This document shows, piece by piece, positions 1 through 64,000 of a DNA stretch of 64,000 bases. Where the stretch lies: contig NIVC01003533.1 in assembly GCA_002269645.1 (NCBI GenBank), forward strand, positions 1 through 64,000, in the 5' to 3' direction. The notes beneath the pieces are model-generated. The model worked only from the letters and a program-made list of their open reading frames with translations, searched no databases and was not told where the DNA came from. The position numbers were made by a program, and so were the translations under genes. The stretch's first letter is position 1. Every line of letters begins with the position of its first letter. This DNA comes from Macrostomum lignano. Its lineage: Eukaryota.

Positions 1-478
1 CCAGGAATCTTCCCCAGATTTTCAAAATCTTCCCCAGATTTCCAAAAATCTTCCCCAGATTTCAGGAATCTTCCCCAGATTTCCAAAAAATCTCTCCCCA
101 GATTTCCAGGAATCTTCCCCAGATTTTCAGGAATCTTCCCCAGATTTCCAAAAATCTTCCCCAGATTTCCAGGAATCTTCCCCAGATTTTCAGGAATCTT
201 CCCCAGATTTCCAAAAATCTTCCCCAGATTTCCAGGAATCTTCCCCAGATTTCCAAAAATCTTCCCCAGATTTTCAGGAATCTTCCCCAGATTTCCAAAA
301 ATCTTCCCCAGATTTCCAGGAATCTTCCCCAGATTTTCAGGAATCTTCCCCAGATTTCCAAAAATCTTCCCCAGATTTTCAGGAATCTTCCCCAGATTTC
401 CAAAAATCTTCCCCAGATTTCCAGGAATCTTCCCCAGATTTCCAGGAATCTTCCCCAGATTTTCAGGAATCTTCCTCA
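1..478. repeat. Intronic minisatellite, 21-22 nt unit (AATCTTCCCCAGATTTTCAGG)
   Basis: Direct tandem repetition; lies upstream of the first visible exon of the Ig gene. Confidence 0.95.
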
Positions 479-563
479 AATACAGACTTCTTCCAAATAT
501 TCCTAAGAATTCTCCCCAAATTCATTCCCAGATCTCCTACTACTCCTCAATATCCCTCTCCAG

Positions 564-695
564 ACGAGCCAGTCGTGGCGCAGCCGAGGCCGCTGGTGCT
601 GGAGCTGGGTGCCGAGTCTGCAGTTGAGTGCTCCGCCAGAGGCAACCCGACGCCACTGGTTCACCTGGCCGACTCCGAAGGCAACTCACTATCAG
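564..695 (+). CDS. Echinoid/nephrin-like Ig-FN3 receptor, internal exon (Ig domain, first half)
   Basis: ctccag acceptor and gtgag donor; EPVVAQPRPLVLELGAESAVECSARGNPTP is an Ig B/C-strand motif; phase 1 matches the next exon. Confidence 0.85.
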
Positions 696-802
696 GTGAG
701 AGCCCTCAAATTATCAAGACAATTTGCTCGCTACTCTACTCAATAACCGTGTACAGTAGTAGTAAAAATGGGATTTCTTCTTTTTAATTCGAAATTTCGC
801 AG

Positions 803-1360
803 CCGAAAGCCTGGGCGTCGGGCGGCACCGCCTGCGGGCACAGCGCAGGAACCAGTCGGGCCGCTACCTCTGCGTCGGCGCCAACTCCGTCGGCACCATC
901 AACGCCAGCTTCTCACTCGACGTCCAGTACGGCCCGCTGGTCAGCGCGCCAAGTCAGCTGACTGTGCGCGCCGGCGCCAGCCTTGAAGCCGACTGCGCGG
1001 CCGACGCCAATCCGCCGCCGACGGCCGAAGCCGAATGGCGTCACGTGACCGCTGAAGGCGATGGCGGGCGCCGTCTGATTGGCCGGCGGCTCCGCCTGGA
1101 GGCGGTCAGCCGCTCCGACGCCGGCGTGTGGCGCTGCCAGTTCGAGAATCGGCTGAGCGACGAGGCCGCAGTGGCAGCGGCGACGGCGGTCGGCGGCGAT
1201 GACGACAGACGGCGAGTTGGCTGGGCGGACGTGCGGGTGGTGGTTGAGTACCCGCCTGAGCAGCCGCGCATCGAAGCTGCCAAACAGCGCGACGGAGAGC
1301 TGAGCCTGCTGGCTGGCGACTCGGCGACTGTGGGCTGCGCGGCTAACGAGGGCTCGCCAG
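803..1360 (+). CDS. Ig-FN3 receptor exon (Ig domains)
   Basis: QSGRYLCVGANSVG, LDVQYGP, CAADANPPP and DAGVWRCQFENRL Ig motifs; canonical AG/GT; phase 1-1. Confidence 0.9.
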
Positions 1361-1399
1361 GTGGGACTGCGCGGTTTGGCTGCGTTGTCGTCGTAAACC

Positions 1400-1985
1400 C
1401 AAATTATGTCCTGAAAAATCAGCGAAATCTCACAACCATCTTTCTAAAGTCTCGTGAGAATCTCCTTGAAGTTTCACAATTACCCTCAACAGACCATTTC
1501 ACAGCTTTTCTGAAAATCGAAAGTTTTTTCTCATCCAAATCTCCCACGAAATCAATCCTATAAATTTGTTCGAATGCTATCTCTTCAAAATTTCAAAACT
1601 CTTCTCAGTCAAAACCTTACAAAATCTTACAAATCTCACCCTAAAGTCTCACAAATTTCTTTCCAAATCTCACCAATCTCTTCTCAAAATTTCACTAATC
1701 TCTGCTTTAAATTTAACGCACAAATATGTCTCCTCGAAATCTTACAAATTTCTACCTCTCTTCCAAAATCTCAGAAATCTCTCCCCAAAATCTCACTAAT
1801 CTCTTCCCCGAAATCTTAGAAATCTCTTCCCCAAAATCTCACAAATCTCTCACAAAAATCCCAGAAATCTCTTCCAAAAATATCAGAAATCTCTCCCCAA
1901 AATCTCACAAATCTCTCCCCCAAAATCTCACAAATCTCCCCCCCAAAATCTCACAAATCTCTCACAAAAATCCCTCAAAATCTCA
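1400..1985. repeat. Low-complexity AAATCTC-type degenerate repeat filling an intron
   Basis: Repeated aaatctc/aatctcac motifs between the donor at 1361 and the acceptor at 1991. Confidence 0.8.
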
Positions 1986-1991
1986 CCCCAG

Positions 1992-2403
1992 GCGTCCCTG
2001 CTCCCCGCCTCACCTGGAGCCGGCTGGTCAGCAGCGGCGGCAGCCAGCAGCAGCAGCCGGTCTCCGCATCTCCGCAGCTGTCATTCATCAACGCGAGCCT
2101 GCAGCAGGCGGGGCTGTATCTGTGCACCCCCGTCAACTCGCTGGGCACCGGCCAATCTGCCGCTCTTCGGGTCAGCGTCGAGCAGCCGCCTCGGTGGCTG
2201 GCGGCGCCACCGTTGGAAGCCGCACAGCGGACTGTGACGTCACCTGTGAACGCCAGCGACTTCCGGCTGGCCTGTCCGACCGCCTTGGCGCTGCCGGAAG
2301 CGACGGCGCGATGGCTGAAGGACGGCCATCAGCTGGGCGGTTCCGGTGGCTTCGGCTCCAGGTTCAGCGTGGTGTCGCGCTCGGAGCCGGCTGAGGGCGC
2401 CGG
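1992..2403 (+). CDS. Ig-FN3 receptor exon
   Basis: GVPAPRLTW, QAGLYLCTPVNSLG, VSVEQPP, RWLKDG; cccag acceptor, gtgagg donor; phase 1-2. Confidence 0.9.
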
Positions 2404-2415
2404 GTGAGGCTGCGG

Positions 2416-2855
2416 CTTCCATTCTGTAGATGCTTCCATTCTGTAGATGCTTCCATTCTGTAGATGCTTCCATTTCTGTAGATGCTTCCATTCTGTAGAT
2501 GCTTCCATTTCTGTAGATGCTTCCATTCTGTAGATGCTTCCATTCTGTAGATGCTTCCATTCTGTAGATGCTTCCATTTCTGTAGATGCTTCCATTCTGT
2601 AGATGCTTCCATTTCTGTAGATGCTTCCATTCTGTAGATGCTTCCATTCTGTAGATGCTTCCATTCTGTAGATGCTTCCATTCTGTAGATGCTTCCATTC
2701 TGTAGATGCTTCCATTCTGTAGATGCTTCCATTCTGTAGATGCTTCCATTCTGTAGATGCTTCCATTCTGTAGATGCTTCCGTTCTGTAGATGCTTCCAT
2801 TTCTGTAGATGCTTCCGTTCTGTAGATGCTTCCATTTCTGTAGATGCTTCCATTC
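2416..2855. repeat. Intronic minisatellite, 17-18 nt unit (TTCCATTCTGTAGATGC)
   Basis: About 25 tandem copies. Confidence 0.95.
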
Positions 2856-2887
2856 TGTTGATACCTCCAATCTCCCCGTTGTCCCAG

Positions 2888-3024
2888 GATGCTCATCACC
2901 AGCCACCTTCACTTTCGCGGGGCGGACCGGCTCCGACTGCAGCCGGAGGACAACGGGCGCTACCAGTGCGAGCTCAGCAACCGGCACGGGAGGCTGGTAA
3001 CCGAGCTGCTGCTGCTGGTGGAGT
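2888..3024 (+). CDS. Ig-FN3 receptor exon
   Basis: LQPEDNGRYQCELSNRHG Ig F-strand motif; phase 2-1. Confidence 0.9.
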
Positions 3025-3169
3025 GTGAGTGCTGGAACTGTTCGACTGTCACTCATCCAATCAGAGTGACAGATACCCATTCAGCCAGAGTGACAGATTC
3101 CCATCCAGTCAGAGTGACAGACACCCATACAGTCAGAGTGACAAACCTCTTCTCCCCGGTCCCAACCAG

Positions 3170-3678
3170 TTCCTCCCCAGATGGAGCCAGGCCGGAGCAA
3201 GGTGGCCGCTCCATCATCCGGAGATGCTGGCATCACCCTGAGCTGCTCAGCCTCCGGGCAGCCGCCGCCCGTTCTGTCCTGGCAGTTCAACGGAGCCACC
3301 GCCGTCGCTGCCGCCGACGCCACAACAACCGTCGAAGAGGATCCGCCCTACAGACGCTCGAGTCGTCTAGACGGAGTCAGAGCCCTGGGCACCTACTCCT
3401 GCATAGCAACCAACCCCCTGGGCGCCGCTCGCTGGGACATTCTCCTGGTGCCGCCTGGACCGCCCGATCCGCCGGAGTCCCTGACCGTCACCGACGTCGG
3501 CTGGGACTTCGTCACGGTCGTCTGGCAGCGCGGATTCGACGGCGGCAGTCCGGCCCGGCACCGGCTGCTGGCTGCCGAGGTCGGCGGCGCCGGAAATTTC
3601 AGCTGGCCAGCCGACCCGGCGTCGCAGGCAGCGGCCAACGCCACTGGGCTGATGCCAGGGGTCAACTACACGTTTCAG
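3170..3678 (+). CDS. Ig-FN3 receptor exon (last Ig domain plus first FN3)
   Basis: VE/FPPQ junction, LSCSASGQPPPVLSW, GTYSCIATNPLG, PPDPPESLTV...VVWQRGFDGG...GLMPGVNYTFQ; phase 1-0. Confidence 0.9.
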
Positions 3679-3789
3679 GTGCGCAATAAATCTACGACTA
3701 CCATTTACCTTTCGTTCCGCTTACCTCGGCCCTTACCTCAGATCTCTACATTTAATTACCACCGTAATGAATGTTTACCCTCTACTACC

Positions 3790-4035
3790 CTCGCCTCTAA
3801 TTAATCTTGCCTTTAATTAACCTTGCCTCTAATTAACTTTGCCTCTAATTAACCCTGCCTCTAATTACCTTTACCTCTAATTACCCTGCCTCTAATTACC
3901 TTTACCTCTAATTACCCTCGTCTCTATTACCCTTGCCTCTGCCTCTAATTACCCTCGCCTCTAACTACCCTTGCCTCTAATTACCCTTGCCTCTAATTAC
4001 CCTTGCCTCTAATTACCCTTGCCTCTAATTGCCTT
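3790..4035. repeat. Intronic minisatellite, about 16 nt (GCCTCTAATTACCCTT)
   Basis: Tandem repetition. Confidence 0.9.
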
Positions 4036-4123
4036 GGTACTTAATTGCCAACAATTCACTCCGCTCTCTCAGGTAACTGCACCGCCTATTATCACTCAAC
4101 ACGGCGCCTCACCCCTCTGGCAG

Positions 4124-4451
4124 GTGTACGCCGAGAGCAGGCTGGGCCGCAGCGGTCTCAGCCAGCCGGTGTGGCGGATGACTCCGGCGCTGTCGCTGCC
4201 CAAGCCCAGCCGAGTCCAGCTGACCCAGTCGGGCAGCCTGCAGGTGACCGCACTGGACAGTTTTTGCTTGCGGGTGGAGAGCTCCGAGGATGGCGGGACC
4301 AGCTGGTCCGTCTACCAGTTCTGCCTGCCGTCTGGCAGCGTCGAGTTGACCAGCGTGGACCGGCGGCTGATGTACCGGGCGTCGCTGTGCCTGACCCACC
4401 GGCCCGAGGTCTGCGGCTTGCCGACTGTGGCAGTTGGAGTCGCTGCAAGTA
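4124..4451 (+). CDS. Ig-FN3 receptor exon (end of FN3-1 and a Cys-containing FN3-like domain)
   Basis: YTFQ|VYAESRLGRS completes the FN3 motif; YRASLCLTHRPEVCG; gtgagt donor; phase 0-1. Confidence 0.85.
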
Positions 4452-4559
4452 GTGAGTAATGCTTGTTGCTATTATAAAGTTTCTTTTAGAAAACTTTTTT
4501 GTTTAACGTTGAAAATGTGAAGTAAATAAAACAAAATAGTCAGGTAGAGATAGACAAAA

Positions 4560-5140
4560 CCGGGTAGAGTCAGGTAGAGTCAGGTAGAGTCAGGTAGAGT
4601 CAGGTAGAGTCAGGTAGAGTCAGGTAGAGTCAGGTAGAGTCAGGTAGAGTCAGGTAGAATCAGGTAGAGTCAGGTAGAGTCAGGTAGAATCAGGTAGAGT
4701 CAGGTAGAGTCAGGTAGAATCAGGTAAAGTCAGGTAGAGTCAGGTAGAGTCAGGTAGAATCAGGTAGAGTCAGGTAGAGTCAGGTAGAGTCAGGTAGAGT
4801 CAGGTAGAATCAGGTAAAGTCAGGTAGAGTCAGGTAGAATCAGATAGAATCAGGTAGAGTAAGATAGAGTCAGGTAGAGTCTTGTAGAATCAGGTAGAGT
4901 CAGGTAGAATCAGGTAAAGTCAGGTAGAGTCAGGTAGAGTCAGGTAGAATCAGGTAGAGTCAGGTAGAGTCAGGTAGAGTCAGGTAGAGTCAGGTAGAAT
5001 CAGGTAAAGTCAGGTAGAGTCAGGTAGAATCAGGTAGAGATAGAAAAAACCAGGTAGAATCAGGTAGAGTCAGGTAGAATCAGGTAGAATCAAGTAGAGT
5101 CAGGTAGAGTCAGGTAGAGTCAGGTAGAGTCAGGTAGATC
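4560..5140. repeat. 9-10 nt tandem repeat (CAGGTAGAGT)
   Basis: More than 50 tandem copies. Confidence 0.95.
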
Positions 5141-6501
5141 CATATCAGGGTTAAGCCCATATTTAGGGATAATGGGGCCCAATGTAACATCAGGACAAAG
5201 ACGACAAAGACTAAGTAGTTCACAGCTCTCAGTCTTTGTGTGGAACAATAGAATCAGACAAGGACTGACAGCTTGGATGAGGTGGCGGGTGAAGGGAGAC
5301 ACGCGTGACGAATTCCGCTCACTCGCATCCGCGGGCATGGAATCGGGTCAGAGAGCTGCGGAAGTGGCGGGAGGCTTGCTATTTCCACCCCTCCCCATCA
5401 TGGACCCCTTCATCTTAGGGACTGAAAGCGAGCTGCATGATCTGTGTTTCTGCTAGATATTTAGAATTTTAATACAATGAGCCACATTGTCTGCATCACA
5501 GCTATGAGCAATGAATCCAGCTTCCGTTTCTCTCGTGAAAGTTTAGTCTCTTAGGGGAAGAATAGGGCTTTCTAGTCCAGGTGTTCAAGAGTCCATGGAG
5601 ACAGTTCTCAGCGGGATTGCTTTGTCAGGCGGGAGGCCCTCGCAGGTTGGGGAGGGGAGGCATCGTTTGCACCTGTGAAGACAGTTGGCTTGGGAAGGCC
5701 AAGTGCTCTGAGTCAGGCAGCTCAGCGGGGCGCAGGGCTGCTAGTTAGCCGCAGTTAGGGCAGGCAGAGGCGTTCAGTCGGAAGCCCCCCGGAAAACTGG
5801 GGTTCCCAGAATCTTCCCCAGGCTGACTGTATACAATTCTCCCAATCCCCGTCGCGGGCCATTGTTGGCCCCGCAAAGTCTTGTGCTTTTTCTGCATCTG
5901 CTATGCATTTGCGGGCAGATAGATGGATTGCCGCGCCTCTTCTTCTAGGGGAGAAAGAGACCGATGAAGAAATGGCGGCGGGGATGCTGGGAGACAGAAA
6001 AAAATAGGGAGGAAGGGTGGTGGAAGCTTTCGCGGTTTTTTCTTTCCCTGCCAATTGCTAAAGAAAGTTGCTTGCATTATTCCACACTTTTTTACAACTT
6101 AAATCGACTGAGGACTGCTATAGGAAGCTGGAGAATCGCTTGAATTTCCCCTGCAACCAATGATGATTAATGCTTTGATCCAGAGGTAAGATACTCACTC
6201 TAATCTACTATGTGCTCAGTTCCTCTCTGGCCAACCAACAACTTTCTATTCTTCCAGTTTAGTTTGCAGCGGATGATGCGAGAGCTAATGATGATGATGA
6301 TGATGATGATAATGAAGCTGGGCCCGTGAGAGATTGGGCCAACCACTCAGCCTCACTAACTACATTTAGCCAGGGAACGGAAACACGACACACAGGCATC
6401 GTTGGGCTTGAGCAAGTCATGGAGCTCTAAATATAGCATTCCGGATGCAGTGAAAACTGCCAAACTTCCATACCCCACTGAAATTCTACTAAGGTTTCCG
6501 A

Positions 6502-6890
6502 AATCCAGATTCTGCCTCTTGGAACTCCTTGGCTATATACAGCTGGGCTTAGTGAAAATGATGGTGGAAACAATCCAGATTCTGCCTCTTGGAACTCCTT
6601 GGCTATATACAGCTGGGCTTAGTGAAAATGATGGTGGAAACAATCCAGATTCTGCCTATTAGAACTCCTTGGCTATATACAGCTGGGCTTAGTGAAAATG
6701 ATGGTGGAAACAATCCAGATTCTGCCTATTAGAACTCCTTGGCTATATACAGCTGGGCTTAGTGAAAATGATGGTGGAAACAATCCAGATTCTGCCTATT
6801 AGAACTCCTTGGCTATATACAGCTGGGCTTAGTGAAAATGATGGTGGAAACAATCCAGATTCTGCCTATTAGAACTCCTTGGCTATACAG
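6502..6890. repeat. 70-nt tandem repeat, about 5.5 copies
   Basis: Units start at 6502, 6572, 6642, 6712, 6782 and 6852; near identical. Confidence 0.95.
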
Positions 6891-7419
6891 CTAGGCTAGT
6901 GTCAGATTTTTGGTCCACAGCCGCCGTGTCAGAGCGAATTGAGAACAGACGAAACCGGAGCAAGAGAGGAGGACAGCTAGAAGAGGCCTCAGAAACAATG
7001 GGAATCGACAGCTCCCATCGTCCTCGCCACATCTCTTTTCCCCAAAGGGATTTGAACACGCGCTGGTCCAGCCAAATGGGGTTGAGGAGGTGGGAATTGA
7101 AAAGCCGTGAGCAGGAGAGGCGGAAAGACTGCAGACAATCCAGACCTCATCATTTCCAAGTACCCACTGCCCCCATCAAGCGGATCGAAGCTTTCACACT
7201 TCCCATGCCAACAATGGAGAATGGCTTTCTCGCGTTTGCAATGGAAATAGTCATATTTCTCATCCCCACTTCTGCAAACTGATTGCGATTTGAATTTTCT
7301 GCTAAGCCTCAAAATCCCATCTAAGCCTCCGCACTTCACAACTTCAATACTCCCCAACTGGCTCACTTCCCAACTGTCTCACTCCCCAGCTGGCTTACTC
7401 CCCTATCCACAGACCAAAC

Positions 7420-7960
7420 AACCCCACCACCCAAAACCCCAACAACCCCCACACCCACAACCCCAACAACCCCCACACCCACAACCCCAACACAGTCCCC
7501 ACACCCACAACCCCAACAGTCCCCACACTCACAACCTCAATAACCCCCACACCCACAACCCCAACAACCCCCACACCCACAACCCAACAGCCCCCACACT
7601 CACAACCTCAATAACCCCCACACCCACAACCCCAACAACCCCCACACCCACAACCCCAACAGCCCCCACACCCACAACCCCAACAGCCCCCACACCCACA
7701 ACCCCAACAGCCCCCACACCCACAACCTCAATAACCCCCACACCCACAACCCCAACAGCCCCCACACTCACAACCTCAATAACCCCCACACCCACAACCC
7801 AACAACCCCACACCCACAACCCCAACAGCCCCACACCCACAACCCCAACAGCCCCACACCCACAACCTCAATAACCCCCACACCCACAACCCCAACAGCC
7901 CCCACACCCACAACCTCAATAACCCCCACCACCCACAACCCCAACAGCCCCCACACTCAT
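7420..7960. repeat. C/A-rich minisatellite (CCCACACCCACAACCCCAACAGC variants)
   Basis: Tandem repetition. Confidence 0.9.
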
Positions 7961-8409
7961 AAGCGCATGAATTACAGCAGTAAATTTTCGTCCGACCAAA
8001 ATTATAAATTGATAGCAGAAAGTGCAAAAACAGTCGTACTGATTGTCGAAGTCACTCTGGATAGATAAGAACGTGTATACAAGTGCTTGAGAGTGACACC
8101 CAGCACTCTGACCGCTAGAAAGACAGCAGGATGCCTTATCAGCTGGGCCACAATTGGCAGTGGCCGAGATGCGGCTTTTCCGGACCTCCGTCTCCGTCTG
8201 GGGGTCGGTTAGGCAAGGCAATATCCCCCAGCAGTTTCTGGGCAAAGAAGCTTGCGCGAGTCTCACCCATCCCGCCTGTGCAGACTGGGAAGTTGTTCCC
8301 CGGTTCCCAACCAGCCATGCCATTTGCTCCCCATCCTGCGGATTATCTATCTCCCATCCAAGATTATAATGCTACTGTATTTTCAACTAAACAAGATGTC
8401 TGTCTGGAT

Positions 8410-8760
<351 letters not shown>

Positions 8761-10170
8761 GTCTCAGCACCTGCCCGCCTGTCCCAGCCGGCTCAATGGA
8801 TCGTCAGCGCTGCCTCTCCTGGCCCAGGGAATCCTAAAGTCTTCAGTGTTCCCTGCCTGGCCAAACTATTGAACAGCCCTGCTTATTTACAAGCCCCGGC
8901 CATCTCCAGCAACTCGGGCCGCACTTTGCCGACCCTCAAACAGCAAAGCAGAAAGTAGGAAGGCGGCGGGGGGAAAAATTCACGGACGCCTTTGTTCTCC
9001 CACCCGGCTTCCGCCGTGAGAGTTTCATTCTTTCTTCCCGTCGCCTATTGCGGAATTATTAACAAAAATAAATCGCTAAAACCGCGGGGAGCCTCAGGCT
9101 GGAAGAGTTGGGGATTAAGGCTTCAGAATTCGACGCCTTCACTTTCGCAACCGGCGGACCACCCTGGGAACAACTGGCAGGATGTTTAGATCCCCCGAGT
9201 GACTAATAATTTGCTCTTCAGCCTCCCAGCCGCAGCCGCCTGCCGAATCAGTTTGCTTATTTATGCAGGCCATGGACGTCTGTAAGTTCTGCGTCTGGAT
9301 TGGAAACTAAATATCCAACGATGGTCTTGTCCTGCAATGGAGACAGGAGGGAAGGAGATGAGGAAGATGGGAGAGAAGGGAGAGTGAGTGGGGAGGGAGA
9401 GAGGAGAAAGGAGATGGGGGAGGGGAGAGGGTAGTGAGAAGAGAGGAGAGAGTGGAGAAGGGAGATAAGAGCTAAGATATGGGGGAGAAGGGAGAGCAGA
9501 GCGGGGAGTGCAGCTGATAGGTGAGTGATTGGAGAGACTCTCAATTATTCCGAATTCACTTCTCCCATTACATGCCCGCAGCCCAAACGATATGCAAGAT
9601 AAATAAATTAGTCAAGAACTGTAGCAAATGAGTCCCATTTAAGAGTTCAAATGCGCAGTCGAGTTAAAAAATCGATTGCCTCTCGTCCAGATATTTGAAT
9701 CGAGTAGTCCTTGATGCAAGCAAATCGAAAAGGGACACAAAGACCGCGCATTGGATCAAGAAGACTGTCTGACTGTCTGCGTGTGTGATTTTTTTCAAAT
9801 GCTAAACTGAGGCTTGGGTAGGCTTGCAGGGAGGATTATCGTGACGCTGTGGATGAGGCAGCGATCGTTCGGCTGGGGAGGCTTCGGTGGACAGGGGTTG
9901 GGATTTTCCTGGGTGTAGGGAAGTCTGATTGGCCTGGACAGTCAAGTCAATCTTCCCCTCCATAGTTCCCTGATATAGCCCAACTGGCGGAGTCTGCGAG
10001 CTAAGGAGTGAGAGAGAGAGGATCGACCCAAATAACAAAGGACACGACTGACGAATCCGTTAGAAACCATTTGAGCCAAAGAGGAAGATAAATTGCTCTC
10101 AGAGTAAGTCTCTGTGTCATTTCGCTTTGCACTTATCGGTCTGGTCAGCTCTGGCTATTCTTGTCTGTCC

Positions 10171-10202
<32 letters not shown>

Positions 10203-10205
10203 TAG

Positions 10206-10246
<41 letters not shown>

Positions 10247-10689
10247 TGGCGTATATTGTGACCCTAAAATTTTCCTTCATCCATTGCCAGTCTCCAAAGT
10301 TGACCCGAGCTCTCAGATTCTTGAAGAGGATTTGTTTGGCTCTCCGACCCCCTGGCCTTCCCTCTGCAGTCTCCAATCGGCCCCAGAATTCATCGCTGAT
10401 TGAAGAGTGCGGAAACGAGCGCTGCCTCCGACTGATGAATAAGCAAATCGTTGGCTGCTAACGAGTTGCCATGCGCCATTCCGGGTCAGGAAAAGTGGGA
10501 AACCGAGGCGGGGAAATGTCCTCTTCTCCCTCCATCATTAGCGCCCGCGACTCAATGAAATTCGCAATCACGCTGCCGGACTTGAAACTCGAAATATTTT
10601 TGTCAGTCAATCCTCAGGGGGGCGGAGCTCTGGGCTTAAAGCTAAATTGCAGTGTCAAATTGCGTAACTCAGTTGCACCGCCTTCTCCT

Positions 10690-11435
10690 GGAGGGTGTAG
10701 TCTGGAGGGTGTAGTCTGGAGGGTGTAGTCTGGAGGGTATAGCCTGGAGGATATAGTCTGGGGGATAGTCTGGGGGATAGTCTGGGGGATAGTCAGGAGG
10801 GTACAGTCTGGAGGGTGTAGTCTGGAGGGTATAGTCTGGAGGGATAGTCTGGAGGGATAGTCAGGAGGGTACAGTCTGGAGGGTGTAGTCTGGAGGGTAT
10901 AGTCTGGAGGATATAGTCTGGGGGATAGTCTGGGGGATAGTCAGAAGGGTACAGTCTGGAGGGTGTAGTCTGGAGGGTATAGTCTGGAGGATATAGTCTG
11001 GGGGATAGTCTGGGGGATAGTCAGGAGGGTACAGTCTGGAGGGTGTAGTCTGGAGGGTATAGTCTGGAGGGATAGTCTGGAGGGATAGTCAGGAGGGTAC
11101 AGTCTGGAGGGTGTAGTCTGGAGGGTATAGTCTGGAGGGATAGTCTGGAGGGATAGTCAGGAGGGTACAGTCTGGAGGGTGTAGTCTGGAGGGTATAGTC
11201 TGGAGGGATAGTCTGGAGGGATAGTCAGGAGGGTACAGTCTGGAGGGTGTAGTCTGGAGGGTATAGTCTGGAGGGATAGTCTGGAGGGATAGTCAGGAGG
11301 GTACAGTCTGGAGGGTGTAGTCTGGAGGGTATAGTGGGAAATAGTCTGGAGGGTATAGTCTGGAGGGATAGTCTGGGGGATATAGTCTGGAGGGTACAGT
11401 CTGGAGGGTGTAGTCTGGAGGGTATAGTCCGGAGG
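10690..11435. repeat. 13-14 nt repeat (TCTGGAGGGTRTAG) with a 68-nt higher-order period
   Basis: The TCAGGAGGGTACAG variant recurs every 68 nt over much of the array. Confidence 0.9.
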
Positions 11436-11869
11436 GTAGAGCAGTCATTGGTCAAATAAGTTCTTGAAACTTGATAACAAAAGCAATAAATTAGAATCCA
11501 GCCAATCAGCTGAACTCACAGAGAAAAGGTGAGCACTTTGTCAGAAATTGCTTACAAAAGAGCTCAAAGTCGGACAGAACTGAGGAGAGCAGCATTTGAA
11601 TAGAGGGGCGGGGCCAAATGTCGAAGAGAGCTTCCGTCGATTTTTCTCGCAAGAAATTTTCCCCAATAATCCCAGCGGGGTTTCTTTCAGAGATTTTTTC
11701 AAGTGGCCTTAACTTACTTTTTCCCTCTCGGTCTGCCGGACAGTATTTGAACTGCGGCTCGCGTGATGTTGGATGGTGGCTGATAGGGGCCTGAATTTAT
11801 GAAAGATGAAAAAAACCGATGTAAAAATCGGAGAAAGTTGATAAGTACAGAAAGAAAAAGTGACAAAGG

Positions 11870-12420
11870 CGGTAGAGAGAGTGTAGAGATAGTAGAGAGG
11901 GTAGAGAGGGTAGAGAGAAGGTAGAGAGAGGGTAGAGAGAGGGGGTAGAGAGAGGGTAGAGATAGGGTAGAGAGAGGGTAGAGAGAGGGTAGAGAGAGGG
12001 TAGAGAGAGGGTAGAGAGAGGGTAGAGAGAGGGTAGAGAGAGAGGATAGAGAGGGTAGAGAGAGGGTAGAGAGAGGGTAGAGAGAGAGGATAGAGAGGGT
12101 AGAGAGAGGGTAGAGAGAGGGTAGAGAGAGAGGATAGAGAGAGTGTAGAGATAGTAGAGAGGGTAGAGAGCGGGTAGAGAGAGGGTAGAGAGAGGGTAGA
12201 GAGAGAGGATAGAGAGGGTAGAGAGAGGGTAGAGAGAGGGTAGAGAGAGAGGATAGAGAGAGTGTAGAGATAGTAGAGAGGGTAGAGAGAGGGTAGAGAG
12301 AGGGTAGAGAGAGGATAGAGAGGGTAGAGAGGGTAGAGAGAAGGTAGAGAGAGGATAGAGAGGGTAGAGAGAGGGTAGAGAGAGAGGGTAGAGAGAGGGT
12401 AGAGAGAGGATAGAGAGGTT
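11870..12420. repeat. Purine-rich GGTAGAGAGAG repeat
   Basis: Direct reading. Confidence 0.9.
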
Positions 12421-12984
12421 TTAGGGGAGAACAGTTATTACTAAAGTTCTGAATTTTGCAAGGCTAAAAAGTATTCCCGAATAAATATTGAATACTTCCT
12501 AATGAACAGCCTAAACAGATCGAAATTTCCGAAGTTCGAGAAGGCAGCGCTGCGCAAAAAAGTCTGTTTGTGGTGGGGGGAATTATTTTCGTCTATTTTG
12601 CATCTAAAGACACGGAGTACTATACCATGGAACACCAGATCTAGAAACTGGTTCAGGAGCCATCAAATTGCAGGCGTTTCTGTATCCCAGAAAGCCTCAC
12701 TAATATATAAATTTTCGAATAGACCACACCAAAATCAGCTTGCAGTGCCATCCCCCAGTGCAGTAAACATTTCCCTTTGACCTACCGAGTTTTTTATTTC
12801 GGAGGCTACAAAATGCTAGGCAGGTTTTTTCTGACGAAGAGTGTTTACCTGACTGCAGGCAGACCCACTTCGCCTGTCTCTGATCCTATCTGGCTCCTTT
12901 CTCCCCTTATCTGCCTCACTGTCGCCTCGCTTCTCTGCTTCTTACTTGGACGAAAGCCGCTTGACAACTGAATTTGCTGCCAGA

Positions 12985-13500
12985 TTGCTCTCCTCTCATC
13001 TCTCTCATGTCCCTCTCTTCCCTCTCGTCCGTCTCTAATGTCTTCTCTCCTCTCATCTCTCTCATGTCCCTCTCTTCCCTCTCTTCCTTCTCTCATGTCT
13101 CCTCTCCTCTCATCTCTCTCATGCCCCTCTCTTCCCTCTCTTCCGTCTCTCATGTCTCCTCTCCTCTCATCTCTCTCATGTCCCTCTCTTCCCTCTCTTC
13201 CCTTTCTTCCGTCTCTCCCGTCTCTCATGCCTTCCCATCTCCTCTCCCCTCTCCCCTCTCCCGTCTCCCTTCTCTGCTCTCTCCTCTCCCTTCTCTCCTC
13301 TACTTTCTCTCCCCTCTCCCCTCTCCCCTAGCCCTCTCCATTCTCTATTTTCTTTCCTCTACCCTCTCTTCTCTTCCATCTCCCCTCTCCTCTTTCCCCT
13401 CTATCCTCTCCCATCTCTCCTATTTTTCCCTCCTTTCTCTCCCCTTTCCCCTCTCCCTTCTCCCCTCTCCCCATCGCCCTCTATTCTCTGCTTCTCTCCC
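12985..13500. repeat. CT-rich repeat grading into low-complexity sequence
   Basis: Direct reading. Confidence 0.85.
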
Positions 13501-14249
13501 ATCCAAGATAAGAATGACCCAGTTGGATGAGGGGGGAGTCTGGCCAGGATGAAATCAGCCATGATGGGGATTATTATAAGCACAAGCTCGCAGCACACGC
13601 TTGCCCTGAACTGCATGAATAGATAAGCAACGCATATCTGCCCTGTGTATATAAGAAGCCTAATGCATGTACATATTTAGCATGCTTCGCTGAGCCCACA
13701 GACACAGACGCAGACACATTACACGTGCACACCTGGCACAGTAGGGTGATTGGGGATTCTGGCATCTGCTGGTGCCTGTGATGTTGAAAGCGCAATAGCC
13801 CGTGTTAAATTAGACTAGCCAGTCCCGTCCTAGTCCTGCACTGCATTGTCAAGGCCTTCTCTCCGTCAATTATTCCTACTTTGCAACGGCAAAAATCCCC
13901 AAATTGGACCAGAACACATTAACACGTTTTTCTCCTTGTTTTCTATTTTGTTCTGCTACTTGCTTTAGCCTGGAATGAGGGGCCGCTCACGGCAAGTCAT
14001 TAGGATGCGCGGGGCGCGGAACAAATAAAAAATTTTGACAGCTGTGTCCTCGATTGTAGCAACAGTGTTTTACACTAACTGTTGGTATCTTTTTTCTCGT
14101 TTTATAGTCTGGTAGTAAACTGATCGAAGGAAGCCCTGAACGAGTGCGCCCTGTTTTTAATATAGCGCGTGGCCCTCAAAAGGGCCGTTTTCAACTCCGG
14201 CCTGCTTTTATGTGAGACAGGAGTGTCCGGCTCACTCATCTTAGATATG

Positions 14250-14780
14250 GGGTTCGATTCCCAGGATTTGGGCTCGATTCCTAGTACCTGGGTTCGATTC
14301 CTAGTACCTGGGTTCGATTCCTAGGACCTGGGTTCGATTCCTAGGACCTGGGTTCGATTCCTAGGACCTGGGTTCGATTCCTAGGATCCGCGTTCGATTC
14401 CTAGGACCTGGGTTCGATTCCTAGGACCCGGGTTCGATTCCTAGGACCTGGGTTTGATTCCTAGGACCCGGGTTCGATTCCTAGGACCTGGGTTCGATTT
14501 CTAGGACCTGAGTTTGATTCCTAGGACCCGGGTTCGATTCCTAGGACCTGGGTTTGATTCCTAGGATCCGCGTTCGATTCCTATTACCCGGGTTCGATTC
14601 CTAGGACCCGAGTTCGATTCCTAGGACCCGAGTTCGATTCCTAGGACCCGAGTTCGATTCCTAGGACCCAAGTTCGATTCCTAGGACTCGGGTTCGATTC
14701 CTAGGACCCGAGTTCGATTACTAGGACCCGGGTTCGATTACTAGGACCCGGGTTCGATTCCTAGGACCCGGGTTCGATTC
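14250..14780 (+). repeat. 20-nt tandem array, 27 copies, each containing a tRNA T-arm / Pol III B-box (GGTTCGATTCC)
   Basis: Unit CCYGGGTTCGATTCCTAGGA; the B-box recurs at exactly 20-nt spacing from 14251 to 14771. Confidence 0.9.
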
Positions 14781-15010
14781 CGTTCGTGGCCACGATAGTT
14801 CGGGGCTTGTGAGGATCTCGCCTGTAAGAGCCAACCCTCAATTGGCACAGAGTGTACACCTCCTGGCGATAAGAAAGTCTGTCTTCCTGGCTGTACACCC
14901 TGTGTAAGTGTGTGCGTGCTCAAGGATCGGCGGAAATGGCATGACTGCTTCTCTTCTCCCTGGCTGCGCATTGCCTTATTTAAACATAAAATCCCGCATC
15001 ATCCCGCCAG

Positions 15011-15170
15011 TGGGCACCCTGCCGGAGATTCCAACCAGCGCCATTATCGTCGTTGGCGCCGGTTGCGCCGCGCTAATCCTGGTGCTCTGCTCTGTGCTGG
15101 CCTATTTCTGCTGCAAAAAGCCGACGCAGTACAAAGAGATGGAGGGCCGCCGACCGGCTTCGGCTGGACA
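15011..15170 (+). CDS. Ig-FN3 receptor transmembrane exon
   Basis: AIIVVGAGCAALILVLCSVLAYFCC followed by KK stop-transfer residues; cgccag acceptor, gtgagt donor; phase 1 matches the 4451 donor. Confidence 0.85.
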
Positions 15171-15284
15171 GTGAGTGACTGCTTTGATATTTTTCTTTTA
15201 CTTTGCTTGTCTATATCAAATTCACAGGTAGGGGGACAGCAAATATTGAATATTTGACCTTTATTGTCATCACCGACCAACCTT

Positions 15285-16010
15285 TCACCCACCCACTCCC
15301 TGTCCCTCGCTTCTACACCCACCCACTCCCTGTCCCTCATTCCTAAACCCACCCCACTCCCTGTCCCTCATTCCTAAACCCACCCCACTCCCTGTCCCTC
15401 ATTCCTAAACCCACCCCACTCCCTGTCCCTCATTCCTAAACCCACCCCACTCCCTGTCCCTCATTCCTAAACCCACTCCCTGTCCCTCATTCCTAAACCC
15501 ACCCCACTCCCTGTCCCTCATTCCTAAACCCACCTCACTCCCCGTCCCTCATTCCTAAACCCACCCCACTCCCTGTCCCCCATTCCTAAACCCACTCCAC
15601 TCCCTGTCCCTCATTCCTAAACCCACCTCACTCCCTGTCCCACATTCCTAAACCCACCCCACTCCCTGTCCCTCATTCCTAAACCCACCTCACTCCCCGT
15701 CCCTCATTCCTAAACCCACCCCACTCCCTGTCCCTCATTCCTAAACCCACCTCACTCCCGTCCCTTATTCCTAAACCCACCCCACTCCCTGTCCCTCATT
15801 CCTAAACCCACCTCACTCCCCGTCCCTCATTCCTAAACCCACCCCACTCCCTCTCTCTCATTCCTACACCCACCCCACTCCCTCTCTCTCATTCCTACAC
15901 CCACCCCACTCCCTCTCTCTCATTCCTACACCCACCCCACTCCCTCTCCCTCATTCCTACACCCACCTCACTCCCTGTCCCTCATTCCTACACCCACCCC
16001 ACTCCATGTC
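15285..16010. repeat. About 31-nt minisatellite (CCCACCCCACTCCCTGTCCCTCATTCCTAAA)
   Basis: Tandem repetition. Confidence 0.95.
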
Positions 16011-16059
16011 CCTCGCTCTAACGCACTCATTCTTCGCCCTTAGATTGTCACTACCGCAG

Positions 16060-16125
16060 CAGCACAAAAATGCACCTAAACTACACAGATGCTCGGAACA
16101 AAACCAGCACGGAAAGCCTGAATCC
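16060..16125 (+). CDS. Possible symmetric (phase 2-2) cytoplasmic cassette exon
   Basis: 66 nt, reads HSTKMHLNYTDARNKTSTESLN; the donor GTTAAT is weak. Confidence 0.35.
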
Positions 16126-16959
16126 GTTAATTAAACTGTTTAGGCAAGCAAAGAAACCGTGGCGGTTCGCACATCTTACTAGGTGATCAGCAGATTTTCA
16201 TGCTTATCTGCATCAGCATCGTAAGTGCTGAATAATAAGGCAGATGTGGGAGGGAGAACACTAACACTCGAGAATCTCTCGAGCGAGCATCGAGAGAGAC
16301 GCCCAAAAATCTGGGTAGGCAAGGCCGCTTCCAGCTGCGAGCCGGCCTACCCCGGACCCCCGTGCTGGGCCTAGACAGCTCAAGGCTAACTCGATGATGC
16401 AACAGCGATCCCAGGACAAGAGGGATTCGGATAGAGATCCCCGCCTGGAATATCGAATTTCTCCGTTTCCTGCCTTCGAGAAGGCGGCTGAGGATTGCGT
16501 AACATTCGTCAGTAGCGCGACTCAAACTGATGAAGGAGGCTGGAAGGCGGCTGCGAAGATTATCACCGCTGCAACGATGGGGTTGCGCTTAGTTTTCCGG
16601 CGCGATCTCGAGTCAGTTTAGCGAGATGCAGATCTCAAGCAGGGCCCGCGCATCCCCTCGAGTCACAAGCTCATCGAAATTCCCAAATTTCTCTCTGTCG
16701 GCCGCCTGTCTGCACCAGATCAAATCTGTCAGAGACGATTTTCTCATCAACATCACGATTGAGCCAGGAGAGGAGCATAGGAAATGGAATATATTGACTT
16801 GCATAGGAGGCTTAGGCTTAGCCTTAGAGGGTGTTAGAGGCTCAGAAATACCTGAAATCTCAACTCTACGTCAGCAAAGATGAGACTGATGCGTAATCAT
16901 GAGAAGCTTCTGAGCACAGAGACAGATAAACAAGTTCAAATAGGCCAATTGATATTGGA

Positions 16960-18245
16960 TAGTCTTTGGCCTCACAATACAGCACAATCCAAATAGTCTG
17001 TGGCCTCACACTACAGCACAATCCAAATAGTCTATGGCCTCACACTACAGCACAATCCAAATAGTCTATGGCCTCACACTACAGCACAATCCAAATAGTC
17101 TATGGCCTCACACTACAGCACAATCCAAATAGTCTATGGCCTCACACTACAGCACAATCCAAATAGTCTATGGCCTCACACTACAGCACAATCCAAATAG
17201 TCTATGGCCTCGCACTACAGCACAATCCAAATAGTCTATGGCCTCACACTACAGCACAATCCAAATAGTCTATGGCCTCACACTACAGCACAATCCAAAT
17301 ACTCTGTGGCCTCACACTACAGCACAATCCAAATAGTCTATGGCCTCACACTACAGCACAATCCAAATAGTCTATGGCCTCACACTACAGCACAATCCAA
17401 ATAGTCTATGGCCTCACACTACAGCACAATCCAAATAGTCTGTGGCCTCACACTACAGCACAATCCAAATAGTCTATGGCCTCACACTACAGCACAATCC
17501 AAATAGTCTATGGCCTCACACTACAGCACAATCCAAATAGTCTATGGCCTCACACTACAGCACAATCCAAATAGTCTATGGCCTCACACTACAGCACAAT
17601 CCAAATAGTCTATGGCCTCACACTACAGCACAATCCAAATAGTCTATGGCCTCGCACTACAGCACAATCCAAATAGTCTATGGCCTCACACTACAGCACA
17701 ATCCAAATAGTCTATGGCCTCACACTACAGCACAATCCAAATACTCTGTGGCCTCACACTACAGCACAATCCAAATAGTCTATGGCCTCACACTACAGCA
17801 CAATCCAAATAGTCTATGGCCTCACACTACAGCACAATCCAAATAGTCTATGGCCTCACACTACAGCACAATCCAAATAGTCTATGGCCTCACACTACAG
17901 CACAATCCAAATAGTCTATGGCCTCACACTACAGCACAATCCAAATAGTCTATGGCCTCACACTACAGCACAATCCAAATAGTCTGTGGCCTCACACTAC
18001 AGCACAATCCAAATAGTCTATGGCCTCACACTACAGCACAATCCAAATAGTCTATGGCCTCACACTACAGCACAATCCAAATAGTCTATGGCCTCACACT
18101 ACAGCACAATCCAAATAGTCTGTGGCCTCACACTACAGCACAATCCAAATAGTCTGTGGCCTCACACTACAGCACAATCCAAATAGTCTATGGCCTCACA
18201 CTACAGCACAATCCAAATAGTCTATGGCCTCACACTACAGCACAA
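16960..18245. repeat. 34-nt minisatellite, about 38 copies
   Basis: GTCTATGGCCTCACACTACAGCACAATCCAAATA repeated. Confidence 0.95.
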
Positions 18246-18259
18246 CCCATTCTTTACAG

Positions 18260-18519
18260 TCATCGGCCGGCTTTCAGTGCTGAAGCTGCCGCCGCCGCGG
18301 TGCCCCAGTATCAGACATCCGACGGCAAGCCCTACGCCTTGGTACCGCCGCATCCGCCTTCGTCTACAACATCCGCATCATTGGCTGGCCCGGAAGGCAA
18401 GCCGCTGGACTCGCGTCGTAGCTCGATGCAGAAGGAGGAGCTGGTTGTCATGGAAAACAGTGCGGATAGGCGAAGCACTGTGTTTGCTACGCTGCGCAGT
18501 GCTCATAACCCACTGGAAT
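18260..18519 (+). CDS. Ig-FN3 receptor cytoplasmic exon
   Basis: tctttacag acceptor, gtgagt donor; low-complexity tail containing DGKPYALVPP; phase 2-1. Confidence 0.8.
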
Positions 18520-18661
18520 GTGAGTCTTGGGACTCAACTGACAGATAACTTGCTTAAAAATAGTATACTTTATTTATTCCGACTCTTCACTTATTTTATA
18601 CCACACTATACCACTGCAAGTAGGCTAAGATAACATTAGCAATGTTTTATTTTATTTTCAG

Positions 18662-18724
18662 CGTCAACATCAAATCCGGCCATCTTTAGCTATGCGCCTG
18701 AAGATTTCGCCGATGATAACAGAA
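18662..18724 (+). CDS. Ig-FN3 receptor cytoplasmic exon
   Basis: ttttcag acceptor, gtgagt donor; STSNPAIFSYAPEDFADDNR; phase 1-1. Confidence 0.75.
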
Positions 18725-18734
18725 GTGAGTTTTG

Positions 18735-18940
18735 ATTGGGGCTGAGGCCTGTGTGGGGACTAGGAGTTCGGGGCTAAGGCCTATGTGGGGACTAGGAGTT
18801 CGGGGCTGAGGCCTGTGTGGGGACTAGGAGTTCAGGGCTGAGGCCTGTGTGGGGACTAGGAGTTCGGGGCTGAGGCCTGTGTGGGGACTAGGAGTTCGGG
18901 GCTGAGGCCTGTGTGGGGACTAGGAGTTCGGGGCTGAGTC
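18735..18940. repeat. 32-nt minisatellite
   Basis: GGGGCTGAGGCCTGTGTGGGGACTAGGAGTTC, about 6 copies. Confidence 0.9.
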
Positions 18941-19081
18941 ATACTGGGGACTTCTTCTAGGGAACAATGAGGAGTTCAGGCCCCTTATTCCTACACTATT
19001 TTAAATTAAAACTGCAAAGTAGCTGATTTTTTATATTCGTGAAAAATCAACTTACATTTTTTATCTTGCCCAACCCGGCAG

Positions 19082-19154
19082 ACACAGACCCATACGGATT
19101 CGAGGGTCACTACCAGAGCCGAAAAAAGCGAATTGTCTACGAAGTCGTGGTCTG
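19082..19154 (+). CDS. Probable terminal exon ending RKKRIVYEVVV* (echinoid-like PDZ-binding tail)
   Basis: Pyrimidine tract plus cag acceptor; EVVV resembles the EIIV terminus of Drosophila Echinoid; phase is off by one relative to the 18724 donor. Confidence 0.6.
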
Positions 19155-20049
19155 AGGCCTTCGAATCAACCACGATGCCCAAACGCCCATCCATTATCGA
19201 CAACATGTCGGTGTCTCCATTTTTCTATCAACTGTCACTATTTTTACCCCAAAAATAAGTCGGATGATTTTCCGACTTTCCAATTAAAGTAGGCTACAAA
19301 GATTTTTAACTTGATTTTTGTACAACATTGCTTATCTACATACATAAATGCACAGGAAGGCTTACAACTTGAATATAATGATAGAAATTATTTGTAATTT
19401 ACGGTGCTGTTGCAATCCCTAATTAAATTCAAGCGCACCTGTTGTTATTATAAATTCAATGTTCTCACGAAACTACTTGCAATAGCTGGAATGATTATTA
19501 TTATTTTGACTTCTGCAGCTCTTCAAGCTCGCAAGTTTGGGTTGTCCCCGACGTTCTGTTTTCTGAAACCCCAAGTGCTCAAATTGGAAAGGGCGGAGAC
19601 CTAAAAGGAAGTTTTTAATCGCAACACTCACAGTTGTCTCTGGTCACCTCGATTTTACTCTTTCTTTTATAAATAGCAATAAGTTTTTCTATGTTATTGT
19701 CGCTTGCCTCATTTTCGAACTGATTTTGTACATTAATAAATAAATTTGGCAAGATATGCTACTCATATAGTACTATATTGCTTACAAAAGTATAGCAGTA
19801 CAACGTTTTACGCAGATTTGAATTAAAAACGTTTAAAAACTTTGAGAATATTTATCGCCTCTTTTCATCTATATAACCAATCAGTCATTGTACGAGCTAC
19901 ACTTAACTTGCAATCGGTTAGTTATGATATGCCACGATATACAAAACAGTCTACTATTGCTTTTCCGGCGGTGCAGAGCTGATGGACCTATATAACAGCT
20001 GACAGAACCAGCTGACAGAACGTTTTTATCATGCTTACACAACCAACCT

Positions 20050-20225
20050 TATTCTCTGCCCACACAACCCCACCCCATGCAGCCAACCTCACACCCTGCC
20101 ATAAAGCCCTACCCCATGCAGCCAACCTCACACTCTGCCATAAAACCCCTCCCCATGCAGCCAACCTCACACTCTGCCATAAAACCCCTCCCCATGCAGC
20201 CAACCTCCTCACTCCATGCCCCAAC
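20050..20225. repeat. 39-nt tandem repeat, about 4 copies
   Basis: CCCCATGCAGCCAACCTCAC core recurs at 39-nt spacing. Confidence 0.85.
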
Positions 20226-20522
20226 ACCCTCCCCCTAAAGACCACCTCATCTGATTGGCTGTCGATTTTATTTGGTGTTTCAATTGGATGTACACCTCCG
20301 AACGTGCAGCAGTTATAGCTCCTTCCTCACTGTACCAGAGCCTAATTAGGAGAGGTCTTTTATAACAAAAAGGCTTTTGCCGACATGTCTATCTGCCTGG
20401 CTAATCCTTTGCCCAATAAATAAATAAATAAGTTCCATTTAAATAATAGACAGAACTCAGTCAGACATGCATTATTAAAAAATAAGCACCCTCTTACTCT
20501 GTTCCATATTACTTGATTAACA

Positions 20523-23405
20523 ATGCCCACCGTAATAGTACTACCAGCTATCATTATTGCTCTTGTGCTCACGGTTAGTAATGCAGCTCCTTTGTCGCTA
20601 AGAACTGGAGAGCAGCAGGAGCCTCGGCGCTGCCCATCCTTGATAGCTTGCTCGGCCGGCATGCGAGCGCTCTGGTTGTCTGACCCGGACGCTCCCGGTT
20701 GTCCGTTCCGGCTGTGCCTGCTGCCAGCCGACCCGTCTAGCCTCGATTCGATCGATCTCTCTCTGTCTAGATGCCCGCCAGCCGTGCTGACGTCCAACTG
20801 CTACGGCTGGCAAGCGACTGATCCAGCTGTACGCTGGACAGATCCGAGCGGCTGCCCGAAGCTCAACTGTACAGGCGGCGACGCCAGTGGCCCTTCCTGT
20901 CCCGGCTTGGAGACCTGCGCACCTGGCGAGCAATTGGAAACCTGGATTGACTCGGTCAGCGGCTGTCCTACAGGCCAGTGCGTTGAGATTTTCGCTGCCG
21001 CTACTAGCGACCAGGATTCGACAACAGTTACGAAAACTTCCTCTCCCGATGGTGCAAACGAAGCTGAAGAAATATCAACAGTGTTTTACGGAGTGACTTT
21101 TTCAGGGATGTTAAACTACCAACAGACCGAAGCGCCTCCAACCGAAGGCAGCCAGACAACGACCACTGAGACAACAATTTCTGCTGAAATATCCGATTTT
21201 GTATCGATGGCCGCTCAAAAGGACCAACCAGCTGAATCGGCAACAGCTCCAGCTGACCAGCAGGCTGAATCGGGGACAAATCCAGCTGACCAGTCTGCTG
21301 AATCGGTGACAACTCCAGCTGACCAGTCAGCCGAATCGGTGACAACTCCAGCTGACCAGTCAGATGAATCGGTGACAACTCCAGCTGACCAGTCAGCTGA
21401 ATCGGTGTCAACTCCAGCTGACCAGTCAGCTGAATCGGTGTCAACTCCAGCTGACCAGTCAGCCGAATCAGTGACAACTCCAGCTGACCAGTCAGCCGAA
21501 TCAGTGACAACTCCAGCTGACCAGTCAGCTGAATCGGTGTCAACTCCAGCTGACCAGTTAGATGAATCAGTGACAACTCCAGCTGACCAGTTAGATGAAT
21601 CAGTGACAACTCCAGCTGACCAGTCTGCTGAATCGGGGACAACTCCAGCTGACCAGTCTGCTGAATCGGTGTCAACTCCAGCTGACCAGTCAGCCGAATC
21701 AGTGACAACTCCAGCTGACCAGTCTGCTGAATCGGTGTCAACTCCAGCTGACCAGTTAGATGAATCAGTGACAACTCCAGCTGACCAGTTAGATGAATCA
21801 GTGACAACTCCAGCTGACCAGTCTGCTGAATCGGGGACAACTCCAGCTGACCAGTCTGCTGAATCGGTGTCAACTCCAGCTGACCAGCCAGCTGAATCGG
21901 TGACAACTCCAGCTGACCAGTCTGCTGAATCGGGGACAAATCCAGCTGACCAGTCTGCTGAATCAGTGACAACTCCAGCTGACCAGTCAGCCGAATCAGT
22001 GACAACTCCAGCTGACCAGTCAGCTGAATCGGTGTCAACTCCAGCTGACCAGTTAGATGAATCAGTGACAACTCCAGCTGACCAGTTAGATGAATCAGTG
22101 ACAACTCCAGCTGACCAGTCTGCTGAATCGGGGACAACTCCAGCTGACCAGTCTGCTGAATCGGTGTCAACTCCAGCTGACCAGTCAGCCGAATCAGTGA
22201 CAACTCCAGCTGACCAGTCAGCCGAATCAGTGACAACTCCAGCTGACCAGTCAGCTGAATCGGTGTCAACTCCAGCTGACCAGTTAGATGAATCAGTGAC
22301 AACTCCAGCTGACCAGTTAGATGAATCAGTGACAACTCCAGCTGACCAGTCTGCTGAATCGGGGACAACTCCAGCTGACCAGTCTGCTGAATCGGTGTCA
22401 ACTCCAGCTGACCAGCCAGCTGAATCGGTGACAACTCCAGCTGACCAGTCTGCTGAATCGGGGACAAATCCAGCTGACCAGTCTGCTGAATCGGGGACAA
22501 CTCCAGCTGACCAGTCAGCCGAATCGGTGGCAACTCCAGCTGACCAGTCTGCTGAATCGGTGACAACTCCAGCTGACCAGTCTGCTGAATCGGTGTCAAC
22601 TCCAGCTGACCAGTCAGATGAATCGGGGACAACTCCAGCTGACCAGTCAGATGAATCGGTGACAACTCCAGCTGACCAGTCAGCCGAATCAGTGACAACT
22701 CTAGCTGACCAGTCTGCTGAATCGGGGACAACTCCAGCTGACCAGTCAGATGAATCGGTGACAACTCCAGCTGACCAGTCAGATGAATCGGGGACAACTC
22801 CAGCTGACCAGTCAGATGAATCGGTGACAACTTCAGCTGACCAGTCAGCCGAATCAGTGACAACTCTAGCTGACCAGTCTGCTGAATCGGGGACAACTCC
22901 AGCTGACCAGTTAGCCGAATCAGTGACAACTCCAGCTGACCAGTCTGCTGAATCGGTGACAACTCCAGCTGACCAGTCTGCTGAATCGGTGTCAACTCCA
23001 GCTGACCAGTCAGATGAATCGGGGACAACTCCAGCTGACCAGTCAGATGAATCGGTGACAACTCCAGCTGACCAGTCAGCCGAATCAGTGACAACTCTAG
23101 CTGACCAGTCTGCTGAATCGGGGACAACTCCAGCTGACCAGTTAGCCGAATCAGTGACAACTCCAGCTGACCAGTCAGCCGAATCAGTGACAACTCCAGC
23201 TGACCAGTCAGCCGAATCAGTGACAACTCCAGCTGACCAGTCAGCCGAATCAGTGTCAACTCCAGCTGACCAGTCAGCTGAATCGGTGTCAACTCCAGCT
23301 GACCAGTCTGCTGAATCGGGGACAACTCCAGCTGACCAATCTGCTGAATCGGGGACAACTCCAGCTGACCAATCTGCTGAATCGGGGACGACTCTAACGA
23401 TTTAA
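20523..23405 (+). CDS. Secreted mucin-like acidic repeat protein (960 aa): signal peptide, three Cys-rich repeats, about 66 x 11-aa ADQSAESVTTP repeats
   Basis: ATG start, hydrophobic leader ending VSNA, uninterrupted ORF, AATAAA at 23797. Confidence 0.85.
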   Translation: MPTVIVLPAIIIALVLTVSNAAPLSLRTGEQQEPRRCPSLIACSAGMRALWLSDPDAPGCPFRLCLLPADPSSLDSIDLSLSRCPPAVLTSNCYGWQATDPAVRWTDPSGCPKLNCTGGDASGPSCPGLETCAPGEQLETWIDSVSGCPTGQCVEIFAAATSDQDSTTVTKTSSPDGANEAEEISTVFYGVTFSGMLNYQQTEAPPTEGSQTTTTETTISAEISDFVSMAAQKDQPAESATAPADQQAESGTNPADQSAESVTTPADQSAESVTTPADQSDESVTTPADQSAESVSTPADQSAESVSTPADQSAESVTTPADQSAESVTTPADQSAESVSTPADQLDESVTTPADQLDESVTTPADQSAESGTTPADQSAESVSTPADQSAESVTTPADQSAESVSTPADQLDESVTTPADQLDESVTTPADQSAESGTTPADQSAESVSTPADQPAESVTTPADQSAESGTNPADQSAESVTTPADQSAESVTTPADQSAESVSTPADQLDESVTTPADQLDESVTTPADQSAESGTTPADQSAESVSTPADQSAESVTTPADQSAESVTTPADQSAESVSTPADQLDESVTTPADQLDESVTTPADQSAESGTTPADQSAESVSTPADQPAESVTTPADQSAESGTNPADQSAESGTTPADQSAESVATPADQSAESVTTPADQSAESVSTPADQSDESGTTPADQSDESVTTPADQSAESVTTLADQSAESGTTPADQSDESVTTPADQSDESGTTPADQSDESVTTSADQSAESVTTLADQSAESGTTPADQLAESVTTPADQSAESVTTPADQSAESVSTPADQSDESGTTPADQSDESVTTPADQSAESVTTLADQSAESGTTPADQLAESVTTPADQSAESVTTPADQSAESVTTPADQSAESVSTPADQSAESVSTPADQSAESGTTPADQSAESGTTPADQSAESGTTLTI

Positions 23406-23874
23406 AAAGTGATTTTTTCTCATAAAAATGGCATTATTGAAGTCGTACCTTTCAATTTTGCAATTCGATCGATCCATTCGTTAGTTAGTTTGTTTAGTGT
23501 CGTTTACTGTCGTAATTTCATATTTGTAACAACTTTATGTTCTATTGATATATAATCTCCGTTAAAAAAAGAAAAAATGTTTCCTTTAGGCAATAATGAC
23601 TCGCTTGACAGTGGTGCGCTCGTAGAATTAAGTCTGACGTTTTGAAAGTGGCGCGTCAACTTTGTCAATTGCTTTATTACACTGTCGTTTGAAAGACTGG
23701 CATCCAATTCAATCTCAATTCATATACCTTCAATTTCGCATTAAGTCTTTTGTGAATGCGATTGCTTCTTCTGTGAGTATTTTCGTGCCTTCAATCAATA
23801 AAGAATCATAAAACAGTTTAGTTTAGGGATGTGAACTATGAAGATTAGGTCAAGACAAAGAAACTTTATGAATT

Positions 23875-25097
23875 TGTGGTGATCCAGCGTAGCTAGCATA
23901 GGCTGCTCCTGGGATCCCCTCTTAGTCAGTTAGTGCTTGGGCTGCAGCAGTGGGAGCTGGGCATAGGGCTGTCCCTTCCTCCTCTTCCCTTGTGCAGGCT
24001 CAGGTGTGCAGCTGTCGCGGGACAGGGAGAGAAACTCTCTCCCCCTCTCCCCCTGGCGCAGTCTGCAATGGGCTAAAAATAGAAACATTAGTCAGTGGGA
24101 TATTTCTCCTTTAGTACAGGCTTATTTAGTCAGCGGGAGTGAGAGCATAGCTCTCCGCCCGGGGTAGGATTTCGTGGGGTCTTGGTTGCACTCCTTGCAT
24201 GCGGCAACATGCAAGCAGTGTACCAGCAGGCCATGCGGAGGCTGCATGATGAGGCAGATGTCTTATGGACATCTCCAAGATCGCTCCTGGCTCCGGGTAG
24301 TCCACGGAACTGCCATGGGATCTGCCACGGAACTGCCTCTGAGCTTCCCATTGGCCCTGAGACCCCCGAATTTTAGTATAAATACAGAGTAGGTGAAGGC
24401 CCAAAGAGACCATCCTCTCGGAGACCGCCTGCTTGGCTTCGAGCAAAGGCTAGTATTCCTAGATGCTTTTCCTAGACGAACTAGCTTAGGCAGATCGCTA
24501 GACGCTTTTCCTAGGGATAACCTGCTAACAAATCTTTGTTGCAGCTGCCATTTGCTCATTAAGATTGCCGCAGGTCTTTGTGTCAGCAGCTCGCCAGACC
24601 TTCAACACCGTCTGGACCTGGTCTCGTGGCCTACAACCTACACTGTTGGGCAACATCAACTGACGCACAGTACAGCTTAGGGCGTTTACTGCGACACCAG
24701 TTGAGCTACTAAACGATATTTTAGGATCGGCCTGTGACCGTTACTCACATTAATAAATGTTTAACTGACTTGTTTGTCTTATTTATTTTCTACTTATCAG
24801 TAGGCCTACCTAGGGGTAACCTGTCGAGGATATCACCTGTAGACCTACAAGGTGGCAGCAACCCAACTACCAATACTCGGTTATTATCTAACTGTACTCA
24901 GTGGAGACTAAGAGGGGTTAATTCGGACCATAGTGCTAGACCACTCAGGCCAGCTACCGGCCGTGCTAGATAGCGAGGACAGACAGAGGAAGCAGTAGGC
25001 ACAGCCATAACACTGGTGGCAGCGGTGGGATAACAAGACCTACCCGACCACCCAGGGAAATCCTTGTTATATCTCAGGCGAAAGCCACGGCATAACA
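23875..25097 (+). repeat. 5' LTR (1223 bp)
   Basis: Matches 31662-32884 at a constant offset of 7787; TATAAATA at 24377; AATAAA at 24752. Confidence 0.97.
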
Positions 25098-25098
25098 C

Positions 25099-25116
25099 TG
25101 GTGGCAGCGGTGGGAT
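25099..25116 (+). promoter_or_regulatory. Primer binding site complementary to the 3' end of tRNA-Leu
   Basis: TGGTGGCAGCGGTGGGAT is the reverse complement of ATCCCACCGCTGCCA-CCA; starts 1 nt after the LTR. Confidence 0.9.
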
Positions 25117-25181
25117 CCGGTAAAACGACCACGTCAATCCTTCGTCCACCTACGTCTTAGTCTCACTTAGTAATCATAGCA

Positions 25182-26149
25182 ATGTCTATTGCCAGCAGTC
25201 GTGCTTCAATGGCACCACCTGACGATGGTGCTGGAGCAGGAGCTGAGGAACCGGTACTAGGCGAACGTCTTGATCGTCTCGCTGATGCACTGGAGCGCCA
25301 GCTTGGTATAGGCCAAGTCAGGCAGCATGTCAAGATGGCTAAATACACGCCATCCCAAGACATCCGCACGTGGATCAAAGCCTTCGATCTTCGCTGCGAT
25401 ACCGAAGACATTCGTGCCTGCCACAGGAAGGCGGAGTTGCTCGCCAACCTTGACGTGCACACGGCGTATGCTTCGGTCCTGCGCCTGAACTTGCCAGACC
25501 ATCTGGAGTACGAAGAGTTTAAGGAAGCGCTGATTGAGAGATTCTCAAAGAGAGGCGGCTCACAGGAATTCCGAGAAGATTTCCGCTGCCGAACTCAGCG
25601 CAAGAACGAGGACATTGACGAGTTTGCAGATGCTCTCCGCGAACTCGGAGAACTCGCTTATCCTTATCTCTTGCCAGCTCAGCTCGAATCAGAACTTGTT
25701 GATCAGTTCCTGAAAGGTGTCAGAACTACAATTGAGGCGAGAGAACGGCTGTACTGGGGTCGTCCAGAGACTCTACAGGACGCCAAGTTCGCCTTCAAGC
25801 GCATCGAGACAGCGCGTGAGCTTGCTGCCCGCAGCAGTAAAGACGCACCCTGTCGCAGCCTGGTGGGGACAAAGCTACGGTTCCCCGACAGGACGATGAG
25901 CTTAAGAATCTAATCAGGCATCAGAATGAGGTTCTGCAGAAGCAGCAGCAGATGCTTGAGCAGCTTCTCAAGCAGACGCCAGCCGCACCTGTCAGAGATA
26001 GGCTGCAAGGCATTGTGTGCCACGAGTGCGGCAAACCAGGCCACAAGAGGCCTGACTGTCCTAAGTTCAAGGCTCAGAAGCCGGGAAACGTCCGGGCGGG
26101 GGTTGCCAACCAAAACCCTCTCCAGGGCCAACCCCCGAAGTCGCACTAA
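25182..26149 (+). CDS. gag: gag (capsid-like domain plus CCHC zinc knuckle), one frame break near 25850
   Basis: WIKAFDLRC...YEEFKEALIERF...FRCRTQRKNEDIDEFADALRELGELAY; CHECGKPGHKRPDC. Confidence 0.9.
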
Positions 26150-29100
26150 AGCAGTCTGGAGAGTCTGGCGATACCGTAGACTCTTCCTTTGTAAATAATG
26201 TATATAACTCTGGTGCTGATCCTTATGTAACTGCGCTTATTTTCGGCCAACAGGTTCCCTTGCTTCTCGACAGCGGGAGCAGACTGAACCTGATGGGCCT
26301 TTCTACTTGGCGATTGTTATCGCGCAGTACTGCACATGCATGCGTAGTTACACCTACTTATTCCGATCGTATTCTAACCTATGATGGTTCTGAATTACAG
26401 CTAACCGGTAAGGTTATGCTTGATGTTGTCTTCGGAGATTTCTCAGCTGAAGCTGAATTCTACATTGTAAGCGGCGATCAGGAGAATCTCCTAGGCATTG
26501 ATTTTATGAGGAAGCACTGTCGGACCTTGGAGTTCCAGACAGGAATGCTTACCCTCACTACTGGTACTTGTGTACCCGTGCGCTATACGCGCCGTGAGCC
26601 AACCTCGTGCAGAGTCTATGTTGCCGGAAAACATCAGATTCCTGCTCGAAGTTCTGGCCTCATATCTGTGCAACTGGCACGTGGCAAAGAATCGAATTAT
26701 GGAGTGCCAGCAGTGGTTGAACCACTCAGATCTGGACTCCGCGCTGGGCTTTCCCAGGTCCGCGCATCTGCAGCATTGGTAACGATGCATGAAGGCAAAG
26801 GCTGCATGGAAGTTGTTAATCCTAACAACTTTCCAGTTAATATAGCCAAAGGAGCCTTGGTGGGCCTTGCCACACCGCTCCGGACGCAAGACCTCGAGTA
26901 CTATCCAGAACTGAAAGCAACACCTGTGCGCAAGTTGCACCTAGACGATAACATCAATTCAGCCAGTGACGATTGGATCAATGAGATAGAGATAGGCGAT
27001 TCGATCACGGAGGACCAGAAGTCCCAGGTTCGAGAGCTGATCAGAGAGTCGCGTAATGCGTTCTCCACGCACACTCTTGATCACGGTCTGACTCACCTGG
27101 TGACCCATCAGATCGTCATGCGAGACGAGACTCCAGTTAGGATCCCAGCTCGCAGGGTTCCCCCGCACCTACAAGATCAGGTCAATCAGCTGCTAGATGA
27201 GATGCTAGAGAAGGGCTTGATCAGGCCATCTTATTCAAGCTACAGCTCTCCTATCTTAGTAGTGCCTAAGAAGGACAAATCTGTCCGCATAGTCCATGAC
27301 TATCGCGAGCTGAATGAGAATGCGAATATCGCCCGTATCCGTTGCCATCTATCCAGGAGACGTTTGCATGTCTCCGTGGATCTCAATGGTTCAGCAGCTT
27401 GGATCTTGCTCAAGGGTTCTATCAGATCCCGTTGCGTGAAGAGGATCGTTTTCGCACAGCCTTCTCAGTGATCAATCGAGGTCAGTTTGAGTTCAACGTC
27501 TTGCCTATGGGGCTTCGCGATAGCCCTGGAGCCTTCCAGCGATGCATCAATATGCTGCTAGACGGTATCACTAAGTTCGCCTTAGGATACATGGATGACA
27601 TTGTCATTCATAGTATTGCCTTCGAGGAGCACCTCGAACATCTTCGCGAAATGTTCAGGCGGCTCATTGAAGCCAATCTTAAGCTAAAGCCACGCAAATG
27701 CCATCTGTTTAAGACAGAGTTGCACTATCTCGGACATGTAGTCGATAGACGAGGCATTAGGACTAATGAAGACAAGGTACAGCAGATACTAGACTGGCCG
27801 CGTCCTCAGACAGTCAAGCAGCTGCAGAGCTTTCTAGGTCTCTGTAACTACTATGCCAAATTCGTCAAGAATTACGCCGAAATTGCTGCCCCGTTGCATC
27901 AATTGACTCGGAAGAACCTTGTTGGGTTCAAGGGGCTCTGGACAGAGCAACACTCGAAAGCTTTCGATGAGCTCAAGAAGAAGCTGTGCTCTACTGAGGT
28001 CCTCGCGTACCCAGAGTACAACACAGACCCAGACACAGTCTTCGTCCTGGATTGTGATGCCTCCGGTTTCCGAATCGGCGCCTGTTTAGGCCAGCGCCAA
28101 TCCGATGGTGCGGAGCGGCCTGTTGCCTATTTTAGTCGGAAATTGCGCGAGCCTGAAACGAGGTACAACAACACCAAGCGTGAGCTTTTGGCCGTTGTTG
28201 ACTCGATGAGGCATTTTCGATATTACTTAATCGGCAAGAGATTTGAGGTTAGAACAGACCACAGGGCTCTTCTTTGGCTCATTCGCCAGACTGAAGCCGA
28301 AGGGATCTTGGGTCGTTGGGTCGAACGGCTAAGTGAATTCGACTTTGCTGTCATTCATCGGAAGGGAAGTTTGCACCAGAACGCAGACAGCTTATCAAGA
28401 AAGCCGGACGGTCCGGAGTTCGATGACTGTCGTCCTGGAGCACGGACACCCAACCAGACAGAAAATGAGGCCACTGTACCCTCAGCCCTCGATTAGTCGA
28501 AGACGCCGACCAAGTAACATCCAGCAGTTCTGCCTCGCAGGAATCTCGTATTGCCGTCGCCGGCTCATCATGTTGTCCCTCAGTGGACCGATGTCCGACA
28601 CCCGTTATTGCGGCCGTTTCTGCCGACTCAACATGTTGTTCCTCAGTGAACCGTTGTTCGGCTGGAGCGTCCGAGGCTGTCTGCCAGACTGATGCGACAT
28701 GTTGTCCCTCAGTGGACCGCCGCTCAGAATGGGCAGCCAAGGTTGCTGGTTTAGCTGTGGACTTTGCCCCAGTTGGACGCCACACTACCGCACCTACGGC
28801 CATAGAAGCTGTTCGCCCTCGTGTCTCAGGTGACCTGACCGCAGGAATCCGGACCGACGACGCAGCAAGGCCATTATCTGCTTCAATAACGGAATCAGCG
28901 AACCGTAGCGTTAGTGAGGATGTTCCTCCACGCTGTCGTGTTCTGCTTAGTGATTTTCTGTCCGAACCTCTGAAGCGAGACCAACTGCTCCTCGAGCAGC
29001 AGAAGGACCCGGACATTGAGTTCGTCAGAAATCTTTTAGCGACTAGTTCGCCCAAGCCGTCCTTTGACGCCCGACTACGTCTTAGTAGGGATACGCGCAA

Positions 29101-31454
29101 CCTACTAGGCTACTTTGAGATGTTGCGGCTAGTAGACAACCTGCTCGTCTACGATGAAGACATAGCAGACCGTCCACCGCGCATTGTGCTGCCGAAGAGT
29201 CTAGATGACCAGGTGTTCAAAGAGCTCCATGATGCTCCCTTGAGTGGACACCTTGGCGAAACTAAGACCTATCTTCGGGTTAGACAAAGGTTTTGGAGGC
29301 CGTCTTTGAGCAAAGCGGTTAAGGCCTACGTGGCCCGATGTCGAGTTGCCTGGAGAGCAAGACTCGCCGTCGCGAAGCCGTGCCCGTGCAGAGCTTCCCA
29401 GTCTGTGAAGTATGGGACGGCTACACTGCGACGTTGTCGGCCCAATCTCGCAGCCTTCGCGAGCTGGCCACCGCTATATTCTGACTCTGTGCGATGCTAC
29501 TTCAAAATACCCTTTTGCGTTCCCTATGCGGAACCAGAAGACCAAGACCGTAGTCAAGATTCTTCAGGAAAGATTGTTTCCGGAGTACGGTGTACCAGCG
29601 TGGCTGCACACCGACCAAGGAACGAATTTCACTGGAAAGGACTTTAAGAAGTTTTGTGAGCTGTACGGCATTAGGCACACGACTACAACGCCGTATAATC
29701 CTAGTTCGAATGGCCAGGTGGAAAATCTCAACAAGACAATCAAGAGTGTACTCACGTGCTTGCTGGAGAAGAATCACCAAGATTGGGATACCTTCCTCCC
29801 AGCATGCATGATCGCTCTGCGATCTAGCGTTCACCCGGTTACAGGGTTTACGCCCTACTTCTTGGTCTTTGGAAGAGAATTCCGGATGCCCATTGATAAT
29901 GAGCTTCGGGTCCCACCTGAATATCCGGACTTGCCAACGTACGTCCAAGACTTCCAGAAGAGACTAGAGGAAGCTAATCAGTTAGCCCAGGACCGTGTGA
30001 AGCTGCATCAAGAACTTCGCGATGAACATTATGAGAATCGCCCGAAGGCCAAGCAGCTCTCACCGGGTGACCTAGTCTTCCTGAACAATCCAGTCTTAGA
30101 TCAGTCTTGGGAAGCGCAGAAATTTCACAGACCGCGCAAGGCTGTGTATGAAGTAGTAGAGCGCAAAGGAGAAGTTGTCTACAAGATCAGACCTCGCCTC
30201 CGGAATCCTAGGGCTCGTCGAGAGGAGTTGGTGGTGCACCGTCGCAATATGCTACCGGTTCCGCAAGCTGACTATCCAGAGCCAGCTGGCCGGGCAGCTG
30301 AGCACCGTGCTGGGCCGCCGCGTAAGCCTCGCGTTGCCATAGAAACCACTGCCTCTCAGAATACCGGCGAAGTCGCCGATGACGTTGACGAGCTCGATGA
30401 CGATAATAACGACTGGGCTCCGCGCTACTTTCTGCGTCCGGCCGCAGCACTAGCAGCGATCCCAGAAGTCGCCGAACCTGAAATGAATAAAAATGGGGTA
30501 GCTGTTCATGAGCAACCTGAAACACCTAGGGACATAGAACAGCCCGAAGCGGTGCCCCCGGACCCTCAGCCTGTTGCTGAGCGCCCGCGGAGAGACCGCC
30601 GAGCCCCAGATAGACTAATAATGAATCCTAGAGCTAAATCTTATGTTGCTAGGATCAGGGATGCGCTCGCCTCTTCAATAAGGCGCTTCTTTCCGCATTC
30701 CAGCACCATCATGAGCGAGGACGAGATGCCTCTAGAGCAGCAGCTCTCTCTGTCAGCTTCGAACGACTCTTTCGAGCCGATCGAGTCATCATCACCGCGT
30801 CCCGATGAAGGGCGGGTGAAGACCCAGCCAACGCCAATACCGTCTGGCCCGCCGGTTACAGCGCCCATCGGCATTACCCGCCGTACATTATTGCGAGTCG
30901 ACACGAACGTCCAGGCTGTGGCCGGGCCTCAAACAGAGCCAACCCCTAGGAAGACGGCCCTGTTGGAGAAGCCCCCGGCCAGAGGCCGGGCAGCGGCAGG
31001 ACCATCGAGGAGTCGCTCCCGGCAGCGCGCGGCCAACTGGCAGCCCGCTGGACGGCCGACGGCCTTGGAAAGGCTGGGAGGGCGAAGCCGCTCCCCTCCT
31101 AGCAAGGTGGCACCGGCCAGCAGTGGCGGGACGGCCTGTAGCAGCCAGTCGCAGCCGGCCAGGGAGCCTATCAAGCAGATGATCGCGGCCATTCTGCTGA
31201 AAGCCGCGTATACCGGAGAAGTAACGGCCTGGTCCACACCGCAAACCATTGCACTAAAGGCTATGGCCGAGGATGAGCGGCGCGCCCTCATCAACGAAGC
31301 CTTCACGAGAACGCGCTCTTTGCTCATGCCATATCGGCATTACGCCGTGGCGTTGGAGGCCGCAGTACGCAGAGCAGCTCAAGATCTCGGCCGCATGCCG
31401 GCCCTATCAGCCGAGGCCCTCGCTCTGCTGAATACGGCGAGGCCGGCCCATTAA
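26065..31454 (+). CDS. pol: pol (protease, RT, RNase H, integrase) with four frame breaks and a long C-terminal extension
   Basis: LLDSGS protease; LDLAQGFYQI, GYMDDI RT; LDCDAS, RELLAVV, TDHRAL RNase H; HDAPLSGHLG...RCRVC, CDVVGP, HTDQG, NGQVENLN integrase. Confidence 0.93.
26083..26163 (+). promoter_or_regulatory. -1 programmed ribosomal frameshift signal (G GGA AAC plus predicted H-type pseudoknot)
   Basis: Heptamer is in the gag frame; pol is in the -1 frame and open from 26065; 9-bp and 8-bp stems read directly. Confidence 0.85.
30711..31454 (+). CDS. Extra 247-aa non-env module (possible ORF3), in frame with integrase
   Basis: Own ATG 7 nt after a strong 3' splice site; acidic N-terminus, Arg/Ser-rich middle, helical-looking C-terminus; no transmembrane segment or signal peptide. 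Confidence 0.6.
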   Translation: MSEDEMPLEQQLSLSASNDSFEPIESSSPRPDEGRVKTQPTPIPSGPPVTAPIGITRRTLLRVDTNVQAVAGPQTEPTPRKTALLEKPPARGRAAAGPSRSRSRQRAANWQPAGRPTALERLGGRSRSPPSKVAPASSGGTACSSQSQPAREPIKQMIAAILLKAAYTGEVTAWSTPQTIALKAMAEDERRALINEAFTRTRSLLMPYRHYAVALEAAVRRAAQDLGRMPALSAEALALLNTARPAH

Positions 31455-31649
31455 TGGAGACGCTCGTCTACAGTAGCTCATTGTGGGGCATAAGGCCTCA
31501 CAGGCGTATTGGCTCAGGCCTTTCAGTATAACTATCAGCTTCTGTGTATTGGCCTATGGCCTTTCTCTAATTGATACCTACATGACTTATTAAATACATT
31601 GACTTACCTTACTTGATGAAGAACCTCCTGGTGTCGCTTCTTCTTTTTC

Positions 31650-31661
31650 AGGTGGGGTGGG
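31650..31661 (+). promoter_or_regulatory. Polypurine tract
   Basis: AGGTGGGGTGGG directly before the TG of the 3' LTR. Confidence 0.75.
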
Positions 31662-32884
31662 TGTGGTGATCCAGCGTAGCTAGCATAGGCTGCTCCTGGG
31701 ATCCCCTCTTAGTCAGTTAGTGCTTGGGCTGCAGCAGTGGGAGCTGGGCATAGGGCTGTCCCTTCCTCCTCTTCCCTTGTGCAGGCTCAGGTGTGCAGCT
31801 GTCGCGGGACAGGGAGAGAAACTCTCTCCCCCTCTCCCCCTGGCGCAGTCTGCAATGGGCTAAAAATAGAAACATTAGTCAGTGGGATATTTCTCCTTTA
31901 GTACAGGCTTATTTAGTCAGCGGGAGTGAGAGCATAGCTCTCCGCCCGGGGTAGGATTTCGTGGGGTCTTGGTTGCACTCCTTGCATGCGGCAACATGCA
32001 AGCAGTGTACCAGCAGGCCATGCGGAGGCTGCATGATGAGGCAGATGTCTTATGGACATCTCCAAGATCGCTCCTGGCTCCGGGTAGTCCACGGAACTGC
32101 CATGGGATCTGCCACGGAACTGCCTCTGAGCTTCCCATTGGCCCTGAGACCCCCGAATTTTAGTATAAATACAGAGTAGGTGAAGGCCCAAAGAGACCAT
32201 CCTCTCGGAGACCGCCTGCTTGGCTTCGAGCAAAGGCTAGTATTCCTAGATGCTTTTCCTAGACGAACTAGCTTAGGCAGATCGCTAGACGCTTTTCCTA
32301 GGGATAACCTGCTAACAAATCTTTGTTGCAGCTGCCATTTGCTCATTAAGATTGCCGCAGGTCTTTGTGTCAGCAGCTCGCCAGACCTTCAACACCGTCT
32401 GGACCTGGTCTCGTGGCCTACAACCTACACTGTTGGGCAACATCAACTGACGCACAGTACAGCTTAGGGCGTTTACTGCGACACCAGTTGAGCTACTAAA
32501 CGATATTTTAGGATCGGCCTGTGACCGTTACTCACATTAATAAATGTTTAACTGACTTGTTTGTCTTATTTATTTTCTACTTATCAGTAGGCCTACCTAG
32601 GGGTAACCTGTCGAGGATATCACCTGTAGACCTACAAGGTGGCAGCAACCCAACTACCAATACTCGGTTATTATCTAACTGTACTCAGTGGAGACTAAGA
32701 GGGGTTAATTCGGACCATAGTGCTAGACCACTCAGGCCAGCTACCGGCCGTGCTAGATAGCGAGGACAGACAGAGGAAGCAGTAGGCACAGCCATAACAC
32801 TGGTGGCAGCGGTGGGATAACAAGACCTACCCGACCACCCAGGGAAATCCTTGTTATATCTCAGGCGAAAGCCACGGCATAACA
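31662..32884 (+). repeat. 3' LTR
   Basis: No mismatch to the 5' LTR found by eye; followed by the AATT TSD. Confidence 0.97.
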
Positions 32885-35279
32885 AATTCTATGATCCAAG
32901 TCGTGACAACGGCGGTGAGGTGGGGGCACGGGTAAGGGACCAGAAAAGACTGGCCTTGGCCGTAGGCGATTGGCCAACTCGTTGCCCCTCTGCTTCCAGG
33001 TCTGAGATCAACTTTGACCTTTAATTACTCGACTATTCACCCACCCACAAGCTGTGCATGGTGTCTAATAGAAGATCGAAAAAGCTGACGCGAAAAGCGA
33101 AAGGAGTAATTCGACCAGCTGACAGTTAAAATTAGCTTTTTGGGTTTTTTTGCGATACCACAGACTGGGATCGATCACAGCGCGCCCAGACCCAAACCTC
33201 CACTGCACGCCTCCTGGAAATGTGCCGTTGCTTGGTTGCTTGAGTCAATATGGCTCATCTGGGCTGAATCCTTTACATGGGACCTCATATATGATCACCA
33301 AAGCCGGGCTCGCTATTTGTTCGGCACCCAGAACTGAATGGTGCCGCTTTTACTTTGTCCCACAGTTAAGTCGTCGCCTTAGCAAGAGGAACACAGACCG
33401 CCAGCTCAAAGTCGTTTGGTCAACTTGGCGAGCGAACACGGGACTTAGCTGCTGAGCGCTCTCGAATTTGCGCACTTGTTTACATGTATATTGCATCGAT
33501 ATTATAGCATACGCAATCTATACTAATCGATAAAATCAATCTGATCCATAGCAATGCCAATAAGTGCTGATTAAAACCCTGAGTATTACTTGACATAATT
33601 TTTATTGACATAACTCTTGACATAAAACTTGACATAACAAATGTAATATATGAAAAATGTTCGGGTTAGTACGCATTTGCATGCTGTACATTGAAATTTT
33701 GGAGCGTATTAGGCAAAATCCACTCTTTCTAAAATTGCCGTACTAAAGGGATATTTACAAAATTATTAGGCATGGGCGCGCACGAATACTTAAAATTAAC
33801 AAGAACTTAGTACGATTAAACTCCGTTGCAGATTAAGCAGTAAAACAATGTCATGTTTTTGCTTTACATACTATTATAAAAAAGTATAATTATAATTAAT
33901 GAAGTAAAAGTTTTTCTAAACTACCAGTATTACATGATAAGTAATGTAGCAACAATATTTTCTATTTTTAGATACGAAGCATAACCTTATCTCGCAATCG
34001 TTTAAAATAGTCTCAGTTAATAAATTATCGCTTTTGCCAGTCTCAGCATTTTTTCGCTTTCCTTCAAGGTACTGTTGTTTACTCTAACATTTTAAAGAAT
34101 TTTAATGATAATCTTTCTCATACGATTTTTGACTCACTACTGTATGCATGTATATGTTGTGCTATATAAATTTGTATAATAATTTTCATTTAAAGCACTT
34201 ATTTTTCTAATAGACTAATAGTAATACCTTTTTATGAAGAATGTTTTAACTTGAGAAAAAAGTTGAAAGAATATCCTTTTATTTGCAATTTACATTTACA
34301 TTTACAAATTTCTAAGTGGACCAAACTCTGATAAATAATGGCTAATTCTTTTATAACAATGTAATATTTATTAAATATTTTTGTTCTTAACATTTATTGC
34401 TTAGTTTTTATATAAAATACAAAATATAGTTGAATTAAAAGTTTTTTAAAACAAGGTTGTTCACCTTATCACCTAAGTGATCTTGTTGTAGTATCAATAT
34501 GGTCATTGATTTTTTAAAAGATAATATTATTGTAAGTCTTTAATATTTAAATATTTAAATTAAAATAGTCTAAATATATATCTTTAATATATATAGATAG
34601 ATATACATATATATTATCCTTTTTAGCAAAGAGGATATAGAATAGCATATACCCTATCTATATATGTATCAATTTACATTTAATATTGAACATTTATTGA
34701 CATTATTATTGTATATGCTTCAAAATAACAAAATCAGTTGTTTTTTCAATTTTTATAAAATTGAAAAATATATTTTAGTTGTAATTTCTTTTTTATTAAA
34801 TATATTCTTTCTTTGCAATGTACTACTTATAAACATGTAAACATAAATTTTGTTTGTTCTTCCATTTTATAATGCAATTGTTATAAACTTTCATGCACTA
34901 TTGTTTTGACTTAAACTAATTTAGCAACACCAGAAACTGCCTGCTGTAATCCCTAGTGACAGACTTTCTTCAGTCCTGGGGCTGCTGCAAAAGCCTTGAG
35001 CTGATTGCCTCAAAGCTTCAACATGGCTACTGATCTGATGCATTCGCCCCTGTTCAGTAACATGTAAGGTTTTGAGTTGCATTTTCTGTTGTTCTGTGAG
35101 GTTTTCGTGTAATGAGGAGATCAGTAGACTATAGATATTTAATAGTTTTTATATATATAACCATTTGTCTTTAGACAATTGGTCAGAAACATTGCTTGTA
35201 TCTGAAATGCTGTAGAATCAGAACTATATAGCTCAATTATTCAAGTGCTTCAAGTCATACTGAAAGATTAATTGGGTGC

Positions 35280-35780
35280 TTCAGGGTTGATCGCATGCTT
35301 CAAGCTTGATTGGATGCTTCAGGCTATGCTTCAGGCTTGATTGGGTGCTTTAGGCTATGCTTCAGGCTTGATCGGATGCTTCAGGCTAATGCTTCAGGCT
35401 TAATCGGATGCTTCAGGCTATGCTTCAGGCTTGATTGGGTGCTTCAGGCTATGCTTCAGGCTTGATTGGGTGCTTTAGGCTATGCTTCAGGCTTGATCGG
35501 ATGCTTCAGGCTAATGCTTCAGGCTTGATCGGATGCTTCAGGCTATGCTTCAGGCTTGATTGAGTGCTTTAGGCTATGCATCAGGCTTGATTGGGTGCTT
35601 TAGGCTATGCTTCAGGCTTGATCGGATGCTTCAGGCTATGCTTCAGGCTTGATCGGATGCATTAGGCTATGCTTCAGGCTTGATCGGATGCTTCAGGCCA
35701 ATGCTTCAGGCTATGCTTCAGGCTTGATCGGATGCTTCAGGCTATGCTTCAGGCTTGATCGGATGCTTCAGGCTATGCTA
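35280..35780. repeat. ATGCTTCAGGCT-based minisatellite (about 31 nt composite unit)
   Basis: Tandem repetition. Confidence 0.9.
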
Positions 35781-36239
35781 AAAGCTTGATCAGGTGCTTG
35801 AAACCACGTCGTACAAGATTCCCATTATGTGTATACCTATAGTCGTCTTCAATTGCGTACACTTTCGGTACAGTTTCGGTCAACTTTAAAGGTTAAGCTT
35901 AAGACAGAGAAATGGGAATTAGTGTTGCATTAATTAAGTAATTTTTGTAAAAATTTCCTTCAGCCTAACCGCATGATCTGGTTTTATAGCACAGTCGAGT
36001 GGTTTGTTATAATCTAAATAAGCTTAACTTCATATTTTGCGAAGCACGACTCGAAATACACATTGGCTTTTTAATTGAACAAAAACGGAGTAATAAAAGC
36101 CGGGAGCCTGCACATTGGTTTCGCATATTGACCAAATGGAGTCCCTCTCCCCACTGGTCAGTTATAGAATCCGGTAACAGTGATTAGCAGCATCAGTTTG
36201 ACTAAATTGTGGAGAGGAGTGGCGTGGGGATGAGATGAC

Positions 36240-36540
36240 TAGATGAGAAGAGAAGAGAAAAGGGGAGCAGAGATAAGAAAAAATGAGAGGAGTGGAGGGA
36301 AGAGGAGTGGAGAGGAAAGAAGTGGAGAGGAAAGAAGTGGAGAGGAAAGGAGTGGAGAGGTGAGGAGTGGAGAGGAAAGAAGTGGAGAGGAAAGAAGTGG
36401 AGAGGAGAGGAGCAAGGCAGAGATAAGAAAAGATTATAGGAGAGGATAGGGTTGAGAAGAGAGGAGAAGAAAGGAAAAAAGGAGAAGAGATAGATGAAAG
36501 GAGATAAGAAAAGAGGAGAGGAGGAGATGAGAAAAGAGAA
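36240..36540. repeat. Purine-rich AGTGGAGAGGAAAG repeat
   Basis: Direct reading. Confidence 0.85.
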
Positions 36541-37194
36541 GATAAAAACGCAAGGACCATGGAATTGCGCTGACGCAAGCAGTGTAAGTGACATAAATAG
36601 GCGCATGCTGCATGGACTTGAGGGGACTCAACTAGATTGCAATAATGGCTTGCTAAAATTGCAAAAAGTTGAAGGCCGAATGGGGCAGGCTGTTTACCGC
36701 TGAGTTAAGGCTAAGAGTACGAATATGCGTCTCATGAAACTGAAATGAGCAAAGCGAATGAGGATAGCACGGTGTGCACTATAATGCAGTGAAGATGTTG
36801 TCAGTTTTTACTGGCAATGAACTCAATTTATGTAAATTAATTCTACTTGTTAGTGCTTACGCATATTCTTTTTTCTTACATCTGCTGGCGAGCGGCAGTC
36901 ACTCTTTAAAATGTTTATTTCTCAAAGCTTGCGTGCGCGCGAGTTTACTCTCAGCTAGCTAGCTACTTCTGTGTCCAATGTGCGCGCGCAAATGCATTTC
37001 TAAACTACCTGCCTGTCTGCGCATTGCACGGGGTCTGTCCAGCACGTTTTCACTGCTAGCGCGCGGCTGGAATGAGAGGCAGGGGGAGGGGACGAAAGGC
37101 GAACGCGTGCGGGCGGGTGGGCAGGCAGACTCGACCGCGGTTTTTACCTGGAAATTAATCGTTTCGCTTTGTTAAGTACCCTCAAATAGTCGGG

Positions 37195-37820
37195 TTCTGA
37201 TAATCCAATTGGCTCTGATAATCCAATTGGCTCTGATAATCCCATAGGGTTTGATAATCCCACAGGATTTGATAATCCCACAGGATTTGATAATCCCACA
37301 GGGTTTGATAAACCCACAGGATTTGATAATCCCACAGGATTTGATAATCCCACAGGATTTGATAATCCCAAAGGGTTTGATAATCCCACAGGATTTGATA
37401 ATCCAATAGGCATTGATAATCCAATAGGCACTGATAATCCAATAGGCATTGATAATCCAATAGGCACTGATAATACAATAGGCATTGATAATCCAATAGG
37501 CACTGATAATACAATAGGCATTGATAATCCAATAGGCACTGATAATACAATAGGCATTGATAATCCAATAGGCATTGATAATCCAATAGGCACTGATAAT
37601 ACAATAGGCATTGATAATCCAATAGGCACTGATAATACAATAGGCATTGATAATCCAATAGGCACTGATAATACAATAGGCATTGATAATCCAATAGGCA
37701 CTGATAATCCAATAGGCATTGATAATCCAATAGGCACTGATAATACAATAGGCATTGATAATCCAATAGGCACTGATAATCCAATAGGCATTGATAATCC
37801 ATCAGGCATTGATAATCCAA
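37195..37820. repeat. 18-nt minisatellite (GATAATCCAATAGGCATT) with two sequence subtypes
   Basis: Tandem repetition. Confidence 0.95.
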
Positions 37821-38033
37821 CAGCCTCTTATAATCTGGCCACTCTAATAATCCGAAATAATGATCTGGAATTTTGTTCAATAAGTTTGACTGAAATTGTC
37901 AAATAAATATAGCAAGGAGGCGACCTATTATTTCGGGTAGAAGGCTGGGGTAACTATTAATCTAGAGCCTCGTCAGCTACTTAGCCATCATAGCAAGAGA
38001 GAATGACCGCAGTGAAACAAATCAATACCGCAG

Positions 38034-39197
38034 GGACTCGGATAGCGACGGCTTCAGCGGCGGTGGCGGCGACGACTCGCGCGACTCTGACTCAGACGGA
38101 GGCAGCGGAGGCGGCAGCCGCGTCAACGGCGGATTCGGCGGAGTCGGCGGCTCGGAGGACCCGGTCAGCGGCAGCATCAGCGCCTGGGTGGGCCTGACGG
38201 CCACCCCGCCAAACTACAGCGGTGGCGTCAACGATGAGAACGAAGTTCGAAAGTGTTTGAACTATTTTAAGAAGATCCGCCAACAGGTTGGCAGCTTCGA
38301 CAAAGCGCCGCTGAAGCCGCTGGACCAGGAGGCTGAGAAACGGCCGGCAGCTGCTAGCAGCTTGCAAGACCGGCGCAAAGCGATTATCTCGTCAATTTTT
38401 GACGTAGACCCGGCCAGCCAGTCGATTCTTGGAAAGCGTCGCCGTTCCGACACTCCGCCGCCGCCTAATCCGACGTCAGAGTCCAACAAAACGCGAGTCG
38501 TTGCAGTCGCACACGCTGGCGGACTGAACCTGCGGGTGCCGCTGGCTTTGCTTCCCATCGGTAACAGCCGGCACTCCAAACATCAGAGGCGCTCGCTTCG
38601 ACGTCGGGACCTCGGTGTCCAGACTGAGGAGACTCAACAGCAGCAGCCGCAGCCTCAGCAGCCGCAGCAGCAGCCAGCCAGCAGGCCGACAGCCGCGGTG
38701 CCGCCGGTTCCAGCAGCAGCAGCCACGGAGGCCGCCCAGCTGCAGCAGCTGTCCGCGCTGACCGATCGCGCCCAGGCCAGTCGAGCGGCCGCACTGGAGC
38801 GGCAGTGGCGCTCGGCGCCGCTGGAGACCCTGCTGCGGCGGGCCAAGTCGCACAAGCAGCAACTGGAGGCGGCTATAAAATCTGCCCAGCCGGATTCCGC
38901 TAAGCGGCACTTCCTGCACGCCGGTCTGCTTTTTCTAGCCGGCTGCTGGGCCGACGACGAGCGCAGGCGGGCCAGCGCCGCTGCCGGAGACTCCGCGTTG
39001 GCTGCCGCTGCGGCCCCGACGCGCCAGACCTACCGGGAGATCGCCACCTTTGTGCGGCAGTTCGCGCGCCAGCTGATGCGCCAGAGCAGCAACGGCGGCG
39101 GCAACGGGCGAAAGCCGACGGCTAAGGATAGTCTGGCCGAGCTGAGCATGCTCATGCTGCTGTCCGTGGTGGAATACAGGCAGTACTACTGCTACAG
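38034..39197 (+). CDS. AF4/FMR2 (AFF/lilli)-like protein, exon containing the first part of the C-terminal homology domain; the true acceptor is uncertain (frame open from 37966)
   Basis: LETLLRRAKSHKQQ..FLHAGLLFL..YREIATFVR..LAELSMLMLLSVVEYRQY resembles AFF CHD helices; low-complexity Gly/Ser/Gln upstream; donor at 39198. Confidence 0.65.
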
Positions 39198-39249
39198 GTG
39201 ATTGCTCCGGGCTGGGGCTGCTGTTACTGGGTCACTTTCCTCCATGCAG

Positions 39250-39415
39250 ATCCTCAGCTGCAGCCTCTTGAGATCCTCAGTTGCTGTGCCAGCCTCCCAG
39301 ATCCTCAGTTCTTCCCCAGATCCTCAGTTGTTTAGCCAGCCTCCCAGATCCTCAGTTGTTTAGCCAGCCTCCCAGATCCTCGGTTGTTTAGCCAGCCTCC
39401 CAGATCCTCAGTTGG
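39250..39415 (+). repeat. 28-nt minisatellite (GCCAGCCTCCCAGATCCTCAGTTGTTTA)
   Basis: About 5 copies just after the AFF donor. Confidence 0.85.
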
Positions 39416-40274
39416 ACCACAATGTTCATTTGCATTATGGTCGTATTTCTGGGAGATCATTAGCACTGACTGCACACAGATAAAAATAGGCATGATATAA
39501 ATGAGCTTGTTTTTTTAGCTCAAAAGTCCGTTTGGGTTTATTATTATTATCTGTTGCCATGCTGCTGCAGTCATGCGGCCTTCCCCCCATTCCGCTGCCT
39601 TCGCATTCCAGTCTAACTTAAACAAGTTGTTTTTCCAGCTATTCCACTAAACTGTACTTTTAACTTTCTCCGTCTCCCCCGTTGGCCTGGAATATGTACT
39701 GTACCAGTTAGTTTCCATCCTAATACTGGATGCGCATTCTGTCTTGGCTTTAACAGAATTTGCGTTCTATTCACAGGTAAGTTGACAGCTGTAGTGGCCC
39801 CGTTGGGTTGGGGTGGAGCATTCATGGCTGATTCAATAAGAGTACAAAAATATAAATAATTCAGTTACAGTAAAATTCACCAGCCACATCCGGTTCTGTA
39901 TTTGTAGCGATGATCCACAGCCTATTTATTGCGTAAATTTTTTTGCTAAACAGCTTGCTTACCCTCTTCTCTGCCTTATCTATCTTGTGTCGTATGGCAG
40001 TTGGTAATATTTAAGCCTTGCTTACATTTAGAATATATGCGTTCCAGTGTGGAGCGCACTGCAGAAAGTTGTCCGTAAAAATGACTTACTGCGTGCTGTT
40101 GCACACTCTAGCTTGCAAATATTCTGTAAAAAATTCAGTTTTAGGTCCATTTTTTTCATTTCTAGTCGAATTTGGTTGCCAAGCCGAGCCTCTGCCTCCT
40201 TTCAGGTGTAGCAATTTTCGGTCTCGGATAAAAACAAGTTCAATATTATTCCAGTTCTAAGAACCATATTTTTC

Positions 40275-40659
40275 CCTGTCCTCCCCACCCTCCTCCAGAC
40301 AGGAGCTGGCCAATCACAGAGCAGCAGTGATATAGATTGACTCTGTCACTCCCCACCCTCCTCCAGACAGGAGCTGGCCAATCACAGAGCAGCAGTGATA
40401 TAGATTGACTCTGCCACTCCCCACCCTCCTCCAGACAGGAGCTGGCCAATCACAGAGCAGCAGTGATATAGATTGACTCTGCCACTCCCCACCCTCCTCC
40501 AGACAGGAGCTGGCCAATCACAGAGCAGCAGTGATATAGATTGACTCTGTCACTCCCCACCCTCCTCCAGACAGGAGCTGGCCAATCACAGAGCAGCAGT
40601 GATATAGATTGACTCTGTCACTCCCCACCCTCCTCCAGACAGGAGCTGGCCAATCACAG
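40275..40659 (+). repeat. 68-nt tandem repeat containing the 3' splice site of the terminal AFF exon
   Basis: Six copies of CTCCCCACCCTCCTCCAG|ACAGGAGCTGGCCAATCACAG. Confidence 0.9.
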
Positions 40660-40942
40660 CGCAGCCATGAAGAATGGCAATCTAGCCGCTGAGCAGCGGG
40701 AGCAGTTCTTGGGCCACCTGTTACACCTGTACCACGCCACGGAGACCTGGGCACACATGATGCGCAATCGAGACAAGCTTCTCGCGGAGTCTCCAGATTT
40801 GGTCCGACTTGAAGAGGAAGCCGTCCGGCTGAGCGGCTTCCGGCCGGCAGGTCCATCCGACCGGTTGAGCCACCTGTTGGCCTACCTGCAGGCTGCGGCC
40901 GACGTGCTGGGTTCCAGCAGTGCAGCTGTCGGGGCTACCTGA
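40639..40942 (+). CDS. AFF-like terminal exon (CHD C-terminal helices)
   Basis: Phase 2 match; GHLLHLYHATETW and RLSHLLAYLQAAADVL resemble the end of the AFF CHD. Confidence 0.65.
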
Positions 40943-42014
40943 AGCGACTTTAGAAGCTTAAAATTTGTCTATGGCAGAACCTATTTTGCGTCGTTGAAGG
41001 AATTCCTACAAAAGCTGCGCATAATTGAAGAGAATTCACAGAGAATTTTATGAGTATGTTCTAAAATTGCTATAGAGAGTGCCTGTTGTGAATGTCTATG
41101 GCCAAAAGACTGTCTGATGGTAAATCTTCACTTATACTCCTGGCTAATTACAGCACTAATAGTGTGTGGCTTTCTAACGTTATTTTGTGGATTCTGAAGC
41201 GCTAAATGTTTAATAGAGTACTGCCATAGATATTTCTTTATCTGGCTCCTTGGCTGGTAATTCTTGAACTCGGCTAACAGAAAACAGTAAGTGGAACAAG
41301 AGATAGCAAATTTGAGAATATCAAGCCCTGATAACAGATATTTCACCAGTGTACGAACATGAGCGTTTGACACATTTACGCGTGCATTGCATAGGGCATG
41401 TTACTCATTAGCCTGAGTTATTGCACTGGACCCTTAATATAAACATATATCAACCCAGAGTGAATTGTACCTTATATATATTTCTACTTTTAATTACTTG
41501 ATGAAATATTCAACTTCCGTCTTTCAAACAACAATTTTTACATAATAAATATATCGGCAAAGAAATTGCCTGTTGATTGTTGATTTTAGAATTTAATCGA
41601 TGGAATCCTTAAAAGATTGTAATTAAAAATTCTGTCCTTAGTGTCTAGCATTAGAGTTTATACCGCAATGCCTCTCATAGATGTAAATCATGCCGATGTA
41701 TTTCACTGAGTCTATAGGCCCGCCAATACTAGCCTGCTTAGATACAATAACACTGAAATTTTGACGCTGTTTTGCATTGACACAAAAATTATTCAATTTT
41801 TATTATTTGCAACTGTGAAAGCCGCCTCTGCTACTGAGATATGATTAATATTTCTGCGTCTTGCGTGCTAAATCAATAGTATATGTATATTAACCTGTTA
41901 CTGCGACAATTCCCTGTGCTATAACACTGCTTTATAGAATTTATTGGCTAAACTAAACCCGCTGCATCTTTGATGGGACTTTAGTTCTTTCTGCTACTTG
42001 GGGATCGGCGGCTT

Positions 42015-42828
42015 CGTGTACACAGTGACAGCCAGTGTACACAATGACAGCTGGGATTGGTGTACACAGTGACAGCTGGGGTTGGTGTACACAGTGTCAG
42101 CTGGGGTAGGTGTACACAGTGACAGCTGGGGTTGGTGTACACAGTGTCAGCTGGGGTTGGTGTACACAGTGACAGCTGGGGTTGGTGTACACAGTGTCAG
42201 CTGGGGTAGGTGTACACAGTGACAGCTGGGGTTGGTGTACACAGTGTCAGCTGGGGTTGGTGTACACAGTGACAGCTGGGGTTGGTGTACAGTGACAGCC
42301 AGTGTACACACTGACAGCTAGGGTTGGTGTACACAGTGACAGCTGGGGTTGGTGTACACACTGACAGCTGGTGTTGGTGTACACACTGACAGCTGGGGTT
42401 GGTGTACACAGTGACAGCTGGGATTGGTGTACACAGTGACAGCTGGGATTGGTGTACACACTGACAGCTGGGGTTGGTGTACACACTGACAGCTGGGGTT
42501 GGTGTACAGTGACAGCCAGTGTACACACTGACAGCTGGGGTTGGTGTACACAGTGACAGCTGGGGTTGGTGTACAGTGACAGCCAGTGTACACACTGACA
42601 GCTAGGGTTGGTGTACACAGTGACAGCTGGGGTTGGTGTACACACTGACAGCTGGGGTTGGTGTACACACTGACAGCTGGTGTTGGTGTACACACTGACA
42701 GCTGGGGTTGGTGTACACACTGACAGCTGGTGTTGGTGTACACACTGACAGCTGGGGCTGTTGTACACACTGACAGCTGGGGTTGGTGTACACACAGTGA
42801 CAGCTCGGGTTGGTGTACACAGTGACCG
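42015..42828. repeat. 25-nt minisatellite with a palindromic GTGTACAC core
   Basis: GTGTACACAGTGACAGCTGGGGTTG repeated. Confidence 0.95.
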
Positions 42829-43196
42829 GTAAAATAGTACACACGTTACACTGATTCCGTTCATTGGTCTCACATCGTGACTAAACATTATGAAAATTAC
42901 AGCAGCCGACTTACTGCTTTCCCACGCCTGTTTCCGCACCTAAGTCAAGATTGGGAAGAACAAAGTGCAAGCAAAATTATACTGGTAGAAAGTCTTCATT
43001 AAAAGCTTCACTAAGTCATTGAATAGAGAAAGCAGAGACAAGGCAATGTATTTATTTATAGAACAAACGCAAGCAATTAATGCAAATAGTTTAGACGGTA
43101 GTAGTGCCAAATCCGCTACTGTGAGTAGAGAAGAAGGATGTTTTACAGATAGAAAAACATGCAGCATTAGCTAGGAGTTTTCAACTAAAGCGGATA

Positions 43197-43778
43197 CTAC
43201 GGTGGCAATAAGGCTAGCAGCGCAGTACACCTGGCCAGTACAATCTCATTATTGCAATAGCAGGTGCGGCCAAGGTAGGGCGGCCTAATAGTGAGACTGT
43301 CGCCTAGAGTCAGGCTGAGCGAGTCCTCGCCACCCACGGCCAAGTCGATGCGGTGCTTGGCAAACCAGGCCCGCACCTGGTCGCGGCGTTGGATTGTCGC
43401 CGATCCCACAGCGGAGTCGTCGAGTTCTTCGCCGTCGGCGCCGCACCCGACAGCCAGCTTGTCGATGTCGATCCGCTGCTGCTCAGTTGCCGGCTGAGCG
43501 CCCGGCACCGGACAGACTTCGACAGTGGCTCCAGCCAGTAGGAAGTGCACTTGCCGGTCATCCAGGTCAACCAGCACCCGGGTCCGGCTGACCGGGTCCA
43601 CCGTGTACAGCCAACCCGTGAACTGGCGACCGTCGGCGCAGGACACTCGTTGAAGCTGGTACAGCTGCGACATGAAGCTGGCGCATTCAGCACTGCTGGC
43701 TTCTTCACAGGGACCGGTGTAGACACATGGGGCACCGGTACTGGCACCGGTATTAGCACCGGAAACAGATTCACTCAT
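43197..43778 (-). CDS. GEMIN6: Gemin6 (SMN complex, Sm-like fold), intronless; alternative ATG at 43787
   Basis: GWLYTVDPVSRTRVLV, VRAWFAKHRI, LTIRPPY...CYCNNEIVLAR match Gemin6 motifs; AATAAA at 43056-43051. Confidence 0.85.
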   Translation of the reverse strand: MSESVSGANTGASTGAPCVYTGPCEEASSAECASFMSQLYQLQRVSCADGRQFTGWLYTVDPVSRTRVLVDLDDRQVHFLLAGATVEVCPVPGAQPATEQQRIDIDKLAVGCGADGEELDDSAVGSATIQRRDQVRAWFAKHRIDLAVGGEDSLSLTLGDSLTIRPPYLGRTCYCNNEIVLARCTALLALLPP

Positions 43779-44094
43779 TAGGCTCATGCCACTGCCGCAG
43801 GCGGGCCAGCAAGTCGCTCTTCTCCTTGTGCTTGTGCACCAGACAGTCCAGCAGACTCCGCTGCGTCTCAGAGTCCAGGTCGATACCCTCGGCCTGCTCA
43901 ATCTGCTGTCTGGCTGTCTCGAGTTTTTGCCGAAGCTCCTGGATTTTTCCCGTAGTGCCGGGCGAATCGCTGGCGTAGTGAATGAATATGTCGCGAATCA
44001 GCGGCCCGAATACCAGATCCACCTGCTGGATGGGGGCTGAGGCGGCTTCCTGATGCTGGCGGTGCTGCTGCTGCGGTTGCTGCTGGTGATGCAT
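43771..44094 (-). CDS. MED9: Mediator subunit 9, intronless
   Basis: FGPLIRDI...DSP...ELRQKLETARQQIEQAEGIDLDSETQ...KSDLL is the MED9 coiled-coil pattern. Confidence 0.82.
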   Translation of the reverse strand: MHHQQQPQQQHRQHQEAASAPIQQVDLVFGPLIRDIFIHYASDSPGTTGKIQELRQKLETARQQIEQAEGIDLDSETQRSLLDCLVHKHKEKSDLLARLRQWHEPNE

Positions 44095-44234
44095 GAGACG
44101 CTACTGGGACTCAGGACTGCTGCCTAGTGGTTCATGAGTTCCGGTGCGTGACAAATATTATGCCTAATAATTGCAGCATTAGGTGGCAGGATTACAATTA
44201 AAGGCTTACTTGAATAACACCTTAACTGAAGGCC

Positions 44235-44790
44235 TGAGAGTGGCCCAGCATCTGAGGATCTGAGAGGCTGGCCCAGCAACTGAGGATCTGGGAGGCTGGC
44301 CAAGCAACTGGGGATCTGGGAGACTGGTCCAGCAACCGGGGATCTGGGAGGCTGGCCCAGCAACTGGGGATCTGGGAGGCTGGCCCAGCAACTGGGGATC
44401 TGGGAGGCTGGCCTAGCAACTGGGGATCTGGGAGGCTGGCCCAGCAATTGAGAATCTGGGAGGCTGGCCCAGCAACTGGGGATCTGGGAGGGTGAAGGAA
44501 GACCTAGCAACTGGGGATCTGGGAGGGTGAAGGAAGGCCCAGCAGCTGAGGATCTGGGAGGGTGAAGGAAGACCCAGCAACTGAGGATCTGGGAGGGTGA
44601 AGGAAGACCTAGCAACTGAGGATCTGGGAGGGTGAAGGAAGACCCAGCAACTGAGGATCTGGAAGGGTGAAGGAAGACCTAGCAACTGGGGATCTGGGAG
44701 GGTGAAGGAAGGCCCAGCAGCTGAGGATCTGGGAGGGTGAAGGAAGACCTAGCAACTAAGGATCTGGGAGGCTGGTCAAGCAACTGACAG
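44235..44790 (-). repeat. 28-38 nt minisatellite, same family as 39250-39415 but inverted
   Basis: CTGAGGATCTGGGAGGCTGGC is the reverse complement of the 39.3 kb unit core. Confidence 0.9.
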
Positions 44791-45477
44791 TCTGGGAGTT
44801 TTTGAAAACAGCTAACGCAAATGAAACAATAGACACATTAAACAAGGCGACATTATCAGGCCATTAAATACAGTAAATATATTTAAACGCAACGAGCTGA
44901 TCTCCAAGAGAACTGTTGGACACAAGCGGGTAAGCAAAACAACAATGTACAGGCAGATAGGTGAATGAACACATCGACTTTCGCATTGTAACGAGTATAC
45001 CGTGGACAGGGACTAAATATAGTAAAGATAAAATAGACAAATTGTCTCGCCTAATACAGATAGTAAATATACTCACTACACTAATTGAGTAGTAGAAATA
45101 ATGCTAAATATATTACTAAAAGTAACCGCATGAGAATACAGAAACAAATAGTGTATGGTCCCCCCCTTTATTTTCTGTTAGTTAATAAAGATTCAATTGT
45201 GTACTGCACGGCTACTTAAGCCTAAGGAGCAATGCTTTCAATAGAAGGCATAAAAAGTACATCGCGTCCTGTTGAACAAAAGAAATGCATCACACTAGAA
45301 AATACGCTAAGGGTAGATAAGGACAAAATATCTACGAGTACCAACGTGTTATTAACTGCAATAAAAACTCACTCATTTATAATAATTTCTTTCATCCAGG
45401 ATTATACAACTTAGAGCCTAAGATACTGATATACTGTATCCCGCTTTGATATAGAACTACTAAATACAACATGGATA

Positions 45478-48360
45478 TTTAGCGATTTTGATTCTTAGTT
45501 AAGAGATTAGGATTCTTAGTTTAGAGATTTGGATTCTTAGTTTAGCGATTTGGATTCTTAGTTTAGAGATTTGGATTCTTAGTTTAGCGATTTGGATTCT
45601 TAGTTTAGAGATTTGGATTCATAGTTTAGAGATTAGGATTCTTAGTTTAGAGATTAGGATTCTTAGTTTAGAGATTTGGATTCTTAGTTTAGCGATTTGG
45701 ATTCTTAGTTTAGAGATTTGGATTCTTAGTTTAGCGATTTGGATTCTTAGTTTAGAGATTTGGATTCATAGTTTAGAGATTAGGATTCTTAGTTTAGAGA
45801 TTGGGATTCTTAGTTTAGCGATTCGGATTCTTAGTTTAGAGATTAGGATTCTTAAGTTTGAGATTTGGATTCTTAGTTTAGCGATTCGGATTCTTAGTTT
45901 AGAGATTAGGATTCTTAGTTTAGAGATTAGGATTCTTAGTTAAGAGATTAGGATTCATAGTTTAGAGATTTGGATTCTTAGTTTAGAGATTTATATTCAT
46001 AGTTTAGCGATTCGGATTCTTAGTTCAGCGATTAGGATTCTTAGTTTAGAGATTAGGATTCTTAGTTTAGAGATTGGGATTCTTAGTTTAGAGATTAGGA
46101 TTCTTAGTTTAGAGATTTGGATTCTTAGTTTAGCCATTCGGATTCTTAGTTTAGAGATTAGGATTCTTAGTTTAGAGATTAGGATTCTTAGTTTAGAGAT
46201 TGGGATTCTTAGTTTAGAGATTAGGATTCTTAGTTTAGAGATTTGGATTCTTAGTTTAGAGATTTGGATTCTTAGTTTAGAGATTAGGATTCTTAGTTTA
46301 GCGATTAGGATTCTTAGTTTAGAGATTAGGATTCTTAGTTTAGAGATTAGGATTCTTAGTTTAGAGATTAGGATTCTTAGTTAAGAGATTAGGATTCTTA
46401 GTTTAGAGATTAGGATTCTTAGTTTAGAGATTAGGATTCTTAGTTTAGAGATTAGGATTCTTAGTTTAGAGATTAGGATTCTTAGCTCAGCGATTAGGAT
46501 TCTTAGTTTAGAGATAAGGATTCTTAGTTTAGAGATTGGGATTCTTAGTTTAGAGATTGGGATTCTTAGTTTAGAGATTAGGATTCTTAGTTTAGAGATT
46601 AGGATTCTTAGTTTAGCGATTAGGATTCTTAGTTTAGAGATTAGGATTCTTAGTTCAGCGATTAGGATTCTTAGTTTAGAGATTAGGATTCTTAGTTCAG
46701 CGATTAGGATTCTTAGTTTAGAGATTAGGATTCTTAGTTTAGCGATTAGGATTCTTAGTTTAGAGATTAGGATTCTTAGTTTAGAGATTTGGATTCTTAG
46801 TTTAGAGATTTGGATTCATAGTTTAGAGATTAGGATTCTTAAGTTTGAGATTTGGATTCTTAGTTCAGCGATTCGGATTCTTAGTTCAGCGATTAGGATT
46901 CTTAGTTTAGAGATTAGGATTCTTAGTTTAGAGATTAGGATTCTTAGTTAAGAGATTAGGATTCATAGTTTAGAGATTTGGATTCTTAGTTTAGAGACTT
47001 GGATTCTTAGTTTAGCGATTCGGATTCTTAGTTTAGAGATTTGGATTCTTAGTTTAGCGATTCGGATTCTTAGTTCAGCGATTAGGATTCTTAGTTTAGA
47101 GATTAGGATTCTTAGTTTAGAGATTAGGATTCTTAGTTTAGAGATTAGGATTCTTAGTTTAGAGATTAGGATTCTTAGTTAAGAGATTAGGATTCATAGT
47201 TTAGAGATTTGGATTCTTAGCTTAGAGATTTGGATTCATAGTTTAGAGATTAGGATTCTTAAGTTTGAGACTTGGATTCTTAGTTTAGCGATTCGGATTC
47301 TTAGTTCAGCGATTAGGATTCTTAGTTTAGCGATTAGGATTCTTAGTTTAGCGATTAGGATTCTTAGTTTAGAGATTAGGATTCTTAGTTCAGCGATTAG
47401 GATTCTTAGTTTAGCGATTGGGATTCTTAGTTTAGAGATTTGGGCTCTTAGTTTAGAGATTTGGATTCTTAGTTTAGCGATTCGGATTCTTAGTTCAGCG
47501 ATTAGGATTCTTAGTTTAGAGATTAGGATTCTTAGTTAAGAGATTAGGATTCATAGTTTAGAGATTTGGATTCTTAGTTTAGAGATTTGGATTCTTAGTT
47601 TAGCGATTCGGATTCTTAGTTTAGAGATTTGGATTCTTAGTTTAGCGATTCGGATTCTTAGTTTAGAGATTAGGATTCTTAGTTTAGAGATTAGGATTCT
47701 TAGTTAAGAGATTAGGATTCATAGTTTAGAGATTTGGATTCTTAGTTTAGCGATTCGGATTCTTAGTTTAGAGATTAGGATTCTTAGTTTAGAGATTAGG
47801 ATTCTTAGTTAAGAGATTAGGATTCATAGTTTAGAGATTTGGATTCTTAGTTTAGAGATTTGGATTCATAATTTAGAGATTAGGATTCTTAAGTTTGAGA
47901 CTTGGATTCTTAGTTTAGCGATTCGGATTCTTAGTTCAGCGATTAGGATTCTTAGTTTAGCGATTAGGATTCTTAGTTTAGCGATTAGGATTCTTAGTTT
48001 AGAGATTAGGATTCTTAGTTCAGCGATTAGGATTCTTAGTTTAGCGATTGGGATTCTTAGTTTAGAGATTTGGGCTCTTAGTTTAGAGATTTGGATTCTT
48101 AGTTTAGCGATTCGGATTCTTAGTTCAGCGATTAGGATTCTTAGTTTAGAGATTAGGATTCTTAGTTTAGAGATTGGGATTCTTAGTTTAGAGATTAGGA
48201 TTCTTAGTTTAGAGATTAGGATTCTTAGTTCAGCGATTAGGATTCTTAGTTTAGCGATTAGGATTCTTAGTTTAGAGATTTGGGCTCTTAGTTTAGCGAT
48301 TAGGATTCTTAGTTCAGCGATTAGGGTTCTTAGTTCAGTGATTAGGGTTCTTAGTGTAGC
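45478..48360. repeat. 21-nt satellite (GATTAGGATTCTTAGTTTAGA), about 135 copies
   Basis: Tandem repetition with variant blocks. Confidence 0.97.
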
Positions 48361-48404
48361 GATTATATATACGAGCTATTTATTCTTAAGCTCTTGTTAG
48401 CCAG

Positions 48405-48962
48405 TCAATTAGCCGCATGCAGCTGCACCACAGACCGGTGGCCAAAGGGGCTGGCGTACAAGATGCCCACCTGCCTATAGACGTGTTTAGTAATGCCAGC
48501 ATCTACCAGATAGGTGGAGCCATAGCCAGCGTCAACGGGCACCGGTAGGCAGTACTGCAGATTAATTTTGCACTCCAACCTAGCCGGATTTCGTTGCTGA
48601 GGACACACGCCAACAACCGGAGCCCTGTTGGAGCGGCACCACAGGGCCAGGGTGTGCTCCGGGCTGTCCGGCTCGCTAGTGGCCAGAACTATGTAGTCTA
48701 GCAGCCAGGGCAGGTCGCGGCAGCTGTGCACCACTGGACAGCCGGTGGTGCGGAACAGCTGTACTTCCTGGGCCAGCTCACTTGAGGCCGCCAGTTCGCG
48801 TTCGCTGCAGTACACGTGCACTCGAACCTCTTTATTAGCCAGGTGACGAGCCATTGATAATCCCATTAGGCCGCGCCTGCCTGGCCCCACTAGCACGGCC
48901 ACCTGCGGCAGCTGGTGCTGATTGCCCGGCTGCAGCCGGCTGGCCCCGCCCATCTGCTGCAC
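48405..48962 (-). CDS. EDC3: EDC3 exon 4 (YjeF_N domain, terminal)
   Basis: SRLQPGNQHQLPQVAVLVGPG...ARHLAN...ASPFGHRSVVQL*; phase 0; AATAAA at 48384-48379. Confidence 0.9.
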   Translation of the reverse strand: MQQMGGASRLQPGNQHQLPQVAVLVGPGRRGLMGLSMARHLANKEVRVHVYCSERELAASSELAQEVQLFRTTGCPVVHSCRDLPWLLDYIVLATSEPDSPEHTLALWCRSNRAPVVGVCPQQRNPARLECKINLQYCLPVPVDAGYGSTYLVDAGITKHVYRQVGILYASPFGHRSVVQLHAAN

Positions 48963-49064
48963 CTGGATTGGGTGCCAGGTTGGAAGTCAAGGTCAACTGA
49001 GGTCAGATACACAGAGCCTTAATATCAATGCTCAAAGAGTCTAAATGTTATAAACTAGTTGGAA

Positions 49065-49245
49065 TTTGAGTCATAGCACATAAAAGCACAGCAATTTGAG
49101 TCATAGCCCATACAAGCACAGCAATTTGAGTCATAGCCCAAATAGCACTGCAATTTGAGTCATAGCCCATAAAAGCACAGCAATTTGAGTCAAAGCTCAT
49201 AAAAGAACTGCAATTTGAGTCATAGCTCATAAAAGAACTGCAATT
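49065..49245. repeat. 30-nt minisatellite in EDC3 intron 3
   Basis: CAATTTGAGTCATAGC core, about 6 copies. Confidence 0.85.
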
Positions 49246-49253
49246 CAGCTCAC

Positions 49254-49415
49254 CAGAAACTCGGACGCGCTGCGGCCAAAAGCTTCGGCTAAGCGGGCGG
49301 CCGTTAAGCCGGCTTTATCAGCGGCAGACAGGACAGCCACCCGGAGCTCCTCGGTCACAGACGGCACGGGGAGACCCACGTCTGTGGCAAACTGGCAGTC
49401 CACTTTGCATGGCAC
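49254..49415 (-). CDS. EDC3: EDC3 exon 3
   Basis: FATDVGLPVPSVTEELR...AGLTAARLAEAFGRSAS; canonical splice sites; phase 0-0. Confidence 0.9.
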
Positions 49416-49434
49416 CTGAGGAGACGGAACGCGG

Positions 49435-50395
49435 TTTGGGGCGATTCTCAGTGAGATTTATTAGGGGCGATTCTCAGAGAGATTTAGTAGGGGGCGATTC
49501 TAAGGGAGATTTATTAGAGGGCGATCTCAGGGAGATTTAGTAGGGGGCGATTCTCAGGGAGATTTATTAGAGGGCGATCTCAGGGAGATTTAGTAGGGGG
49601 CGATTCTCAGGGAGATTTATTAGAGGGCGATCTCAGGGAGATTTAGTAGGGGGCGATTCTCAGGGAGATTTATTAGAGGGCGATCTCAGGGAGATTTAGT
49701 AGGGGGCGATTCTCAGGGAGATTTATTAGAGGGCGATCTCAGGGAGATTTAGTAGGGGGCGATTCTCAGGGAGATTTATTAGGGGGGGGGGAATCTCAGG
49801 GAGATTTAGTAGGGGGCGATTCTCAGGGAGATTTATTAGAGGGCGATCTCAGGGAGATTTAGTAGGGGGCGATTCTCAGGGAGATTTATTAGGGGGGGGG
49901 AATCTCAGGGAGATTTATTAGGGGGGAGATTCTCAGTGAGATTTATTAGGAGGAGATTCTCAGTGAGACTTATTAGGGGGAGATTCTCAGGGAGATTTAT
50001 TAGGGGGAGATTCTCAGGGAGATTTATTAGGGGGGGGATTCTTAGTGAAATTTATTAGGGGAGATTCTCAGGGAGATTTATTAGGGGGAGATTCTCAGGG
50101 AGATTTATTAGGGGGGGGGGATTCTTAGTGAAATTTATTAGGGGAGATTCTCAGGGAGATTTATTAGGGGGGGGGGATTCTTAGTGAAATTTATTAGGGG
50201 AGATTCTCAGGGAGATTTATTAGGGGGGAGGGAGATTCTCAGTGAAATTTATTAGGGGAGACTCTCAGGGAGATTTATTAGGGGGAGATTCTCAGGGAGA
50301 TGTATTAGGGGCGATTCTCAGGGAGATGTATTAGGGGGCGATTCTCAGGGAGATTTATTAGGGGGGAGATTCTCAGGGAGATTTATTAGGGGGGA
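49435..50395. repeat. G-rich repeat of about 20 nt (GGGAGATTTATTAGGGG) filling EDC3 intron 2
   Basis: Tandem repetition. Confidence 0.9.
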
Positions 50396-50400
50396 GTTAC

Positions 50401-50742
50401 CTGGATAGAGGGCGCGGCGGGAGCGGCACCGCCGGGCAGCAGGACGCTCTGGTCTGGCCGCAGCTTCGGCTCCGGCTGGGGTGGCTGGGCGGTGCGCACC
50501 AGGTCCGGCTCGGGAGTCTGGCCGCTGTCCACCATGGCGTAGAAGGCCTGCTTGTCGAACAGCGCCAGGTTGCCTTCGAAATCGAAATCATCCATCATGT
50601 CGCCGGCTGACATGCTGAAGGCGTTGTGCCTTGGCTGCTGCTTTTGGGCCGATGCATTCTGCTGCGGCAGTTTGCTGCCCCGGTAGGGGACGAATGCGCT
50701 GCCGCCATTGTTGCCGGGGACGCTGGCGCTAGTGTCTTGTTG
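50401..50742 (-). CDS. EDC3: EDC3 exon 2 (FDF domain)
   Basis: DDFDFEGNLALFDK. Confidence 0.93.
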
Positions 50743-51275
50743 CTATGGAAACAGAGGGAAAGGACATTAGCAGTGCATAAATAACAGCTATAATCGATTG
50801 CCAATCTAAAGAACTAAATAGCTCGATCTGTCAATCAATCAATCTATCTATTCGAATATCTATCTATCTATCTATCTACCTACTTCTATTTTTCCAGCTG
50901 CCTTAATCGTTTCCGGTGATCTTGTGTGCGTGCATTCAGCTTGATTGGCTGCGGCAAGCAAGCTCGAAAGAGCTCGCTTCGCTCGCTCTTTCTCGCTATC
51001 TACCATCTATTGCCAAGACCTGCACCGGAGCGGTTACGAAAATTAGATTTCTCGGTAGTTGCTCGCACTCTTTTGCACTACTTGAGTAGTCTGATTTTCG
51101 TTCGGCATGGCTGGTTCCAGCAGGTAGTTCCTCTGGATAAAAGCGCTTACCGCGCCCATTGGCTTTCCAGCTGCCTTAATCGTTTCCGGTGATCTTGTGT
51201 GCGTGCTTTCAGCTTGATTGGCTGCGGCAAGCAAGCTCGAAAGAGCTCGCTTCGCTTGCTCTTTCTCGCTATCTA

Positions 51276-51317
<42 letters not shown>

Positions 51318-51366
51318 CCTAACAGCGGGTAATCATAGCTGAATAGATATACTGTAAGCTACGCAC

Positions 51367-51894
51367 TTGTCGATATTGCTGCTCTCCAATCGGCGTCTTT
51401 CTAGTTGGAGTAACGCCTCGTTGCTGCTGCTGCTGCTGCATCGGTGAATCCTTAGGCTGCTGTTGCTTCTTCTTGTTGCTACCAGAGAAGTGCGACGGGG
51501 CCTTAACAGGCGGGCTGGAGCAAATATAAGCAGGTGTTGCATTTGGTATGCTCATCAGCTTCTCGGCTGTGCGCTGCTGCTTTGCAATAGCAGCAGCCGA
51601 AGTGGCTGAAGCTGAGGTTGCTGTCAACTGCTGCTTTTTTGGTTGTTGCTTTGCGGTTTCTGTCGAAGCAGAAGTGGTAGCGGCAGCGGCCAGAGCATCC
51701 TTGGACTGCAGCATGACAATGCTAACGATCGATGACCTGTGCAGTGTCACCTCACTGGTATCGCTGGGCAGTCCATTGCGGCTGGCATCGCGCAGTGTCA
51801 CCTTCTCGTTGCTAACGTCAACAACTGTGCCAACAAATGTGCCTAGTAGTGGGCCACAGTCTAACTGCAGCTGGGCTCCAATGAACTCACCCAT
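51367..51894 (-). CDS. EDC3: EDC3 exon 1 (LSm domain plus low-complexity linker)
   Basis: MGEFIGAQLQLDCGPLLGTFVGTVVDV; gtgcgt donor; phase 0. Confidence 0.9.
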
Positions 51895-52988
51895 GCTATA
51901 GATTGATTGGAATTTACTGTGTACTGTGGAACATCAATTGATCAGGTGGATTAAATTAACTTTTCTTGGAATTCACATGAAGAGTTCTACCATAGCTTGG
52001 TTACAGGAACACACATTTCCCATATCTAGTAATAGGAGCCATGCCCACCCCCCCCCCACTTTTTTAGCAACTGTTGATTTATTTTTCTTCAAATAGAATG
52101 CTAAAATTGTTATAATTTTTTAATCCATTTAAGTATTTGCTACTTTAATATTTTATAAGAAGTGGAGACTATTGGATTACAAAATCAGTCAAAATAAAGA
52201 GAAAGAGGTTAAATCCATCTTTTTGTTTATTTGAGAAAAGTTAGATTATGCAAGTTATCTAAACTTGTAACTAGGTATTTTGCATTTATGTCATTAAGTG
52301 AATATAATATAAGTTTGTTTTTTGTTAGGGTCTATTAATAAATGAATCCCTTTAACTACTATCTAATATATAACAATGTTAGCTGAATAATTGTTTCTCT
52401 AACACTTTTTCTTAACCTTTTATCTAACCAATTCCCCCTAGTCATTCTGTTTTTAAACAAAAATTACCTTGCAAATCTCAAGGGATTTTGACCAAAACTT
52501 TTATAAATTTCTAAACCAGTTAAGTATTGCTTTATTTAATTTTGTTTATTTACAATTACAGAGTTGTGATCATTTGAATTTATATTTTCCAATCTAAATG
52601 AATCTAGCCAACTACTTGCCAACCATAGTGTCCAGTGAATATCTCTGCTTTTTTTTGGTTGGCATTTCATGAGGGTTCTTTATAGGTTTATAGTTTATAT
52701 GTTAAATATTCTGGGACAGTTTAAAACAATCTGCACAATGAAAACAATAAAATCAGTCTGATTTCTTTTCTTAAATATATTAATCTTTTAATGAAACTTT
52801 TCAAATATATATATGAAATATAAATCTTAACAAAACAACTATAAGCTAATATTATGAAACACCTGTTATTACTAAAATAACTATACTTATGAATTTTTTA
52901 ATTTTTCATCAAAAATAAAATGTGTCTATCACAAAAGCAACTTGGTTACTTGTCACCAAAACTACTATTTATTACTATGCTTGGGCGC

Positions 52989-53134
52989 AACCTAGGGATT
53001 CACCTGGCCATCTCTATTGGCAACACAGATGTAAGTCACTATTGGATGAAATAGTAGTCACATGACTACTCTTAGCCAATAGTGACTTACATGTGTGTGT
53101 TGCCAATAGAAATGGCCGAGTGATTACCAAGGTT
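52989..53134. repeat. Near-perfect foldback palindrome of about 146 bp
   Basis: Arm GGCCATCTCTATTGGCAACACAGATGTAAGTCACTATTGG and its reverse complement; inner AGTAGTCA/TGACTACT stem. Confidence 0.9.
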
Positions 53135-56100
53135 ACACATGTATGTTTGTTACCAAAACATCTGTCACTGAAACAACTTAACACCAACTCATTGAAACAA
53201 CTGGTACCCCTAATATCTATCTTATTATTTTAAAATCTTATTATATAGACTAGGATTTCAAATATATATAAATTGGAATTGACATGCTTTAAGAATTTGG
53301 GTTTGCTTGGATCTGGGTCTGAAGATCTTAGAATCTTACTGCTGCCACCAGTGTGGGAACCGTAGGATCTTCAATGAAGGGGTCTGTTAGGGTTCTATGC
53401 AAATAAATAATGCTAGAACAACTAGTCTAAGAGATTTCAATATGTCTAAGTGACAGGACTCAATCGTGGCAAATGGCCTAAGTGACGCAGTCCTGGCACT
53501 GACAAATGTCTGCGCTTAAGCGTGTAGAGTTTAACTCTTACAGGACCCTAACTCCTACTAACCTAATAGCTACATCTTGCGTAGATAGGTGGCAAGGAAT
53601 AGGTCTATGTGCCTGAAGCAGCAATAGACTCATGCTAACTAAGCTATCAGCTATTTCTTAGAATTGCGCACGTGTTGCGACTGCACAATCACTTTCACTC
53701 TTATATTCATGCCTATGTCGCAAATAGACAACAGCAGAATGGCTTTAGTTAACTTTCCTGCCAATTTCCTGCCAATAGAGTAGGCTGGAAAACCAGAGCT
53801 ATAGCACTAGCAATGCTCTACCAAGACTTGCTTAGGAGCTTGCTTTCTGCTTGAGCACTATAATACTCTACCAAGACCTGCTCAGGAGCTTGCGTCTGTT
53901 TCTAGCGATGCCTTGTTCTACCAAGACCTGCTTAGGAGCCTTGCTTTGCTGTTAACTAGTGCTAAAGTTCTAGACTTGGAGAAGGCTCTTGACAAGTCTT
54001 CACGAGGCAGTTCTAAGGAGAAATTCAGACAAACAGCCTGCATGCATTGATATAGAATGTGGAAGGTGGAGTGTTTGGGATTCCATGGCTTGACCATGGA
54101 ACAGCAGCCCAAAAAGTGCAGATAATAATGCACAATAGATATTGATTAAACATGGGAGAGAGTAGCTTGTTTAAGCACCAACAGTTGCTTCAAGCCACTA
54201 GTGAAGACAGCATGCCAAATTTAGGCTTGTGCGCATAAGGCTATAGAAGGGGAGGGTTTGGCTTGGGATATGGGGTCTACAAAATGCCGAAACCCTTAGT
54301 CTAAAAATAGAATGACGTATTAAGAGAGGCTTAGACAGTGGAGGAAAGAGAGAGAGCAGAAGGGGAGAGGGTCTAAGAAGTGCAAAAGGGGAGGAATGTA
54401 GCTAACTAGACTTGTGTACATTGGGCGATTGTACGTGGCAAGCTAGGCAACAATAGTATAGGCAAGTACCAAATTTGGCAGCTTCTACTAACTAACACTA
54501 GGCTAGAAATACTTCCTAATTTCTTATGTTAATGAGCCTCATTATGATGGCTTAATTGCACAATATTGTGCAATTTCTTAGCACCAAGGAAGGCTACTTA
54601 GAGTGCATGGAAGCAGTAGAAAATTCCTATTCCAGATACTAACAGTGGATAGAAGTGCCTAAGATGACTGTGGCCCTATGCTTGTAGCAGAAGGCTGCAG
54701 CCACACCAGAATTTAGAATCTGGGGCTGTCTTATTAAATTAAAAAAAACAAAATAAAAATAGAACTGTATAACTTTTTTATTATTTGTAAGACAAACTGT
54801 AAGACAAACTAATGTAAGAAAACTTACTTAAAAACCTTTAAATAATATAGAGAAATTATACTAGAAAGGTATATTTATTTAGGCCTATTATATTAAATAG
54901 GCCTAATGGCTACATGGCATCATGGCATGGGAATAAGAAGCAAATATATAGGTCAATGCCTATCTATGGCTGTGCAAATATATAAAATAATTTAACAAAA
55001 GGAAAACTATCAATTCTTTATTTAAAAAGAAAAACTTATAACATGAAAAGAACAGAAATTGATGATTAGGTTTGCGAGACCTTTCTATTTTACTAACATT
55101 TAGAAAAATGAGATGTTTAAAATTGCACCCAAGCCATGCCCATGCCCAGCCGCAGTCCCATAGTCATAGAATGTTCTTCTGGATTGGTGAATTTCCCACT
55201 AGGCCTCTCCCTTTAAACTGACCTAAGCTGAACTACATGAGTTAAACTGAACCTTAAAACTGAAACGATCTAATTCTTGAACTTTCAGAACGATCAGAAA
55301 GTGACAGAAACTTTCAGATCGACCTGACACTCGATAACGTGTTACATTTGCGACTTGCTCCCTATTATCTGTTCTGTCACTTATGAGTTCTGTCACTTAT
55401 TAAGTTACTTAAAAGTTATTATTTTCTACAAAATTTTTTGTCATTTTGAGACCTAGACTTCTCATCGTTCTAGAAACTTCCAGCGTGACTAAGCTTGTCT
55501 TCGAGTATATTTCTAGAAAGTTCTATTCGTATTTACGCGTGTTTTCCGGAATTTTCCGGATGCGCAAATTTTCTCAAAGGAAAAGCAAAGTGACACAGAT
55601 ATGTGAATCTGAATCATCTCCAGTTGAATCATTTAGGAGGAGAATAAAATATTTCTGAAGTAAAAGAGCGTAGTGGCACTGCATTCGCTCGCGGCAGCTG
55701 CAATTGGAGAGGAAAAATTTAGAAGCTTTTTGGAGTATATCGAAGTTCGAGCAGGACCAGAAGTTCCAGGAATCAGTAAGTAGTACAAGTTGCCAACCTG
55801 ACACGAGAGCCGAGCGACCAAAACCTTTTAACTTTCAACCGTTCAAATTTTCAGCAGATCACATGCCTAGCCAATTCATTCTTTACGAAATCCATGTGAA
55901 CGTCAGAACAGGCAAGATCGCATCTATTGTTCTTCACACAAAATCAACTATGGTACAGCTGCTTTCGACTCGGCGAATCTGGTTAGTAGCACCTTGATGT
56001 AGGCCAAGAACCCTTCAATTAGCTGTATACAATTCATTGCTACCTTCGCCAATGAGGAGAAAAATGAGTGAAACAAGTGCCATTTTATAACGTTCGCATT

Positions 56101-56358
56101 GATGTCTGGAAAGTCAACAGTCGATTATACCGCCGTTTTTAATGCATCAGAAGAAATTTTCAGACGATTTTGAGCTCACACAGCCTGCCTAATGGGACTT
56201 CGAAGCCACTTCATGGCAGGCGATGCGCTCTGTCTTTCCCACCGCAAGGCTGCAGGGATGTCTATAGTAGAAAAATATTATACTTTTTTGCGATTGAATT
56301 CGTCCAAACTGCAAAACCTTTCGTCCACAAATGCTTTCTTAATGGGAGCTAAATTTAG

Positions 56359-56530
56359 ATCATACCAAAGACAACTGTGTTCACGCAAAAAGGTTCACGC
56401 AGCCGGCCACTCCGAGTTCGAATGTCGCCCTCGAGTTCGGGGAGAATCCGCAGGCTCGACTGGCTGAAGCCGAGCTGTGGCGCAGGTTCTACCGGCTGGG
56501 AACGGAGATGGTGGTGACTCGGGCTGGACG
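56359..56530 (+). CDS. T-box transcription factor exon (start of the T-box domain)
   Basis: ARLAEAELWRRFYRLGTEMVVTRAGR followed by a phase-2 gtgaga donor at the usual GR|RMFP intron position; 5' boundary uncertain. Confidence 0.85.
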
Positions 56531-57212
56531 GTGAGACTGGGGTGTGGGATCTATTGCAGACTGGGGTGTGGGATCTATTGCAGACTGGAGTGTGTGATCT
56601 ATTGCAGACTGGGGTGTGTGATCTATTGCAGGCTGGGGTGTGGGATCTATTGCATACTGGGGTGTGGGATCTATTGCAGACTGGGTGTGGGATCTATTGG
56701 AGACTGGAGTGTGGGATCCGTAATCGATAATAAAGTGGGATCTATTGTAGATGGGTGTGAGATCCATTTCAGACTGGGGTATGGGATCTATTTCATACTG
56801 GGGTGTGGGATCTATTGGAGGCTGGGTGTGGGGATCTATTGAATATTGAGTTGTGGGATCTGTTGGAGACATGGGATGTGGGATCTGTTGGAGACATGGG
56901 GTGTGGGATCTGTTGGAGACATGGGGTGTGGGATCTATTGGAGACTGAGACTGGGGTGTAAGATCTATTGTATGCTGGGTGTGGGATCTATTGCAGACTG
57001 GGGTGTGGGGATCTATTGCAGACTGGGGTGTGGGATCTATTGCAGACTGGGGGGTGTAGGATCTATTGCAGACTGGGGTGTGGGATCTATTGCAGACTGG
57101 GGGGTGTAGGATCTATTGCAGACTGGGGTGTGGGGATCTATTGTATGCTGGGTGTGGGATCTAGTTTATACTGGGGGTAGGCTCTATTGGACACTGGGGT
57201 GTGGGATCTATT
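56531..57212. repeat. About 24-nt minisatellite (GTGTGGGATCTATTGCAGACTGGG)
   Basis: Begins right after the T-box donor. Confidence 0.9.
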
Positions 57213-57214
57213 GA

Positions 57215-60200
57215 GGGGGTCCTATTAAATTTGCAGTTCTATTAAATTTGCACTTCGGTGCAAATATGCTGCGACCTCCGGGTGACGCTTGCCATCTGGC
57301 TGGCGCTTGCCCAGGTGAGAGCGGTGAGCCGCGCTCTGCTAACACGGACGCTGCGGCTGCTAACAGCGGCAGGAAGGGCAACCGGCGAGGCAAACGAAGT
57401 CTCCACCGGCGCATCCAGCGGCGGCGTGAGCGCAACAGGCGAGGACGGCTGAAAGGTCGTTTTTGCAAGTCTGCAAGTTTGCTTGACCCGGCCCCTATCC
57501 AATCGGTTCTGCCTGGTGGCGCAGGAGACCGTGAGGCCCAACAAGTCCGGGCCCCAGCTGTACCAGGAAGCGCGTTTAGAATTGCCATCTTCAACTGTCG
57601 CACTCTCAAACCTGCTTGGAGGAGGGGAATGCTGGCGCAGCTAGCATCCGATCTGCAGCTGGACATTGTGATGCTGCAGGAAGGTTCAATTGTGACGCAG
57701 GACGGCCTCCAACGTGAGGATCTCGGTGCCGGCTGGACCCTGTTTTTCACCTCAGCGGACAGTCGAGGCGTGGAGGAGTCGGCGCTCTAGTCGGACCGCG
57801 GCTGCAGCAGAGTGTCTGCTGTGTCCCCGTGTCACCTCGGCTTTTGCGTGTGGATGTGAGACTGCGAGGCCGTAACGCCCGGCTGTTCTGCGCGTATGCA
57901 CCGACAGCTGCCCATCAGCATGAGGCGCAGGAGTTCTTTGATTTCCTGTCAGAGCAGCTCGAGTCGGTCGCAATGCGTGACACTGGCGGTGCTTGGCGAT
58001 CTCAACGCTGTCGCGGAGAGGTCCCAGCGCTCCCCGTTCGTGTCCCCGCGCCAGAATGGCAACTCTGGTGCGCTTGCGGACCTTATGTCGCGGCAAGATC
58101 TGGTGTCGGCGAACACGCGCTTCCGCAAGCCAGCTTTTCGTTTGGCGACTTTTGCTGGTTGTAAGCGAAGAAAGCGGAACGCGCGCCGAAACGCCACGAC
58201 GCGCCGGGCCCAGCTCGACCACATTCTTGTTCGTAACCGCGAGCGCAGTCGGGTGACAGACTGCGACACGATGGCCCCGCTGTCCATCCAATCCGACCAC
58301 CGCCTGCTTTTCTGCAACCTTCGCATCCGGGATCCGCTGTACAGGCCGCCCAAGCGACCCCCACGCCGCTATTTCCGGGCTCTGCGAGATTCTAGCACCC
58401 GCGGCAGGTTCGCGTACGCGTTCGCCACCGCACTGGGAGAGTCTGCGAGCACCGGTAACTACTCTGAAATAAGCGCGGTAGTAGCGACGGCAGCGAGCAA
58501 AACTCTGCCACGGATGAAATCTGCAGCCCGTAGTCTCCCTGTCTGGGCGGATGAAAAAGGAGGTTCAAGAGGCGAGGCGGACAGTTGAGAGGCTGCGACG
58601 GTCCAGGAGACCGACGGCAGAGGCCGAGAAAGCCCTGTCAGACGTTTTATATCAGGCGGCAGCAAGCCGCTGTTGACGATGCCATCCGAAGCGTCACCTC
58701 CGCAGGGCTCGACCAACGGAATCGGCTCGTATGGCCGACAATCAACGCCTTGACTGGTCGCAAGAAGAGAACGGTGCTAAAATTGACCGGCGACACGCCA
58801 GAAGCGCGCAGAAATGAGCTACGCGACTTCTTCGCCGATATCGTCAACGCGCCGCCACCGCCTCTGCCAGAAGTGATGCCACTGCCGCTCGAGACGGCGC
58901 TGCCGTCGCAGGAAGATTTCAACACCCAGCCAGTGACCAGCAACAACGTTGTGCAGTTCGCTCGCCAGGCGCCGGGAGGTCGCGCCCCGGGACCGGACGA
59001 GGTGCCTATCGAGGTGCTGCGAGTCACAAGGGTCGCCATTGAGGTGGCTCGTGTGATGAACGGTGTCCTTTCTGGAGATGCCGCGCCCCGCGAGTGGACA
59101 ACCGCGCACATCGTCGCGATCCCGAAGAAGCCAGGCACGACACGGAAGGAGGAGCACAGGGGGATCTCGCTTATGTCCTGCGCCGCGAAGCTGTTCAACC
59201 GGGTGCTGCTGGCTCGGTTACAGCCTGTGCTGGACCAGTTCCTGCGAACTGAGCAGAACGGGTTCCGCCCACATCGCGGCACAGTGACGCAGATCCTAGC
59301 CCTCTGCGGCATCATCGAGGAGGCGCGCATCCATCAGTCAAGTCTCGTGGTGATCTTCATTGATTTCCTCAAGGCTTTGACTCGCTGGCTCGCGGCGCGC
59401 TGCCTCTCGTGCTTCGTGCGTACAACGTACCGGAGCAACTGATTTCCGCCATCATGGCGATGTACCAGGACACGACCGCTTCGGTGATGACGCCAGATGG
59501 ACTGTCAGACCAATTCAGCACGTCGTCAGGCGTGCTGCAGGGTGACACTTTGGCGCCTTTTCTGTTTGTGCTGGCACTGGACTGGGTGCTGAGAACCGGC
59601 CTGCCCAACCTGGATGACGGCTTCCTTTTGAGAAGACGCACGAGTCGGCGGCACCCAGAGAAGCGGCTCTCCGTTCTCGGCTACGCGGACGACCTCGCGC
59701 TACTTTCATCGACGGCTGAAGGTGCCCAGCGGCTGCTTGATGGCCTGACGGCGGCAGCGTCGCGGGTCGGCCTTAAGCTGAACGCGCGGAAGACGGTAGT
59801 GTTCACGGTGCCCTCCGACTTGCCGGCCGAGATCAATTACCGAGACGCTGCCGGGAATGCATTTATGCTTACCCGCTGCGAGCGCTTTGTGTACCTCGGC
59901 GGTTCCGTGCCGGACGTTGCCGACGACCTGAAGAGACGACGAGGACTGGCCTGGGCCGCATTTCGATCAGTGCGCTCCGTGCTCCAATCTGAGGCCCTGG
60001 ACGACGGGCTCAAGGCTCGGCTGTTTCAGGCAGTCGTCGAGACTGTCCTGTTGTACAACGCCGAGACTTGGACCCTGACGGATGCCTTGGAGAGGCAGCT
60101 GGACGCTGCGCATGCGGCAATGCTGCGTGCGGCTTTCGGAGTGCGCAGCGGCCCAGGCAGCGAGACCAATGCCGCGCTCTACACTAGGGCGCGCCTGACG

Positions 60201-60496
60201 CGGCCTTCTGACCTGCTGCGCGGGCGGCGACTTCGACTGGCTGGCCACGTCATCCGGTCGGAGGCCCGCTGTCCTGAGCGACGTGCTGCTGTTCAAGCAG
60301 CAGGGACCACGGAGGCGAGGCCAAGGGCGAACGGTGCGATACCCTGACCGACTTCTGAGTGACGCTGGCGCCCCGGACCAAGCAGGGGGATGCGACTTCC
60401 TGAGGGCAATGGCCCAGAGACTCGCTTTCTGACTGCTCCCCCCTTTCTGGCTACTGCGTGGCCGGCGGGAGCAGTACCTTGTTGTTGTTGTTGTTG
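57215..60496 (+). mobile_element. Non-LTR retrotransposon, RTE-like (single APE+RT ORF, 57266-60432, several frame breaks), with a (TTG)6 tail
   Basis: IFNCRTL, DIVMLQE, LGDLNA, SDHR endonuclease motifs; GVLQGDTLAPFLF, YADDL, FVYLG, RLRLAGHVIR RT motifs. Confidence 0.93.
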
Positions 60497-61814
60497 AGAA
60501 GCGAAATCAGCGTCTTGGCAAGTGTGTTCGAATAAACAAGGAAGTTATACATGTAAGGGTTGGCACAGGCGTCTCAGGGAGAGATCAGAAAGAGTTGCAC
60601 AGGGAGACAATTCTCGTGCCGCTTCAGCTTGTCCTGGCTTAACAAAGTGTCCAAGTGCGTACAAACAAAGCGGAAGCACCAATATGCAGGAAAAGGTGGA
60701 GCAGCGGTATACCAGGGTACGCAATTGACCAAATTCACTGTGCTAAAATGAGTAATCTCATAAACTAGAATGACAGATATTGACGTTTTTCTAGAAGAAA
60801 ATAATACATGAGCAAAACGAAGGATCGGCGGCGTTTGATTCAAAGATCCAGCCATCCAACGTGAAGCCGCTGACAGAAACTAGCCTTGATTAATGTCATC
60901 ACCCAGCAGAAGTGCATTTATTCAGTGGGGGAATCATATTGAAACGTAAATCAAGAGGTGCCTTGAGCGGGTCAACATCTTTGACGGAGTGACAACCAAC
61001 TGACCTCTCACTCTTCATTTCAGTGGCTGTGTGTACATATGCTGTGTCATTTGTCACTATTATTGTTCAGTTCATCCATTCCTGAATCGATTAAAAAAAT
61101 ATATTTCCTGAGAAAACTATAATTAATGTCAGTTTTGGGAAAATTGAAATGCAGTTCGGGAAAATTAGATCGTAAAAAGTATATAATAATTTCAACTCCA
61201 GAGAAGCAAGTGGCCGGTATCTTGAATTCAATTATACTAAAAATGGTTTTTCTGTGTCTATCTATCTATTGCAGTTGAAAGGCAGCTAAAATTGCTATGC
61301 ATGTACAAGGTAAAGGTCCCAGGGTTCAAGCCATCTACGCAGTAGAGAGAATATAAAAATTCGGTCTGGATTGTTCTATATGGCATGTATCAATTTTTGG
61401 TACATTTGAAATGCGGAAAGTCTCTATTATACTTGACTAACTTCAAGTTAGCTTCTGTTTAATAACTTTATAAAGTTCCACGATTCTAAGGTTCCAGTAT
61501 TATAGTGAAAGTGGTGAGATTCGAGTAAGGGGTGGTGAGATTCGAGTAAGGGATTATGCAGCAAAAGTAAATTCGAAAGAAATAGAAGATATCGAAATTG
61601 CAAATATCGAGAGCTAGGACGGATACAAAGTTGTGACTTATTTTATTTTAAAGACAACTATTTGAATTCTGGAAAAGCCATCGGAAGATCTTCTACACCA
61701 AACCATCTAGGAGCTCTATAGCTATTTTTACCTTTTTTCAAAACTTTTAACACGCTTGTTGGCGAGTGTTGCGTCTAATTCCTCTTAAGTTGTCCTTACA
61801 ACAGAATAATAATA

Positions 61815-62110
61815 ATTATTATTGATTACACCTGTCCTAATGGGCAGATGTGCAACCGACAGCTCAGCCGCAGCTATTGCGCGGCGCATCTGAAGGCTGC
61901 GTACGGCTGTTCAGTCCAAGGACTGGGGGGTCGCCACACACACCCTCAATTACCCCAGCTAATGCTGGCACCCATTTTACAGCTGGGTGAGCTGAAGCAA
62001 TGCAGAGTTAAGTGTTTTGCTCAAGGACACAAATTGTTCCGAGTGAGTCAAGAATCGAACCCCCGACCTTCAAGTCGTGAGTCCGACGCTCTGACCACTA
62101 GGCTACAAAA
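61815..62110 (-). mobile_element. tRNA-derived SINE with a CORE-like central domain
   Basis: A-box TAGCCTAGTGG, B-box GGTTCGATTC, then TGTGTCCTTGAGCAAAACACTTAAC...CAGCTGTAAAATGGG resembling the MIR core; AAT-rich tail. Confidence 0.8.
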
Positions 62111-62229
62111 TCTCCTTACAACAGACATAGTCTATACTCTCTTTTAAGGCTATAACCCCCTCTAACTCAGCAATTTAATTGGTGATTGAAAAATGTATGT
62201 GAAGAAACCGCTCGATGTCGTGGCATCTG

Positions 62230-62394
62230 CATGCGGCGTAGCCATGGGGGGGGGGGCTGCGTGTCATTTGAGCTGGGCGCCAGTGTCAGGGGCACCAGCA
62301 ACGGGGCGCCAGCACTATTAGGTGAGTTTCATATATTTTTGCCAGCCGATTTTGCGGCCTATAGCTGCATTGCCGCCCCCTGGCTACGCCCCTG
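62230..62394. mobile_element. Short MITE-like element with GGCGTAGCCA-GGGGG terminal inverted repeats (hAT-like ends)
   Basis: GGCGTAGCCATGGGGG at 62235 and CCCCCTGGCTACGCCCCTG ending at 62394; no clean TSD. Confidence 0.6.
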
Positions 62395-63706
62395 TGCGGC
62401 ATCCTGTTCACTAACCGGTTGATAGACGCAGGGTTTTATAAAAATGTACGCAGAACAGTATGCTGATTACCGAACTCAGTGCTTGCCTGAATTGGACTCT
62501 GAACCAAAGATCATATATACACTTATATTAGAACATAAGATCTATGCTCTTAACACGTCTGATTATGAGTAGCTAGCTGAAGGGAGCACACTGTTCGCTT
62601 TGACATCTACTTAGATTTGAGAGATAATACTTGCTGTACACGGTCTATACTTAACTACATATGGCTAGCGGCTACAGAGCCTTGCGATAGCGAAGAGACG
62701 GCAAATTGGACGCAAATCCACCTCATGGTTGCGGTGGCAATTTGACCAAAGCAGGTGGCTGCTATGACATGGACGGTTGAATCAATCAAGCCTACAAAGG
62801 GGGGCATCACAAGTCCGAAATATCGTAACTCCGAAAACCAAAATAGCGTTGGGTGTTGCTAGCACTCTATATTTCGGCTTTGTGATATAATTCGGGTTTA
62901 TGATGGGCGTTGATAGCAAGTTCGGAGTTATGATCTTTTCGGAGTTGCGATGGCGGGACCCAAACAGGAACATTTAGTATTTCACAGTCATTATTGACGC
63001 AGGTGTAAAACTTTCATTGCCTTTTCGGTATATACACAGCCTTGTCGGACTTGTCAACCATGATGTCGACGTTTTTGTTTTTTTATCTGAAATTGATATG
63101 TTGTGATGCTGATGACGTGATGTGATGTGTGATGATACAATGATTTGAAAAGGTAAGATTATTGTTGAGAGGGTATTTTTTCACCCAGGATAGTTTTTTA
63201 GCATGCAAATTTAAGTGCTGCTTATGAATATTCTTATTAAGCTAGTTATTCGCACTCAGTGCATAGCCAAGTAAATAAATTTAGAACAAACTTGAAGCCA
63301 CACAAGCATTCTATGCACGTTGGTAGAATGCATTGATTGGTTCCCAAAATGCAGGTCGAATAGAAAGTTAAAATGAGCAAAATAAATTGCAACTAAACGC
63401 ACGTAATTATTGGGTAAAAATTTTGGTCCTGAACGTTTCTTTCAGAGTCGCCTTCACTTTAAAAATCTGCAATCGAACTGTTCAGGTATTCTTCACTGTG
63501 ATTCTCAGCCTTAGAGCTCAATACACTCATACACTCGTTTCTGTATCAGCTAATACATATCTTATCGTTATAAAAGCCGGGCCTAGCATAAGTAAGATAA
63601 GACCCACAAGAAAAAGGCTTGCGAAGCTACAGAGCCAGCAGCAGGGCCCTGTGGCTAGAAGAAGCACGTGAAAATTGCAACTCGCTAGTATAGGTCACCG
63701 CGAGCA

Positions 63707-64000
63707 ATGGTTTTGAATATCAGTACCAAGCGAAGCGTATTTTGCGCTTTGGCTCTATTCATCGCAGCAGTACTCGTGATCATTACTATTCGAGGCGGCT
63801 ATCATCAGAATTTGCACTCAACAATCCGAGACTACATTGATGGGAAACATCAAGCCGTATCGACTGGTGGCTCTGGCAACTTGCGGAAGGTTGAAACGCA
63901 GCAGGTCAGTAAATCCAAATCGAGAGGCAATAAAGTTTATAACTTCGGCAATGGTCGCATAGCTGTGGGAAGCAGTGGCTACGATCTGTCCAGCTCTAAG
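63707..64000 (+). CDS. Start of a type II membrane protein (possibly a Golgi glyco- or sulfotransferase), runs off the window
   Basis: MVLNISTKRS followed by VFCALALFIAAVLVIITI; frame stays open for 98 codons to the window end. Confidence 0.6.
   Translation, partial: MVLNISTKRSVFCALALFIAAVLVIITIRGGYHQNLHSTIRDYIDGKHQAVSTGGSGNLRKVETQQVSKSKSRGNKVYNFGNGRIAVGSSGYDLSSSK

Follow-up and report, generated by a model that had tools for sequence, protein, structure and literature searches.

A copy-variable primer-binding-site cassette inside the LTRs of Ty3/Gypsy elements of Macrostomum lignano

Introduction

By the standard scheme of LTR-retrotransposon replication, the position of the primer site determines where the LTR ends on its 3′ side, and plus-strand strong-stop DNA moves to the end of the minus strand. 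A Ty3/Gypsy element of Macrostomum lignano carries a second complete primer-binding site (PBS) within both of its LTRs, which raises the questions of where this site came from and whether it is used. The element lies in contig NIVC01003533.1, of which we analyzed positions 1 to 64,000 (the window). A preliminary description of the window read the inner site as the product of an older duplication of the U5 end, PBS and leader, and suggested that it might provide a second priming site, a cryptic integration end or a decoy for 3′ tRNA fragments (3′-tRFs). Here we report that the site belongs to a cassette whose number varies among copies and which is common to several families.

A second complete PBS in both LTRs

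The element occupies positions 23875-32884 of the window and contains the following features (coordinates, strand, feature).

23871..23874, +, left target-site duplication (TSD) AATT
23875..25097, +, 5′ LTR, 1223 bp, TG...CA, identical to the 3′ LTR
24377..24384, +, TATA-like box by motif position, function putative; the U3/R border would lie just 3′ of it
24752..24757, +, AATAAA by motif position, putative poly(A) signal
24851..24859, +, U5 box I, 9-nt partial PBS match (GGTGGCAGC); sister families have the same box
24937..24958, +, U5 box II, complement of tRNA-Leu(UAG) nt 1-22 with one insertion and one deletion
25006..25012, +, inner LTR-end motif CATAACA, the actual LTR end in cassette-less siblings
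25013..25097, +, 85-nt cassette: spacer base, inner PBS, fold-back arm and new CA end
25014..25031, +, inner PBS, perfect 18-nt complement of the tRNA-Leu 3′ end
25036..25055, +, arm pairing back on the inner PBS, predicted hairpin of -19.1 kcal/mol; its head is common to other families
25099..25116, +, outer (canonical) PBS
25161..31454, +, gag-pol region in six overlapping frames: zinc knuckle, reverse transcriptase (RT), RNase H, integrase
31650..31661, +, polypurine tract (PPT)
31662..32884, +, 3′ LTR, containing box II (32724-32745), the cassette (32800-32884) and the inner PBS (32801-32818)
32885..32888, +, right TSD AATT

The element is young, with zero mismatches between its LTRs. It was assigned to Ty3/Gypsy on the basis of its TG...CA LTRs, the PBS after the 5′ LTR, the PPT before the 3′ LTR and the TSD, together with a Ty3-like RT and RNase H that precede the integrase. 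Pfam domains occur in the order RVT_1, RT_RNaseH, Integrase_H2C2 and rve; the best solved relative is Ty3 RT (E 1.8e-64), and the best named protein match comes from M. lignano itself (63%). In 26065-27468, where an aspartic protease would be expected upstream of the RT, Pfam returned no match, and a DSG motif is visible in the translation. Several frame breaks interrupt gag-pol in this copy. The integrase frame (29409-31454) runs about 400 aa past the C-terminal domain, with a proline/arginine-rich tail and without a Pfam match. A separate frame of 962 aa (20517-23405) contains an 11-aa (33-nt) repeat in about 65 copies; its end lies 470 bp upstream of the element.

An exact search of the window located the PBS 18-mer TGGTGGCAGCGGTGGGAT at 25014, 25099 and 32801, directly preceded at 25006, 25091 and 32793 by CATAACAC. 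The second complete tRNA-Leu PBS described earlier is therefore exact in both LTRs. The 18-mer complements, base for base, the 3′ end plus CCA of tRNA-Leu(AAG/UAG), encoded by 12 genes of the same genome, in which it has 666 exact matches while its reversed control has none. Because the TATA-like box and AATAAA lie at 24377 and 24752, respectively, the cassette and its inner PBS are probably part of U5. Integration at the outer CA was likewise confirmed, as the AATT duplication sits after it. In two further sequencing runs (X3 and X6), contigs cover 25034-25116 and show a single difference, and thus the unit is no artefact of this assembly. Tandem arrays of whole elements and TRIMs were considered and ruled out, as the 85-nt unit has neither a PPT nor U3/R.

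Cassette number in the family of the window element

The cassette is polymorphic in copy number. We examined 67 LTRs of the family, 64 collected by an anchor motif and three more; since some loci sit on two contigs, not all copies are independent. The window-type cassette is present in 39 copies. The inner PBS is a family-wide feature and is not confined to the window copy.

Ten elements of this family could be scored at both ends. Eight have one cassette per LTR and end at the outer CA. C1746 has zero cassettes and ends at the inner CA (TSD CATA). C1967 has two cassettes at its 5′ junction versus one in the 3′ LTR (TSD CCAG); a second contig of this insertion, C3017, stops inside the junction and cannot confirm the asymmetry. 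The preliminary description had proposed to look for copies that end at the inner CA with a TSD of their own. Four insertions do so, namely the full-length C1746 and the solo LTRs C1407, C3106 and C3314 (one insertion seen twice), which makes the inner CA a working integration end. Another solo LTR, C2378, carries two cassettes, and C616, with no 3′ LTR within 20 kb, has two different cassette variants in tandem.

Changes in cassette number recur on a tree of LTR bodies, which was built from 51 of the 67 LTRs, leaving out 16 partial ones, and which is blurred by recombination. Cassette-less rows are nested within cassette-bearing clades, at least four changes are forced by well-supported branches, and three two-cassette rows sit apart from one another (three separate changes). 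The cassette is missing from each of the 24 older LTRs (<93% identity, 18 of them distinct); the family therefore acquired it.

Some other arrangements were noted in the course of this survey. Older and shorter PBS captures include decayed PBS relics upstream in subfamily B and a 35-nt array at C251 (L076:1866-1970), an independent PBS array without the arm, with three 35-nt units on GGGATCC microhomology. A further independent, armless PBS array with 59-nt units occurs at C246 (L075), a locus without an RT match. At C255 (L006-L008, L060), three elements of the window's family stand in tandem with LTRs in common, the last one truncated, and have a single TSD, CTCG.

Related cassettes in sister families

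Genome-wide, the 3′ part of the PBS is followed by the cassette head at 358 sites, and the exact sister-type arm occurs at 283 sites. These sites are those of sister families, which match the window's family at 69-70% of RT amino acids and 64-71% of coding DNA, and their LTRs align to the window LTR only at the PBS and cassette head, with 80-93% identity over 42-66 nt including the PBS. The cassette head is thus more alike between families than their genes are. Comparison of the window unit with a sister cassette aligned 22 of 26 nt, a score reached in none of 2000 shuffles.

Among 54 sister 5′ junctions, 30 of which had been picked for a bulged PBS, inner sites numbered none in 35, one in 12 and two in 7. 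Nineteen junctions thus have inner sites; 16 of these elements were scorable at both ends, and two lack a 3′ LTR in the stretch examined. Thirteen of the 16 are symmetric and end at the outermost CA (C100, for example, has one cassette on each side), and three are asymmetric: C163 with one versus zero cassettes (TSD TAAT, LTRs 99.9% alike), C440 with two versus one and C206 with one versus two. In C511 the U5 ends differ between the two LTRs. When the window and sister families were pooled, 21 of 25 two-ended elements were symmetric, with the 3′ LTR ending at the outermost CA, and four differed by one cassette.

The outer PBS of the sister families often contains an inherited 2-nt insertion, which occurs in three forms, one of them in 43 exact copies, and the bulged outer PBS still sets the LTR end. 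The bulge is passed on over many young insertions, often without any perfect PBS (e.g. L133-L161, L192, L201); among the first 30 sister junctions selected by leader, 9 have a perfect outer PBS. It is possible that the bulge serves to evade 3′-tRFs, and also that it can be used to test inheritance of the tRNA sequence; its inheritance fits transfer by R-U5 homology without such inheritance. In sister family B (L064, L198-L211) the leader is a 21-nt tandem repeat, the start of which continues the complement of the tRNA T-loop.

Our comparisons did not yield a donor for the middle part of the window-type cassette, and none of the sampled junctions has the cassette head as its leader. The leader of another family was considered as a source and rejected, as both candidate loci lack gag, RT and integrase matches downstream. 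Two-PBS patterns were absent from viral and metagenome contigs, which hold little animal DNA.

Probable exchange of cassettes by strand transfer

We consider it probable, on balance, that the 85-nt PBS-bounded cassette is acquired, dropped and exchanged when plus-strand transfer between co-packaged RNAs goes to the wrong PBS (mis-landing), and that it rarely serves for priming. Priming would normally occur at the outermost PBS, so that all cassettes would be copied into both LTRs, and the predicted hairpin may lower the use of the inner site as a primer site. If plus-strand strong-stop DNA landed on the inner PBS of a second RNA, one cassette would be added at the 5′ junction; one would be lost if the DNA moved from an inner position to the outer PBS. 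The next replication cycle would turn such a one-sided change symmetric. Because all tRNA-Leu families have the same PBS, this would be the only homology required for a jump between families, and the same step could carry the cassette from one to another. This scheme accounts for the series of zero, one and two cassettes, for asymmetry in both directions and for mixed junctions; two-RNA events would be expected to yield the two variants in C616 and the differing U5 ends of C511. The similarity between families could also stem from strong selection on a module inherited vertically.

The earlier idea of two priming sites gains no clear support, given that 21 of the 25 two-ended elements end at the outermost CA and that the asymmetric ones fit strand transfer between RNAs equally well. 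In C163, C440 and C1967 inner priming would give the same products as mis-landing, so that these copies speak neither for nor against it. The asymmetry as such fits inner priming, mis-landing, slippage between the 26-nt repeats after integration and assembly error equally, and cannot separate them.

Under the mis-landing scheme the cassette would be a passenger with a possible transmission advantage and would not be needed by the element. The advantage is a prediction of the scheme, yet many copies have no cassette, including 35 of the 54 sister junctions. A bolder version remains tentative, and we regard it as possible but doubtful: the cassette may be a selfish, self-masking, PBS-bounded sub-element that originated when copying read through into the primer tRNA, passes from one unrelated LTR family to another by PBS homology alone, is over-transmitted from mixed RNA pairs and makes the U5/att boundary movable and exchangeable.

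Folding and tRNA pairing

Computed folds bear on the masking of the inner site. Wherever an exact PBS is followed by the arm, the same hairpin register is predicted, at -16.5 to -22.9 kcal/mol (p=0.015 for the window context), compared with -7 to -14 kcal/mol for leader-followed PBSs, which lack that hairpin. In folds of 600-700 nt, lower accessibility of the inner PBS was not seen, both sites of the window being equally paired (mean unpaired 0.25-0.28). The predicted net binding of tRNA-Leu is -18 kcal/mol at the inner and -21 kcal/mol at the outer site, with the tRNA predicted to open the hairpin; binding at the inner site is predicted to be weaker in the window's family and two sister families and stronger in family C. 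Since the long folds are equal and the tRNA is still predicted to bind, masking by the hairpin would be partial at best. Selection on hairpin stems over the loop appears weak, as 4 of the 18 positions contain 5 of the 11 distinct changes (p=0.075).

The U5 boxes, too, are predicted to pair with the primer. The complementarity of box II to nt 1-22 of tRNA-Leu(UAG) was reached by 0 of 400 shuffles and favours the UAG over the AAG isoacceptor. That older LTRs conserve box II is a circular result, since the motif itself served to collect them; only C246, an unrelated locus that has the box too, was found independently. Box I diverges by 5% in older LTRs versus 14-24% in its flanks. In all families examined (L132-L161, L198), a partial PBS of 9-10 nt occurs 100-220 nt upstream of the LTR end; after it comes CTACC, which is complementary to the 5′ end of the tRNA. 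The cassette head resembles the box at 24937-24958, and because of this likeness and its own tRNA complementarity the head may descend from a tRNA-templated or tRNA-binding sequence.

Alternative explanations

The alternative that survives best, although we think it rather unlikely, is that the cassette is a selected module for extended tRNA-Leu binding, in which the PBS and complements of the T-loop and D-arm are laid out like the Ty1 boxes. Such a module would recruit or hand over the primer tRNA, or bridge an RNA dimer, and would help a weak or bulged outer PBS. In older sister cassettes the head indeed extends complementarity to the T-loop and D-arm of tRNA-Leu(UAG) (p<=0.03 in 4 of 7 inner contexts), AGACC and GGCCA are retained around a spacer of variable length, and box II indicates that these elements pair with the tRNA 5′ half. 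However, D-arm pairing of the window arm does not exceed that of shuffles (p=0.27), and a duplex test of the extension gave p=0.08-0.6 for all contexts. Sequence constraint is similarly divided. The preliminary description had proposed comparing the substitution rate of the inner PBS with its surroundings: the site is invariant in 23 LTRs of the window's family (0 of 414 letters changed), but this does not differ significantly from the LTR body (p=0.11). In the sister families 26 of 76 inner sites carry changes, although the 26 substitutions leave the first six PBS bases untouched. Moreover, of 43 junctions whose outer PBS is imperfect, 31 lack a cassette.

It is improbable that the unit arose when U5 end, PBS and leader were duplicated locally, in tandem and neutrally, with the number changed by DNA slippage or unequal recombination after integration. 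The direct 26-nt repeats would permit slippage, and the C251 array on its GGGATCC microhomology and the PBS relics of subfamily B speak for this reading. The motifs CGACCAC and AATCCTT, on which the duplication had originally been proposed, are present after both PBSs; however, the best local alignment of the unit with its own leader is 7 nt long (p=0.30, 2000 shuffles). The unit head matches foreign cassettes and not the leader, the head is the leader of no sampled junction, and the bulge of the adjacent outer PBS appears in 0 of 76 and 0 of 26 inner sites. A duplication of the element's own leader is not supported.

Still less probable is a decoy or sponge role, in which the inner PBS would capture 3′ tRNA-Leu fragments and thereby shield the true PBS. 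Repression of LTR elements by 3′-tRFs via the PBS is described in the available part of PMC12853362, and sister elements do retain a bulged outer PBS beside perfect inner ones. However, an additional perfect site would offer silencing one more target on the same RNA, self-folding is predicted for the inner site, 14 of the 26 sister substitutions fall in the part that a tRF seed would read, and most bulged elements have no cassette. The decoy reading, too, is not supported.

That the repeats are assembly artefacts can practically be dismissed: despite the frame breaks in the window copy and single three-PBS junctions known from contigs alone, the 39 window-type copies and the contigs of independent runs refute it for the one-cassette state.

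Comparison with known systems

A close comparison is provided by cestode Saci2 and its kin, Ty3/Gypsy elements (Metaviridae) with a tRNA-Leu PBS, which resemble the window element in their TG...CA LTRs, 4-bp TSD, tRNA-Leu primer and RT-RNase H-integrase order, as far as the available part of PMC12471100 describes them. The window element differs in having full PBS cassettes in both LTRs and in variable number, a feature that this part of PMC12471100 does not mention for Saci2.

Additional tRNA-complementary sites beyond the canonical PBS are already known. According to the consulted sections of PMC5371799, Ty1 and Ty3 have a split PBS and pair with the D and T arms of the tRNA, and (section 2.2) they do not inherit the tRNA sequence, transfer occurring by R-U5 homology. 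Drosophila gypsy has a second PBS at the RNA 3′ end, which is dispensable for cDNA synthesis, as stated in the part of PMC1635307 available. The extra sites described in these two sources are fixed, being either split or single at the RNA 3′ end, whereas the window element has a complete 18-nt PBS within U5 that comes with an integration end, varies in copy number and is common to several families. Lying 260 nt downstream of AATAAA, the inner site is probably outside the RNA 3′ end, unlike the second PBS of gypsy. A bipartite PBS of the Ty1/Ty3 type, in which a second segment completes a canonical site that is too short by itself, was considered and rejected, as the outer PBS matches over all 18 nt at each of 16 junctions of the window's family. 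Computed D/T-arm pairing is significant for U5 box II and some sister cassettes and not for the window cassette.

Retroviral vectors engineered to carry two PBSs offer another parallel; in those of Voronin and Pathak, dual priming or transfer reportedly deletes the stretch between the PBSs. The same intervening stretch is missing from C1746-type copies. However, such vectors are artificial and unstable, whereas the cassettes described here are natural and persistent and show gains as well as losses. Deletions in the HIV LTR are the subject of PMC9278108, as far as its available part shows. A natural, copy-variable PBS cassette inside LTRs and common to several families was not found in our literature search, which had supplements, repeat databases and subscription journals outside its scope; PBS, primer binding and tRNA are absent from the main text of PMC12801592. 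We found no description of PBS cassettes in LTRs.

Implications

The cassette is real, family-wide and more widespread than the single window copy could reveal. Tools for annotation and dating treat the LTR end and the PBS as fixed, but here the end shifts in cassette steps, and a young element can have one cassette more in one LTR than in the other. The copies constitute a natural record of plus-strand transfer in animal Ty3/Gypsy elements, where a retrovirus-like mode at the PBS stands against a Ty1/Ty3-like transfer through U5, a choice so far tested mainly in yeast. With an inherited bulged PBS next to perfect inner sites, the question of tRF evasion becomes testable in one genome. The cassettes also suggest a route of sequence exchange between families that have a common primer tRNA.

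Follow-up and report, generated by a model that had tools for sequence, protein, structure and literature searches.

A third open frame behind pol in a Macrostomum lignano Gypsy element most likely forms a gene of its own, released by host spliced-leader trans-splicing

Positions 23875-32884 of the window (the whole 64,000-nucleotide stretch of Macrostomum lignano DNA analysed here) hold a young Ty3/Gypsy LTR element with an identical LTR pair, which continues behind pol into a third open frame, ORF3. ORF3 most likely represents a gene in its own right that is released operon-style through trans-splicing of the host spliced leader (SL), and its expression route most likely differs from the cis-spliced one that was first proposed for it in an earlier note on this DNA. 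As a non-env 3' open frame on an SL-bearing mRNA, ORF3 would be of a known kind, that of CERV in the Cer1 element; what would be new is the attachment of the SL directly behind pol.

The element and the contig data

The features expected of an LTR element are present, namely paired TG...CA LTRs, a target duplication (AATT) on both flanks, a primer-binding site (PBS) and a polypurine tract (PPT). The pol domains stand in Gypsy order (RVT_1, RT_RNaseH, Integrase_H2C2 and rve in Pfam), and weak matches below the cut-off were obtained for the protease and for Retrotrans_gag (E 1e-3). The parts of the element are as follows.

5' LTR, 23875..25097, plus strand: 1223 nt, TG...CA, identical to the 3' LTR, with TATA at 24377 and AATAAA at 24752
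Primer-binding site, 25099..25116, plus strand: presumably of tRNA-Leu type, with a duplicate inside each LTR, at 25014 and 32801
gag, 25182..26149, plus strand: frame disrupted upstream of the CCHC knuckle in the present copy
pol (PR-RT-RNaseH-IN), 26065..30270, plus strand: four overlapping frames in the present copy
Integrase tail, 30271..30710, plus strand: acidic and Pro-rich, with RPRRDRRAPDRL at 30582, stop-free into ORF3
Acceptor-like site and purine-rich PPT, 31632..31661, plus strand: a strong site whose AG ends at 31651, with no use as an acceptor seen in contigs
3' LTR, 31662..32884, plus strand: likely poly(A) signal for an ORF3 mRNA at 32539

The LTR contained no heat-shock element, and two motifs of the element were without a match in the supplement text on six families that carry such elements.

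Public sequence was drawn from Logan contigs for the region 23875-31661, in four (X1, X5, X6 and X18) of 24 listed runs, three of them presumed RNA and the fourth unlabelled, with none on record as RNA. Such contigs carry neither strand, level nor transcript starts, and rare forms are dropped from them. In gag and pol, they differ from the present copy by short indels.

ORF3 and its junction with integrase

ORF3, 30711..31454, plus strand: 247 aa (247 codons), with an acidic N-terminus, an RS-rich disordered centre and a predicted five-helix C-terminal domain

ORF3 shares its frame with the integrase ORF (29409-31454), with no stop between the two. The earlier note had described a frame running about 280 aa past a pol-end motif and a 247-aa product starting at ATG 30711; the product and its start are where it placed them, and 278 open codons were counted downstream of RPRRDRRAPDRL, which we take to be a motif typical of pol ends. 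From base composition, a stop-free run of this length has a chance of ~3e-4, and none of 2000 shuffles was stop-free. In addition, GC3 reaches 0.69 in ORF3, and gag, pol and the linker lie at 0.49-0.56.

The junction was recovered at 0 differences in contigs that cover 30450-30704 (X1), 30545-31454 (X6) and 30619-31153 (X18), and the open passage from integrase to ORF3 is no assembly error. Since the junction region is identical in contigs of three of the four runs, continuity of frame between integrase and ORF3 is a family trait. The arrangement departs from that of a typical operon in that no upstream stop precedes the acceptor, and an AATAAA at 30486, whose use is unseen in the contigs, lies inside the open frame.

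A spliced leader at the acceptor

SL trans-splice acceptor (pyrimidine tract and AG), 30686..30703, plus strand: joint in X5 contig 24
Second SL trans-splice acceptor (TTGCAG), 24539..24544, plus strand: inside the LTR, also in the 3' LTR

The strong acceptor that the earlier note saw ahead of the ORF3 ATG is present and, on the evidence of an SL joint in one X5 contig, used. It ends 7 nt before ATG 30711, 13 of its 15 preceding nucleotides are pyrimidines, and by pyrimidine content just one of the element's 320 (C/T)AG sites is ahead of it and one other level with it. Its terminal sequence, TTCCAG, conforms to [T/C]TNCAG, the motif of trans-acceptors in M. lignano (PMC8629364). The contig in question (X5 contig 24, 903 nt) consists of 23 loose nucleotides followed by an unbroken 30703-31582, and these 23 nucleotides together with G30703 are identical to the final 24 nt of the 35-nt M. 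lignano SL as published (PMC8629364). Among the rows listed, this joint occurs in a single contig and in one of the four runs. The leader brings its own AUG at its end, which is out of frame with ORF3 and opens a frame of 34 codons, and the 247-codon frame begins at 30711. Loose ends of 9 nt that match the leader at its 3' end were also found at 24544 in both X1 and X5. They are not assignable to the present copy and may come from solo, diverged or other LTR copies.

The check proposed in the earlier note, a search for junctions ending at 30704, thus did return a joint, with the SL as its partner in place of a cis donor. The candidate donor named there, CG/GTAAAA at 25120, exists as a motif but is weak, agreeing with the consensus at 6 of 9 positions when 8 plus-strand sites reach 7. 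No cis-joint from 25120 or the PBS region to 30704 appeared in the contigs of any of the four runs, and the idea of cis-splicing from a PBS-proximal donor gained no support from them, the sole joint seen being that to the host SL. Likewise, the contigs of the four runs, from which rare forms are dropped, held no joint that would give ORF3 cis-spliced N-terminal exons shared with GAG, as in CERV.

Apparent cassette exchange and a probable antisense intron

Variable cassette, 30719..31542, plus strand: apparently swapped in sister copies for sequence <85% alike
Probable antisense GT-AG intron, 30478..31607, minus strand: removes ORF3 and its acceptor

Contigs from several runs depart from the present copy within the same interval. 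One from X1 joins 30718 to 31543, the intervening sequence being unread; loose ends of at least 255 nt stand ahead of 31543 in X5 and X6; and X6 record 32 (980 nt) aligns solely to 31543-31661. Sister copies therefore apparently combine a near-identical gag-pol with a different cassette of ~0.8 kb that starts just past the ATG. Because their divergence apparently begins 8 nt into ORF3 (the joint at 30718), the boundary of the module coincides with the acceptor and the ATG. In X18, joints at a depth of 32.2 omit 30779-30932 and 30986-31079 and retain three patches of ORF3, one ending at aa 23, one spanning aa 75-92 and one beginning at aa 124; these skips may be deletions or diverged stretches.

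A further contig joint, 30475 to 31606 with CT..AC ends, was found in X1 and X5 (two of the four runs). Read on the minus strand, its donor, AAG/GTAAGT, scores 9/9 and is one of two such sites on that strand, and its acceptor ranks first among 330 minus-strand sites, so the joint most likely marks an antisense intron that excises the whole ORF3 region. Foreign sequence is also joined to the same antisense acceptor in X5, and the source of the antisense RNA could be either the element itself or host read-through. The antisense exon contains no long ORF, its longest first frame being 89 codons.

Contig depth around the acceptor gives weak hints that vary by run. In X1 it is 17.9 just upstream of the acceptor versus 24.6 plus 28.8 for the two downstream cassettes, X5 is apparently uncovered at 30635-30702, X6 is without a step, and in X18 ORF3 is lower than pol.

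Properties and relatives of the ORF3 protein

The composition of the protein agrees with the earlier description of an acidic N-terminus and an Arg/Ser-rich centre with neither signal peptide nor transmembrane (TM) segment. Residues 1-35 are acidic (9 D/E), residues 86-147 are basic, with 12 K/R and 8 RS/SR dipeptides, and the highest 19-residue hydropathy is 1.03, so a TM segment is absent. The N-terminus is acidic and free of hydrophobic stretches, so the signal peptide and TM anchor of an env protein are both missing. ORF3 has one Cys in 247 aa and no enzyme signature. For the C-terminal region, described before as helical-looking, five helices are predicted at aa 151-242 by single-sequence models of low to moderate confidence (mean pLDDT 53-62).

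Within the disordered centre, a T-A-L-E-R-L-G stretch adjoins the RS box (A-L-E-R-L-G at aa 118-123, RLG at aa 121). The type-1 motif for binding of ALYREF is phi-x-x-R-L-G (PMC13370473), and the phi position is filled only by Ala in ORF3. A plain RLG arises in 11% of shuffles and hydrophobic-x-RLG in 2.2% of 20000, the pattern having been picked after the sequence was viewed, and the likeness to an ALYREF-binding motif is a lead only.

Homologues of ORF3 were sought in several collections. None was found among 4387 candidates at E<=1 or among 1.84 billion representatives at E<=0.001; a set of 7999 longer candidates gave none at E<=10 either, a result of little weight. The one Pfam match (DUF1843, E 0.085) and the sole NCBIfam match (E 0.062) are below cut-off, PDB sequences gave one match at E 2.3, and viral contigs gave no match. 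One metagenome match (L001) was rejected as a 20-codon chance match within a bacterial ABC-transporter locus. The best protein relative, M. lignano P0003, is 77% identical over the integrase, stops ~80 aa past the integrase C-terminal domain and, as annotated, is without the ORF3 module. Together with the match to the leader, this kinship marks the host as M. lignano or a very close relative. The homologue search proposed in the earlier note thus yielded no homologue of the module, and a relative that, as annotated, does without it.

Structure prediction and a fold search, also proposed there, returned nothing above the level of helical bundles. The ORF3 model had no match at E<=0.001, and the best VIA Z of 8.3 (dynein) is within the usual range for helical bundles and implies neither a known nor a new fold. 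CID domains bear a weak resemblance to it (Z 6.8, rmsd 2.8, 87 aligned), likewise of a size common for helical bundles. The C-terminal fold of the ICP27-homology type was absent among the matches listed for this low-confidence model (pLDDT 62). The claim of an undescribed accessory protein holds to the extent that Pfam, PDB, NCBIfam and two large protein collections contain no match, but it has to be qualified by the close precedent of Cer1 CERV.

Comparison with known systems

The closest precedent, both functional and architectural, is CERV of the Caenorhabditis elegans element Cer1 (PMC3315495, PMC10309623). Cer1 makes a cis-spliced mRNA, with and without SL1, for its non-env 3' ORF, and its 8-kb RNA is not trans-spliced (PMC3315495). 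CERV is a protein of 517 aa with H, M and G domains and a Cys loop, and is required for export of Cer1 genomic RNA (PMC10309623). Its mRNA carries SL1 near the 5' end, is cis-spliced and shares N-terminal peptides with GAG (PMC3315495, PMC10309623), whereas in ORF3 the SL is attached directly at an internal acceptor behind pol, to a frame for 247 aa with one Cys and only helices predicted. There is no detectable similarity between the two proteins, and ORF3 stands outside the CERV family, from which it differs in size, Cys content and domain plan; by analogy, it may nevertheless work like CERV.

ORF3 also resembles the export adaptors ICP27/ORF57 of herpesviruses and Rev of HIV in its layout, with a disordered basic/RS region, an adjoining RLG-type motif and a helical C-terminal domain (PMC3017119, PMC3315495), and it would share with them the task of getting unprocessed RNA exported. 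In ICP27, the site that binds ALYREF reads S-V-W-S-R-L-G (PMC3017119), which T-A-L-E-R-L-G of ORF3 resembles. ORF3 has Leu in place of the Trp of the ICP27 triad and no sequence or fold match.

Other retroelements place a third gene at the same point. For example, env of the Oikopleura Tor elements encodes a TM glycoprotein and is expressed by cis-splicing or from an internal promoter (PMC4402516), and the ORF3s of bdelloid LTR elements encode env-like, GDSL or DEDDy proteins that are gained and lost in a family-specific manner (PMC5408684). ORF3 of M. lignano would be like these in being a third ORF past pol with its own subgenomic RNA and a family-specific gain or loss, and is unlike them in having neither a TM segment nor an enzyme signature. 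The downstream ORFs of bdelloid Terminons have reportedly been proposed to be expressed through SL trans-splicing; Terminons are Penelope-like giant telomeric elements, not LTR elements. Within M. lignano, downstream genes of operons are released by the 35-nt SL at [T/C]TNCAG (PMC8629364), as ORF3 most likely is. It differs from them in that no stop ends its upstream ORF ahead of the acceptor and the whole unit is itself a retrotransposon.

Among the literature matches listed, in the portions available, none described direct SL trans-splicing to a post-pol ORF of an LTR element, or ORF3 itself. A 2025 paper on M. lignano LTR elements has 0 occurrences of 'splic', 'orf', 'accessory' and 'antisense' in its main text (PMC12801592).

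A possible export adaptor

We tentatively propose that ORF3 is a third gene expressed from an SL-joined RNA and encodes a nuclear adaptor for the export of unprocessed genomic RNA; this mechanism as a whole is a good deal less certain than the expression route, and the adaptor role in it is only inferred. The precursor would be the LTR-driven RNA, resolved like that of a downstream operon gene, or alternatively an RNA from an internal promoter in pol. LTR-driven RNA would either stay intact, for gag-pol translation and packaging, or be trans-spliced to give an SL-capped mRNA that ends in the 3' LTR. Trans-splicing at 30703/30704, where the joint itself was seen in one contig, would yield a monocistronic capped ORF3 RNA. 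On this RNA, leaky scanning or re-initiation would bring translation to ATG 30711, and translation of gag-pol would give the in-frame integrase fusion as a minor product. Packaging would require that genomic RNA escape trans-splicing at both 24544 and 30703. The protein would bind RNA via its RS/basic centre and recruit ALYREF/TREX via the RLG, and the helical domain would supply specificity or assembly, as in CERV, Rev and ICP27. An export adaptor is favoured because RNA whose trans-acceptors stay unused would depend on help for its nuclear exit, a task that the RS, RLG and helical parts of the protein would fit.

Points counted in favour of this proposal are the exact SL joint, the open frame, the GC3 shift, the cassette boundary, the RS centre, the RLG and the Cer1 precedent. 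Counted against it are the single-contig joint in runs merely presumed to be RNA, the low-level internal SL sites and SL-bearing retrocopies of flatworms (PMC12582326), the lack of a homologue, a P0003 without the module, the chance level of the RLG, the mismatch to CERV in size and Cys, and an RNA-structure scan in which z<=-2 was reached in 27 of 135 scanned segments, scattered over the element, with no single RRE-like response element. A wider reading, which we consider somewhat unlikely, is that of a retrotransposon operon, in which an SL-released orphan gene for export or anti-silencing, a swapped cassette and a cassette-skipping antisense RNA would together amount to an early/late switch based on the SL, with an origin independent of Rev and CERV.

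Alternative explanations

An SL-trans-spliced ORF3 could also encode an anti-silencing factor or host antagonist, directed at piRNA/PIWI, HUSH-like silencing or nuclear decay, with the exchange of cassettes as the trace of an arms race. Contigs with near-identical gag-pol beside a 3' cassette <85% alike would fit such a history, as would the lack of homologues, and antisense spliced RNA that covers pol and skips ORF3 would spare the ORF3 mRNA from antisense targeting. The protein has no motif or fold indicative of a silencing factor, however, and its RS box and RLG are better suited to RNA processing; we regard this function as fairly unlikely. It is unlikely, too, that the SL joint reflects cryptic trans-splicing at an acceptor that is strong and unpaired, and that the element could dispense with the 247 codons as a fast-drifting extension of integrase with no function apart. 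Trans-splicing is said to require nothing more than an unpaired acceptor (PMC8629364), genuine internal SL sites that split coding sequences occur at a low level in flatworms, whose genomes also contain SL-bearing retrocopies with partial leaders (PMC12582326), and the joint comes from a single contig of a frame that has no stop towards integrase and no homologue. Against this stand the 7-nt spacing of acceptor and ATG, an open frame matched by none of the shuffles, the shifted GC3, a predicted folded helical domain and a cassette boundary directly past the ATG.

If the integrase fusion were the functional form, the helical domain would be a module for integration targeting or chromatin tethering, and the SL form a by-product or a dominant-negative. 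Chromodomains and the Ty5 targeting domain are comparable modules. The in-frame continuity common to contigs of three of the four runs and the weak CID-like fold are in keeping with a fusion, but Z values of that size are usual for helical bundles, a motif typical of pol ends precedes the module, and the P0003 integrase terminates without it; we judge a functional fusion improbable. An env-like arrangement, with cis-splicing from a PBS-proximal donor as the source of the main ORF3 mRNA, could draw on the GT donor-like site at 25120 and on contigs that drop rare forms, and flatworm acceptors often serve in both cis- and trans-splicing (PMC12582326). With no such joint in four runs, the SL as the only partner seen at the acceptor and a donor that scores 6/9, it appears very improbable. 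Release of ORF3 as a separate gene by the host SL is the reading that we carry forward.

Significance

In LTR elements, the third protein usually comes from a cis-spliced RNA or an internal promoter. If true, direct SL trans-splicing behind pol would be an additional route, open to elements in the many animals that trans-splice, and post-pol genes of this type would have been overlooked for their likeness to integrase tails. Should ORF3 be an export adaptor, it would represent an independent invention of the Rev/CERV type in a flatworm that is amenable to RNAi and transgenesis. In such an animal, the escape of genomic RNA from trans-splicing and nuclear retention, as well as the fast turnover of accessory cassettes, would become testable.

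Duplicated PBS within the LTRs

Each LTR of the Ty3/Gypsy element carries a second copy of the PBS (25014-25031 and 32801-32818), which lies 85 nt from the LTR end and is preceded by a CATAACA end motif. Because this internal copy comes with an end motif of its own, the LTR looks as if it had captured an older PBS and leader and been lengthened by them. When contigs from four public sequencing runs were aligned to the element, unmatched contig ends fell at 25010-25011 and 25043-25053; these positions suggest that a 40-nt stretch around the internal PBS is common to other elements.

Genomic neighbourhood

The features that flank the element within the window are:

766-3804, Ig/FN3 cell-surface gene, host neighbour
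20517-23405, ORF of 962 codons that begins like a signal peptide, is Cys-rich at its N-terminus and contains a long tandem repeat with an 11-residue unit
43197-43997, minus strand, Gemin6-like host gene, with matches below the cut-off
48405-51933, minus strand, YjeF_N-containing host gene
57200-60350, non-LTR retrotransposon RT

The 962-codon ORF, which ends ~470 nt before the insertion site of the element, is mucin-like in its repeat, and the YjeF_N-containing gene looks Edc3-like.

Pol linker, RNA folding and integrase tail

RNase H and integrase are separated by a long linker of low complexity that contains three short imperfect repeats (28500-28720); P0003, a related M. lignano protein, likewise has a long linker at this place, unrelated to this one. 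Across the element, 27 of 135 windows of 120 nt folded at z<=-2 relative to dinucleotide shuffles, a count above chance expectation, with many of these in gag and pol (25300-29860).

LxxIxE is the docking consensus for PP2A-B56 and is used by HTLV-1 integrase. The integrase tail encodes L-A-A-I-P-E (30447-30470), which matches this consensus; P0003 retains AIPEV, with a different spacing of the leading Leu.

RNA-processing signals around ORF3

Signals near ORF3, the 247-codon frame behind integrase, lie on both strands:

31632-31651, plus strand, acceptor-like site, 14/15 pyrimidines, strongest of 320 plus-strand sites in the element
30478-31607, minus strand, probable GT-AG intron with near-perfect splice signals, joint found in two of four runs
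30486-30491, plus strand, AATAAA, 217 nt upstream of the SL trans-splice acceptor

The acceptor-like site is immediately 5' of the PPT, and no splicing to it was seen among the contig matches listed for the four runs. The probable antisense intron removes ORF3; a second antisense donor (9/9 consensus positions) occurs at 27096, and no long ORF was found to start in the downstream antisense exon. The AATAAA overlaps the antisense pyrimidine tract and is within the open frame; if used, it would yield a gag-pol RNA that lacks a stop codon.
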